Shown here piece after piece: positions 1 to 64,000 of a stretch of DNA of 64,000 nucleotides. Under the pieces are notes generated by a model, which was not told the origin of the DNA, ran no database searches, and worked only from the letters and a program-made list of their open reading frames with translations. Numbering within the stretch: the first letter of the stretch is position 1; every line of letters begins with the position of its first letter. A program made the position numbers and the translations under genes. The stretch covers positions 20,402,857-20,466,856 of the forward strand of contig OZ316893.1 of the NCBI GenBank assembly GCA_973895155.1. Reading direction: 5' to 3'. This DNA is from Marsupella aquatica. Its lineage: Eukaryota > Plantae > Marchantiophyta.

Positions 1-1182
1 TAAGGTGACTGAAATGCGTTGGCGAAAGTGCATGGTCAAAATAGAAAGCGGGGGTCCGGTGGGACCCATTCGGCCATGAACATCCCGGGCAGCTTGCCGA
101 AGAAGCCCATCAAACTGAGGATGAAGACGCCCAAATAGCTCCACAGCAAGGGGGAGGAAGCTGTCGGATGAAGCTCGTGCAGCATATTTGGCCTCCTTCG
201 TTGTTGCCGCACGTGACGCTGCTGCCCCTGCCGTAGTTGCCGCTGTCCCAATGATGTCTTGGCGCAATGGGTTTGCCACCACAACATCTGCCAAAGTACG
301 TTGACCCTCACGGACCATGGTAAGATCCACCCGTAACCGCTGTGATGGAGGACCAGGTAACTCGAGTACCACCTCCCGCCGCACGCATACCAAAGAGCCA
401 GAGAGAACCTGAGCAATCGCATCTCGCACAGCATCGTGAACAATAATGGTTTCACCTCCCAAACTGCACCGAAGAAGATGGACACCTGTGGCATCACAAG
501 GCTTCCCACAAGTGCAAGAAGGAGGTAAACCTGCAAGAAGTGGGTGGGGCAGCCCCAGACGAAGACGCATGGCTGTGGAGAACTCCGTTGAAGACATCCG
601 CAAATGAGGAATGACTGGATTGGCCTGAAGCCATCCACCTGCGCCCTTCCCTCCGGAAGAAAGAATCCGAGCTCGGTCCGTGTCAGGTGCCTCGGAGAGG
701 ATGCTGGAAAGGGTGAAAGTGTGCATACGCCCAGCGAGGTCTGCCTGAAGACGAACGGGATCCAAGGATAAAAACTCCTGGAAAGAAGGTAACGCGGTGC
801 GAACGGGATCTGGTAATGAGGACCGCGCTGCGCGCAAATGAACCTGAAACGGGAGGGAACCCTCCTCTACCTCCATGAGAGATGAAAGTAAAAAAGGGCG
901 ATCCTCAATAAGAAAACGATCGGCCAACAACGAGAAGGCGGCCGCCCATGCACCCAAAAAGGCCAAAGGTGCAAGGCTCTCAATGGAAGTAAGCCCAAAA
1001 CCACCCTGCGAAATAGGAAGATGGAGTTGTCGATGAAGCCACGGAGATGAGAGCAACGTACCCGGACCTAAAAGAGAGGCCAGGGTCTGACGAATGGAGA
1101 CATCAAATGCTCGAAGGTGGAGACAAAGATCCTCGGTAGGGGGATGCGTCCTAGCCAGATAAGACGCACGAGGGTGGATGTG
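1..1182 (-). mobile_element. 5'-truncated non-LTR retrotransposon, CRE-like clade with restriction-like endonuclease (thumb, Zn knuckle, RLE); runs off the left edge
   Basis: Manual translation of the minus frame 1182->1 gives 394 codons with no stop: RASYLARTHPP...LPISQGGFGL...DRARILSSGGKGAGGWL...EFSTAMRLRLGLPHP...CTCGKPCDATGVHLLRC...HDAVRD...RVDL...LADVVV...KEAKY...FLPLAVELFGRL...FRQRISVTL. These are the thumb, CCHC and PD-(D/E)xK-type RLE motifs of CRE/MoTeR-like elements. Not in the ORF track because the frame is open at the window edge. Confidence 0.85.
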
Positions 1183-2617
1183 TTACTTCCTGTTTTATTC
1201 GATCTGATCTGCGGCATGCGTAAGTATTCCTTCTGGGAGTTTCGTACCGGTACCTTGGGAATATATCTTACACTTTTCGCTGATGATTTTGAGTCCTGAT
1301 TCTCCTGCCTCCATCGGATTTTTGGTTCGTACGTCTCTTGGAACCTGTCACCAATCGTCATATGCCCAATATTTGAAATCAGTGCTAATCCTTCTTTTTA
1401 GTTTAATCTTGATTGCTGTTCTTGGGAACGTTCTTCTGTGCGTTACCTGAATTAGCATAACTTCAGTTTGTTGTGATTGTTATTCCTGTCCTAAATTACA
1501 CATGGATTTACGTACTATTGCACTTTACTTATAAGCAGATTCATTCGTGCTGTTGGCCCTAGGACGTCGCCTACTCCATCGTTTTGCTTTGGAAGACTTT
1601 GTTAAGCTCCTAGACAATTTATCTTGAGACTGCATGTTTTGAATTGAACATTTGCGCATTTGCACAGAGTACTTATCTTTCAGGTTGATAGCGTCGTGGG
1701 TTTTCGGCTCGACAGCAGCAATGGCCATGTGGCTGCTCTTTTCACCAACTTTGCTCCGCTTTACTTCGCTCCCGCTCCCGCTCCCGCTCCGGTCCCCTTC
1801 CTCCATCTGGCCAAAGCTCTGGAATGATCTTCAAAACCTAAGTTAACAAAGATAAATAGATAAAGTAGAGATTTAGGTTTCAATTGGTGTTCTACGTAAA
1901 TTCCCTTTCTACTTTCACTCGAAATATTTTCCTCTATTTAGCAGTACCTTAGAAGTCTGACATTAGCCAATTCATGTGGTGGGTTTTGTAGTTTTAGAGG
2001 AAAAATCTGACATTCAAATGTCCCATAGTAAGTTGAAACCGAGGTGAATCACCAAGATGAGGAAATAATGATATTTCTTCTATAGAAAACATTTTGAACT
2101 GCAGTAAGAGGGCAGTTCCACGCAGATCTTTGAGCTCTTGCATATTGATATATGAACCCCCGACAAGCTATCAAATTTCAACTAGGAGTATTGCAAAGCA
2201 AATCACACTTTTCCACTTTGTATATATCATTTTAAAACATCAATCATTTGTAATTTAAGTTAGTAAAACTATAATACAAGATCCTCACTTTTTACGTGTG
2301 GCAGTCGTACAACATAGCAGTTTCTATGCCAAAAAAATCAGGAAAGCAAAGCTAGAAGGGGTAATGAGAAACAAGCCAAAGATATCAAAAGATGTTGTCA
2401 TGTAAAAGATGTTATTGCACAAAAGATGTCCTTAAGTAAAACATATTATTTATGGAATAAATGATGTTATGCAAAAGATATCAATGTGTAGAAGATCAAA
2501 ACTAAAGCCTTGATGAATCTCCACTTTGTCTCTGAAGCCCAAATGGATTGGCAAGGCTTGGATGGACTTGCTTACAACACTTCAATTGACTCAAATAACA
2601 TGAAATGTGACCTAAAA

Positions 2618-2819
2618 CCCAGGGCCCTCACTCCGTGTAAAAGAAGTGGACCCCCTGCAATTGGGCCCTTTTCATGTTTACCCCTTGTTATTTCCATTTT
2701 ACCATTAAAAGTTCCTTTATTACCGATAATAATTATAATTATTAGTTCAAAATGAATAAAAACTACCCTTCGAGCGTTCGCACATCCTCTATGTATTAGT
2801 TAAGACTGAGGGCCCAGGG
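2618..2819. mobile_element. ~200-bp MITE, copy 1
   Basis: Imperfect TIR CCCAGGGCCCTCA...TGAGGGCCCAGGG, direct repeat CCTAAAA(CC) on both flanks, AT-rich core homologous to 9739-9937. Confidence 0.7.
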
Positions 2820-5789
2820 CCTAAAACCGGTCTCCTTACCATTTGCAGCCACTTTCAATTACATTACTGAACCGGTTTTGTTGGTAACTTGACGACTTGA
2901 TGATCTTGAACTTGAAAAACGTCAAAACATCATGCCATTACTCAGGATCACCATGACATATCGACTACATTCTCCCCAAGGTAGTCAAAGTCATCAACTG
3001 CAATCTGCAATTGGTTCCATTTCTGTTTTGGTGTCAAAGCAACAATTGCTGTACTCAGGCCCTGGGGATGGGCAGGGACAATGTCTCTGTCGATCCGGGC
3101 TTTCATTTTGTAGAAGATGACATTGCAAAAAATTAGTTTTGTGTTAAAAAAACATCGTTACACAAAAGATGATATTATGTAAAAGATGTTGTCATAAGTG
3201 GTGATCCCTCATATATGCATCCCTAAACCCTACCACCCCGGCCAAGAGTAGCTTGGCCCCAACCCCTTGCTCTTTCATCCAAATACATATGAAAATTTTC
3301 CAAATATATTTATTTTCATAGAATATACTCATTTCATGAGAGTACACATTGGAGGGGAGAGTAAACTCTACTTGCACTACATGACACATGGGAGTACATT
3401 GGGGCAAGAGAAATGGTCCCTTGTAGATGGCGAGTAGGGTTTTCAAGGGAAGGGAGTGTACTTGCAAGTACAGTGATCAAGCGGAGGATCAAGAAGGATT
3501 TTCCACTCCATTTAGATTTTCCCCTCGATGAGCCTCCTATGCAGTTTATTCTAGAGCTCCACCAAACTTTTCAGTTCACAGTCCAGTAGGGTTTTTTAGG
3601 TTGTTGTTTGCTTCTTAGTCTTTTGGGTGATACTCCTTGACTTGTTGAGACTCTTGGGGTCTTTCTCTTCCCCCCTTTATTGGGTTCTTTTGTCTTTGGG
3701 ACCATGTTTCCCTATTTTGGCATTCTTGTCTTTTTGACATAGTGATTTATATAATATAATATATTTATGGTAACATTGAACTCATTAATATGTAATAAGT
3801 ATATTTTATTACGTTTAAATAGTAAAATACCAGGTTGTAGAATGGGCCAGTTATATCAAGAGTGGGAATACCAATGATTACTTTCTTGATATTTGATATT
3901 GAGAATTGGGAAAGCCAACTGCATAAGATTTTGGTTAAAAAAACAAACGAGACGTGGCTATTGCCTACACCTAGCATGTGCGCACTCGGTGAATTCCCAC
4001 TCTAAATATACCATGCAACGTGTACACTCCCTTTTCACCTTTAACTGCAATCAAGCACCATTGCCCATCATGTCATACTCTTAAATAAATAGATATCGTC
4101 TTGTACGGATGGCACACCATACTGTAATTGCACCAATGTGCAAAGCTGGTCCCACGTTTCCCCTGGGCAATATGGGAACTGCGCCTAGTCTGTCCTTTGT
4201 GGTCCATGCACCATAAAATGTAGGAGGATGGCATGACCATCTGTCACCTGGCATTCACTCGTTGAGCGAATTTTTCATACCATGATATCACTCATAGGTG
4301 TCTCGCTGTTGCTTTTTGATGTCCAAAATATTCAGATGCTTGGTCTGTCTCCCATCTTGTGTATGCTATCCAAAAATCACTCATAGGTGCCTCGCTCTTG
4401 TTTTTTAATGTCCAAATTATTCAGATGCCTGGCATAAACAAATCATGTGAGGCACGGTGATCTATTAGCTAGGCATGCTTTCAGGGCCTACAACGACAAT
4501 AATTGTGAGCTAAGTTCTCCTAGTGACCCTCCTATGGGGCTTCCTTTGAAGCTCGACAAGGCTTTATTGCAGTTTGATTCTCCGTAGGTGTTTTGAAGCT
4601 CGATAAGGCTTTCCAGTTTGATGCTCTGTAGGGCTTTATGGTACTTATTTTGTTGTTGTCGGGACTCTTGAGCGTTTTGGTTCTTAGGCTTGTTTTTTTC
4701 ATTGTTTTCTCACTATTACGTACTGGGTCTCTCACCTTTGCGACGTTGACTCCCATATGGTTCTTGGTAGTGTTATATATATATATATATATTTCTCATT
4801 GTAAGTTTATTCTGCAATGTGTGGCATCATGTCACTTACAACCTACTAGCCCCAACTATCCATTCGTTGAACGTGAATAAAGATGAGGACAATAAGTGTC
4901 GACAAAAGATATTCCCCAATGTAATAAGAATAATATATCAATAGACAGAAAGAAAACCCCACTTGACAGATTTCTCCATCAAGAGGAAGATCGGGCATAC
5001 AAAGTTTCATGGCAGAAAATTAGTGGAGCAAGGGTCAGGAAACCAAAACAGTTGAGAATTAGTTCCTGGACCCCTATCTTTTTTGATTTGATTGAGATAA
5101 ATGTGTTATATAATGTGTGACACTGAACATAGGGCACTCAGATCATTCTCTCTCTCAATTGAATTGCTAGTTTTTTTTTGATTTGGCGTCAAAAACTGAA
5201 TTGACAATTGCAAAGCTTATACTATTTTTGCTGTGTGAGTAGCCTGGTACTATTTTTGCTGTGTGAGTAGGCTGGTGATTTGTGGCTGTCCTTCGAATTG
5301 TCTCCCGCTCATGCTCGTTGACACTGGTTACGACGTCTGGGAATTCTCGTACAACAAATTACAGCATTGGACATCTCACACTTAGCAGGACGGACAAGGT
5401 TCAATCTAGCTTCATCCCACATCAAATTTTGTAAGTCTGTATCTTGTGCCTGTCTACTCTAGAGAGTCGAGCAAAATTTAACTAAGTTTTACCAACTTGT
5501 GTGCCTGACTACTCTAGAGAGCTCGTTGCTGAAATTCTTTTGCTGTAGGATTTTTGGAATTGGAGCTTGGACGAGCTTGCTGCAGACGATTTACCAGCCA
5601 CGTTGGGGGTTGTGTCGTCCAAGACTACTATGCCCATTCATTATGTCGGTTACTCGCAGGTATCGATCCACAATAAATTCCACCCAATCAATTGAGATAT
5701 AGAAGCAATTATATCAGTCGGTTATTTGGGCAGCAAGATTACTTGGGCAGCAAGATTTAATAATTACGGAATTCAATCACAATTCACAA

Positions 5790-6080
5790 AAAAGGGTGGG
5801 CAATCTGTTACTCAGGGTAAATAAACGGAGGGTGAGCCTATTGCTAAAGCACAGGTGGTTACACAAGGTAAATAAAATGGTTATTTTTGATTACTTTTTA
5901 CGTCATCTTTTACGGCATGGCGTCCTCAGTTTTACCAAAAATTTGCAGCAAACATGAAAGGTGACGTAATTTCATTGTGGAAACCAATTCGTTCTTGTTT
6001 GCAGCGCGCCATGATGATGTGGTGCGCTGTGGAGCCAGGAATTTTGGAAGGGACCTCTAGTGGGGTCCGTAATTAAAAAA
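5790..6080. repeat. Dispersed ~280-bp repeat, copy 1 (possible DNA-transposon terminus)
   Basis: Shares AGGGTGGGCA..., TTTTACGGCATGGCGTCCT...TTTTACCAAAA and TTTGGAAGGGACCTCTAGTGGGGTCCGTAA with 8960-9235. Confidence 0.6.
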
Positions 6081-7889
6081 AATTGCACTTCAATTTACCC
6101 AACAATTACAGTTTCTTTATGCCTCTATTCCCATTTCCTTTGGGTGGCTTTGTTGTTACGTTCCATTCTTCCATTGATAATTTCTAAGAAAGAAATTAGG
6201 ATTTTGCTTGTATTATAAATTATGTTGCTACACACATGAAACATGGTTTAGCTGCATCATAAAACCTCCAATAACTCACCCCACCCAATCCTCTTTTTTT
6301 CACACCACAGATTTTGATTCATGCCCCGTTAGATTGATGAAAACAAAAAGAACTTTGCCAAAAAAAACAATTTTACCCTATTTCCCTTTCATCTTTGCCC
6401 CATCCTTTTTGTCCACCATACTGTAAGTTTTGTTTTTACTAAGAGTCATTGTGAGCTTTGAAGTGATGATAGAAACCATGCTACTGTATGTAACTATTCA
6501 TTTTAACATACGTCATTCTCTCCAAGCACATCCTTATTCCCATGCACATGAATTTTGGTGGGACCCTATCATAGCCTTCATGCACATATTTTGTTGTGTA
6601 CACATACATTTTGGTGGGGACCTAGAATCATGGTCTAGAAGCCGACCCCAACTCTAGGTTCTCTTCCTGCTCTATAAGTAAGATGTGGTGTTGACCCTTT
6701 CATCCTCTGCACAATCATAGCAGATTTGCTTGATGGGACCCCAAAATGAATCTTGGGATGAATATGAACTAAATTGGCCAATTTCCAGGCTAAGTGAGGG
6801 CTCTAGAAAGACAATGAGGTTACTTGTCCGTCCATCCATGTACCGAGAGGAACAAAGGGCGACAGTGACAGGAACATGTGTGCAGGGGAACTGAGGGTGG
6901 CGAGAGAAATTGCCAGGTGACCCAAAACAACTAGGTGAAGTGAAATGTTCTCTGCAAGACATGACAAGGGAAACAACCAGGTAAGGGCATCTCCAATGGT
7001 GTACACTATTTGCTTAGTGTATACATCATACGGCATAAGAGTTCTCTTTTTCAAGCTTACTGTGTTAAGCAAGGATGATATGTTAAAAAGCAAGCCAATG
7101 GTTTTTTAGTACCTCCTGACATAGGCACCGTTTGATGCTAATTATTAGATATTGGGGAACCCAGGAATTAATCTTGTTTTCAGTCAATGCGCTATACTGG
7201 AACTCATATACAGATCCAGAACCAATAAACCCAGTGAGGTGACAAGTGAAATTAAGTGAAATTAGAACCTATAATACAAGGTCCCGCCACTAATTAGATA
7301 ATTAGATTGGTCGTCATTCAAAATATAATCTAACATTTGCAGTGCCAAAAGTAATAAATGAGAAAGCAACGAACAAAAAGAAGGTTTGTAGAAACGGGAA
7401 AATAAAGATAAGGTACAGAAAACAAGGAAGGAATCCAGGAAAAGGAGTAGAGAGTATCGAGGACAATTTGTCCTCCTATAATATTCAACCCTCCCCAGGA
7501 TCCACGACAGTGCTTTATGCAAACAATTGCTCAATGTACAAAACATGGTCTACTTGACACTTTTCAATTCCTGACAGAGTTTTATGGGGGTGACATTTTT
7601 CAGAGATTACAAGCCAAAATTAAACTCATTTATTAGATTATCAGGTGAGCCATTCCACCATATTTTTCCTTTTGAAAGCCCAAATAGAATCCCTTATTAG
7701 CCTTTGCCCAAGGGAATGTGCTTGCCCTTTGCCCCAAATGCCTGTCCGATACCACTGCCCATCTTTGGCTCTTTCTTTGGCACACACCTCCTCCCCCCAA
7801 AATTGAAATTAACAGACCTTGGCGCGTCTACGCATCTTTTGCTCGTTCCTTGGGCACACACGTCGTGCCTTGAAAACAGGCTTGAAAAC

Positions 7890-8745
7890 TTGAAAACAAT
7901 ATCTTTTTCACCACTATATCTTTTACACAACAACAAGTTTTCACAATGCCAACAACAATAGATTTTTTGCAATGACATTTTCTGTAACAACATCAACAAT
8001 ATCTTTCTAATATCTTTCTTGTAATGACATCTTTTACACAACCACATATTTTAATTATGCATCTACATATTTCACGCAACAACATAATTTTATGTAACAT
8101 ATTTTTTGCAAATAATATCTTTTACACAATAACATTTTTCATGCAGAACAAAATCTTTTAATTGCACAACAACATCTATCAACAGACCTTATCTAACATC
8201 TTTTTGCAAATGACATCTTTTAAACAATTCAATGACATTTTTCATGCAAACAAATCTTTTGCACAACGCTGGGTATTGAGCTATTGCAAATGATAAGTTT
8301 CCACACATCATCATTTCCACAATGACATCTTTCCTACAACCCAACATCTTTTACAAAACATCTTTTCCGCAATGACATTTTCTACACAGCGCTGTATTTT
8401 GCACAATGTCATCTTTTTGGCAAACAAAATCACTTTTGCATCAATTTCATTTTTGCAATGATATATTTCTACAATTAAATGATTTACACAAGAATGTCTT
8501 TCCGCAAACAACATTGTTTTTTAACGTATCGGCATCTTTTGCACAATGATATCATTATTGCAAACAACATCTTTTGCCGAACATCTTATTTTCCACAAAT
8601 GACATATTTTCCGCAAACAACATCTTTTACACAACATCTTTTTGGCAAATGACACATTTTGTGTAATGTCGACATCCTTTCTGCAGATGACATCTTTTCT
8701 ACATTCAACAATATGTTCTACACAATGACATAGTTTCCACATACA
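7890..8745. repeat. Degenerate ACATCTTTT/CAACATCTTTTGC minisatellite-like tract
   Basis: Many variants of (A)ACATCTTTT(G/T)C at roughly 20-bp spacing. Further patches at 9240-9510 and, inverted, at 2380-2495 and 3110-3195. Confidence 0.65.
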
Positions 8746-8959
8746 TATGAAAAAATAAAAAATAATAGTAAATAATAGTAAAATAAATTAGTTCGTGGAC
8801 CCCCATCTGTTTTGAATTGAATGGCTGCTGTGGCCATTGACTCGAGTGCTTTCTCACCTAGGGCTCAACAAAGCATAAAGCAGTTTGAAGAGAAGTTGCT
8901 AGGATACCCTATGTGTGATCCGGATGACAAGCGAGTGCAGGATAATTTACTTAATTGAA

Positions 8960-9235
8960 CCAGAGGGTGGGCAGTCAGTTATTCGGGGTTAAAAAATGGT
9001 TACGAGTCTATGATTACTTCAACATTTGGTTACCTAGAGTAAATAAAACGGTTACTTTTAAAACAATTTTACATCAAGTTTTACGGCATGGCGTCCTTCA
9101 TTTTACCAAAATTATGCCACAAACACGAATGTTGAAGCAAATTTTGTTTTGTAAACCAATATGTACCTGTTTGCGGCGCGCTGAGGTGCCAGGAAGTTTG
9201 GAAGGGACCTCTAGTGGGGTCCGTAAATAAAATTT
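8960..9235. repeat. Dispersed ~280-bp repeat, copy 2
   Basis: Homologous to 5790-6080; begins CAGAGGGTGGGCAG. Confidence 0.6.
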
Positions 9236-9738
9236 AGTTTCCACATACAACATCTTTAATGCATATGACATCTTTTACACATTGACATTTCTGCGCAACA
9301 ACATCTTTTGTGCAACGCACAAATATTGAGCTTTCTTTCACATAACAATATAGTTTTTGTTAACGACATCTTGGATGACATAATATATTTTTGTGCTAAC
9401 AACATCTTGGGCAACATGGCATCTCTTTTCTTAACAAGATCTAACTTGGGCCACACTCAATCTCATTTTTCGTGACATTTTTTGTCTTGATGATATCTTT
9501 TGTGCAACACATTGAGCTAGTAGGGTTATAATAACCCATTTGGGACCTTACCTTTTTTGTTTAACCTTGCTGGTTTGGTCAACATAATGTTACAGACTTA
9601 GACCAACCCGGTAACCAAGCCCAGGAAGGTCACAAGTGAATAGGCTTATAATTATAACCCTTTGGGGTTGCCTTTTTAGTTCAACCTTACTAACTGGCCT
9701 GGGTTTGGTCAATAGAACTGGGAACAGAACGTTACAAA

Positions 9739-9937
9739 CCTTGGGCCCTCACTCCGAGTAAAAGAAGTGAACCCCCCTGTGATCTGGAATTCCCTCTTAC
9801 CCCTTGTTATTTTCATTTTTCTATAAAAAGTCCCCTTGTTACCAGTAATAATTATAATTATTAGTTTCAAATGAATAAAATCCACCCTTTGAGCGATCAC
9901 ACGTCCTCCCATATTAGTTAACACTGAGGGCTCAAGG
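9739..9937. mobile_element. ~200-bp MITE, copy 2
   Basis: TIR CCTTGGGCCCTCA...TGAGGGCTCAAGG, flanked by GTTACAAA/GTTACAGA. The empty site GTTACAGACTTAGA is visible in the neighbouring tandem copy at ~9588. Confidence 0.72.
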
Positions 9938-12900
9938 GTTACAGACTTAGAAAGTCAACCCATAACCATTGGACATGCTCTAAGGGGCACTTACAAGATG
10001 GGCGCAACACTTTATTTCTATTTTGAACTTGATAAAGTGTATCTCAACCGTTCATTCAACCTGCCCGGGCTTCATTTGCTTTAGAAACTTATTGAGGCAT
10101 GTTCCATGTTGGGCAAGCTCGAACCTGCATGGCCCCATGGTTAGGGTACTCCAAACAGGCCTGGCGCTCTCAACCGGGCGGAAGCTACTATCGCACCAAA
10201 GGAGGTGCGATAATGTTGTGGCTGTCTTGCCCTTGCATTCAAACTGCCTGGTCTGTCTTCTTTTTACACAAGTCTGCAGGACTATACCCATTTTTCTGCC
10301 TTGTCCAGGTCTGGAGCAGCAGTCGTCATAAAAACCTGGGCTCTGTTGCAGCCCTGGTAAAAACCTCTCAACCTGCTGTGCCCGTTTTGTAAAGTGCTCC
10401 TAAGAGCAGTTACCTGGGCAAAGCAGAATGTCCAAAGAAATAACAAAGGGGGAACACTTTCCAGCTGGCCTAGCTTGCCAGAACTACACTTCGACATATA
10501 TGGCACTGTAAGTATACTTTTGTGAGGAATTCAGACTCAGAAAATTTAGAGACTCTGAAGGTTACTTAGCAATGCCCTGCCAAAGGGATTATGGTCATGA
10601 TTATGCTCAGAATTTCTTATACTTTAATTTGTTTGATGTAACTATATTGAATGTGAGGTTTACTGTAATAGCTACACATTCAAATCGAAAAGAATTGCCT
10701 TTCGGATTGAGGTAAAATCTATCGCTCCCATACAATTTGAAGTTACCAAGAACAACTTGGAGAACATCATTCATTTGATAGATTTTGCGGTTGGGGTAGC
10801 AGGTCACATATATGAAGTTGGGATGGATTGACACCTTGTATGTTAAGCCTGTATGGGCTAACGAACTAAGCCAGAATGGAGTTTCTCAGAACATCAAATT
10901 GACTAGGATAGTACCTTTCACACTTTTTGAGTCAGACACAAGCAACAGCTTACAGTTTTTCAGTTCGTTTTACCAGGTGTTCTGCAACATCAGCCTTTGG
11001 TAGTTGAACTGTTGTCCTTGGTGACTTGACCACATGACAGCCTTGAACTAGATTGACGCCAAGATGTCATGTCATTACATGGTTTAGTTGATCGATGCTT
11101 GTGACGTGGAATTCAAAGTGCTAAGTGAAGTTTTGATTTACAAATTTTATGATCTTTGTGTTCATTGCAACATAGTGATGTCAGAACAGTCTCAAACTTT
11201 GTCAAGTAACTGATGGAATTCAGAGCGAGCATGCTAGAAACAGTTAACAAATCTTAAAGTTAACGATATCCAAAATTGCTCCAAAGAAATGGACAAGTAT
11301 TGTGCCAAGTTGAAAGACTTCCATCAAGACTTCAAAGTCAGGTTTTCAAAATGCCCTAAGCACACACAAGTCGGTGGTGGCTTGGCAATTATTTTCTTAA
11401 GCCGCTGGCTCAAATCTGCAATATGGGAGCCATGGATTTTGATCATCCCTTCTACTGTAGCTCCCATAATTATGCCTTGCCTTCAATTGGGTGTAGATTG
11501 TAGCTCAATTTCTATTCAAGGGATATGGTTAAGAAAATGTTACACTGACTAAGGGTCAATTTCATGGGGACCTGTTTCTGGCATTTGAGATCAATGAACA
11601 CAGGAAACAGTTGAGCTTGAAATACATAGCTGGTTAAGGCATAAAAATGACATTCCAGAGCATCTGAAGCCTGCAGAGACCCCAATTTTAGTCCATACTA
11701 GTTGCCATGACCACAATGCCGGCTCATATGGGCTTGATTTCCTATATACCTAGAAGGAAACTAATTTAGGAAAGTAACGGCCACACTTGTGACTACTAAA
11801 TTACGTACGAGCTAAGCTTTAGATTCTATCTCAAATAAATAATAAAGAAATAAATGCATCCTGAAGCACATTTAGACTCGTTCTCGTTACAAAAGTCTAC
11901 AACGTGATTCTTGGGGTTACAAAAGTCAAAACTTTTGAGTTTTGTTTGTGTCCTCTCTTGACCTCTAGCTTTTGCATTTATTCAGTTGTACGTTTGGCTC
12001 TAGCTATTGATAAATCGGTCCCATTTTGGAACATTTTTTCATATGAGCTAAGCTCAGTCGCGCGAAAAGGAAAGTTTTAAAAAGTGAACTGAAAAGGAAA
12101 AGGTTCTAGAGAAGCTTCTCCCCATTGATTCAGTCTACATTCTTGTTGAGACTGCCGTTAGCTAATTGTGCATATCGAGTATACTGTGGACGATGAGAAT
12201 TAACCAGCCCATTAGAACCAGTCCTGAAACTGTCGACAATTTACGACAATTTACGACCGGGCTATCATTGTGTTTGTGCGAATTACGCAAGAGCTGATGC
12301 TGAAAGTCTTCAGAGTCGTGCGAGGTGGCAGTGTCCTTGCACCTCTCTCCACAGAAGCACATTCTACAGTTTATAGTTTGATACCTTTTCAGTAGCTATT
12401 CCCTGATTGTGATCTTGGGATCAATCAAGGCAAGATCCACGGTGGTGGCGGTGTTTTCGATAACCGTGGGGGCGAACTGTGAAACATGGAGGTGTCCTGA
12501 GCACCAGCCGCAACTGTTTGCAAAGACTCGGTCGACCCAGTCCCAGGACAAATGTATTTTGGGGCAGCGTCGATTTGGAGGTCACTAAGAGAATTGCGTG
12601 GAAATTTTGCCCCTGCCGTCTTTTCGTCCGCTTTTCCTCATCAAGCAAGAAGCGCAGTTGCACCTCATGCAGTCATTGGTTAGAACTCCTACGTGCCCTG
12701 TGCTGAATGGGCCTAGAGAGCCTATACGAAGACCTAGTCCAGACCAATCCGTCCTTCCTAGTTTACGCTCGTGTTTAGACGAAAATGAGGCCCGGTCAGG
12801 CGGTCAGGGTCTTGCAGGATGAAGAATGTCCTGTGCAACGTGTGTGATCTATTAATTAATAAAATATCCAGTTTCATTTTGCGGACGTAGGCCCTACCCT

Positions 12901-13525
12901 ACAGTCTCAGTAGGGGGACTGCTGGAAGCTGCTGCTTGTCAGGTCGTCCTACAATTTCACCGGTCATCTATTTAACATCATTATGTCCTGGTCCCATGCC
13001 AAAACCAAATGCAATTGCTATATTTGCTTTGCTTCAAGTCGGCTATTCAAATCTCTAAAAGCCAAGCGAAGAGACCGATATCACGAGCTTCTTCGAAAGG
13101 CTCTTGAGGCTGCATCTCAGTCAGTCCAGACTAACCTCTGGACCCTAGAGCGTCCCGGACGGGAGAGTCTAAAGTCCAGAGTCTGTGGATTGAGTGCGAA
13201 GACTTCTGATCATCTGTGGTCAATTGTTTGAAGCCAATCGACTCTAAGTCCACCACTTCATTCATTAACACGCAGAGTGCGGATCGAGCACAAAATTGCG
13301 CTGTCTGGCAACTCGTCACTGAGTCTTCCAGGGCTCTTTGGGATCCCGGATTAGGTGTCTCAGTCCTGAAACTGTCTCTCAGTTGGCTCAATCAATTTGA
13401 ACGGTCAATCAGGTGCGAGTGATAGATCGTAACTGAATAAGCTGGAATGTCGGATTTGCCCTCTACTAATTTGAAGAGAATTTTGAGTGAGCTTCTGCGA
13501 CATTGCGTCACTTGGAACACCCGCA

Positions 13526-16425
13526 ATGATGCTGCCTGTACAAACACCTTGCTGCGAAAGTAGGGGGCTTCGGAAAGGACCGTGGACACGAGAAGAAGAT
13601 TTGAGGTTGAAGGTGTACATTACAAAGCACGGTCATAGTTGCTGGCGAACTCTCCCAAAAGCTGCAGGTCAGTTGTTGCTACTGGTCTAGTTTACAAGTA
13701 CTCATTTCACTGAGTATGTGCGAAATGTGAATTTAACACTGTCACCATTTATGGGAGCTTCGAATGTTTTCAGATTTTGAACAGTTCTTGAAGTTATCAA
13801 AGTTTTGAATACATCTAGCAGTGCTCTGTCGCCATCTTTGTCACAGACCCACGACCATTTCAGCTGATAAATACCCATAATGGAAGTGCAATTAAAATCG
13901 AGTTCTCTGAGGCTTGGTTTGACAAGACATTCGAAGTGCATTCGACAGTGTCCTCCATGTGATACATTAGAATGCCTTACATACATACTCAGATACCTTT
14001 GGTTCAGCGTGCCAGGAATTGAACCGTGTCGTTCCTGAATCAGCCTTTAAACTTTTCCATACTCTGCTTTCACTAATTGCTTCAATTTGCTCCTTGATAT
14101 GCAGGGTTACAGCGCTGTGGAAAGAGCTGTCGGTTACGATGGATCAATTACTTGAGGCCTGATCTCAAACGAGGAAACTTTCTGGATGCGGAAGAACAAC
14201 TCATCATAACTCTACAGTCCCTCCTTGGCAACAGGTCAGTTGCATGTACAATCAGAACTGCGAATTTTGGAACTATTTCAATAGTCATCGTACAGTAGAA
14301 CAGCTATTACTAGCTTGTGGTGGCTGAATGAAGTCATTTGAGTCCCTAGTATATCAAGGATCATGATACGCTCTTAGAGATTGGCTTCATTTTAGCTGAA
14401 ACCTTCCTTATTCTAGAAATGATAGTCGACAGAGGTTTCATACTTTATGGCAGCCACAATATTCCAGATTCAAGTTGAGTTAGTTCTTGAGGTTTAAGGG
14501 AAATGAAATCTGCACGAATATACCTAGCAACTCTGACGAAAGGTCCGAAAACCATCGCGGGCTCAATACTTAGTTCAAATATGGAATCAGTCGTGATCAT
14601 CCGTTCGGACTATTCCCTCGACGACGTTTCGTTGAGTGAAGTGGTCAAGGCTGGCTTATTCAATCTGTGAATCATGCATAGCGAATGTAGCCAATGCTAA
14701 AACGTTCAGCTCAGTCGCTAGCCCATGATCCAACTTAGATGATGTAGAAACCTACTCTGTCTGCATGCCATTGCAGGGTGCTGTCTGTCCGTCAGGCCAT
14801 AGGCAGAGGCAATACCTTCTGTCAAAGCTGTCCTCTGCTCAATGTTGGAAACGCTCGATGTGAAACCGTTCACTTTGTAAAGCGCCAGAGGGCAGAGGAG
14901 CATCGGCTAAGCTAGACTTTGAAGGCAGTGCGCTCATCCTAGGTTAGACTATGTCAAACTTAATTACGAGTAACTACAAAACAAGCTCCAAAATCTTTGG
15001 AAATCGTGTCACTTTTTGAGCTAGCTCTAGCTCAAGGCCAGTTTTCTATTCTGTAAGAGATGCGTGCATACCTGTCGTCACTTCTCAAGAATATCGTGTG
15101 GTGCACGATGGCTGCTTGACAAAAGCATTCTGACATGCTATCTTGCTCAATGCATGTGTAACACGAGTCCTCGGTTGAAATGAAGCTGATACTTGTGTTC
15201 TTGCAGATGGTCGTTGATTGCAGGGCGTCTTCCCGGACGCACGGACAATGAAATAAAGAATCATTGGAATACGCACTTGAAGAAGAAGCTGAAGGATATG
15301 GGCATCGATCCATCCAAGCGCCGGTCCGTGATACCATTGCATTCAGCCGGTCGGAAGAAGCTAGCAAATTCCACAGCAACGTCAACGGCAATCACGACAC
15401 CGGGATTGAACAAGACCGTGCACAAACTCAAAGCGCAGAGGCCCCAACTGTCCCATCTAGTAGATGAGACCATTCGAGCGGTCGGACTGGATTCTGATCG
15501 CCAAAGCCAGAGAAATTCCGAGGTCCAGGAAAGTGCACGGGGCAATTTCGTCAAGGCTGATGGTGAGAAGATTGTTCCTTTTGTTAGTAAAGAAGAACGT
15601 GCAGAACATGTCTCCCTTGCCGTAAAGGTGATGGCTGAAAGGTCATGGAACCTCCCTGTTCAATCAATTGCGAACGATATCAGAGCTCAGGTAATTGACT
15701 ATGGTCAAGATGAAGCCAATTTGGAGCCGCAATGGCTCTGCTCATCACCTAGCTATACAGAGCCATTAGATCTAGATGCTGCAAATGCGATGGAAACCCA
15801 GTGTACTGACGATGAGGAGAGCCATGAAAAGTTCTTAGCATCAGTACGAAATGCAAGGATGGATGAATCCTTTGATTTGTTTGAGGAAACTCGGCAATCA
15901 GAGTACTCTCCGACGTCGACCTTGACTCACATTTCTGAGAATAATTGGAACTCATCTGAGTACTCTCCAACTTCCACAGTAATGTTGCCCTCAACTACTA
16001 GTGTTGCCTCTGATAAAGTGGCTCCATGCGGGGCGACATATCCTTACGAGCTGTCAGTGTATGACAGCACTCGAGAACAGGACCACGTGGTCGATCAGGA
16101 ATTCTACTCTTTTGTAAATTTTGTGCAAAAACCTCCCTCACGCCTTGCGGGTGCACCATATGATGGAAGTGACGACTCGTCAGCAGGCCGGTCACCGAGT
16201 TCATCAGAGGAGGATGAGCAAGCAATCCATTCAGGTTCTGGTTTACAATGGATGATGGCTGCGCCGTGCAGCTTTGACACTGACTCAGGTGCCGATGTCC
16301 CTAGTGGAAGCAAGTGGAGTGCAACCATGGATGTCGTTAATTGTCCAGATACTCCGACCGCCATAAATGATGACGTTGTTTCAGCCTACCAAGAGGCTCT
16401 ATGGAGTCTTTTGGAGAGTTCTTGA
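13526..16425 (+). CDS. R2R3-MYB transcription factor, 3 exons: 13526-13667, 14105-14234, 15207-16425 (496 aa)
   Basis: Spliced product [28 protein letters not shown]...WRTLPKAAG|[25 protein letters not shown]...LLGNR|[28 protein letters not shown]...MGIDP. GT-AG introns at the canonical plant R2R3-MYB positions, canonical 130-bp exon 2, total 1491 nt in frame. Confidence 0.95.
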
Positions 16426-17864
16426 GCAGCTTACGTACGGTATGTTGGGCGGCTTGATGTGGAGAAGCTCAAAGGCTCCTAACGACTTTCCAGAACCCTT
16501 TCTCATTGACTGGGTTCGATTCATTTTCTGCGTTTCAGCCTTTCGTTTGAGGAGATTCATGTCTAATTGGTAGTGGAAAAATGCAGGGTAGGATAGGTTG
16601 TCTCACCAAACCTGTGAATGGGATGGGATTGGCGGTCTAGGTAAACCTTCACTTACATCTAATATATTGCTCAATATCAATTGAATCTAGATATTCCTGC
16701 CATGCGACAACCACCGATTAGTTTGTTGGAACTTTTAGGGACGCCGCTAGAGATATGGCTCAGCTCAGAATTTGTTCATGATAGGTAGAAATGTGGCTGG
16801 GAAGAAAATGAGTATTCCAACTGCCTCGTCCCAATTATTCATGGGCGCAATACTTTGAAACTTAGCGTAGTTGAGTGGAACAGATCCATCATGTCCCCAA
16901 TCATACCCTTATGTTGGACCTGTTATGAAGGGTAGGGGTACGTTCGATCGAGATTCGATGTTTCGTAACTGAGGGAAAAGAGGTGTAGAATATTGCCACC
17001 AAGGCATGTACAGAAGTAGATTAGATTAGGTACACAGATGATCATGTACCGACGGTGAGAGTGAGTACATATGAAGAAGATGGATCTGTATCAACACAAG
17101 TTGGGCTACTAATCAAACTTGCAAGTTTGAATCGATACTGAAACAAGCGTACAGTGAATGCATTTGGTTTGTGGCATGATTGATACGGATTTAGCACGAA
17201 CGACGACTCCAGGTTCTGAACCGCGTTCACCTTGACAAGCGTTGACAAGCGTAGCGTTCACCTTGAATATTTTGAAGAAGAACAGGTTGGATGGAACCAA
17301 GGATGGCACAGCTTGGATGGATCAGACTTAGATCAACGTAAAAGTAATACCCCCCAGTTTTGTTTTTTTGCTCCCCCAACACTTTGTTTGCCCAATGACT
17401 TATAGAATAGTACCATATAGTCACATATTCATGGATGCTAATGCTAAAGGGGGGGAGAAGACGAGAGAGTCCATGTGCAAGGTTGAAGATTCGTAGTACA
17501 GTGGCAAGTCACAGGATGGGGGCGTGGCACAGCATTGCCATAATGATTGGTGCGATGACTTGTAGAGGCTAGTGAACCCTGTGAAAACTTTACCACAATT
17601 TGTTTATGGCCAAAAGCCATCAATCATATGAAACTGAAGTTCGCGACGCACTATTGCAATTACAATTATTACACGTACAATTTGGGGCCGCAAAGCTTAC
17701 TACCGTAGCTTAGGCCACAGACCAGTGGGAGATCCTGGGGAGTTAATGTAACCCACGTACAAGTGAGTTGGGTGCATGGTTGAGAACTAAAATAGTCTTG
17801 GGGCAGGTTCATAATTGAGTGATTTGAGATGAAAGTCCAAGCCTAGAGAGGCATGGCTGTGTGT

Positions 17865-18042
17865 TAGTTGACTTGGGTTGGGTTGAGACTCAAAGGTCTA
17901 GAGTTTACTTGGGTTGGGTTGACAGTGTCTAGAGTTCACATGTTATGATTGTGGTGTGACAGTGTCTAGAGTTCACATGTTATGATTGTGGTAGTTCAAT
18001 TTGAGTTGAGACTCATAGGTCTAGAGCTCACATGTTATGAAT
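17865..18042. repeat. Tandem repeats around GTCTAGAGTTCACATGTTATGA
   Basis: 37-bp unit GACAGTGTCTAGAGTTCACATGTTATGATTGTGGT(GT) duplicated, plus partial GTTGAGACTCA.AGGTCTAGAG copies. Confidence 0.7.
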
Positions 18043-21000
18043 GACGGTTCCCTTTGGATTTCACATGTTTACTCTAAAAATAATTTTAAAATAATTTTAA
18101 AAATACATAATATAACAAGGTACCTACTGTAGATGTACATCTCAAAAGGTCCCTAGTACATTTACACGGTACGTAGTATCTCGTTGGTAAAGTACCGAAC
18201 GCCCTTGACAGCTCAGCAGTTCTCCTCGGGAAATAGTGGGCGCTCATTCTTGGTCTCGAGACTTCCGCGAGTACTTTCGTGGAAGGAGTTCATTGAGTAG
18301 GAGTGGACTGGAGGCTGCCATCGGAAAGCTCGTCCCATGCAAAAAGCACTCCGACAACTCGAATCATTGACTGATCTGACCAGCAATTTCGAATCAGTTC
18401 GCCATTTCACTAGAGCTGAGCCCAATCCACAATTATTCCATGCCCTTTAGAATGGGCACGTTCCTAACAATCGAATCCTAGGGGAGTGGGGGCCCTTTAT
18501 AATTACGTTGAAATGAGACAAAATAGCTACGACATGGTCGTCCACAGTTGGTGATTGAGAGCCCATGCCCCAGCGCTAGCCTGTCAACTCCTAGGATTTT
18601 ATTACCCATTGATTGATACGCTCTGTAGGACCTTGCGCCGAGATACATTCCCCGCATGTTCCACTGGCCGAAGGTAGTCCACACTTCGCACCAATCCTTC
18701 GTGTCTGACCCGGCTGGTCTAGTCTCACTACAGTAGACCCAGTATCTTCGACTGTATCTTTAAAGTTGTCATAATTCATTTGAAGACCTGGACCAAGTCC
18801 TTTCGCGTCGACTTTTGACAGAAAGCAGCAGGCTTAACAATTCCGCGAAGGTGCTGGACGCAAGAGTCAGGGAAAGGGTCTCGTCGGGGATAAGTTCGCT
18901 CTAAATAGTTCTATGCTTCCATATGTACATTCGACTTCGAACAGGGTTCCTGGCTTCCTGGCTTCCTGACTTTGAAGTTTGAGACCTTTCTCGAATTGCC
19001 TAAAAGTTTCTGGAATCGATTTCTCCAGAAGTAGCGGGTACGTAAGCTCGATCTTACACTGGACCAAGACCTTAGTTGCACGAACTTTACTCGATAAAAC
19101 TGGTAAAGCTAAATCTACTAACATATATTTCATTGGACCACTGACCGAAACAACGTGCATTATTAATTAGTTAGAGATTTACATCCCGTATAGTGACACC
19201 GTCTCCTGGCGAAATATCATTATATCTCCGAACAAAATCAAATCCGAAAAAGAATCTACAAGACTTGTCCAAAAAATAGCTCTTCACCAAACGAATATTT
19301 TACACCGCGCGTGCTCGACAAGTAATTGATGTGAGCTAGAGATTTGCTCCAAAGGTTCAGCTAATTCAGCCGCCGCTTGTGCCATAACATGTTCAACAAA
19401 TGGTCATCACAGGTCGGTACCAGCCAAAGTTCCATAGATTCATCCCTTCATTTTGATCGAATGCCAACTGAATGACGTATTTTTGTGCTCGAATTATCGG
19501 CTACCGAGTTACTTCGATAAGGATTAACAGGCATGTCTTGGTTGCAAAAACACGCTGCCCAATCACTTTCAGAAATTCATCGTTCTTGAAATTAAGAAGC
19601 TTCAACAAAACTTACTCGATGTTAAAGGTACGTAGAAAATACACCCTGCTGTGACGTCAAGGCACTACTTTGTGCAGAAGCGATCACGAGCAGACAAAAC
19701 TTATGAGAGAGTATATATTTCATGGCACATGGAGATCGGATGTCTACTTCGTGCATCGATTTCCCGCCTTGGTTGAAGAATCCCTTCACTAACGTTTGTC
19801 TGAATATATCGGTCCAAGATGGTGGTGTTTAATTCACATGTGCACTACAAAGCGCTCCAAACAGTTTCAAAATATCGTGCTGGATTGAAGTGTTATTGAG
19901 AATTCACGGTGGCCCTGAATTAGGGTTTACTATTTTCTTGGGTTTCAGAACTAACCTTGCCCCAACTTTGCTCTAGTTAAACGATGATGGCGACCAATTT
20001 GGGTACCTGCTATTTAATTTTACTCATTAGTATCCTTTAGCAGAGACTCCAGGCACGTCTAATTAATGTTTTGAGTCTGTACTTAATCTCTTTATATTTT
20101 AGATGGGTGCAGCAAGTACTCTTCTTCGAGACTCCTATTGTCATTGAGAGAATTTTGTTATTCTGCTTGTGGAATATCCTCTCCTGGATTCATTTCCCCT
20201 TGTACAGATCAAAACCTCTGTAAATGCGGCAATCTAAGCTTGAGATCGAAATCTTACTCAAGAACTAGATGTCCAAAATGGTGGAAATTAGAGCTCACTC
20301 TCAGCTTACTTTCCAGCTTACTTTTCCTTGTCTTTAATTGTTTCGTTCCCTCCAAAAATGAGGGTCTCGCTGTCTGACTTTACTTACAGTCATGCAATCA
20401 CAAGTTTTCACTGTGAGTCTGTCACTGCTTACGTTAACGAGTGTAGAAGGATGTTCCAGTGGGCCATATTATATATGTAGCAGGAAACTGTCAGGGCAGA
20501 GGATATATATTAGACTGGTTCTGAACGAAGTGCGCCTATCCTACTGGCGCTTATGGACTCGGGTTTAGATATCCTTGATTCACGATGCCTTGGTTAGGGC
20601 ACTGGGTAAATCTTTCCGATCGTCATAATGATGATCAAGGATATTGAAAGGATATATCTGCTGTATATATATATATATGAATCTTAATCCCTGTGTTGAT
20701 AATCATAATCACGATGATTGTAATTTAATTATGATCATCTTGATCATTCTTCTACAATTTCTATGACCATTACTATTCCGGCAAAGAACAAAGAGTGCCA
20801 AATGGGGAGACGGGATCCTACAGGCGGGAGACCCGCGAGACCAAATAACGAATAAAGGGGACAAAACAAGGAAAATACCAGGACGACCAAAGAGCCAAAA
20901 AGACCTACTGTTGAGGCTTCACAGTGGCCAAGGAAGTAAAGACATACAAAACACTAAGATGAAAAGAGAGCCAGGTCAACTCCCGAGTACGTAGCATAGG

Positions 21001-21802
21001 AGGGTCACAAAAGTACTCAAACCCATTAATAGTGTATTACATGATTATTACACGGGGTCAAATACCATCTCCGCCAGTTACTGCTCATCTCATGGAACGC
21101 GCAGGGGCGATAACTTCTTGAATTTGACCCTCCTGTAAAGTCCGTATCAGAGATCGTAGTCATAATCACCACAACAGCCGTCATACGTGCTCCGCAAGGA
21201 ACAAAAACTCAAGAATCTCAACCTTAAATATTTTAATTATGAAATTAAGTACCCAAATGTGACACGGTTCGAGAACTTTGGGACGTTGACGATTTTATGA
21301 CACCAAAGTAGTAGTCGTATTCGAATGAAATGGTGAAATTGATTTCCGTTGTCGAGGTCTACGTCGCCAGTTCGAGTCATTGTAGAATATTTCTAGAAAG
21401 GTGTTTTTCTCATGCCTGTTATGCTTGACGTGAACATTCTTGCTATCGATCAGGAATGTCCAGCAGTGAAGCTCGGTACATACTCCCTCTAAGCTAACAC
21501 TCTCGGAGCTAGGCTAGGGGTGGAATTGTACTTAGTTTGGTGCAGTAGCGCAGGCGACTTCTTTCATCCAGCGCAATAATTTCCTTTGCACTCTGACTAT
21601 GTAGGAAAAAGGTCGATATGCCTGGAGATGAATCACCTTCAACATCCAAAAGTGAGCAGCAATGATATCTTGGACCCCCACTTTGCACAAGTGAAGTGGC
21701 CTTAGAAACCTATACCCAGTCTCCTACAACTGTAGTACTCCCTATTTAATGTGACTGTTGACAATCATTTCGCTTCGTGACTCAAAGCAAAGTGTCCTGC
21801 GC

Positions 21803-21886
21803 TTCTAAGTGTGAAGTATGATTGTAACAGTTCTAAGTGTGCAGTATGATTGTAACAGTTATAAGTGTGCAGTATGATTGTAACAC
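21803..21886. repeat. 28-bp tandem repeat x3
   Basis: TTCTAAGTGTG(A/C)AGTATGATTGTAACAG repeated three times. Confidence 0.85.
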
Positions 21887-24800
21887 AATGCTGTGTCCAC
21901 TTCCCGTATATCACGGCTTGATTTCTGCATGTCTATATTGATGATTTGTTTGGACGTGCTTTGTACATTATTTGCTTTACCGTCAATCTTTAGGTCACTG
22001 TATTCTACCGTTTGATGTATCAGTATCCATCCGTATCTCTGGCGTGTATTTATGTGGGGCCCGCCTCCCCTTCTCATTCATTCAAGAGTTCACTAAAATA
22101 GTTCTCTTTAGTGACCTTAATTTTGGCGCGGGCAATGACTCAGCTAGCCAAACTATTTCCGGACTTATAGATGTAAGATGTTTGGGGAGAGCCTGTCCGA
22201 CATTGATCAACTATACAATTTAAGTACGAAGAGAAGAGCCTGGGCTGAGCTGTGTAACAATTTTCAAGTTTACTTTTCAAAGTCGCAAACACGGGCTCGA
22301 ATTTTCAATTGTGTTGGGAGCAACAATTAATAGATGAGGCAGTCATCTTATTTGTGGAGTTATACAATTTATGTCGAATTCATATGTAAATTTTATTTTG
22401 TATTTTGTGCATTAACTCGTTTTTTCGGTTGAAATCAAGTTACTGATTAGTACAAAGCAATTATAGTCGAGGCATATTCTGCAGATTGAAGATACATAGC
22501 TCAAACAGTATCTTACCACTTCATAAAAATACCCTGGAAGTGATCCCTTATCACATCAAAATGTGATAATATGCAGTGTGCACTCACTAATATAAAGAAA
22601 ATAATGTCATATTTTATGTGCATTTACCGGGACCGAAGTGACCATTACGCATCCCGCGACCCACGTGATAGGGAGCTTGAATGTGTGAGTCACCTGTTTC
22701 ATGTACGTAGACAAACACCGAAAGCTTTCTCATTGCTATACAAACACCGAACGCTTTCTCATTGCTATACGTCGAATATCTCTCGCATATAGATAACCGA
22801 GCTAGCTTAATTCTTTCCGTACGTGACTGCCTATCAATGAAATTAATAACGACCACAGGTTTGTCTTGAAGCTGGGTTCCACTGCAAATTGACCTGGCTT
22901 TGATTCCACGGCTAAGGCCTGCATTTTGAAGGATATTGAGACCACTACAGCTGTATAGTACGTGAGACTAATTTCTAGTTCATGTTCTTCATCTGGATAA
23001 TTTCCACCAAGGGGAAGGGTTCACGCCTCCAATCTAATCAGACGGGACCACAACCACTTTAGACCGGTGCAATGAAACTTTTTTCCATACCACATTCTGT
23101 CCTAATGGTGACTTAAGTCACCCAAAGAATTCTTTTTCATTTCCTGGAAATGGGACCTCCATGCCCACCTAGGGCTAGCTACTCTACCTACTGTACATTT
23201 GAAGTGTTCTGAACTGAATGATTTCGTCAATGCATGTGGAGCCTTCGACACCCTCGGCAGCACAGGATTCCCCTCCTTCCGACAAATGCCTCTTAATTAC
23301 CGAACCCCCACCGTCACCTGATCCTGGTAGGAGTTTGACTTTTCCAATACGGTAATATGGTTTGCACCTGTTCACTCGAATGACGATATTGGTCTGTTTG
23401 AAACTCTGATGAAACTGCACACAAGGTTACATACAGCAGTAAATGGCTGGAGACTTCAAGGTGGTGATGATGTGTTGGTTGCCCGTGCAGCTTGTCTGTC
23501 GTAAGAAGTCCATATGATTCCCTAACGTGGGCTACGAAGTAGGTGAGAGCCTCCTTTGTGCTTTGTATGGATCTGAGCCCACGTTAAGAGCACACTCAGG
23601 TATTTAATACTGCTTGTGTTCTTCCGCTTGATGAATGCTATGTGTGGACATTTTTACCTCATTGCAATTATCTGAAAACCAGTGTTGTGCAATTATGACG
23701 CATAAACAAACATATGATACGCAGACTTCTGAATGAATCTGACCTGAATATGCACTAGTCAATAGTCTGGGGATTACGAATGCATCGATATATTAGGTAC
23801 ACGAGCATAGAGTAATACACGTGGATGAAATTGAGATTCTTTGAGGCATTGTAGAGGTCGTGTGATTTGCTCAAACACTGGTAAACAGCTTAAATTACGA
23901 AACATTATCCGTACGCACACGCTCTTGATATCAAAACGATACATGTGGTCACTGCATCGTTTGCGCTTTTTGGCTCTGCTCAGCTCTCTGACTTGTCTAA
24001 ATCCACAACAGAAGATCTCTGGGTGCCCCTGAAGGACTATAGTACAATGGGGGACCATGGCGCAAGGCAAGACCGATGCCTTCATGTCAAGGCGCGGTCA
24101 ATCCTCCCAATTCAAGAGACATTTAACTTATCAATCCTTGTCCTTCGCAGCTGATTGACTTACCTTAATTAGCGTAACTTCGTTGACCGGAACATTCTCT
24201 TGGAAATATGCTTCTGGGGAACAGCCAAACCATTGCAAGCCTGCGATCCCCCACTTGCCTGTAGCAAGAATTGATCATCATTATGGCAATAATCAGCCTG
24301 ATGGCAAGATTTGTCAGATAAAACACATAAGTTACACCGGAAATTAACTATGGTTCAAGCTGTCTCGGGTTTTACTGGTATGTGCCTGGAGTAGTAATGC
24401 CAACCATCCAACCAACATCAAGAAACAACCCACTTTTAAAGAATTAAAGGACTTCCGATGTCACTAGGAACGTTCCTCAAGTCCCTTCCATACTTCTCTC
24501 AAAAGATTTCACAATTCAAGTTGGGTTAAGTTGGGTTACAGCTTAAATGTCGAATCGTCCCAATGCTGGAGTACAAACTAAGGAAATAATCGTGAGCTTT
24601 GCTAGGATACTGAACAGCAGGCTAGAACAGAGAAAGCTTCCCATTTAAACAAGAAAAAAGAAACGAAAATAAACACGAACAGATAAATCTGGCCAACCGG
24701 CATATTAAATTTGCTAAAAGGGGAAGTACTATCTCGATCATTACTATATGCTTTCATTTCACTTCCAAATCAGATTTCACTTCCAATAATTCATTTCACT

Positions 24801-25947
24801 TCCAAATCAGATTTCGTTTCTGGCTAGACTTGAGGGAAAATCGTGAAAATTGGAGCAGCCAATGCTGTACCCAAAGCGGGCGCCTTAAATAAACATACTC
24901 TTCCATGCTCTCTCCTCTTCCCGCTTCTCTGAAATCAATCCATATTGAAACTGCCCGGAGAACTACCTCGAAACTGCAGAAAACGAAGTATCTGTACCAC
25001 AGGGACTCTACCTTCGAATCATGACGTTGTGCGCTATCTATTTCATGCAAACCCAACTGAAGATCCCTCGAATGGAATCAACGCCCTCTACATGCATGCA
25101 TTCAGTACATCTACAGTTGAGGAAGACAGTTTAGATTGGCAGCCTTTTTATCTTTAAGTAGGCTTTCCTTGCTGCAAGAAAAGAAAGGAAAAAGGTTACA
25201 TTGCTACATAGGGGTGCTCCGTGGAATGGTTTCCTTCCCAGCACACTTTGGCAAAAAATCCCTCATTCAAGAAATCTGCAAGCTTTGGACTGTAGACGGA
25301 TAGGGGGAAAAAGGAGAAAAATGGGACCCATACACTATCAAAGGCCAACCGTTACGCTCGCCGTTAAGTAAAAGCTCCAAGGTAAGAGTTCACTTTAAGA
25401 GTGAACGCGCATTATTTACGACCTATCTATGACAGTTAGCAATTGTCCTAGCTGTAGGAAAATTCGTCAGGAAATTCACAATGATTGTTCCAAAGAGAGA
25501 CTTCGATCGTAACCTATCGCTTTACCTTTACGATGATATGACCTCAACAATTGAATTTCTCCACAGGATTTAACTACTCACGATAGTCCGCCGACTGTAC
25601 GATAGGTGGAAATCACAGCAGATCGTTGACTTGTCAGTCACCGCCCCGGTTCTCAACGCTTTCAAACTTCCTCACTGGATGCTGAGTCTTCAATCAGTCC
25701 AGTGTCGAAGTTCGGGACGTCGAGTTTCCGCACACCGCTTCGCCAGCAGCTTCCGGAACTGCAAATGTGTGCCGAATGTACAGGTTACATCTTTTGGCAA
25801 AACGGATGGACGGTAAATAGAGTGGACATACGATCCTCGTTGTTCAGACCCTCGTACTCCCCTAAGGAGGACTTTACAAAGACGTGGGGGCACTTGAGAA
25901 TTTTTTTCACCAAAGCAATTGCACACACGCCATTAGACACACCTAAA

Positions 25948-26152
25948 GACTTTCGTGACTTTTTTCTTTGTATATTTGACTGCATTAATTCTCCGACTTT
26001 TGTGACTTTTCTTTTTCTATATTTGAGTGCATTAATTCTCTATACTTTTGTGACTTTTCTTTTTCTATATTTGAGTGCATTAATTCTCCATAATGCACCT
26101 CTTTTCTTTTCTCTTTGTATATTTGAGTGCATTAAATCTCCATAATGCACCC
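25948..26152. repeat. ~43-55-bp tandem repeat x4
   Basis: Repeated TTTCTTT..TATATTTGAGTGCATTAATTCTC. Accounts for the repeated peptide in ORF 25702..26145. Confidence 0.8.
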
Positions 26153-27234
26153 CTGTTTTTTGAGAGGGGATATATTATACACAACATCATAAATATAGTA
26201 AAAGTAAAATTTAAATATAGTTTTACCATAAAAAATTTAATTAAATCTAATCAAGATCTCAAGATGATAACCAAATCTTATATGGTGATACTAACAAAAT
26301 ATCTATGAATAGAATCTATTTAATATAACTAAAGAACCGTACATTTTTGGTCAATTCCATAGCAACCACTTCTTGGATGACTCTTTAATTTGAATTTTCT
26401 ATTTCAGGAATTCACTTTTTCTTGTTTGTTACCAAAAGTCACTCAAGTTTTTACTTACATTAATGTCCTAGTTACGGGCATTATGAAAAGAATGCCCTCT
26501 AACCAGGACATTATCCTATTCCTAATCTTAGGCTAAAGTCTTTCTAGAAGTGAGGAGGGCCATTGAACACACCTAATCTTTGGCTAAAATCTTTCTAGAA
26601 GTGAGAAGAAAAGATCTTGTGAAGAACTTGTGGGTCACTTTTTAATACAAATTACTTAAAATAGAAATGGACAAACTGGACAGAAGAAGAGACCACCAAG
26701 AGAGGTGATCTAAAGTCTAGGACAAAATAGTGCTCCACATACTTAAGCAAATATTGGGCCCCACTACATTCCATGTAGAATTGGTAACAGGTTCCCTTGA
26801 AAATGCCCTTGGCCAGCGTTCCAGCAAAATACTTGATGTGGCCCCTCTAGCTAAAGATATTCCTGACTAGACCCTAACTTTTCAAATATACTTAAGGGCC
26901 CCTTGTCCTTGTAACCTTCTCAGGGCCTGTAAGTCATATTATTTTATTTTTATTTTTTAATTGTACCATACTGGACAACTATCTACTATACCTCAGTCCA
27001 CCAGATGTATTGTCTAGAAGCAATTCAGTGTACTCCTGTTTGAAAATGAGTACATAACTTATGTACAATAAAAGACAGTATTTAGCCCTTTTCACTCCCA
27101 TATTCATTTGTTTCATGTATTCATGAGTCTTTGTTTGTCCTTCTGCCACTCCTCCAAATGCCTTGCAATACTGCCAAGTGAACCATTGGTCTCCCGTGAT
27201 GCTTTTCCTACCAAAAAAAATAAAAATCCTGTGT

Positions 27235-27435
27235 AGCTATTTCTTGCATCAGTGCAAGACGGAGACCAGAGGATTGTTATTCTTGCATCTAGAGTAGCTC
27301 CTGTTGAGAGTACTGATAATTGGACATGGTCTCATTGTCTACTTGAAAAAGCTATCTAGATGGGATAGAATCAAAACACATTCCTTTCATTTCTGACCGC
27401 CAGAAAGGGTTGTTAGCTGCTGTCCATGATGTATC
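27235..27435 (+). pseudogene. Mutator/MULE transposase fragment, frameshifted
   Basis: Translates LFLASVQDGDQRIVILASRVAPVESTDNWTWSHCLLEKAI-/-DGIESKHIPFISDRQKGLLAAVHDV; ES..NW.W and ISDRQKGL are MULE domain motifs. Confidence 0.8.
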
Positions 27436-27909
27436 ATAGGGTGTGACATGCAAAGTGAAATTTTTTAGTGTCACTTTGAGTAAACGAAGAGACGTGAATT
27501 GCGATATGATTTTGATAGCTAATTTTGTGGTTGTTGCATCAACATTGAGCTCAAAATTATAAGGTCATATAACTGCTTTAACATTGATTTCGTTCTCGCA
27601 TTTGTTACTGTGTGCTACCTATATGCTTATTTTTTATGAGTTCAATTAATGCCTTGAGTACTAATCTAAAGAATAAAAATCGTTGTTTAAGTGGCATTGC
27701 GTAAATTGCCTGATATACTCTACCTAGGTGCTCACATCTAATAAAAAATATCACAAAAATGACACCAAGTAAACACTCATGTCAGCGTGAATATTTCCAA
27801 AAATGATTTTGGAAAAATAGTATCAAAAGAATTGGTTAAGTCTCACGTGATTTATTTGCTAAATCATGATTTATTTTGATCATGATGAAACCCAAGAAAC
27901 CCAAGAAAA

Positions 27910-28082
27910 GTCATGATGATGTTCATGACAGGAGAGAAAGAGATGCTCTGATTATGGAACTGTCTAGTTCTTGTGATGGAACAAGGGGAGCAGATTGATG
28001 TTGGTGTACCTCAAATTCAGCCAGCAGCAGCAGAAGATAAGTCTGAATCATCTACTAGAAGAACTTCCAATCGTTCTACTAG
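27910..28082 (+). mobile_element. Copia-1, left piece (INT-RT linker), 5'-truncated and interrupted by the CACTA insertion
   Basis: Encodes VHDRRERDALIMEL...ESSTRRTSNRST, matching VHDRREGVAPIMEL...ESSARRTSGRT of Copia-2; resumes as RAPTRYGQW just after 39541. Confidence 0.85.
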
Positions 28083-28484
28083 CACTAGAAGAAAACAGGG
28101 CCCTTTATGACCAATCATCCAATGACGAAATTGAATCAATGACCAAAATTTCTAATGACACAAAAAGAATGACGGGAGAATGACTATCCACAATGACCAA
28201 TAGACTGAAATGACAAAATGATAACTTTTGTGTCATTTTATATAATGTCTGTAATGACTGATGCGACCAAAATGACACAATTTTCCTAAAATGGTCAATT
28301 TAGACATATGTCCTAAATGACCCAATAAATAACAACAATGATAAATCAATGTTTAGCACCATTATAGTCACTTTGGACAATGATTGAAATGACCAAAAAT
28401 CTATTTGGGTCATTTTGGACAACGGTGATAAATGACAAATATGTATTTCCGTCATTTTAACCAACGGTGTTAAATGACAAAATC

Positions 28485-28770
28485 TAGGGTCAATCTCAAA
28501 ATAAGAATATATCAATGTTTACAACAACATACTGTCATTATGGACTTCTCTCATAAATGACTAACTCTAGGGTTAATCTTGAAATTAGGATATATCAGTG
28601 TTTACAACAACATACTGTCATTATGGACTTGTCGCATAAATGACTAAATATAGAGTCAATCTAAAAATCATGATATATCAATGTTTACAATAACATACAA
28701 TCATTATGGACTTATTGCATAAATGACTACTTATAGAGTCATTAAAGAACCCAAGAGATATCAAAATTAA
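28485..28770. repeat. 83-bp tandem repeat x3.5 in the CACTA subterminal region
   Basis: ATATATCA.TGTTTACAA.AACATAC..TCATTATGGACTT at 28507, 28590 and 28673. Confidence 0.85.
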
Positions 28771-28869
28771 AATACTCAATAGTCATTCCAGACACCGGTC
28801 ATAATTGTAGAGTCATTGAAGAATTATGAGAATGACTACAATAAGGGTAATGTCAGTGGTCATATTAGA

Positions 28870-31800
28870 GGTCATTTTGACCAAATGACTATATAAGTTG
28901 TCATTCAAGACATCCCTCATGGTGTCATATATTATGGACCAGCATAAATGACCAGTTTTGGTCTACGAGCTTAAGGTGGGCCCGAGTGTGTCATGGGCCC
29001 TACATAGAGGTGAGAACCCCTCCACTTGGTGCGGGACACTATACTCATCATTGTCCAACCACTAGTTGTGGCATTAGCAATTTGAACACATGTCTTTGCA
29101 TTTACTTAAGGCATGATCCACCTTTGGGGAAATCACTCCCAAGTCGTACGACTTTGGAGTGATTTGTCAAAAGTGTCACCATGGATGCATACCATCACAT
29201 CCAAAGGCAAATAAAAGTTGTTTTTGGGTTCTCCAAGAGGTAGTGCTGCACCAATGGAATGGGCAGGGGAATCATGCTTCTCTGTATGGTGTGGGTGCGG
29301 GTTTAGGGAAGAGGAATATTCCAACCTGCCAGGAATCTAAAGCGGGCTCTCTTTGGAGGTACTAGGGCCTTTATTGGGTCATATGTGAGCAATGGACCGT
29401 CATAAATGCCATTGACTACAAGTAGGGTCATTAAAACTGTCATATGGGCAGTCATATAAGTCTAATGACTGCACTTGTGGTCATTTGAGGGGTCCCTTGT
29501 GTAGTCATTAAGCAAAAGCACAAATGACCAGTTTGGGGCTAGGGCTGGAGGTGGGCCCTAGAGTGCCATGTGGCCCCACATAGAGGTGAGAACCCCTCCA
29601 CTGCGTGCGGGAAACTATACTCATCATTGTCCAACCACTAGTTGCAACATAAACACTTTGGACACATGTTTTTGCATTTACTTAAGGCACGATGCACCTT
29701 TGGGGAAATCACTCCCAAGTCATACGACTTTGGAGTGATTTGCCAAAAGTGTCACCATGGATGCATACCACCGTTCCAAACGCAAATGAAGCCCTTTTTT
29801 GTCTCTCCAAGAGGTAGCGCAACACCAATGGAATGGGCGTGGCAGTGGTGCTTCCCTCTATGATGTTTCTGATGTTTAAAGGTATACGAATATTCCATTT
29901 TTGCAAGGAATATAGAGCGGGCTCTCTCTGGCGGTACTAGGACCTTCATTGGGTCATTTTTTAACAAAGTCATGTCATAAGTGCCAATGACCACAAGTAG
30001 GGTCATTGAAATGGTCATATGGGATATCATATAATTCAAATGACTGGACTTGTTGTCATTTGAGGGGTCTCTAGTGCAGTCATTGAAGACAAGCATGAAT
30101 GACCAATTTGGAGCTAAGGGCTGGAGGTGGGCCCTAGAGTGCCATGTGGCCCCACATAGAGCTCGCAACCCCTCCACTAGGTGTCAAATACTATATTTAC
30201 TATTCTCCAACCACTAGTTGCACCATTAGCAGTTTGGAGTCATGTTTTTGTGTTTACTTAAGGGATGATATAATCTTGGGGAAATCACTCCCAAGTCATA
30301 CGACTTTGGAGTGATTTGCCCAAAGTGTCACCATTGATGCATACCATCCTATCTAAAAGGAAATGAAGCCATTTTTTGTCTCTGCAAGAAGTAGTGCAAG
30401 GCTATCGTCCTTCCATGTAATTGTGTCATGTTTGTGCCGGTGTTTGGATGGGGAATATTCTATTTTTCAAATGAATAGTGACGGGGCACTCAAGGAGGTA
30501 GTGTAATCTTCATTGAGTCATTTCTAAAAAAATTGGTGTCATAAATACCAATGACTACAAGTAGGGTCATTAAATCTGTCATATGGGCTGTCACATAAGT
30601 CAAATGACTGGATTTGTGGTCATTTGAGGGGTCCCTTGTGCAGTCATTAAGCAGAAGCACAAATGACCAGTTTGGGGCTAGGGGCTGGAGGTGGGCCCTA
30701 GGGTGCCATGGGGCCCCACATAGAGCTAAGAACCCCTCCACTAGGTGCGGGACACTATCTCATCATTGTCCAACCACTAGTAGCGACATAAACACTTTGG
30801 ACACATGTTTTTGCGTTTACTTAAGGCATGATGCACCCTAGGGGAAATCACTCCCAAATCATACGACTTTGGAGTGATTTGTCAAAAGTGTCAAATGGGC
30901 GCATACCATCACATCCAAATGAAAACAAAAGTGCTATTTTTGTTCTCCAAGAGGTAGTGCAACAGGGTTTAGGGTAAGGGTGTGGTTGTTGTGCTTCCCT
31001 ATATGGTGTGTGTGCTGGTTTAGGGTAGAGGAATATTCTAACCTTGCAAGGAATCTAAAGTGGGCTCTTTGTGGAGGTACTAGGTCCTTTATTGGGTCAT
31101 ATGTGAGCAATGGCCCGTCATAAATGCCAATGAATGACTAAAAGTAGAGTCATTAAAACTGTCATATGAGAAGTCATATAAGTCAAGTGACTGGATTTGT
31201 GGTCAATTGATGGGTCCCTTGTGCAGTCATTAAACAGAAGCACAAATGGCCAGTTTGGGGCTAGGGGCTGAAGGTGGGCCCTAGAGTGCCATGTGGCCCC
31301 ACATAGAGCTTGCAACCCCTCCACTAGGTGCCAAATACTATATTTACTATTCTCCAACCACTAGTTGCACCATTAGCACTTTGGAGCCGTGTTTTTGCAT
31401 TTACTTTAGGCATGATAGAACTTTGGGAAAATCACTCCCAAGTCATACAACTTTGGAGTCATTTGCCAAAAGTGTCACCATGCATGCATACCATCCTATC
31501 CAAAGGCAAACACCAATTGATTTTGTCTCTCCAAGATATTTATATAGTGCAATTTACTAGTCATGTTTGCCCGATAAACTATTGTCCTTCTATAAAACTA
31601 TGTCATGTTTGACCCGATGTTTAGATGAGGAATGTTCTATTAAATTGCAAAGGAATTGTGAGGGGCACTCCGAGAGGTAGTGTAATCTTCATTGGGTCAT
31701 TTTCACGAAATGGTGTGTCATTAATGCCAATGACTGTAATAAGGGTCAATTTGGTTGTCATTTTAGAGGTCATTTGGACCAAATGACTAAAGATGTTGTC

Positions 31801-33340
31801 ATTAGGGAGATCCCTCATGGTGTCATTATGGACAAGCATAAATGACCAGTTTGGGGAGTTTGGGGCTAAGGGCTGGAAGTGGGCCCTAGAGTGTCATGGG
31901 GCCCTATATGGAACTGGCAACCTTTCCACTAGGTGTGGGACACTATACTAACTTACTATTCTCCAACCACTAGTTGCGCCATGAGCACTTTGAAGCCATG
32001 TTTTTGCAATTACTTAAGGGATGATACAACCTTGGGGAAATCACTCCCAAGTCATACGGCTTTGGAGTGATTTGCCAACACCACCATCGTGGATGAATAT
32101 CTTATGTTCCAAAGGCAAATGGATCCATTTGGTTTGTTCCTCCAAGAGGTAGTGCAACACCAATGGAATGGGCATGGTAGTGGTGCTTCCCTCTATGGTA
32201 TGTGTGCTGGTTAAAGGTATAGGAATATTCCATTTTTGCAAAGAATCTATAGTGGGGTCTGTTTGGAGGTACTAGGGCTTCATTGGGTCATTTCTAAACA
32301 AAATTATGTCATAAATACCATGGACTACACGTAGGGTCATTAAAATGGTCACATTGGATGTCATTTAAGTCAAATGACTGGAATTGTGGTCATTTGAGGG
32401 GTCCCTTGGGTAGTCATTTAGGGGAAGCACAAATAACCAATTTGGGGCTAGGGGCTAAACGTGGGCCCTAGAGTGCCATGTGGCCCACATAATGCTTGCA
32501 ACCCCTCCACTAGGCGCTGGAACTCTACTTACTATTCTCCACCACTAGTTACGCCATAATTATTGTTAAGGTATGTTTTTGCGCTTACCCTCCACTAGTA
32601 AGGCATGATGGAACTTTGGGGAAATCACTCCCAAGTCGTATGGCTTTGGAATGATTTTCCAAGACCGTCATCATGGATGGATATCTTATGTTCCAAAGGC
32701 AAATGGAGCCATTTGGTTTGTTTCTCCAAGACGTAGTGCAACTCGAATGGAATGGGCCTGGTTGTGGTGCTTCCTTCTATGGTCCATGTGCTTCCCTCTT
32801 TAGTATAAAGATATAGGAATATTCCAGTTTTGCAAGGAATACGGAACACGCTCTCTTTGGAGGTACTAGGCCCTTCATTGGGTCATTTCCAAACCAATTT
32901 GTGTCATAAATACCAATGACTACAATTAGGGTCTGAAAATTGGTCATATGGAATGTCATATAAGTCAAATGACTGGACTTTGGGTCATTTAAGGGGTCCC
33001 CTATGCAGTCATTTAGGCCAATCATTGGGGTTGTCATATGTAGGGTCATGTAGACCAAATGACGACATACGGAGTCATAAGAGAGGTAACTCCTTACAAT
33101 TTCATTCAGGACCTACACAAATGACACTTGGGGCTAGGAGCTAGAGGGGCTTGGTTTATTGAATACTTTGGAGGACTATTGGTTTTGGAATTTGGTGGGT
33201 TCTTTGGAGGTACCCTAAGGTCCTTTATTGGAGTATTTGCAATTAATGATGTTGCATAAATGCCAATGACAGGAAATAAGGTCATTAGGGCTATCATGTT
33301 GGATGTAGTCATTAGAATTGTCTGTCGTGATGTCATTCAA
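28870..33340. repeat. Tandem array of ~580-bp units (7 anchored units plus partial flanks) inside the CACTA
   Basis: Anchor AAATCACTCCCAAGTC....GACTTTGGAGTGATTT at 29130, 29706, 30282, 30845, 31429, 32038 and 32622. Confidence 0.92.
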
Positions 33341-35849
33341 TACCTATACAAATGATCCATCCGTGGAGCTGGATATTTACCACACAACCCAGGAGTAGAG
33401 GGTTTAGAGTACACATAATATACTGATTACTACAAAACTAATAGTTGCCCTAGAAATGTGTTTGAGTCGATTGTCAATGAGGGTTTTCTATTATTTGAGT
33501 CACCCAGTGGAGAGCTATGAAATGCTAACATTTGGAATGATATATATTTTTCAGACATAATCTATCACCCAAAAAAATGGTGTTACATAGTTACACTAGT
33601 GTCATCAGCAACACCTCCACCTGCCATGAAGGATTAATTTGTTTAAATGAGGGGCGAGTTATGGGTTTAGGGTCAATGTGTTCTTGAGCCATAACTAGAG
33701 CTTTAGAAAACTACCAATTCAAGGTTTCCCCTTGGTCTAAAAGGACCTCTTATATCATTAACATTATTTTTATATTAACAGTGTTGATGACACCTACACA
33801 AATTAATGCCAACGGCTGAGATGACGCCCTGCATTGTGGGAGGACTATCGCATGTAAACGAGAGGATTCCCGCATTCAATTTTACTTTGTAACAAAGCAC
33901 TTACAGGTAGGACACATAATTATTTGATCTTGGTGTGGTTGCATTCATTTCTACCAAGAAACGTCGTGCAGCAAGCCAATGTAGAGCGCAACGGAGGGCA
34001 GTCCTGAGTGCTTAGGTCATTCCATTCCTTTCGAGAAACATCGTGCTGAAGGGCAATGTGGAGCGCAACCGCGATGACAATGTTGAGGGTGGTCCCGAGT
34101 GCCTAGTTTATCATCATAAGCACGTCCGCTGTCCGTTCCTTCTACTTGCACCTACGCCTGCTCCCTCCCTCCGTGCTTCCGTCGAGACTTGACGTTCAAT
34201 GTTTGGCTTTCTTGGCACACCACGTTACTGAATGCTCTCTGCTTTAGGGTGCTTAGCACATTGGTGAGGGTTGCGCAGCGTCGACGGCCTCCTCACACGG
34301 TTTACATGGCCATAGATCCTGGCTACGTTGTGCCTTCGTAGCTTGGTCAGATGAGGTGTGAGGCGTGCTCAAGGCTTGGGTTGTGCAGCTAAGATTGTGA
34401 TCACTGAGCTGCCGTCAGGGAGGAGCTGCGGGAGTTCAAGGGTTCAAGGCAATCCGTGACGACCTGTAGTCGGCGACAAGCTGCTGGAGATTGAGGAGTG
34501 AGAGGAGTGGTGAGGAGCGGGTGAGGATGAGCTGCGATCGGCAAGCAGCTACAAGAGGTTCCATAGCGGAGGAGCTGTGGGAGCTGAGGAGCTGTGGTAG
34601 CTGTCCATTGTTGGAAGGGGAGCTTCGTTGCACTGTCGTTGCAGTGCAACAGCCATTGTCGAACGGTGGTGGGAGGAACTAAGGACTTACATTTGTGGGA
34701 GCAAGTTCGGGCTTTAAGGGTAAGCAAATGTGTGCTCAAGCGATGGCTGGAGCTGGGGTTTCTCTCTGTTTCTTTCTCTTAATCACAACCTGACCCGCTT
34801 TCTGACCCTGTCTCAATGTTCGTGGAGCTTTACATGTGCCTGCAATATATGTGTTGTCTTAAAGGATCCAGTCAGATTGAATGTTCCCATTGTCTGTTAG
34901 TGCACATGTGTTACGTAACTTTCATTTAGGGTAAACCCTACCCACATTACACTTTTCCTGTCCTACTATTCCACATATTGACAGAAGAACACGTTCACAA
35001 CAACACACACCACACTCACGTTCACAGCGTGCAGGGCAGTAGGCACGGGCTAGAGAGGGAGATGGCAGACTTCCGAGATCTCGAGCTCATATTGGATACG
35101 AACCTGGATAGCAGGAATCGTTGCTGATGCGCCATCTCTCGCCATTTTTGGAAGTCAGCCACAAAAAATGCCAGTGAGGAATTTTCGGTCTTCGGATCCT
35201 TCTGGTGGACGAGCAGAATTGGCAAAAGATGGTGGTGATCGTATGGTCGGACGGAGGTTCTTGTGTATGGCCTGGCACCCAATCCTGTCCCGGGGCAGCG
35301 TCTTTGAGCTTGGCCATGGGCTCCGTGCTTTCTCTCAATGTTGTTGTCCCTCCGTTGACTCATCTTGTCAACCTGGCTGTTGGCGGTCAATCATCATCGA
35401 AAGCCAAGAAGGTGGGGTTTGCCCTCAGGGGGTTCACTATATGAAGGGTCATACATCACGTGCGACGGTTTGGGTCATTTATGACCCCCCTAAGTCACTT
35501 TCTAGAAAGTTGTACGGCACCAATCATGTGATGACATGTATGCATTTTGCAATTAAACAACCCTATATTTCCATAGAAGACTTAATAAGTCTTCCGCCAA
35601 AACCATTTAAATGGCCCTATACTTCGTCGCACATGATATGCCACTTCCATGGAAGTGACCCCCCCGAGGGTTTGCCAAGCCAGCGGACACGTCTTCCAGG
35701 AGCGCTCTGAATCCCAGCCCTATTGTGGGCTCCGCCAAGGTGCTGGTGGCTGCCACTGCCCCCCTTCAGAGTGTGCACAATGGCAGCAAGCTTGCGAGCT
35801 TCATCTCCCCATTTCCAGAGTACCAAAGGCTCAGGGATCGCAATTTTGG

Positions 35850-37797
35850 GGGAACCCAAGAACCCCGCTAGCCTGCAAAGGGCTACTATTGTCTAGTTTA
35901 GGAACGATCTGCGTGTCCACAACAATGAGGCTCTGGTCAATGCCAGCAATGAATCTGTGTCAATTCTCCCCGTCTACTGCTTTGATCCTCGTGACTATGG
36001 AAAATCGTCATCGGGATTCGACAAAACCGGCCCATACAGAGCTAAGTTTCTTTTGGAATTTGTGGCCAATTTGCGAGAGAATTTGAGGCAAAGAGGCTTG
36101 GAGCTGATTGTGAGAATTGGGAAGCCCGAGGAGGTGTTAGTCACGCTAGCAAAGAGTGTTGGAGCCGATGCCCTTTACGCTCACCGAGAAGTGGCTATCG
36201 AGGAGATGGTTGCCGAGATCACGAAGGTCACTACTGCACTGAAGGAGAAAGGAGTGGACCCAAAATTCTTTTGGGGAAGTACCTTGTTCCACATTGATGA
36301 CCTTCCGTTCAAGCTGGACGAAATGCCTTCCAACTATGGTGGCTTCAGAGAGAAAGTACAGCAATTGGAAGTGAGAGCTACTATACCTGCTGCCAAGCAG
36401 CTGAAAGGGTTGCCTAATCGTGGCAGCGTCAAGGCTGGAGATATTCCATCCCTTCAAGACCTAGGATTGAATCCAACTTCTGCCAAGCGACCAGTAAGTT
36501 ATATTGTCTCATTTGTTTAAGAGACAATGGCATCATCTACTCACCAATCTCATCGAATTATGTTTCATTTTTTAGCTGAGGATCTGTTTGTGTTTGAACG
36601 TGAAGCCCTCACCCGTTAGTAAGCAAGAGCATATTTTTCGAGTCATGTGATTGGAGTTTTGTCGTGTTATCTATGCTTCTCTCAGGATCTTGGGCATGGT
36701 AAAACCTATGTTAACTTTCAAACCCTTGGGTTGCTGTGGGCAAGGTGAATTTGAATAAAGATATAGACCAACCCAATCAAGAATCTGTATTAGTATTACG
36801 AATATAACAGGATGGGGAATGCGATGGGGATGGTGGAGGTGCCTATCCCTTCTTCCCCCAAGTACTAGTTCTTTTGTGTTTTCTTAAGGGGTTTCAAACA
36901 AGTTCCAACTTCTGTAAGTTACTGATCGCCATAGGTAATTGAAACGCGGACCACTCACATTCAATCAATGCACAGCTGCAAATATGGAGACTTTTCTGTA
37001 TACAATATTGCAGTTCTAGGTCTCTATGTTGTTTCCTTCATGAAGGGGAGGATCATGCGTGACATTATATTTTACAGCGCACTTAAACCTTAAAAGGACT
37101 TGTGAGGAAAATTATTCCTATCTCTCATAGTAAGACAATTTTGCACCAAACATAATCACGTGCCGACTGTAGTCTTCTTTTTGTTAGATTTGTGTCTATT
37201 GAATTTGGTGAGAACCTAATGTATGTGTAGACTGCAGACTCTTAATGGTCTTCAGGTTAGTATTGTTCTCTATATCCCCTGAGGAGTTCTGCGTTTTCTG
37301 CTCCAGATGCATTTTCCACCTCTTAACCTTGTTTTCAACACCGGAAAGGGTGGCTTTTGTGATCTTTCTTTGCCACTTCCTATTGGGAGTTGATTTTAGA
37401 TTTGTACTTGGCTAAGCTGGAGTATTTGGTTTAAGTAAGGTGTGAAGCGAGTGAAGTCGGATTGTCTCTGCACCCCACAACCTCTCTCACAGATATATCT
37501 GAGGGAGAAAGGGAAAAATGTTAGACTCAACTCATAAGAGTGGCCCTTTCCTAGGGGCGATTTAGCATTATCATTGACTTCCCATTTAGAGAGAATTCAA
37601 CTTGATTTGAATGCCTGGCATTGAGTTTTCACATTCTTGCTAAGCAGGAGAAAAGTACTCCATACGGAGGGGCTCTACTGGTAGGAGGTGAAGAGGAGGC
37701 ATTGCAGAGACTCAAGAGTTTTTTGATCAAGACATCAAGTCTGTCCACGAGCAAAAGTAGTGACGGGAAGAAGACTGGCGACAACATCTATGGTGCG
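35850..37797 (+). pseudogene. PHR2: Captured PHR2 (photolyase/blue-light receptor 2, CRY-DASH-like) fragment; exon ~35850-36493, intron 36494-37644/37647, exon to ~37797
   Basis: RATIV*FRNDLRVHNNEAL...LPVYCFDPRDYGKSSSGFDKTGPYRAKFL...FWGSTLFHIDDLPF...GDIPSLQDLG | ...VGGEEEALQRLKSF...NIYGA. Trp->TAG at 35894-35896; similarity stops before the expected NFSCKISPWLA. GTAAGT donor and NAGNAG acceptor, phase 0. Confidence 0.9.
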
Positions 37798-39541
37798 AGG
37801 TACAGACATGGATTGGTGCGAGGTACAGACATGGATCAGCTGTGAGTATTGTCATTCCAATCTAATTTGTACATCATTTTCTATTTGACAGAATGTTGAG
37901 TTGTTGGTTAGTTTGACAGTGAGAATGTTGTGTTGGTTTGTGAGTAATTTACAGACCCCACATTCAAGTTTGTTAGTTTGACAGTGAGAATGTTGAGTTG
38001 GTTTGTGAGTCATTTAGAGACCCCACATTCAAAAGAAGAGATCACTACCATTGGGGCTGTGCAATTGGATGTCGATGAATTGAAAGCCATTGTGAAGGAG
38101 TTGGCAAGCATGATGACTACATGGATGGCACATCACTCTAGTATCGCACAAGTTCCAAGCTCGATAGTAGAAAATGATCGCTTATTGTTTCTAGTGATAA
38201 TGAAGGTAAAATTCTCTATCATGTATTCACTGTCTATTTAATGTAATTATTGTGGTGTATATATGTCATTGTATGTTTATAATGTTCGTGCATGTTTCTA
38301 GTGTGATTATATCTTGTTGGTGATTATAGTTTGTTTATGCATTTTCCTTGTGTGTTTTATGAGAGCATCTTTAGGGGAGCTTCGTGTGTTGCATGGAAGA
38401 CCAACTGACACAGTTAACAGTATTGACATTGTGATTGAAGTGTTTGTAGATGTGGCATTATCATTTGCTAATGCAGGGGAGAACTAGTCTAAGTTATCTG
38501 ATGTGAAGGGGATGAGTGCCCTGTGGAACTTTAGATTGCTCAAGAAACAATAGAAACAGCCAAAAAGTAGTATAAGCAGCCATGAGCCAAGAAGCAGTAG
38601 ACATGATAGAAATAGGTTTGTAGAATGAGAATGACAACTCTATTTTTCTACAGATATTAAGAGTTGTTGATATTTCAAATTGTAGCACTTGACAATTATA
38701 CATCTAATAATATTATGTGTATGCTTTTTTTCAATGTCATTTTGCTTCATAAATTTGCATTGAGTTGAATAATTATTGCGGAACTTAAGGATGTATCTTG
38801 TATGAATGTCAATTAGATTTGTTAGGTATAGAATGTCTCTTTAGGGTTTCATTCAACAAATCTATTGAATGACATGAATTTTTCTCCAATATGACCAATT
38901 TAACTCGAGTCATTAAATACATGATCTAAATGACATCTAAAATGACTAATCTAATGGTCATTATGGATGTTTATGTTTGTGTCCAATATGACTCAACTCA
39001 AGTCATTAAACCCAATTCATTAATGACTAATGTATATCTCCATGTGTCTCTTTCTAATTGAACCACGTGCCCCAATATGACTTGTCTATAATGTAGTCAT
39101 TTTGGACAAGTCCAAAATGACCCAAATCTATTGCCACATGGTGGAATATCCTTTGAGCCACATGTCACTACCTAATTTGTTATATAATGTGCGTCATTTT
39201 GGATAAGTCCAAAATGACAAATGACCTTTGTTCTTTAACTGCCATGTGGCATTACATAATTGGGTATGGAGACCGTCGACAATGAACGGCAATTGACCGT
39301 CAACGGTGATTTTTGGGTCATTTCGGACAGTTTACCATTTATGACCAAATCATAAATTAAGTCATTTTGGATGGTATGAAATGACCACACCTTTTTTGCA
39401 TCATTTGTCCAAAAGGACTATGACCTAAATGTCCATTGTGACGCGTCTGGAAAGACAAAAACGGATGCATATTTGTTTTGTTGAAAAGACCATATGGGTT
39501 GTCATTGTTGCGGTCATAAATAACCTTGTTTTCTACTAGTG

Positions 39542-41761
39542 TATAGAGCTCCAACCAGGTATGGACAATGGGCAAATTCTTGGGCAGATTCATCTAAACT
39601 AGATGATGTTGATATTGCGCCTGACGATGATCATATGGCTTTGATCTTGGAAGAAGGAGAGTCTTCTTCGTATCATGAGGCAAGTGCTTCAAAGCATAAG
39701 CAGGACTGGACTGTAGCAATGCAAATGGAGATGCAGTCATTGAAGGACAACAAAACTTGGGAGTTGGTCAAGCTTCCTAAAGGCCGGCAAGTAGTGGACA
39801 GCAAGTGGATTTACAAGCTAAAGGATCAATCCACAGGAGGTGGATCGAAAGTCTACAAGGCTAGATTGGTAGCCAAGGGATTCACACAAGAGAAAAGTGT
39901 GGATTACAATGAGGTCTTCTCACTAGTTGCTAAGTACTCTACAATACGGCTATTGCGCGTACTTGTTGTTTTATTTGGTCTGTTGCTAGAGCAGATGGAT
40001 GTTGTCACAACTTTCCTCTATGGCACCTTGGAAGAGGTGATCTTCATGAGATAGTCGCTAGTTTTGTGAAGAAAGGGCAAGAGGATTTGGTTTGTAGATT
40101 GTTGACATCCTTGTACGGGTTGAAGCAGTCACCAAGGCAGTGGAAAAAGCGGTTTGACGATTGGATCCATACACAGGGTTTTTACAGGAGTGTATTTGAT
40201 CCTTATGTGTATCTTAAACCGGTGAAGAATGTTGTCTTTGGTTTCATTGTTTTAGCACTTTATGTGGATGACATGCTTATTGCGGCCAAAGATAGATCTG
40301 AGATTGTTAAGCTCAAGGCACTACTCAGTGCAGAGTCTAAGATGAAGGACTTAGGGCCAGCTAAAAAGATTTTGGGTATGGAAATCACTAGGGACTTGGA
40401 GGCTGGTAAGCTATGGTTGACGGAGAGCAGTTATGCAAGGAAGATAATTGCAAGATTCAACATGAGGGATAGCAAGCCAGTTAGTACCCGTTGGCTCCAC
40501 ACTTCAAGTTGTCATCAGCTTTCTGTCCTACAGATGAGAGAGAGAATGGGCTAATGTCAAAGGTTCCTTATGACAAGGCAGACAGAGGGGAGTCTCATGT
40601 ATTTGATGACTTGCACTAGACCTGATCTTGCCATGGCTATGGGCAAGGTGAGCAGGCGGGTGAGCAGGTACATGTCGAATCCAGAGAAGGGTACACTAGG
40701 AAGTAGTGAAGTGGATTTTTTGGTACTTGAAGGGTACCGTGGATCATGGTCTTGTGCTTGATGCACATGCTGATAATGCGAGATCATTGATGGGATATGT
40801 AGATGCTGACTATGCACAGGATTTGGATCAGAGAAGGTCAACAACCGGGTTTGTGTTCACACTTGGCGGTGGATGCATAAGTTAGAGGTCTACTTAGTTT
40901 GCATAAGTGTATTGCTTAGTTTACTACAGAAGTTGAGTATGTTGCAACAACGGAAGCAGCGAAGAAAGCTATTTGGTTGGATAGACTGATCACTGAGATG
41001 GGAGTGCCACAAGGGAATGTAAAGCTCCATTATGATAGTCAGAGTGCTCTTCACTTTGCTATGAACCAAGTGATGGACAGTATCTGAGTTAAGCACATCG
41101 ATGTCAGGTGCCATTTTATCAGGCAGGGTGTGTCTGATAATCAGTTTGAGCTAGTCAAGATTGACGGTAAACTCAACTCGGCTGACGCATTTACAAAAGT
41201 GATTCATTTGGAGATTTCCGCAAGACACCGTGCTACTTTGTAGGTTTTGCAATTGAAGCACAAGTAGAGCTACTTAGCAATTTTTGTGATTTATTGTATA
41301 TGGATTCCTTGATCCTGTTAGGCTATGGCTTAGTTCTAGTTAACCTTTAGTTAACCCATGGTGGTTTTTAGGGGGAGACCTATTTAGGTGATTGTCTAGA
41401 ATTTCTCGCTGAGGATACCATATGGTAGCAATTAGTCCAGTCCCCAAGACTAGAGTCAAGGGAGAGTTTTGCTGAGTATTACTCTTAGTCTTGTGACTCT
41501 AGAGCTAACCATAGTTAGGCTAACTCAGATTAGGACTTAGCTGAGGTTAGCAATGATGCATGTTGTATATAACCAGGGCTGATGCCAGCCCTTGGTGGAT
41601 CTTTAGCTCATTGTTGGAGTGGAGCAAGAGAGAAGTAAAGGTCTCTTGCTTTCCCAGGGACGTAGCCTCAATCGTGAGGTGAACCACGTACTCGGTGTGT
41701 TGACTACTTTGTATGGTGGTCACATGTGCATGGTGTCTTGGGATAAGGATTATCCCCAACA
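39542..41761 (+). mobile_element. pol: Copia-1, right piece: decayed RT-RNaseH, PPT and 3' LTR
   Basis: YKARLVAKGFTQ, SLYGLKQSPRQW, LYVDDML, TRPDLA with several stops and frameshifts; PPT AAGGGAGAG at ~41458-41466. Related to Copia-2. Confidence 0.92.
41470..41761 (+). repeat. 3' LTR of Copia-1 (~292 bp)
   Basis: TGCTG...CCCAACA directly after the PPT; shares GGACGTAGCCTCAA...GAGGTGAACCACGTA with the Copia-2 LTR. Confidence 0.75.
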
Positions 41762-43847
41762 TGGAGTACATGAAATTCAGATTGGAATATGTGACACGGG
41801 TAACGTGTCACTTAACGGAACCCAGGTCATAGATTAGGCCTTATACGGGCATTAGGACCATAACCATAGCGTAGAATAGCACGTGTAGCCGTTTGTTGCC
41901 ATTATGAATAGATTAGGAGTAGGTTAAAATGACCGAATAATTACGAGTTCAGGAAGAGGATTTTTACGCCCGACCGAGGTACGGTGGCGGAGTAAAAATC
42001 AGTTAGAAGAATCACGCTTGGACCGAGGTGCCGACTTCAGCTCGTTATCAATGACCAAAACGGCCTGGCCTTCTCACGCTCGGGCTCATCCTGGCACCTC
42101 CATAAGAGAGGAGCCGATGGTGCTCTTTACAAGGAGATTATCAAGGGAGAAGAGCGGAATGTGGCGAGATTTAGTCAGGACGAGCGAGGCCTCCACGAGA
42201 AAGAGGACCAGCCGGGTGGGAACGTGGACTCAACGAACCGGACTACGAGGTTAGTATGACCTTCACAGCCTTGGGATTTTGGACCTTGTTTGGCGAGGTT
42301 GGTGCTAAGTTCTCCAAGACTTACTGGTACTCTTGTCCCGAGAAAGCCGCTTACGAACGAAGATACGCGAAGCTGGTAACCAAGGTAGCACTGGTTAATT
42401 GCGAAAGGACAGCCATCACCAAGGATTCCAGCTACAACGAGCTGCAAGACTACATCACCGAGCTATATCTCAGCGAGGAAGGGCTTAGATCGGTAGCTGA
42501 GGCGATTCTTGAGGTTCCAGCGAAGTTCTTTAAGCTAAAGGGCAGCCAGCGGCTTACACAAGCGGAGTTTGACAAGATTCCAGGGTACCTAGACCAGCAG
42601 ATCGCAACCAAAAAGTGCCAAGAAGACATCAGCAAACAACGGGAAGCGGCGCGTAATCTTACATTTTTTGGGGAAAGCTCCAACGCCTTCAACTGGGATA
42701 TGGCTACCCCGATACCACCAGTGCCTCAGCCGATGACCACCGGCGTACCGCCAAACCGGTCCCAAGTCCGTCCAGTAATCAACACAGAGTGTTCTTCGGG
42801 TTCCGAGCAAGCTAGTCCGCAACTCGAACAGCGTCCTCGTAAGCGGCCAAGGACTACGACGGCCCCCGAATCAACAACGCGGACCAACGCCGCGCCTGCA
42901 CCTGCCCCGGTAAACCCCCCGACCAACCAGACCCGACGGCCCCCGGATAACCCAAAGTCCAACTTATTACAGGTAATCCGCGTCCCCGAAGTAGTTTGGA
43001 TCGCGATCAAGAAACTCGAACATGCGGACTATCTAAAGGAGCATCAGTTGGAGCAGTTCGCTCACTTGCTTTGGAGGCCGTGTGCCGCCGGGCCGAAGGA
43101 GATTTGTGAGGTCATCTCCAATTTTGACATTGACGCATCGACCACCAAGGTTTCGGGGCAGGCCTTATCACTCACGGAGCATCAGTTAACGCAAATCTTC
43201 TGCCTACCCACCGGCCCAGTGCCAGTGGAAATCCGAATTTGGGATAAGGAGTATATGCCGCGGCACTTCAAACCCGAGGGTAAGACGGACAACGGATACA
43301 AGCAGGGGGCGTGCACCAACTTAACCTGTATGGAGCGGCTTAACTTCATACGGACTACCCTACACATGATTGAGCCACGATCCGAGATTTCCCTCTACAC
43401 GATCGTGCAGGTGGAACAGTATAAGCGATGAAACTGGGCCCAATTCTTCTATCGAAGATTCTCGGGGGAGCTAAAGCGGGCTCAGGGTGGTATGGCTATT
43501 GGGGGGAAGACTTATGTGACACGCGCAACGTGTCACTTGACCGAACCCAGGTCGAAGATTAGGACTTATACGGTCATAAGGACCGTAGCCATAGCATAGA
43601 ATAGCACGTATAGCCGCCAAGTTGCCATTATGATTAGATTAGGAGTAGGTTAAGATAACCAAATAATTGCGAGTTCAGGAAAGGGATTATTACGCACGAC
43701 CGAGGTACGGTGGCGGCAGCGGAGTAAAAATCAGTTAGAAGAATCACGCTTGGACCGAGACGCCGACTTCAGCTCGTTATCAATGACCAAACGGCCTGAC
43801 CTTCTCATGCTCGGGCTCGTCCTGGCACCCCCATAAGAGAGGAGCCG

Positions 43848-46376
43848 ATGGCACTGCGGGCCATTCGCTCACGTTTACCTTTTTGGAATTCACGGACGTT
43901 GCCATCCGCTCGCCTTTTTGATTGAATCCAGTCGACCTTTACGAGGAAATTATCGAGGGAGAAGAGCGGAATGTGGCAAGATTTAGTTCAGGACGAGCGA
44001 GGCCTCCGCAAAAAAGGACCAGCCAGGTGGGAACGTGGATGCAACGAACCGGACTACGAGGTTAGTATGACCCTCACAACCTTGGGATTTTGGACCTTGT
44101 TTGGCGAGGTAGGTGCTAAGTTCTCCGAGACTTACTGGTACTCTTGCCCCGAGAAAGCCGCTTACGAACGAAGGTACGCAAAGCTGGTAACCAAGGTAGC
44201 ACTGGTTAATTGCGAAAGGACAGCCATCACCAGGGATTCTAGCTATAACGAGCTGCGAGACTACATCACCGAACTATATCTCAGCGAGGAAGGGCTTAGA
44301 TCGGTAGCAGAGGCGATTCTTGAGGTTCCAGCTAAGTTCTTTAAGCTGAAGGGCAACCAGCGGCTTACTCAAGCGAAGTTCGATAAGATTCCGAGGTACC
44401 TAGACCAGCAGATCGCAGCCGAAAAGCGCCAAGAAGACATCAGCAGACAACGGGAAGCGGCGCGTAATCTCACGTTCCTCGAGGAATGCTCCAACGCCTT
44501 CAACTGGGATATGGCTACCCCAGCGCCTCAACCGATGACCACCGGAGTACCGCCGAACCAGTCCCAAGTCCGTCCAGTAATCAACGCGGAGTGTTCTTCG
44601 GGTTCCGAGCGAGCTAGTCCGCAACTCGAACAGCGTCCTCGTAAGCGGTCAAGGACTACGACGGCCCCCAAATCAACACGGACCGACGCCGCGCCTGCAC
44701 CTGCCCCAGCAAACCCCCCGACAAACCAGACCCGACGGCCCCCGAATAACCCGAAGTCCAACTTATTATAGGTAATCCGCGTCCCTGAGGTAGTCTGGAT
44801 CACGATCAAGAAACTCGAACATGCGGACTATCTCAAGGAGCATCAGTTGGAGCGGTTCGCCCACTTACTATGGAGGCCGTGCGCCGCCGGGCCGAAGGAG
44901 ATTTGTGAGTTCATCTCCAATTTCGACACTGATGCGTTGACCACCAAGGTTTCGGGGCAGACCTTATCACTCACAGAGCATCGGTTAACGCAAATTTTCG
45001 GCCTACCAACCGGGCCGGTGCCGGTGGAAATTCGAATTCGGGATAAGGAGTATACGCCGGGGCACTTCAAACCCGAGGGTAAGACGGACAATGGATACAA
45101 GCAGGGGGCGTGCACCAACTTAACCTGTATGGAGCGGCTTAACTTCATACGGACTACCCTACACATGATTGAGCCACGATCCGAGATTTCCCTCTGCACG
45201 ATCGTGCAGGTGGAACAGTACAAACGACGAAACTGGGCCCAATTCTTCTACCGAAGATTCTCGGGGGAGCTGAAGCGGGCTCAGGGTGGTATGGCTATTG
45301 GAGGGAAGACTTACTTGGGAAGTCATATCGCCATTATCCTCGCCTGGTACAAGGCACGGCGGGAGGCCAGAGGAAAGAATACGGCCACCTCAGCCCCGGG
45401 TAATGTCACCCCCGCCCCAGAGGAGGCAACCCCGACTACGCGGACTACTGTCCCTCGGACAAACCCCGAGCCGGAAGCCCCGACTAATACTCCGCAACCG
45501 CCCCCTGTGGAAATTCCACCGCCTCCTTCCATTGAGCCTCCGCTACCTGCAGTACAACCACCCCCAATCCCTCCACCACCTGAAGAAACCTTCCCCTCCC
45601 CAGCGCTGACTACGGAGGAGCTCATTGCCCCTGCCGAGGAACCATCGGTACCCGAGAGGATGGAGGACTACCAAGTAGCTCCGGGGACCATGGCCTACGA
45701 CCTGGTCCAGAAGTTTAGCCAGACTATGTCTGGGGAGTTGGCGACATACATCGGACAACAAGTCTCGGCGTACTTTCAGCCAGCCTTCTTCATGTTAGAG
45801 CACCAACCACGGATCGTCAGCTGCTTGGAAGAAGAACTCATGGCGAAGGGGAATGAGATCGAGCATCTCCAGATGCTGGTAGATCACCTCGAGGAGGAGG
45901 CAACGACCCGCCGCGAGGATTTAGTCCGCACTGTCGAACAGAGGGACGGACTAACCCAGGAGTTAAGCGGAGCGCAGGCCGAACTCAAGAAGCTGGACGA
46001 CACCGTGCTTCAATTACGCTCAGAATCTTCGGCTCGGGTTACCAGCCTGACCGACCTCAACAAACAATTCCTGCATGCAGCACAGCAGGTGGCTAGTCTC
46101 TCCGCCGAACGAGATAAATTGCTAGCGTAGGACCAGGTCCATCGCGACGCCCTCGACCAGCTCAACTTGGAGGTGGCGCGGCTCCAGACTGAAGCCGATG
46201 AAGCTGCAAACGAGGCGGAGGAAGCATTACGGGACAACAAGGCTTTGCAGGACCGCGTCACCCTGCTCGTCCTCCAGCGGGGAAACCTGGGCCCACCTCT
46301 GATCAAGGCGGCTCGAGGTCTCGCCCCGACAAGGGGACCAGCCCTGGTCCAACCACTGCACACACGTAAGGGGTAG
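43848..46376 (+). pseudogene. ~842-codon ORF inside the Gypsy-B LTR (helical N-domain, plant-transposon-protein-like domain, Pro-rich linker, coiled coil)
   Basis: ATG 43848 and track ORFs 43971, 44847 and 46167 are all in one frame, broken only by three point stops (TGA ~43923, TAG 44769, TAG 46128). The latter two are CAG in Gypsy-A. Confidence 0.85.
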
Positions 46377-47363
46377 TTAGCGAAGGGTAGAAGCAGGCGC
46401 CGTGCGAGGCGGTTAAGTCAGCGGCATCTTTTAGTTAGGTGTAACGACAGAATGACTGTCATTAGGCGCCGATTAGCGATAGTAGGAAGAATTAGGGCCG
46501 GTCAGTTAGGATCAGCCAATGTAGGATTGAGTCCATCAACGGACTAGAGTTTGTCAGTAGGCTTGGCCGCTGCCATTCCGGTTGGCACACTCGTCGTCGA
46601 CGGTCAACCGGTCAGTGCCGCGCGACCAGTAGTCAGCAGTTAGTTAGTCAGTAGGTAGTACCCCGGAAGGTAGTATCCTCCGGTTCTCTTCTGCTATGGT
46701 CGTATTTAGGCTTCCCCTTCCGCAATGGGAAGGGGGAGAAGGCTTAGTTATCTCAGCAGAAGAAAGGCGAGGCACGGGGAGTCCCGGCCTGAGTAGGGTC
46801 AGAGCGTACCAAGGAGTGAGAGCCAGAGTCGAGCTTGCTGGGCAAGTGCGAGGCAGGGCCTTGTAGAGACTGGGCATCGACTGCCGTTGGGCCTGCTGAC
46901 CCCCTTTGAAGTCGAGTCAACCATGTAAACTGATGCTTCGCTGAGTAAATGTAGTCTTTTCCCCCTAATGTTTCTGAGAGTAACTGGTGTTGTGTGTATG
47001 CTTTGTCCGGGCAAAGGCGCCATTTTAAGGGACGTACCGGGTGCGGACTAATGGTAGGGATTGCCACTCATTGCATGTCACAAGTTCTTGTCACGTCGAT
47101 GGCTTGAAAAGCCCCAAGTCGGGAGTTAGTCCGCGTCACTAATTGAGGGAAAATTCCAGCGGTGGAAAATAAATATACCTATGTCAAATTATGCGAGTGT
47201 TATACCAGTAAGTATAGCGGCTTAGCCCGACTTAGGGCTATTGAAGGTCACTACACACCTCCTTGCCCGAACCCTCACCCCTATTGGTGGTCGAGGTCGC
47301 ACCACGACACTAACCCGGATTTAAGGCCCAGGGTAGGGGTGCGACATACGGCGACCGGTTTTT

Positions 47364-47380
47364 TGGCGCTAGATGGAGGG
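47364..47380 (+). promoter_or_regulatory. Primer-binding site, tRNA-Asn-like (Gypsy-B)
   Basis: TGGCGCTAGATGGAGGG, one mismatch to the complement of the plant tRNA-Asn 3' end as I recall it (TGGCGCTAGAAGGAGGG). Identical copy at 52596-52612. Confidence 0.7.
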
Positions 47381-47460
47381 GGCACTCACTTTGCCTTACG
47401 AGTGGAGCCGTGTAGTGAGCTAGTTACTTTTGATTTTGTACTCGACGTGAAGGAAGGGGC

Positions 47461-50259
47461 ATGCCCCTTACCCGGTCACGTTCTGCGTATTTACAACAAT
47501 CGGATGGAGCATCACGGTTGGAAGAGAATACCGCGACCGGCGAAGCGGGGAGCTCGGCTTCCCAAGCAGGATCCCGTGTTGTGATGGGTACCCAAGCACC
47601 GATCGCGGGAGGAACTCCACGGTTCCACCAGCCCTGCAGGTACCAGGTGCATTGCGGCCCCCTGCGGCTCAGAACGTGTCACAGCGATCCCGGTTTCACT
47701 ATCGACCCTTTAAGGGACGACCCACAGACAACCCTGATGAATGGATAGCTGAGTTCGAGGCCACGGCCAAGGCGAATGGTGAGGAAGCCATTAAGCTAAC
47801 CACTCTTCCAGGCGTACTACGAGGAGAAGCGCGCCCGTGGTATAACTTACAACCCCCGGGTTGTACATGGGGCCAGTTCCAAACGGCGTTCTTGCAAGAA
47901 TTTCGGCCCGTCGGGATCGAATCTCAGGCCCTGTCAAAAATCGGGCGAATGCAAATGGGTAAGCATGACTCACTTCGCAAATTTCTGCAGCGGTTCCAGA
48001 AGGTTGCCGCCAAGATTCGGCCTAAGCCAGATGACTCTCTACTGAGGAAATGGTTCGTCAACGCGCTACCCCAGAGGATGGCGTTCTCAATGCTAGAAAA
48101 GAAGACCACCACTCTACAACAAGCAATTGATAGTGCCAAATCCTTCAAGGAATCGCACTATGCCTCTCAGCTTAATAGGAGGACCAAGCATAAGAAGAGC
48201 AGGAGGTATCATACCTTCAGCGACTCCGACTCTGAGTACGACGAGAAAAAAAGGAAGAAGAAACGACGACATAAGAAGAAGGGTCGGACCAGCTCTTCGT
48301 CAGACTCTGATTCAGAGTCTAGTGATTCCCTGTCCACTAGCCCGACGTTAACTGGCTCATCCTCCAGCGAGACCGAGTCAGAGTCTCGAGACCACAGAAG
48401 AAAGAAGGGATCACGGTCAGATACGGGTAAACATAAACCGTGAGCCAAAGTCGTCACCACGGACCTAAAGGTTGCGGAGGTAGAAAAGCTGAACGAAATC
48501 ACAGACCGGCTGAAGGCACTGTCGGTGCACTTGGCGGAAAAACCTCCGGACAAGAAGAAACCACCGGAAATCTGAGCGCATGCTTGGTGCTCCAAGTGTT
48601 ATCAGTCGGGACATGTGGTGCAAGAATGTCCAAGATGGAACACTCGCGTGCACCAGATGGAGTTGGAGCCCGGACAGTCCGAGCCAGAGGGATGCACGAT
48701 GGAGTAATTCTTCGAGGATCCAAGTGAGGCGGTGTTCCAGATGAGTATGACGGGACCTCGCACCCTAAGCGGCCACAATCCAGGGTTCCATACCCCTTAT
48801 CCATATCCGGTGAATGGGCGTGGCCCCCAGATAGTCAACAATCCAAGTATCCCACCTAAACCCGGAGTTTGGCGGACCCCGGTTTGCTATAATTGCGAGA
48901 AACCTGGTCACTTTGCCCGAGAGTGCACGGAGCAAAGGAAGCAAGGGGATGGGAGACCGCTTCCATTGTGCGAGGTCTGTCGAACCAAAGCACATTCCAC
49001 GTCAAACTGCCCCTTGGTGCTAGCCGCGAAGGCCGGCGCCGTCAGAGCTGCTCAACCTGCGGCCCCACCAATTACGGATGCAGTAGTACAAATGGTAACA
49101 ATGGAATGGCAGGACGACTCCACCAAATGGATCGATCTCATAGAGGCAGTCGAGCAAACAGGAACGCACGTGGACGACGAGTGCTATCGCGTTTCTACCC
49201 GATCATCCCGCAAGAAGAATAAGTACAAAGAACGAGATCGGAAGGATGCCCAGCAGAAAGAGGCGGTCGCAGATAAGAATAGTCCAATGGAACCAGACGA
49301 GCTGGAAGACTACCAGCGGGATAACCCGAAGTTATTCTACCCACGAGTAGAGGAACTGGTCAAAAAACAATTGGAAGCCTACGAAGCCCAAGAGCACGAG
49401 AAAGCCATTAAGAAGGATATTGCCGATGCTAAGGCGGCCGAAGAAGCCGAGAAAGCTGAGATTGCCTTGCAAACTGAAGTCAAGGGAGCAGAAGCAGTAA
49501 AATCTGCGACCCCACCGTCTAACCAATATGACATCAAAAAGGATGTTCAGAACTGTGCAGCCACAACCACTGTCGAACAACTATTGCAGGATAACCCGAA
49601 GTATCGGCAACAACTCAAAGAGATGCTGATAGGAAAGAGGAGGCGACGGCTACCTCGGGTAAGCACCTTAGCCGACTGTATGATGATTTACTAGGACTTA
49701 GGAGCGCCGGAAGTCTCTATCGAGATAGCGGGCTGTACTGTTCGGTTTGTACCGATAGACGGAGGGTCCGGTGTAAACATCATGACAGAGGACACTTCCG
49801 TAAGGTTGGGATATACATCTTATCAACCCACGGCGCGCACCATTCGGTTAGCAAACGGCGCCAGGATCATGCCACTGGGGACGTTAACCAAGATATCCAC
49901 GTGGATTGGAGGCCTCGAGTTCTTTCTAAATTACCTGGTGATGCGACCCGTCCAACCCTCTTCTTATCCAGTACTGCTGGGCAGACCCTGGTTATACGGT
50001 GCCCAAGTCGTTACTGACTGGGGAAGGAAGGAATTACGATTCGGTAACCCGACTACGACGGTGTCCTGGAAGGAAGAAGACTACCAGGGCGAGACGCCCC
50101 AGGGACCCGAAGAATATGACTCGGAGGAGGACATCTCAGAAGAAGAGGTGAATATGGTGGAGTTAATCTCTTGCCTGGATGAAGAGGAAGTCTTCGGGGT
50201 AAATGCCGTCCGAGAAGCCCATATTCTGAACCAGCCCAGACCAGCAGCCCAAATCGAAG
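47461..50259 (+). pseudogene. gag: Gypsy-B gag-protease, decayed and truncated before RT
   Basis: Capsid motifs PFKG..DNPDEWIAEFE, LRGEARPWY, TWGQFQTAFLQEF; three CCHC knuckles; protease PIDGGSGVNIM and LLGRPWL; stops plus one frameshift. Confidence 0.88.
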
Positions 50260-52595
50260 CATTGCATGTCACAAGTTCTTGTCACGTCGATGGCTTGAAA
50301 AGCCCCAAGTCGGGAGTTAGTCCGCGTCACTAATTGAGGGAAAATTCCAGCGGTGGAAAATAAATATACCTATGTCAAATTATGCGAGTGTTATACCAGT
50401 AAGTATAGCGGCTTAGCCCGACTTAGGGCTATTGAAGGTCACTACACACCTCCTTGCCCAAACCCTCACCCCTACTGGTGGTCGAGGTCGCACCACGACG
50501 CTAACCCGGATTTAAGACCCAGGGTAGGGGTGCGACAACTTACTTAGGAAGTCATATCGCCATTATCCTCGCCTAGTACAAGGCACGGCGGGAGGCCAGA
50601 GGAAAGAATATGGCCACCTCAGCCCCGGCTAATGTCACCCCCGCCCCGGAGGGGGCAACCCCGAGCACGCGGACTACCGTCCCTCGGGCAAACCCCGAGC
50701 CGGAAGCCCCGACTAATACTCCGCCACCTCCTCCTGTGGAAATTCCGCCGCCCCCTTCCGTTGAGCCTCCACTACCCGCAGTACAACCACCCCCAATCCC
50801 TCCACCACCTGAAGATATCTTCCCCTCCCCAGCGCTGACTACAGAGGAGATTGTTGCTCCACCCGAGGAGCCACAGGTACCCGAGAGGATGGAGGACTAC
50901 CAAGTAGCCCAGGGGACCATGGCCTATGACCTGGTCCAGAAGTTTAGCCAGACTATGTCTGGGGAGCTGGCAACATACATCGGACAACAAGTCGCGGCGT
51001 ACTTTCAACCAGCCTTCTTCATGTTAGAGCACCAACCACGGATCGTAAGCCGCTTGGAAGAAGAACTCATGGCGAAGGGGAATGAGATCGGGCGCCTCCA
51101 GATGCTGGTAGAGCACCTCGAGGAGGAGGCAACAACCCGCCATGAGGAGTTAGTCCGAACTGTCGAATAGAGGGACGGACTAACCCAGGAGTTAAGCGGA
51201 GCGCAGGCCGAACTCAAGAAGCTGGACGACACCGTGCTTCAATTACGCTCAGAATCTTTGGCTCGGGTTACCAGCCTGACCGACCTCAACAAGCAACTTC
51301 TGCAGGCAGCACAGCAGGTGGCTAGTCTCTCCGCCGAACGAGATAAATTGCTAGCGCAGGACTAGATCCATCGGGACTCCATCGACCAGCTCAATCTAGA
51401 GGTAGCGCGGCTCCGGACTAAGGCCGATGAAGCTGCAAATGAGGCGGAGGAGGCGGTACGGGACAACAAGGCCTTGCAGGACCGCATTACCCTGCTCGTC
51501 CTCCAACGGGGAAAACCTGGGTCCACCTCTAATCAAGGTGGCTCGAGGTCTCGTCCCGACAAGGGGACCAGCCCTGGTCCAACCACTGCACACACGTAAG
51601 GGGTAGTTAGCGAAGGGTGGAAGCAGGCGCCGCGCGAGGCAGTTAAGTCAGCGACATCTTTTGGTTAGGCGTAACGACAGAATGACTGTCATTAGGTGCC
51701 GATTAGCGGCAGTAAGAAGAATTAGGGCCGGATCAGTTAGGATTAGCCAACGTAGGATGGAGTCCATCAACGGACTAGAATTTGTCAGTAGGATTGGCCG
51801 CTGCCATCCCGGTCAGCACCTTGTCGTCGTCAACCAGTCAGTGCGGCGCGGCCAGTAGTCAGTAGGTAGTTAGTCAGTAGGTAGTATCCCGGAAGGTAGT
51901 ATCCTCCGGTTCTCCTCCACGATTGTAGTATTTAGGCTTCCCCTTCCGCTATGGAAAGGGGGAGAAGGCTTAGTTATCTCAGCAGAAGAAAGGTGAGGCA
52001 CGGGGAGTCCCGGCCTGAGTAGGGTCAAAGCGCACCAAGGAGTGAGAGCCAGAGTCAAGCTTGCTGGGCAAGTGCGAGGCAGGGCCTCATAGAGATTGGG
52101 CATCGACTGCCGTTGGGCCCGCTGACCCCCTTTGAAGTTGAGTCAACTATGTAAACTGATGCTTCGCTGAGTAAATGTAGTCTTTTCCCCCTAATGTCTC
52201 CGCAAGTAACTGGTGTTGTGTGTATACTTTGTCTGGGTAAAGGCGCCATTTTAAGGGACGTACCGGGTGCGGACTAATGGTAGGGATTGCCACTCATTGT
52301 ATGTCACAGGGTCCTGTCGTGTCGATGGCTTGAAAGGCCCCAAGCCTGGAGTTAGTCCGAGCCACTAACTGAGAGAATATTCCAGCGGTGGAAAACAAAT
52401 ATACCTATGACTAGTACGAATTATGCAGGTGTTATACCAGTAAGTAGATCGACTTAGCCTGACTTAGGGCTAATAGAGGTCACTACACACCTCCTTGCCC
52501 GAACCCTCACCCTTACTGGTGGTCGAGATCGCACCATGACACTAAACTGGATTTAAGGCCCAGGTTAGCGGCGCGATATACGGCGACCGGTTTTT

Positions 52596-52612
52596 TGGCG
52601 CTAGATGGAGGG
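52596..52612 (+). promoter_or_regulatory. Primer-binding site, tRNA-Asn-like (Gypsy-A)
   Basis: TGGCGCTAGATGGAGGG, 17 nt after the LTR end at 52578. Confidence 0.7.
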
Positions 52613-52692
52613 GGCACTCATTTTGCCTTACGAGTGGAGCCGTGTAGTGAGCTAGTAACTTTTGATTTTGTACTCGACGTGTAGGAAGGGGC

Positions 52693-55600
52693 ATGCCCCT
52701 TACCCGGTCACGTTCTGCGTATTTACAACAACCGGACGGAGCATCAAGGTTGGAAGAGAATACCGCATCCGGCGAAGCGGGGAGCTCAGCTTCCCAAGCA
52801 GGATCGCGTGTTGTGATGGGTACCCAAGCACCAATGGCAGGAGGAACTCCACCGGGTCCAACAGCCCCGCAGGTACCAGGTGCGTTGCGGCCCCCTGCGG
52901 CTCAGAACGTGTCTCAGCGATCCCGGTTTCACTATCGACCCTTTAAGGGACGACCCACGGACGACCCTAATGAATGGATAGCTGAGTTCGAGGCCACGGC
53001 CAAGGCGAATGGTGAGGAAGCCATTAAGCTAACCATCCTTCCAGGCGTGCTACGAGGAGAAGCGCGCCCGTGGTATAACTTACAACCCCCTGGTTTCACA
53101 TGGGGCCAGTTCCAAACGGCGTTCTTACAAGAGTTTTGGCCCGTCGGGATCGAATCTCGGGCCCTGTCAAAAATCGGACGAATGCAAATGGGTAAGCATG
53201 ACTCACTTTGCAAATTTCTGTAGCGATTCCAGAAGGTTGCCGCCAAGATTCGACCTAAGCCGGATGACTCTCTACTGAGGAAATGGTTCGTCAACGCGCT
53301 ACCCCAGAGGATGGCGTTCTCAATGCTAGAAAAGAAGACCACCACTCTACAGCAAGCAATTGATAGTGCCGAATCCTTCAAGGAATCGCACTACGCCTCT
53401 TAGCTTAATAGGAGGACCAAGCATAAAAAGAGCAGGAGGTATCATACCTTCAGCGACTCTGACTCTGAGTACGATGAGAAAAAAAGGAAGAAGAAACGAC
53501 GACATAAGAAGAAGGGTCGGACCAGCTCTTCGTCAGACTCTGATTCAGAGTCTAGTGATTCCCTGTCTACTAGCCCGACGTCAATTGGCTCATCCTCCAG
53601 CGAGACCGAGTCAGAGTCTCAAAACCACCGAAGAAAGAAGGGATCACGGTCAGATACGGGTAAACATAAACCGCGAGCCAAAGTCGTCACCGCGGACCCA
53701 AAGGCTGCTGAGGTAGAAAAGCTGAACGAAATCACAGACCGGCTGAAGGCACTATCGGTGCACTTAGCGGAAAAACCTCCTGACAGGAAGAAACCACCGG
53801 AAATCCGAGCGCATGCTTGGTGCTCCAAGTGTTATCAGTCGGGACATGTGGTGCAAGAATGTCCAAGATAGAACACTCATGTGCACCAGATAGAGTTGGA
53901 GCCCGGACAGTCCGAGCTAGAGGAATGCACAATGGAGTACTTCTTCGAGGATCCAGGTGAGGCGGTGTTCCAGATGAGTATGACGGGACCTCGCACCCTA
54001 AGCGGCCACAATCCAGGGTTCCATACCCCTTATCCATACCCGGTGAATGGGCGTGGCCCCTAGATGGTCAGCAATCCAAGTATCCCACCTAAACCCGGAG
54101 TTTGGAGGACCCCGGTTTGCTATAATTGCGAGAAACCTGGTCACTTTGCCCGAGAGTGCACGGAGCAACGGAAGCAAGGGGATGAGAGAGCGCTTCCATT
54201 GTGCCAAGTCTGTCGAACCAAAGCACATTCCACGTCAAACTGCCCCTTGGTGCTAGCCGCGAAGGTCGGTGCCGTCAGAGCTGCTCAACCTGCGGCCCCA
54301 CCAATTACGGATGCAGTAGTACAAATGGTAACAATGGAATGGCAGGACGACTCCACCGAGTGGATCGACCTCATAGAAGCAGTTGAGCAAACGGGAACAC
54401 ACGCGGACGATGAGTGCTACCGCGTTTCTACTCGATCATCCCGCAAGAAGGACAAGTACAAAGAATGAGTTCGGAAGGATGCCCAGCAGAAAGAGGCGGT
54501 CCCGGATAAGAATGTTCCAATGGAACCAGACGAGATAGAAGACTACCAACGGGATAACCCAAAGTTATTCTACCCGCGAGTAGAGGAACTGGTCAAAAAG
54601 CAATTGGAAGCCTACGAGGCCCAAGAGCACGAAAAAGCCATTAAGAAGGATATTGCCGATGCGAAGGCGGCCGAAGAAGCCGAGGAAGCTGAGACTGCCT
54701 TGCAAGCTGAAGTCAAGGGAGCAGAAGCCTTAAAATCTGCAACCCCACCGTCTAACCAATACGACATCAAAAAGGATGTTCAGAACTGTGCAACTACAGC
54801 CACTGTTGGACAACTATTACAGGATAACCCGAAGTATCAGCAACAACTCAAGGAGATGCTGATAGGAAAGAGGAGGCGACGGCTACCTCGGGTAAGCACC
54901 TTAGCCGACTGTATGATGATTTACCAGGACTTAGGAGCGCCGGAAGTCTCTATCGAGATAGCGGGCTGTACTGTTCGGTTTGTACCGGTAGACGACGGGT
55001 CTGGTGTAAACATCATGACGGAGGACACTTCCGTAAGGTTGGGATATACGTCTTATCAACCCACGGTGCGCGCCATTCGGTTAGCAAACGGCGCCAGGAT
55101 CATGCCACTGGGAACGTTAACCAAGATATCCACGTGGATTGGAGGCCTCGAGTTTTTCCTAAATTTCCTGGTGATGCGACCAGTCCGACCCTCTTCTTAT
55201 CCAGTACTGTTGGGCAGACCCTGGTTATACAGGGTGCGAGTCGTGACTGACTGGGGAAGGAAGGAATTATGATTCGGTGACCCGACTACGACGGTGTCAT
55301 GGAAGGAAGAAGACTACCAGGGTGAAACGCCCCAGGGACCCAAAGAATATGACTCGGAGGAGGACATCTCAGAAGAAGAGGTGAATATGGTGGAGTTAAT
55401 CTCTCGCCTGGATGAAGAGGAAGTCTTCGGGGTAAGTGCCATCCGAGAAGCCCATATTCTGAACCAGCCCAGGCCAACGGCCCAAATCGAAACACCCGGG
55501 AGACCAGAAGGAGATGATGCGGCAACGGGCGGGGCATTCCCCGGAGTAGTGAGCCCTACGAAGGCAGTTGGCCGGCTTGCCTTGCCCGGTTTACCCGACA

Positions 55601-57563
55601 AAAACGCTACTCAGACCACTCCTCCCGCAAAGAAAAAGATTACCTGGAGCCCCAAGATTCCATCCGTAATAGAGGAACCCGAGGAGCTCCCAAGGGAGCA
55701 ACCGACAATCTGGGAACCCGTGGCCTACGATGGCACCAGACTAGAGGAATTGGAGGCTCGTCTTGACCGGGCCACCAAAGACCATGTGGATGTGATCCGC
55801 AAGGAACACTATAGCAAATACACCACAAAGAGGGAAAGAACATTCAACGTCGGTTATGGCCTACGAGCGCCAGAGGAAAAGGCCATCCAAGAACTCCTAT
55901 CGGAATATGAGGACGTCTTCGCATGGAGTCACCAAGACTTAACCGGGATTTCACCGGCCTACGGCGAACACGTCATTGATCTAAACTTGGGTGCTCATGC
56001 CGTCCGAGAAAGACAACAAAGACTAAACCCAAGACATTCCATCTTGGTAAAGGAGTTAGATCAACTGATCGTGGGAGACATAATCTACCCCGTCTTATCT
56101 AGTGAATGGGTATCCCCCATTGTGGTGGTTCCTAAGAAGGTCGGGCCTGATGGAAAACCCAAAATTTGAATATGCCAAGACTATCGGAAGCTCAACGACG
56201 CTACTCGGAAGGACCATTACCCGCTTCCTTACACGGATATGGTCCTTGACATGGTAGCCCAGAATGAGGTGTACACGTTCCTAGATGGATATTCGGGTTA
56301 TAACCAGATTTGGATCAGACTATCGGACCAGCTCAAAACCACGTTCATAACTGAGTGGGGAACCTACGCGTTCCGGCGGATGCCCTTTGGCTTATGCAAT
56401 GCTCCGGCTATGTTCCAGCGAATCATTATGAATATTTTTCATGACTTCTTACGAGAATTTTTGGAGGTGTTCATAGATGATTTCGCCATCTTCGGAACAA
56501 TCACCCAACACCCGGAACACCTGAGGCGGACTTTGGAGCGATGCCAAGAAGTAGGGTTGAAATTACACCCGGACAAATGCTTCTTCGGGGTAACAAAAGG
56601 AGTGCTACTAGGACACCAAGTGTCCAAACGGGGGATCGAGGTGGACCAAGAGAAGGTTGCCGCGTGGATGAATGTCCCTTACCCAGCGGACTAGAAGGCG
56701 GTGCAATCCTTCTTAGGCTGCGTAGGGTACTACCGACGATTCATTCAGGATTTCGCTAAGATAGCCCTACCCCTCACAGAAATGATGAAGCAAGACGCGG
56801 TCATAGAAATGATTCCCCGTCGAAAATCAGCCTTTGACGAACTAAAAAAACAGCTAACGATGGCTCCGATTCTGACTACCCCCGATTGGAACAAAGAGTT
56901 CCATGTATATGTCGACGTGTCTGGGTTCTGCATCGGCTCAGTCCTAAGCCAACTGGACGACAAAAAACGTGACCACCCCAATTACTTTGCGAGCCGACAA
57001 CTGTTTGCCGCAGAGAAAAACTATTCGCCCACAGATCGGGAGGCCTTGGGGATCATCTACTCGTGCAAAAAGTTTTGCTATTATCTATTGGGGTATAAGG
57101 TGGTATTCCATACTGATCATGACAGCCTGAAGTACATGGTAAACAAAGCAGACTTAACGAGGAGAATAGCCCGTTGGGTCCTGCTGCTCCAAGAATTTAA
57201 CTATGTAGCAGGGTGCGATCAGGGAAAGCTCACGTAAATGCGGACTTCTTCTCGAGGATCGAAGGGGAATCAGACGACGCACCTGTCGATGACGCATTCC
57301 CTGATGAAGAGTTATTCCGCGTAGAAACGGACCAACCAACGTGGTACGGGGACCTGATCACCTTCCTCTTAATGGCCCGCATTCCAAGTAACATAAACCA
57401 AGAGGCCGCGTCGGTCTTTCTGCGCAAGGCCGCACCATACATGATGATCCGCGGACATCTGCATAAGGAAGGCGTCGATGGGAAGATCCGCAGATGCCTA
57501 GATTATAACGAGACGATCATTGTCATGCGAGCTATGCACGAGGAAGAGGCAGGAGGACACTTG
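52693..57563 (+). pseudogene. pol: Gypsy-A gag-pol (gag, PR, RT, RNaseH, start of INT zinc finger)
   Basis: One frame from 52693 to ~57210 with point stops. RT DYRKLN, LDGYSGYNQI, MPFGLCNAP, FIDDF; RNaseH YVDVSG...EKNYS..DREAL...TDHDSLKY; breaks off at the INT HEEEAGGH motif. Confidence 0.92.
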
Positions 57564-58338
57564 ACCTATGACTAGTACAAATTATGCAGGTGTTATACCA
57601 GTAAGTAGATCGACTTAGCCCGACTTAGGGCTAATAGAGGTCACTACACACCTCCTTGCCCGAACCCTCACCCTTACTGGTGGTCGAGGTCGCACCATGG
57701 CACTAAACTGGATTTAAGGCCCAGGTTAGCGGCGCGACAGAATACATAATCCATATTGCCTTCACTTCATAGTTTGTGTAGCCTCCGCTACTCAAATCTG
57801 AAGATATAATCCATATTGTCTTGACTTTGCATTTTGGGTAGCGGCGGTTGTAATTCTGCGGTTCCCCTAACCGTGTTGTTTGGCCGTTTTGTTTGACAAT
57901 GCAAGGTTGGGTACAAGGTTTGACAGTCATGGTTGACCACAAAGGTTGTTGAGAACATAGTTGGTCATTGCATCAAGCAAATTAAAATTGGTTAGAGTGA
58001 TTGCTAGAAGAACAACCGACACAAAAGTGTAGCATGCAGGGGGCCTATTAGGTAAAAAAACATTTGTAGGGGCCCATCAGTAAGAAAGTTACACCAGAGG
58101 ACCCATCAAGCATATACCTTGTCATTTTCAGTGCGGAAAAAACAAAAACAATATAAGGCTTAAATACATAGTAAAGAGTAGGGCATGGGCATAGGCTTAG
58201 CCTTGACCATTTTTTTCTCATCTTGACATTTTTTTTCTCTCCTTAACATCTTTTCTTCACATTTCAAGACATTTTTTTCTTATCTCACTTTGACATTTTT
58301 TTTCACCATGATGTTAGGCATTTACTCTTGGGTCTAGG

Positions 58339-58741
58339 TGTTGAGCATAGACGACGATCGCAACGGCAAGCCCATGAACCATCCAACGCACAATAGTCGA
58401 CACAAGAGATACGTGGTTCACCTCCTTGAGGCTACGTCCACGGGAACACACAAGAGAGCTTTACTGAACTCTAAGCCCGTCGGCTATACCGAGTCTCCAC
58501 AGTGTAAGCTCTCCCTATCTCTCAAGTGGCTCCATAACAATGAGCCTTGGTTCTACCTCTCCAAGCACACATGCCTCTTATGATATAGTGTGCAACTTAG
58601 TTGTACCTAACCACATAGTTGTACCTAACCACATAGTTGTACCTAATCACGTAGTTGTACCTAACCACATAGTTGTACCAACCCACATTGTTGTACCAAC
58701 CACGTCATACCTAACCTAGACGTAAGAGTAAATACCCAACA
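58339..58741 (-). repeat. 3' LTR of Copia-2 (403 bp) with an internal 18-bp tandem repeat
   Basis: PPT (complement of ATCTTCCCCTTGA, 58742-58754) abuts it; TAGTTGTACCTAACCACA repeated ~6 times at ~58598-58703. Confidence 0.93.
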
Positions 58742-58932
58742 ATCTTCCCCTTGACTCTGGTCTAGGGGAGAGTAATACTGCCAATGTATATGATCCCTCA
58801 GCGGGAAGTTCTGGACAGAAACCAAACCGGTTTCCCTCTCTAACTAGAGCAAACCAGAACTAAGCCGTAGCCTAATACATAGGAATGAGGAAGAGCATAT
58901 ATCAGTAATTACAATGAATGTTTAAGAAAACT

Positions 58933-61900
58933 CTACTTGTGATGCAATTGCAAAACCTGCAATACGTCACGGTGTCTAGAGAAACTCTCCAAAGGAATCA
59001 CTTTGGTAAATGCGTCAGCCGGGTTGAGTTTACCATCAATCTTGACTAGCTCAAACAATTTATCAGACACAGCCTGCCTGATAAAATGGTACCTGACGTC
59101 AATGTGCTTCACTCTGCTGTCCATCACCTGGTTCACAGCAAGGTGGAGCGCACTTTGACTATCACAATGGAGCTTCACATTCCCCTGTGGCAATCCCATT
59201 TCAGTGATAAGTCTATCCAACCAAATCGCTTCCTTTGCTGCTTCCGCAGCTGCAACATACTCCGCTTCTGTAGTAGACTGAGCAATACACTTCTGCAAAG
59301 TAGACCTCCAACTTATGCATCCACCGCCAAGTGTGAACACGTATCCTGTTGTTGATCTCCTTCGGTCCAAATCTTGTCCATAGTCAGAATCTACATAGCC
59401 AATCAATGATCTAGCATTCTTTGCATTCGCATCAAATAAAAGACCATGATCCACGGTACCCTTCAAGTACCTGATAATCCACTTCACTGCTTCCCAGTGT
59501 ACCTTCCCTGGATTCGACATGTACCTGCTCACCTTGCCCATAGCCATGGCAAGATCAGGTCTAGTGCAAGTCATCAAATACATGAGACTCCCCACTGCCT
59601 TGTCATATGGAACCTTTGACATCAACCCCTTCTCTGTGTCATCCGTAGGACAGAACGCTGATGATAACTTGAAGTGTGGAGCCAACGGGGTACTTACTGG
59701 CTTGCTATTCTCCATGTTGAACCTTGCAATTACCTTCCTCGCATAACTGCTCTGCGTCAACCATAGCTTGCCAGCCTCCAAGTCCCTAGTGATCTCCATA
59801 CCCAAAATCCTCTTAGCTGGCCCTAAGTCCTTCATCTTAAACTCTGCACTAAGCAGTGCCTTGAGCTTAACAATCTCAGACCTATCCTTGGCTGCAATTA
59901 GCATGTCATCCACATAAAGTACTAAAACAATGAACCCAAAGACAACATTCTTCACCGGTTTCAAATACACACAAGGGTCAAATACACTTCTGTGAAAACC
60001 TTGTGACCGAATCCAATCGTCAAACCGCTTGTTCCACTGTCTTGGTGACTGCTTCAACCCATACAAGGATTTCAGCAATCTGCAAACCAATTCCTCCTGT
60101 CCTCTCTTCACAAAACCTAGCGGTTGTCTCATGAAGATCACCTCTTCCAATGTGCCATAGAGGAAAGCTGTGACAACATCCATCTGATCTAGGAGCAGAC
60201 CAAACATTACAACAAGTACACACAATAGTCGTATTGTAGAGTATTTAGCAACTGGTGAGAAGACCTCATTGTAATCCACACCTTTCTCTTGTGTGAATCC
60301 CTTTGCTACCAATCTAGCCTTGTAGACCTTCGATCCACCTCCTATGGAATTATCCTTCAGCTTGTAAATCCACTTGCTGTCCACCACTTGCTGACCCTTA
60401 GGCAGCTTAACAAGCTCCCAAGTTTTGTTGTCCTTTAGTGACTGCATCTCTGTTTGCATTGCTGCAGTCCACTTTTGCTTCTCCTTTGAAGCACTTGCCT
60501 CATGAAATGAAGAAGGTTCTCCTTCTTCCAAAATTAACGCATCACCCTCATCATCAGCTGTAAAATCATCCTCTTGCAGTTGAGATGAATCAACCCACTG
60601 TCCATACCTTGATGGAGCGCGTACAGTGCGACCAGATGTTCTTCTAGCCGATGACTCCGGTTGATCTGCGTGTGCTGGTACAATTTGAAGCTCAACAGCA
60701 TCCACTTGCTGCTCACCAGCATCAACAAACTCCTCTGGTTCCTCTGGCACAGGAACCAGCTCCATAATTGGAGCAACTCCTTCTCTCCGGTCATGCACCT
60801 CATAACCAATCTCCCCCTCAACGAGATCCGGGATAGGAGATTTTCTTTTGTCAGTACGGGAGACCTGAGTATTCTCCCCCTCCTTCAATAATCTGGATTC
60901 ATTGAAGGAAACATCCCTACTGACAACGAGCTTACAGGCAATAGGATCCCATAGCCTATAGGCTTTCACACCACTCTGGTACCCAAGAAAAACACATTTC
61001 CTGGAGGTAGGATCCAACTTGGTCCTATTCTGCTTTGGTGTGAGAGCATATGCATCACTTCCAAAAATTACCAAGCCATGATAGTCTGCTTGCCGCTTAT
61101 AGCGCATCTCAAACGGCGTTTTGAAATTGATAGCACTAGAAGGAGAAAGATTTACCAAATAAGCTGCGGTATTGACAGCTTCTGCCCAAAATTCTTGTGG
61201 TAAACCTGATTGGCTCAACATACTCCGTGACCGCTCCAACAGTGTCCGATTGAGCCTCTCAGCGACACCATTCTGCTGCGGAGTATAAACTGTGGTGAGA
61301 TGGCGAGTTATCCCCTGTTCTGAACAGTACTCTTCAAATTCCATTGAAGTGTACTCCCCGCCGTTGTCTGACCTCAAACTCTTCACCCTTGTATCCAAAC
61401 ACTTGATCGTGTTTCCAGTCTGATTCTCCACCTGGGCCTTCCATTTCTTAAAAATGGACAAGACATCAGACTTATGCGTCATGAAATAAATCCACACAAA
61501 TCTTGAGTAATCATCAATAAATGATACATAGTACAACTTTCCAGAGTGTGAGGGAGTCGGGGATGGACCCCACACGTCACTATGTATGTACTCAAGAACC
61601 GCTTTGGAACGATGAGTTCCAACACCAAAAGCACGACGATGCTGCTTTCCAAGAATGCAATGCTCACAAAACTCTAATTTACAAGATTGCAAATCAGAAA
61701 TGAGTCCATTCTTCCGTAAGATAGCCAAACCCTTCTCACTCATGTGGCCTAGCCGTGAATGCCACAGTTGAGTCATCTCCTCGTGAGACTTGGTTACATT
61801 GGCCTCTCCACATACAGTATTGCCCTGTAACACATACAAATTCTTTTGTCTACTCCCCTTCAAAATCACTGTCTCTCCCGACCTGACTTGAAGTTCACCA

Positions 61901-62205
61901 TCAATAACGCTCCATTGATGACCATTTGAATCCAACACACCGAGTGAAATCAGATTCTTACGCATGCCAGGTACATACCTGACTCCGGACACTGTGCGCA
62001 CAGCGCCATCAAACATTTGAATCTTCACAAACCCAATTCCCTCAATTTGACAGGAGTGATCATTTCCCATCAGAACTGAACCGTTTGAAATAGAGTAAGA
62101 ACTGAAAAACTCACGAATGTAACAAATATGAAAAGAGCAAGCACAATCAAGAATCCACACATCATCTGCTCTCCTAGATGACGTGCACAGGGCATACCCC
62201 CGGCT
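58933..62205 (-). CDS. pol: Copia-2 pol (PR, GAG-pre-INT, INT, RT, RNaseH), uninterrupted
   Basis: WILDCACSFH, LWHSRLGH, HSDVWGP, LRSDNGGEY, QQNGVAER, YKARLVAKG, LYVDDML, YVDSDY, TEAEY, KHIDVRYHF. The frame continues directly from the gag stop codon. Confidence 0.95.
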   Translation of the reverse strand, partial: SRGYALCTSSRRADDVWILDCACSFHICYIREFFSSYSISNGSVLMGNDHSCQIEGIGFVKIQMFDGAVRTVSGVRYVPGMRKNLISLGVLDSNGHQWSVIDGELQVRSGETVILKGSRQKNLYVLQGNTVCGEANVTKSHEEMTQLWHSRLGHMSEKGLAILRKNGLISDLQSCKLEFCEHCILGKQHRRAFGVGTHRSKAVLEYIHSDVWGPSPTPSHSGKLYYVSFIDDYSRFVWIYFMTHKSDVLSIFKKWKAQVENQTGNTIKCLDTRVKSLRSDNGGEYTSMEFEEYCSEQGITRHLTTVYTPQQNGVAERLNRTLLERSRSMLSQSGLPQEFWAEAVNTAAYLVNLSPSSAINFKTPFEMRYKRQADYHGLVIFGSDAYALTPKQNRTKLDPTSRKCVFLGYQSGVKAYRLWDPIACKLVVSRDVSFNESRLLKEGENTQVSRTDKRKSPIPDLVEGEIGYEVHDRREGVAPIMELVPVPEEPEEFVDAGEQQVDAVELQIVPAHADQPESSARRTSGRTVRAPSRYGQWVDSSQLQEDDFTADDEGDALILEEGEPSSFHEASASKEKQKWTAAMQTEMQSLKDNKTWELVKLPKGQQVVDSKWIYKLKDNSIGGGSKVYKARLVAKGFTQEKGVDYNEVFSPVAKYSTIRLLCVLVVMFGLLLDQMDVVTAFLYGTLEEVIFMRQPLGFVKRGQEELVCRLLKSLYGLKQSPRQWNKRFDDWIRSQGFHRSVFDPCVYLKPVKNVVFGFIVLVLYVDDMLIAAKDRSEIVKLKALLSAEFKMKDLGPAKRILGMEITRDLEAGKLWLTQSSYARKVIARFNMENSKPVSTPLAPHFKLSSAFCPTDDTEKGLMSKVPYDKAVGSLMYLMTCTRPDLAMAMGKVSRYMSNPGKVHWEAVKWIIRYLKGTVDHGLLFDANAKNARSLIGYVDSDYGQDLDRRRSTTGYVFTLGGGCISWRSTLQKCIAQSTTEAEYVAAAEAAKEAIWLDRLITEMGLPQGNVKLHCDSQSALHLAVNQVMDSRVKHIDVRYHFIRQAVSDKLFELVKIDGKLNPADAFTKVIPLESFSRHRDVLQVLQLHHK

Positions 62206-63240
62206 TCATAAAACATACTCATCATTGAGTAAATCAGCTTCTCCATCAGCCCTAGCCACATTTGCCGATGAAGTTTCCGCTGCCTTTCCCTTACAGTCTC
62301 GCTTGAAGTGTCCAACTTGGTTGCACTTCCAACATGTCACCTGCCTCCTCTGAGGGGATTTACCCTTGGACTTAGATCTGGATTTAGATCTAAACTGGGT
62401 TCTACGGTCCCCAGTTGGTCGCTGCATACTCCTCCCACGGTTAACATTGAGGGCAGCACCAGATGATGAAGGCTGTGACGTGATGTGCATCTTCTGCTGA
62501 AGATCATCACTAAGCAGAGAACTTACCACGTCATTGTATGAAATGGTATCCCTATCACGATGCAACAACACTCGTGATAGGGACTGGTAAGATGGAGGCA
62601 ATGAACTAAGAAGCTGCAGAGCCTTCGTCTCATCATTCAAAGTCTCCCCAAGGTTTTCCAAGTCAACGACCATGTCGTTGAAAGCATCCACATGGTCTTG
62701 CAACTTCGTACCAGATTCCTTCATCCTGAAACTCATCAGTTTGTAGGAAGTGTAGAGCCGGTTCGACAACTCCTTGCGGTGATACTTGCTCTGCAATTCC
62801 GCAAATAAGGACATGCAATCCTTATGTGCACCCAACTGCTTGATGATGGGAGGCATGAGATAGAGTGTAACACACCACACTCCCTGCTCCTGCATGCGGT
62901 CCCATTGTTTCTCATCAACATCGTCTTCACGAGGGCTCAGCAGTTGGCCCATCCCTGACGCATAAAGCACTCCCTTCACCTGCTTCTCCCATAGCAAGTA
63001 GTCAGAGCGCCCATCATACTTTGTCACTTCATACTTGGGTCCCCCAAGCTTGAAAGTCCCCATCTTCTTCTTTACCGTGAGCTCCGGTAGTAGTACTGCT
63101 TCCTCCACCACACGCCGCACCGGTGATGGTATCGGTGTCACGTGCTCTTCCTCCTGCTCCTCTCTCTGCCCCTGAAACCTCCGCGGTGACCCTCGTGCTT
63201 CAAGTTCCACGTCTTCGAAAAACTCCTCCGAATCACTCAT
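62206..63240 (-). CDS. gag: Copia-2 gag (344 aa)
   Basis: KYDG..DYLLW, LLSSLPPSY (UBN2-type), CWKCNQVGHFKRDC knuckle, ends EYVL-TGA. Confidence 0.93.
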   Translation of the reverse strand: MSDSEEFFEDVELEARGSPRRFQGQREEQEEEHVTPIPSPVRRVVEEAVLLPELTVKKKMGTFKLGGPKYEVTKYDGRSDYLLWEKQVKGVLYASGMGQLLSPREDDVDEKQWDRMQEQGVWCVTLYLMPPIIKQLGAHKDCMSLFAELQSKYHRKELSNRLYTSYKLMSFRMKESGTKLQDHVDAFNDMVVDLENLGETLNDETKALQLLSSLPPSYQSLSRVLLHRDRDTISYNDVVSSLLSDDLQQKMHITSQPSSSGAALNVNRGRSMQRPTGDRRTQFRSKSRSKSKGKSPQRRQVTCWKCNQVGHFKRDCKGKAAETSSANVARADGEADLLNDEYVL

Positions 63241-63932
63241 ATGAGAAAGTCACAAAAAATGTTGTTTTTCACAACTTCTCAAAAAACTCGAAACTCAACA
63301 CCGCCACGTAGCCCACAAAGCTAGGAGTCCAATACTGAAAACCGAAATCAAAATCGAAATTTGACGGAAAAGTTATTCAAATTTCGGTCGAGGTGGGTAA
63401 AACCTTGGGAAACTCCCCCGTTTTGACCACCTCAGGGAATAACCGAAATACCAAGTACAACCCGTTGTCGGAATTGCGATGTGATTGGTGCGCTGCATTG
63501 CCAACTTCAATGGCTACGACCTCGCTTGTCAACAACGAATGTTGATCAATTGCACTTGGTGTCGTCACCAAGTCCAACAAGGTAATTGATTTTGCTTAGC
63601 CTTCCTCTTTGCATCAAAGAGCCAATCCCGGACTCAAAAACAATCGTCTTGCCTCAATCTCTCCGTTGAGTCAAAACACTTGACGCTTCTCCCTCCGAGT
63701 CGATTGCCAACTTTCTTCACAAAATCCAGAACGACGAAAACTTAGATCTCTCTGCACCACGAGCTCCGTTCAACGATTTCTTCACACCGTTAGAAAGCTC
63801 TTGCCCTGATCTATCCGTTGAGCCCATAAACTCCAAGTTCCATGCGATGGAACTCTGGAAAATCCACCAACACTCAATGCTGGAAAAACCGTCATGAAAT
63901 CCCGTCACGAACACACGTCACCTCCCAAGCAT

Positions 63933-63944
63933 GCTCTGATACCA
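63933..63944 (-). promoter_or_regulatory. PBS complementary to initiator tRNA-Met
   Basis: Minus strand TGGTATCAGAGC, 2 nt from the LTR end. Confidence 0.95.
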
Positions 63945-64000
63945 ATTGTTGAGCATAGACGACGATCGCAACGGCAAGCCCATGAACCATCCAACGCACA

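Follow-up and report, generated by a model that had tools for sequence, protein, structure and literature searches.

The question raised by this locus is whether a repeat of some 3.8 kb, bounding a Ty3/gypsy element, is a long terminal repeat (LTR) that itself carries a protein-coding gene and, if so, what that gene might do for the family. The window—as we call the whole stretch of 64,000 nucleotides analysed—contains two nested copies, both of them, like their LTRs, genes, PBS-like site and polyprotein parts, on the + strand: an outer, 3'-deleted Ty3/gypsy element A (41790..57739; TSD GAATA) and an inner, 3'-deleted element B of the same family (43515..50537; TSD ACTTA), inserted in the LTR gene of A. 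TG...CA termini and a 5-bp TSD are present in both. The left end of B, TGTGACAC at 43515, is preceded by ACTTA, and its right end, GTGCGACA at 50537, is followed by the second ACTTA; GTGCGACA is found also at 47346, followed by the PBS-like TGGCGCTAGA and then by gag, so that these three termini bear out the preliminary description, which had read TSD-defined ends followed by a PBS and gag. The 5' LTR of B, whose status as an LTR comes from the family contigs treated below, thus measures 3832 bp (43515..47346), contains an 8-bp inverted-repeat hairpin near its left end (43516-43536), and closes with a non-coding tail (46377..47346) presumed to carry the promoter, R, and U5. The corresponding unit of A, 92% identical to that of B, is interrupted by B into a left part (41790..43514), with the gene running from a likely ATG at 42256, and a right part (50538..52578), with the remaining gene and the tail.

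At the 3' ends, B keeps the last 278 bp of the unit (50260..50537; 98.6% identical to its own 5' unit) and A the last 176 bp (57564..57739; 97.2%), which remnants abut truncated pol directly, with no PPT in the window. The deletion breakpoints of the two copies differ on both sides, pol being cut at different places; A and B are dead, 3'-deleted relics. The gene had been described as duplicated in each provirus, which duplication is not seen here because both 3' ends are short remnants joined to truncated pol; and because neither copy keeps a full 3' LTR, the window alone cannot prove that the unit is an LTR.

Public contigs nearly provide that proof. Contigs of the family were drawn from four sequencing runs and are too short to span one element with two complete LTRs; of seven runs listed, none with the family was an RNA run, which has no bearing on expression. 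In all four, contig depth begins abruptly at TGTGACAC and the letters upstream are diverse (8, 10, 15, and 12 contigs; agreement 0.38-0.45), which pattern supports the view that the left end of the unit behaves like a true LTR start. In three of the four runs, moreover, a common PPT-like sequence, ending in the purine run GAGT(A/G)GGGAGC plus TA, abuts TGTGACAC (1, 3, and 2 contigs)—evidence amounting to 30 letters in 6 contigs not joined to an integrase—and because a shared PPT-like sequence in that position is expected only before a 3' LTR, TGTGACAC would there be the start of one. The PPT that should precede TGTGACAC according to the preliminary description has its counterpart in this PPT-like sequence of the contigs, and the LTR status proposed there is upheld by the flanks and the PPT-like sequence, though not by any full 3' LTR within the window; neither a contiguous full-length 3' LTR nor a solo LTR between TSDs was encountered. 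In each run all 15 bins of the unit were deeper than all 11 internal bins, with a median unit/gag-PR ratio of 7.8-14.1, this being a ratio of summed contig depth and not of copy number.

Within the unit the gene sits between the left and right LTR ends in both of the independent insertions. In B it probably starts at the ATG at 44067 and reaches 46376 (~769 codons, with stops at 44769 and 46128), so that the protein would comprise some 770 rather than the ~840 amino acids first estimated. Of the single sense frame originally proposed (43848-46376), positions 43848-44066 are probably non-coding, because in this part a stop interrupts B at 43923, A shows an 81-bp deletion together with two indels that break the frame, indels of that type recur at 43987 and 44009 among the family contigs, and six homologous proteins start at the position of ATG 44067, which codon is present in A too. 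Over the final ~30 codons the frame differs among copies (indel at 46282), and of the 19 indels in the family contigs, none of the 12 listed lies in the interval 44010-46281. Where the two copies can be aligned, the gene contains six in-frame stops at six different positions, two in B and four in A, and a single transition separates each stop from the sense codon of the other copy, just as had been noticed at the outset. The dN/dS of the gene is 0.24 (95% bootstrap 0.17-0.33; 745 codons), equal to that of gag-PR (0.24), and falls to 0.13 in the central domain; the controls gave 0.88 and 1.58 for the shifted frames and 0.59-1.05 for pseudo-frames in the non-coding LTR. Judged by these substitutions, the gene is under purifying selection and evolves like gag-PR.

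Sequence inspection of the protein agreed with the layout initially given: an N-terminal domain (44067..44504), conserved in the full-length homologues; a central domain of ~198 aa (44772..45365), with a predicted VANC21 (DUF1985/PMD-like) fold; a Pro-rich linker (45366..45680); and a predicted coiled coil (45790..46282), in which L/I/V/M occupy 57% of the a/d positions in the best register versus 10-40% in the other six. Linker 1 contains a basic RPRKR patch, and no stretch reaches transmembrane-level hydrophobicity (best 19-residue Kyte-Doolittle mean 1.13). An exhaustive protein search with the central domain returned 36 homologues at E<=0.001, unlike word-indexed searches with that domain, which returned no match; all the named homologues are from Calypogeia fissa, and some share the four-part layout. 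By accession order the Calypogeia homologues are not adjacent to the RT proteins looked up, locus searches of metagenome and viral contigs found no locus with the gene, and the N-terminal domain had neither a usable Atlas match nor a Pfam match.

The central domain is where a fold could be assigned. Its AF2 model is confident (pLDDT 95.9, pTM 0.91; folding from a single sequence gave a pLDDT of 32), and the top Foldseek match was the VANC21-DNA structure (TM 0.51, E 0.51). VANC21 was the sole chain with Z>=2 among 104 (Z 8.2, rmsd 3.8, 183 aligned), and the VANC21-DNA crystal structure the sole chain with Z>=5 among 48,161 (Z 8.1, rmsd 3.9, 188 aligned; next 2.7), a match that spans 183-188 of the 198 residues at 10-12% identity and is middling on an absolute scale. 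Look-alikes in the language-model Atlas included PMD and DUF1985 clusters (0.93). In the profile searches, Pfam PF09331 (DUF1985) matched neither the central domain at E<=1 nor any of the 36 homologues at E<=0.05; PF10536 (PMD) matched neither the window protein nor any of the 36; Transposase_32 gave a sub-threshold match in one of the 36 (E 2.2e-5), and our profile failed to pick up the Transposase_32 regions in two Athila-like polyproteins. A search of the PDB by sequence with the family alignment returned coiled-coil-like rows only. We predict a VANC/PMD fold for the central domain, and the earlier guess of a PMD-like, possibly anti-silencing factor gains structural support from this model, although similarity of fold by itself demonstrates no function.

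Downstream of the LTR, B encodes gag, a zinc knuckle, and protease, truncated before RT (47461..50259), and A encodes gag-PR-RT-RH, cut at the start of the integrase (52693..57563), which start was recognised by eye; the Pfam order is gag, zinc knuckle, protease, RVT_1, RT_RNaseH. The expected PBS is represented in both copies by a TGG-initiated PBS-like site (47364..47381 in B), but at 17 nt past the LTR end, whereas the criterion for a tRNA PBS is 0-5 nt from the 5' LTR (PMC6317226). A search for a self-priming complement to the 40 nt after the LTR gave chance-level matches only, inside the gene. The site may be of the tRNA-Asn type. A relative, L001, has a 19-nt gap before its PBS, provided that its LTR end is placed correctly, and has no trace of the gene within 1.55 kb upstream of that PBS, for which reason the LTR position of the gene may not be lineage-wide. 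The nearest relative polyprotein, P0080, has a complete gag-PR-RT-RH-INT order, with neither aRH nor chromodomain, and none of either was found in the scanned parts of A, whose integrase and 3' part are deleted; the family may thus belong to Athila or to the aRH-less Tat elements described from liverworts (PMC13468544). Searches with the relative polyprotein yielded one 4-kb contig and, in viral and prokaryote collections, nothing. In an RT tree for which 56 matches were kept after thinning (98 of 120 had passed the length filter; no labelled reference lineages), the window RT grouped with three RTs from Calypogeia and three from metagenomes, the seven rows forming one clade (100/99).

Our preferred reading, to which we assign a probability of roughly 0.55, is that the family carries a selection-maintained, LTR-resident gene whose product, predicted to be a DNA-binding protein with the VANC/PMD fold, likely counters silencing of the family by the host. 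The gene would lie in U3, so that reverse transcription would spread the 3' LTR copy to each end of the element, and recombination between LTRs would leave the gene in solo LTRs, a retention that would account for the unit being 8-14-fold in excess of gag-PR. Transcription might start from a promoter in the ~550-bp head and end by polyadenylation in the R of the same LTR, or else the genomic RNA might express the gene from its 3' end. The protein could enter the nucleus by way of the RPRKR patch, oligomerise through the coiled coil, recognise a motif peculiar to the family in the non-coding stretches of the LTR, and, working in trans on intact copies, remove or block repressive marks, be they DNA methylation or H3K27me3.

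Among the nearest precedents is VANC21 (PDB 9lnj/9lnk, DUF1985), encoded by VANDAL (MuDR), to which the predicted fold is alike over nearly the whole central domain. According to PMC5735166, VANC recognises motifs and removes methylation from the family that encodes it; PMC13547354 and 10.1101/2024.09.27.615353 give VANC and the PMD of MAIN/MAIL a common fold and predict that VANC21 self-associates via a coiled coil, and PMC13547354 portrays VANC as, like the window protein, a transposon-encoded accessory protein that combines low-complexity linkers with a coiled coil. VANC, however, is described as dicot-specific, is encoded by VANDAL/MuDR DNA transposons, and targets tandem motif arrays, whereas the window gene lies in the LTR of a Ty3/gypsy element of a likely liverwort, in whose non-coding LTR none of those arrays was found. 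The PMD (PF10536) ORFs of Ogre and the host MAIN/MAIL likely belong to the same structural clan as the window protein, as judged by the Atlas score and by the PMD-VANC similarity described in the same two sources. Ogre, too, is a Ty3/gypsy element (OTA-type) with an accessory ORF, but its PMD ORFs are internal, and 431 of the 434 have the 3' reverse orientation (additional file 4 of PMC6317226), whereas the window gene is sense and inside the LTR, with no PF10536 match and a relative whose polyprotein is without aRH. With Athila ORF1 (PF03078)/Transposase_32 (PF20167) elements the family shares an aRH-less non-chromovirus polyprotein, a 5-bp TSD, and a sense extra ORF coding for a globular domain plus a long coiled coil; the Athila extra ORFs, however, lie between pol and the PPT, and the window protein is without a Pfam match. 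Were the PPT to shift, a gene lying immediately before the 3' LTR could become part of U3. Genes resident in LTRs are known in retroviruses—sag of MMTV, and the overlaps of nef and bel—and these lie in U3, with reverse transcription giving each of them a copy at either end, as is proposed for the window gene, but their proteins are unrelated, their LTRs much shorter, and their hosts animals.

The structural data would also fit a product that binds DNA or chromatin for another job—a simple transactivator of the LTR promoter, in the manner of foamy-virus Tas, a tether targeting integration, or a self-limiting repressor resembling host MAIN/MAIL1—which alternative we regard as possible, though less likely. 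The missing motif arrays and an N-terminal domain lacking a family assignment would suit it, as would the role of the PMD proteins MAIN/MAIL1 in silencing, the host PMD proteins having first been described as promoting the silencing of TEs (PMC5418596). Against such a role, the sole solved structure that matches belongs to an anti-silencing protein, PMD-C proteins reportedly also work against silencing by Polycomb (10.1101/2024.09.27.615353), and a self-repressor spread by abundant solo LTRs would be harder to square with selection on a selfish element.

That the unit is not an ordinary paired LTR—the 3' repeat being short or asymmetric and the remnants normal, or the unit being a non-autonomous element of its own—we consider improbable. 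The PPT-like sequence directly before TGTGACAC, the complete relative polyprotein with an integrase, and the unlike breakpoints and pol cuts in A and B, as expected for independent deletions, all oppose that idea; in its favour, both 3' ends keep only the last 176-278 bp (P=0.005 for both breakpoints falling in the last 278 bp, if uniform over 3832 bp; calculated post hoc), the 17-nt gap is atypical, and the unit is far commoner than gag-PR. Least credible of all is an env-like or movement protein: the long coiled coil would accord with one, and Athila-like sense 3' extra ORFs are often termed env-like (PMC7264820), yet the protein lacks a stretch of transmembrane-level hydrophobicity, Foldseek against viral models showed no match at E<=0.001 among the matches listed, and the one solved structure that matches is of a protein that binds DNA.

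The LTRs of plants are usually regarded as devoid of coding sequence, and the formation of solo LTRs as a means of killing elements. A conserved 2.3-kb LTR gene would outlive that process, and the leftover solo LTRs might help to keep the family switched on; we suggest, more tentatively, that host-made solo LTRs may constitute a dispersed, many-copy supply of a trans-acting de-silencer for the intact copies that survive and that retrotransposons of liverworts already carried the VANC/PMD fold, which circumstance would favour a retrotransposon origin of host MAIN/MAIL and VANC. The predicted extension of the fold to liverwort elements bears on the direction of descent between genic PMD and Gypsy elements, a question raised in PMC5418596. 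Surveys locate extra ORFs internally (PMC6317226, PMC7264820). A VANC/PMD-type fold is known from the internal extra ORFs of Ogre; the open-access literature yielded neither its location inside an LTR nor any plant LTR-resident gene of such a kind, in keeping with the preliminary description, which knew of no plant example. The locus offers a candidate, open to testing, for a retrotransposon with sequence-specific anti-silencing, an activity demonstrated so far in VANDAL DNA transposons, and a new VANC-like family with new target motifs could become a resource for epigenome editing.

In the non-coding LTR parts no 5-8-mer was enriched above shuffles, and a bacterial promoter scan, irrelevant here, was empty. 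Two features chosen post hoc serve as leads only: a one-strand excess of TTAG/TCAG/TAGG in 46377-46760 (TTAG 11 vs 0), and a short 15-bp tandem at 46630-46659.

Reading of the element ends, together with self-comparison of the window, resolved two members of a single Ty3/gypsy family: copy A (41790-57739), flanked by GAATA repeats, and copy B (43515-50537), flanked by ACTTA repeats and inserted in the terminal unit of A, whose gene it splits. Both copies start with TGTGACAC, and their terminal units, of 3832 bp in B and 3761 bp in A, have the right end G(T/C)GCGA(C/T)A; thereafter follow 17 nt, the PBS-like TGGCGCTAGA, gag, a zinc knuckle and a protease, with RT and RNase H additionally present in A. 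The pol is truncated in both, past the protease in B and where the integrase begins in A, and the 3' end of each retains only the last 278 bp (B) or 176 bp (A) of the unit, with different pol/remnant junctions. Since each remnant is closest to the 5' unit of the same copy (B differs at 4 of 278 positions and A at 5 of 176, whereas identity to the other copy's unit is 85-90%), the remnants behave as expected of LTR pairs; copy B is the younger, in agreement with the nesting order.

The deletion ends, at 50260 (B) and 57564 (A), both lie within the terminal 176-278 bp of the 3' LTR, and the probability that both would stop within the last 278 bp was 0.005 in a uniform model applied post hoc; early minus-strand template switching plus plus-strand rescue by a second RNA could explain this clustering, as could chance. 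The LTR start carries a hairpin (43516-43536 in B, 41791-41811 in A) with a perfect 8-bp stem and a 5-nt loop, the stem being kept in both copies although the loop differs. Between the LTR end and the PBS-like site lies an unusual spacer (47347-47363 in B, 52579-52595 in A and about 1551-1569 in L001, a metagenome contig with a related element, where it apparently measures 19 nt), so placed that TGG begins 17-19 nt on.

The preliminary description had called the repeat an LTR, which the window by itself does not establish, there being neither a PPT nor a second TGTGACAC end of this family within its 64 kb; public contigs upheld the claim through depth, flanks and PPT-like upstream sequence. 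The unit was found in six of seven listed public runs (four studies, four organisms). When four runs (two studies) were mapped onto 43400-50700, contig depth formed a plateau across the entire unit and dropped at its right end, the median for the unit being 7.8-14.1 times that of the internal region and the minimum unit bin exceeding the maximum internal bin in every one of the four. Although depth summed over contigs does not give a copy number, two LTRs per element would predict a ratio of about 2; an excess well above that value makes it likely that many solo or truncated LTRs carrying the gene exist. With the same runs mapped onto the left end of A, depth began at TGTGACAC, upstream of which the letters varied, agreement being 0.38-0.45 across 8, 10, 15 and 12 contigs, the pattern of many separate insertions. 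One common upstream sequence, a purine run followed by TA, as is found ahead of a 3' LTR, preceded TGTGACAC in 1, 3 and 2 contigs of three runs, and was absent among the matches listed for the fourth, X2. Because every reverse transcription homogenises both LTR ends, a gene between those ends in two copies 8% apart must be present in both LTRs, and we consider its residence there highly probable; a non-standard terminal structure of the element is an improbable explanation.

The expected single sense gene was recovered (likely 44067-46376 in B), but not its length of ~840 aa: as the first 73 codons of that frame are interrupted by a stop in B and by indels both in A and in contigs of the family, and as the ATG at 44067 matches the start of six homologous proteins, ~769 aa appears the better estimate, to which an upstream extension in a different frame might be added. 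The frame of the final ~30 codons is variable. Between A and B, dN/dS was 0.24 (0.17-0.33) over 745 codons and 0.13 in the central domain, gag-PR giving 0.24; the value for the gene lay below all controls (shifted frames, 0.88 and 1.58; six pseudo-frames in non-coding LTR, 0.59-1.05). The six in-frame stops are, as had been noted, single transitions, and none is common to both copies, which fits decay following insertion. The product comprises an N-domain, a linker with a basic patch, the central domain, a Pro-rich linker and a coiled coil; apart from the basic linker, this is the order previously described.

For the central domain (44772-45365) Pfam gave no match, and among 36 homologues a single sub-threshold Transposase_32 match. 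AlphaFold2 with a 35-row alignment predicted the domain at pLDDT 95.9. The top Foldseek match was the crystal of VANC21, the anti-silencing protein of VANDAL DNA transposons, with DNA, at weak scores (TM 0.51, E 0.51), and VIA-align gave Z 8.2 across 183 residues; in a second, independent comparison with 48,161 chains VANC21 alone exceeded Z 5 (Z 8.1, 188 residues, rmsd 3.9; runner-up 2.7). For this predicted model the match is of middling value, but isolated and spanning the whole domain. Among ESM Atlas look-alikes unnamed streptophyte clusters came first, with PMD and DUF1985 clusters at 0.93, in keeping with the PMD-like similarity proposed earlier as a check.

The 36 homologues (exhaustive search, E<=0.001, 22-41% identity) matched almost all via the central domain; one, the unrelated bacterial repeat protein P0020, was excluded from the alignment. 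Looking up 24 yielded organism names for 12, all Calypogeia fissa, and the database proteins P0054, P0050 and P0040 possess both N-domain and central domain. The RT clustered (100/99) with three RTs from Calypogeia and three from metagenomes, nested in a clade including Riccia and Marchantia rows, and the nearest complete polyprotein has neither aRH nor chromodomain, which together make the host probably a liverwort and the element probably Athila-like or an aRH-less Tat (PMC13468544). In the 1.55 kb upstream of the PBS in L001 no homologue of the gene was detectable. That contig also bears, between PBS and gag, an ORF for an Elf1-like zinc-ribbon transcription elongation factor (1965-2240, +; PF05129, E 4e-28), which looks like a host gene captured into the 5' leader.

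Retroviruses have genes located in the LTR, and H3K27me3 is reported to mark TEs in some lineages. In published descriptions, plant Ty3/gypsy extra ORFs, PMD ORFs included, occupy the internal region (PMC6317226; PMC7264820), with 431 3'-reverse and 3 5'-forward Ogre PMD matches and 166 3'-forward Athila ORF1 (PMC6317226), whereas the present gene very probably lies in the LTR. The novelty is this LTR position of an accessory gene with a predicted VANC/PMD fold; the open-access literature yielded no comparable plant LTR-resident gene, in line with the earlier statement that none was known. Starting from the supported location, selection and fold, we infer expression, binding and anti-silencing as follows (probability about 0.55): the gene in U3 would encode a nuclear protein, oligomerised through its coiled coil, whose VANC/PMD fold would bind family DNA and counteract silencing in trans, and LTR residence would double the gene per element and preserve it in solo LTRs.

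Published work describes VANC21 as binding a short motif and demethylating its own family (PMC5735166), VANC and the MAIN/MAIL PMD as similar in structure, and coiled-coil oligomerisation as predicted for VANC and the Athila domain (the last two in PMC13547354; 10.1101/2024.09.27.615353; 10.1101/2024.04.02.587720). By its predicted fold the present protein would act like a VANC/PMD accessory factor, yet neither sequence nor context makes it a member of VANC or PMD; unlike with VANC, no enriched motif was found in the non-coding LTR parts of the family, which counts against a strict analogy. PMD proteins can also promote silencing, according to PMC5418596, and some other chromatin role is a possible, though less likely, function. 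That the product is an env-like protein seems very unlikely; its predicted sequence contains no stretch of transmembrane level. Directly 3' of the gene, TTAG/TCAG/TAGG words cluster on one strand (46377-46760), non-significantly in unbiased tests, as a candidate binding region.

The nested pair is flanked by a nearly intact Ty1/copia element (58339-64000, -; 1090-aa pol frame) and a degraded, inverted relative at 84% (39548-41760, +), copy A having inserted ~30 bp beyond the copia LTR. Elsewhere lie a tandem array of at least eight diverged ~580-bp units (28470-33300) with three 83-bp repeats ahead; a last exon of an R2R3-MYB-like host gene (15190-16425, +); a photolyase-family host exon (35897-36520, +), presumably PHR2-like; and an open frame (1-1182, -) without Pfam match that by eye resembles the C-terminal portion of a non-LTR retrotransposon of the restriction-like-endonuclease class.
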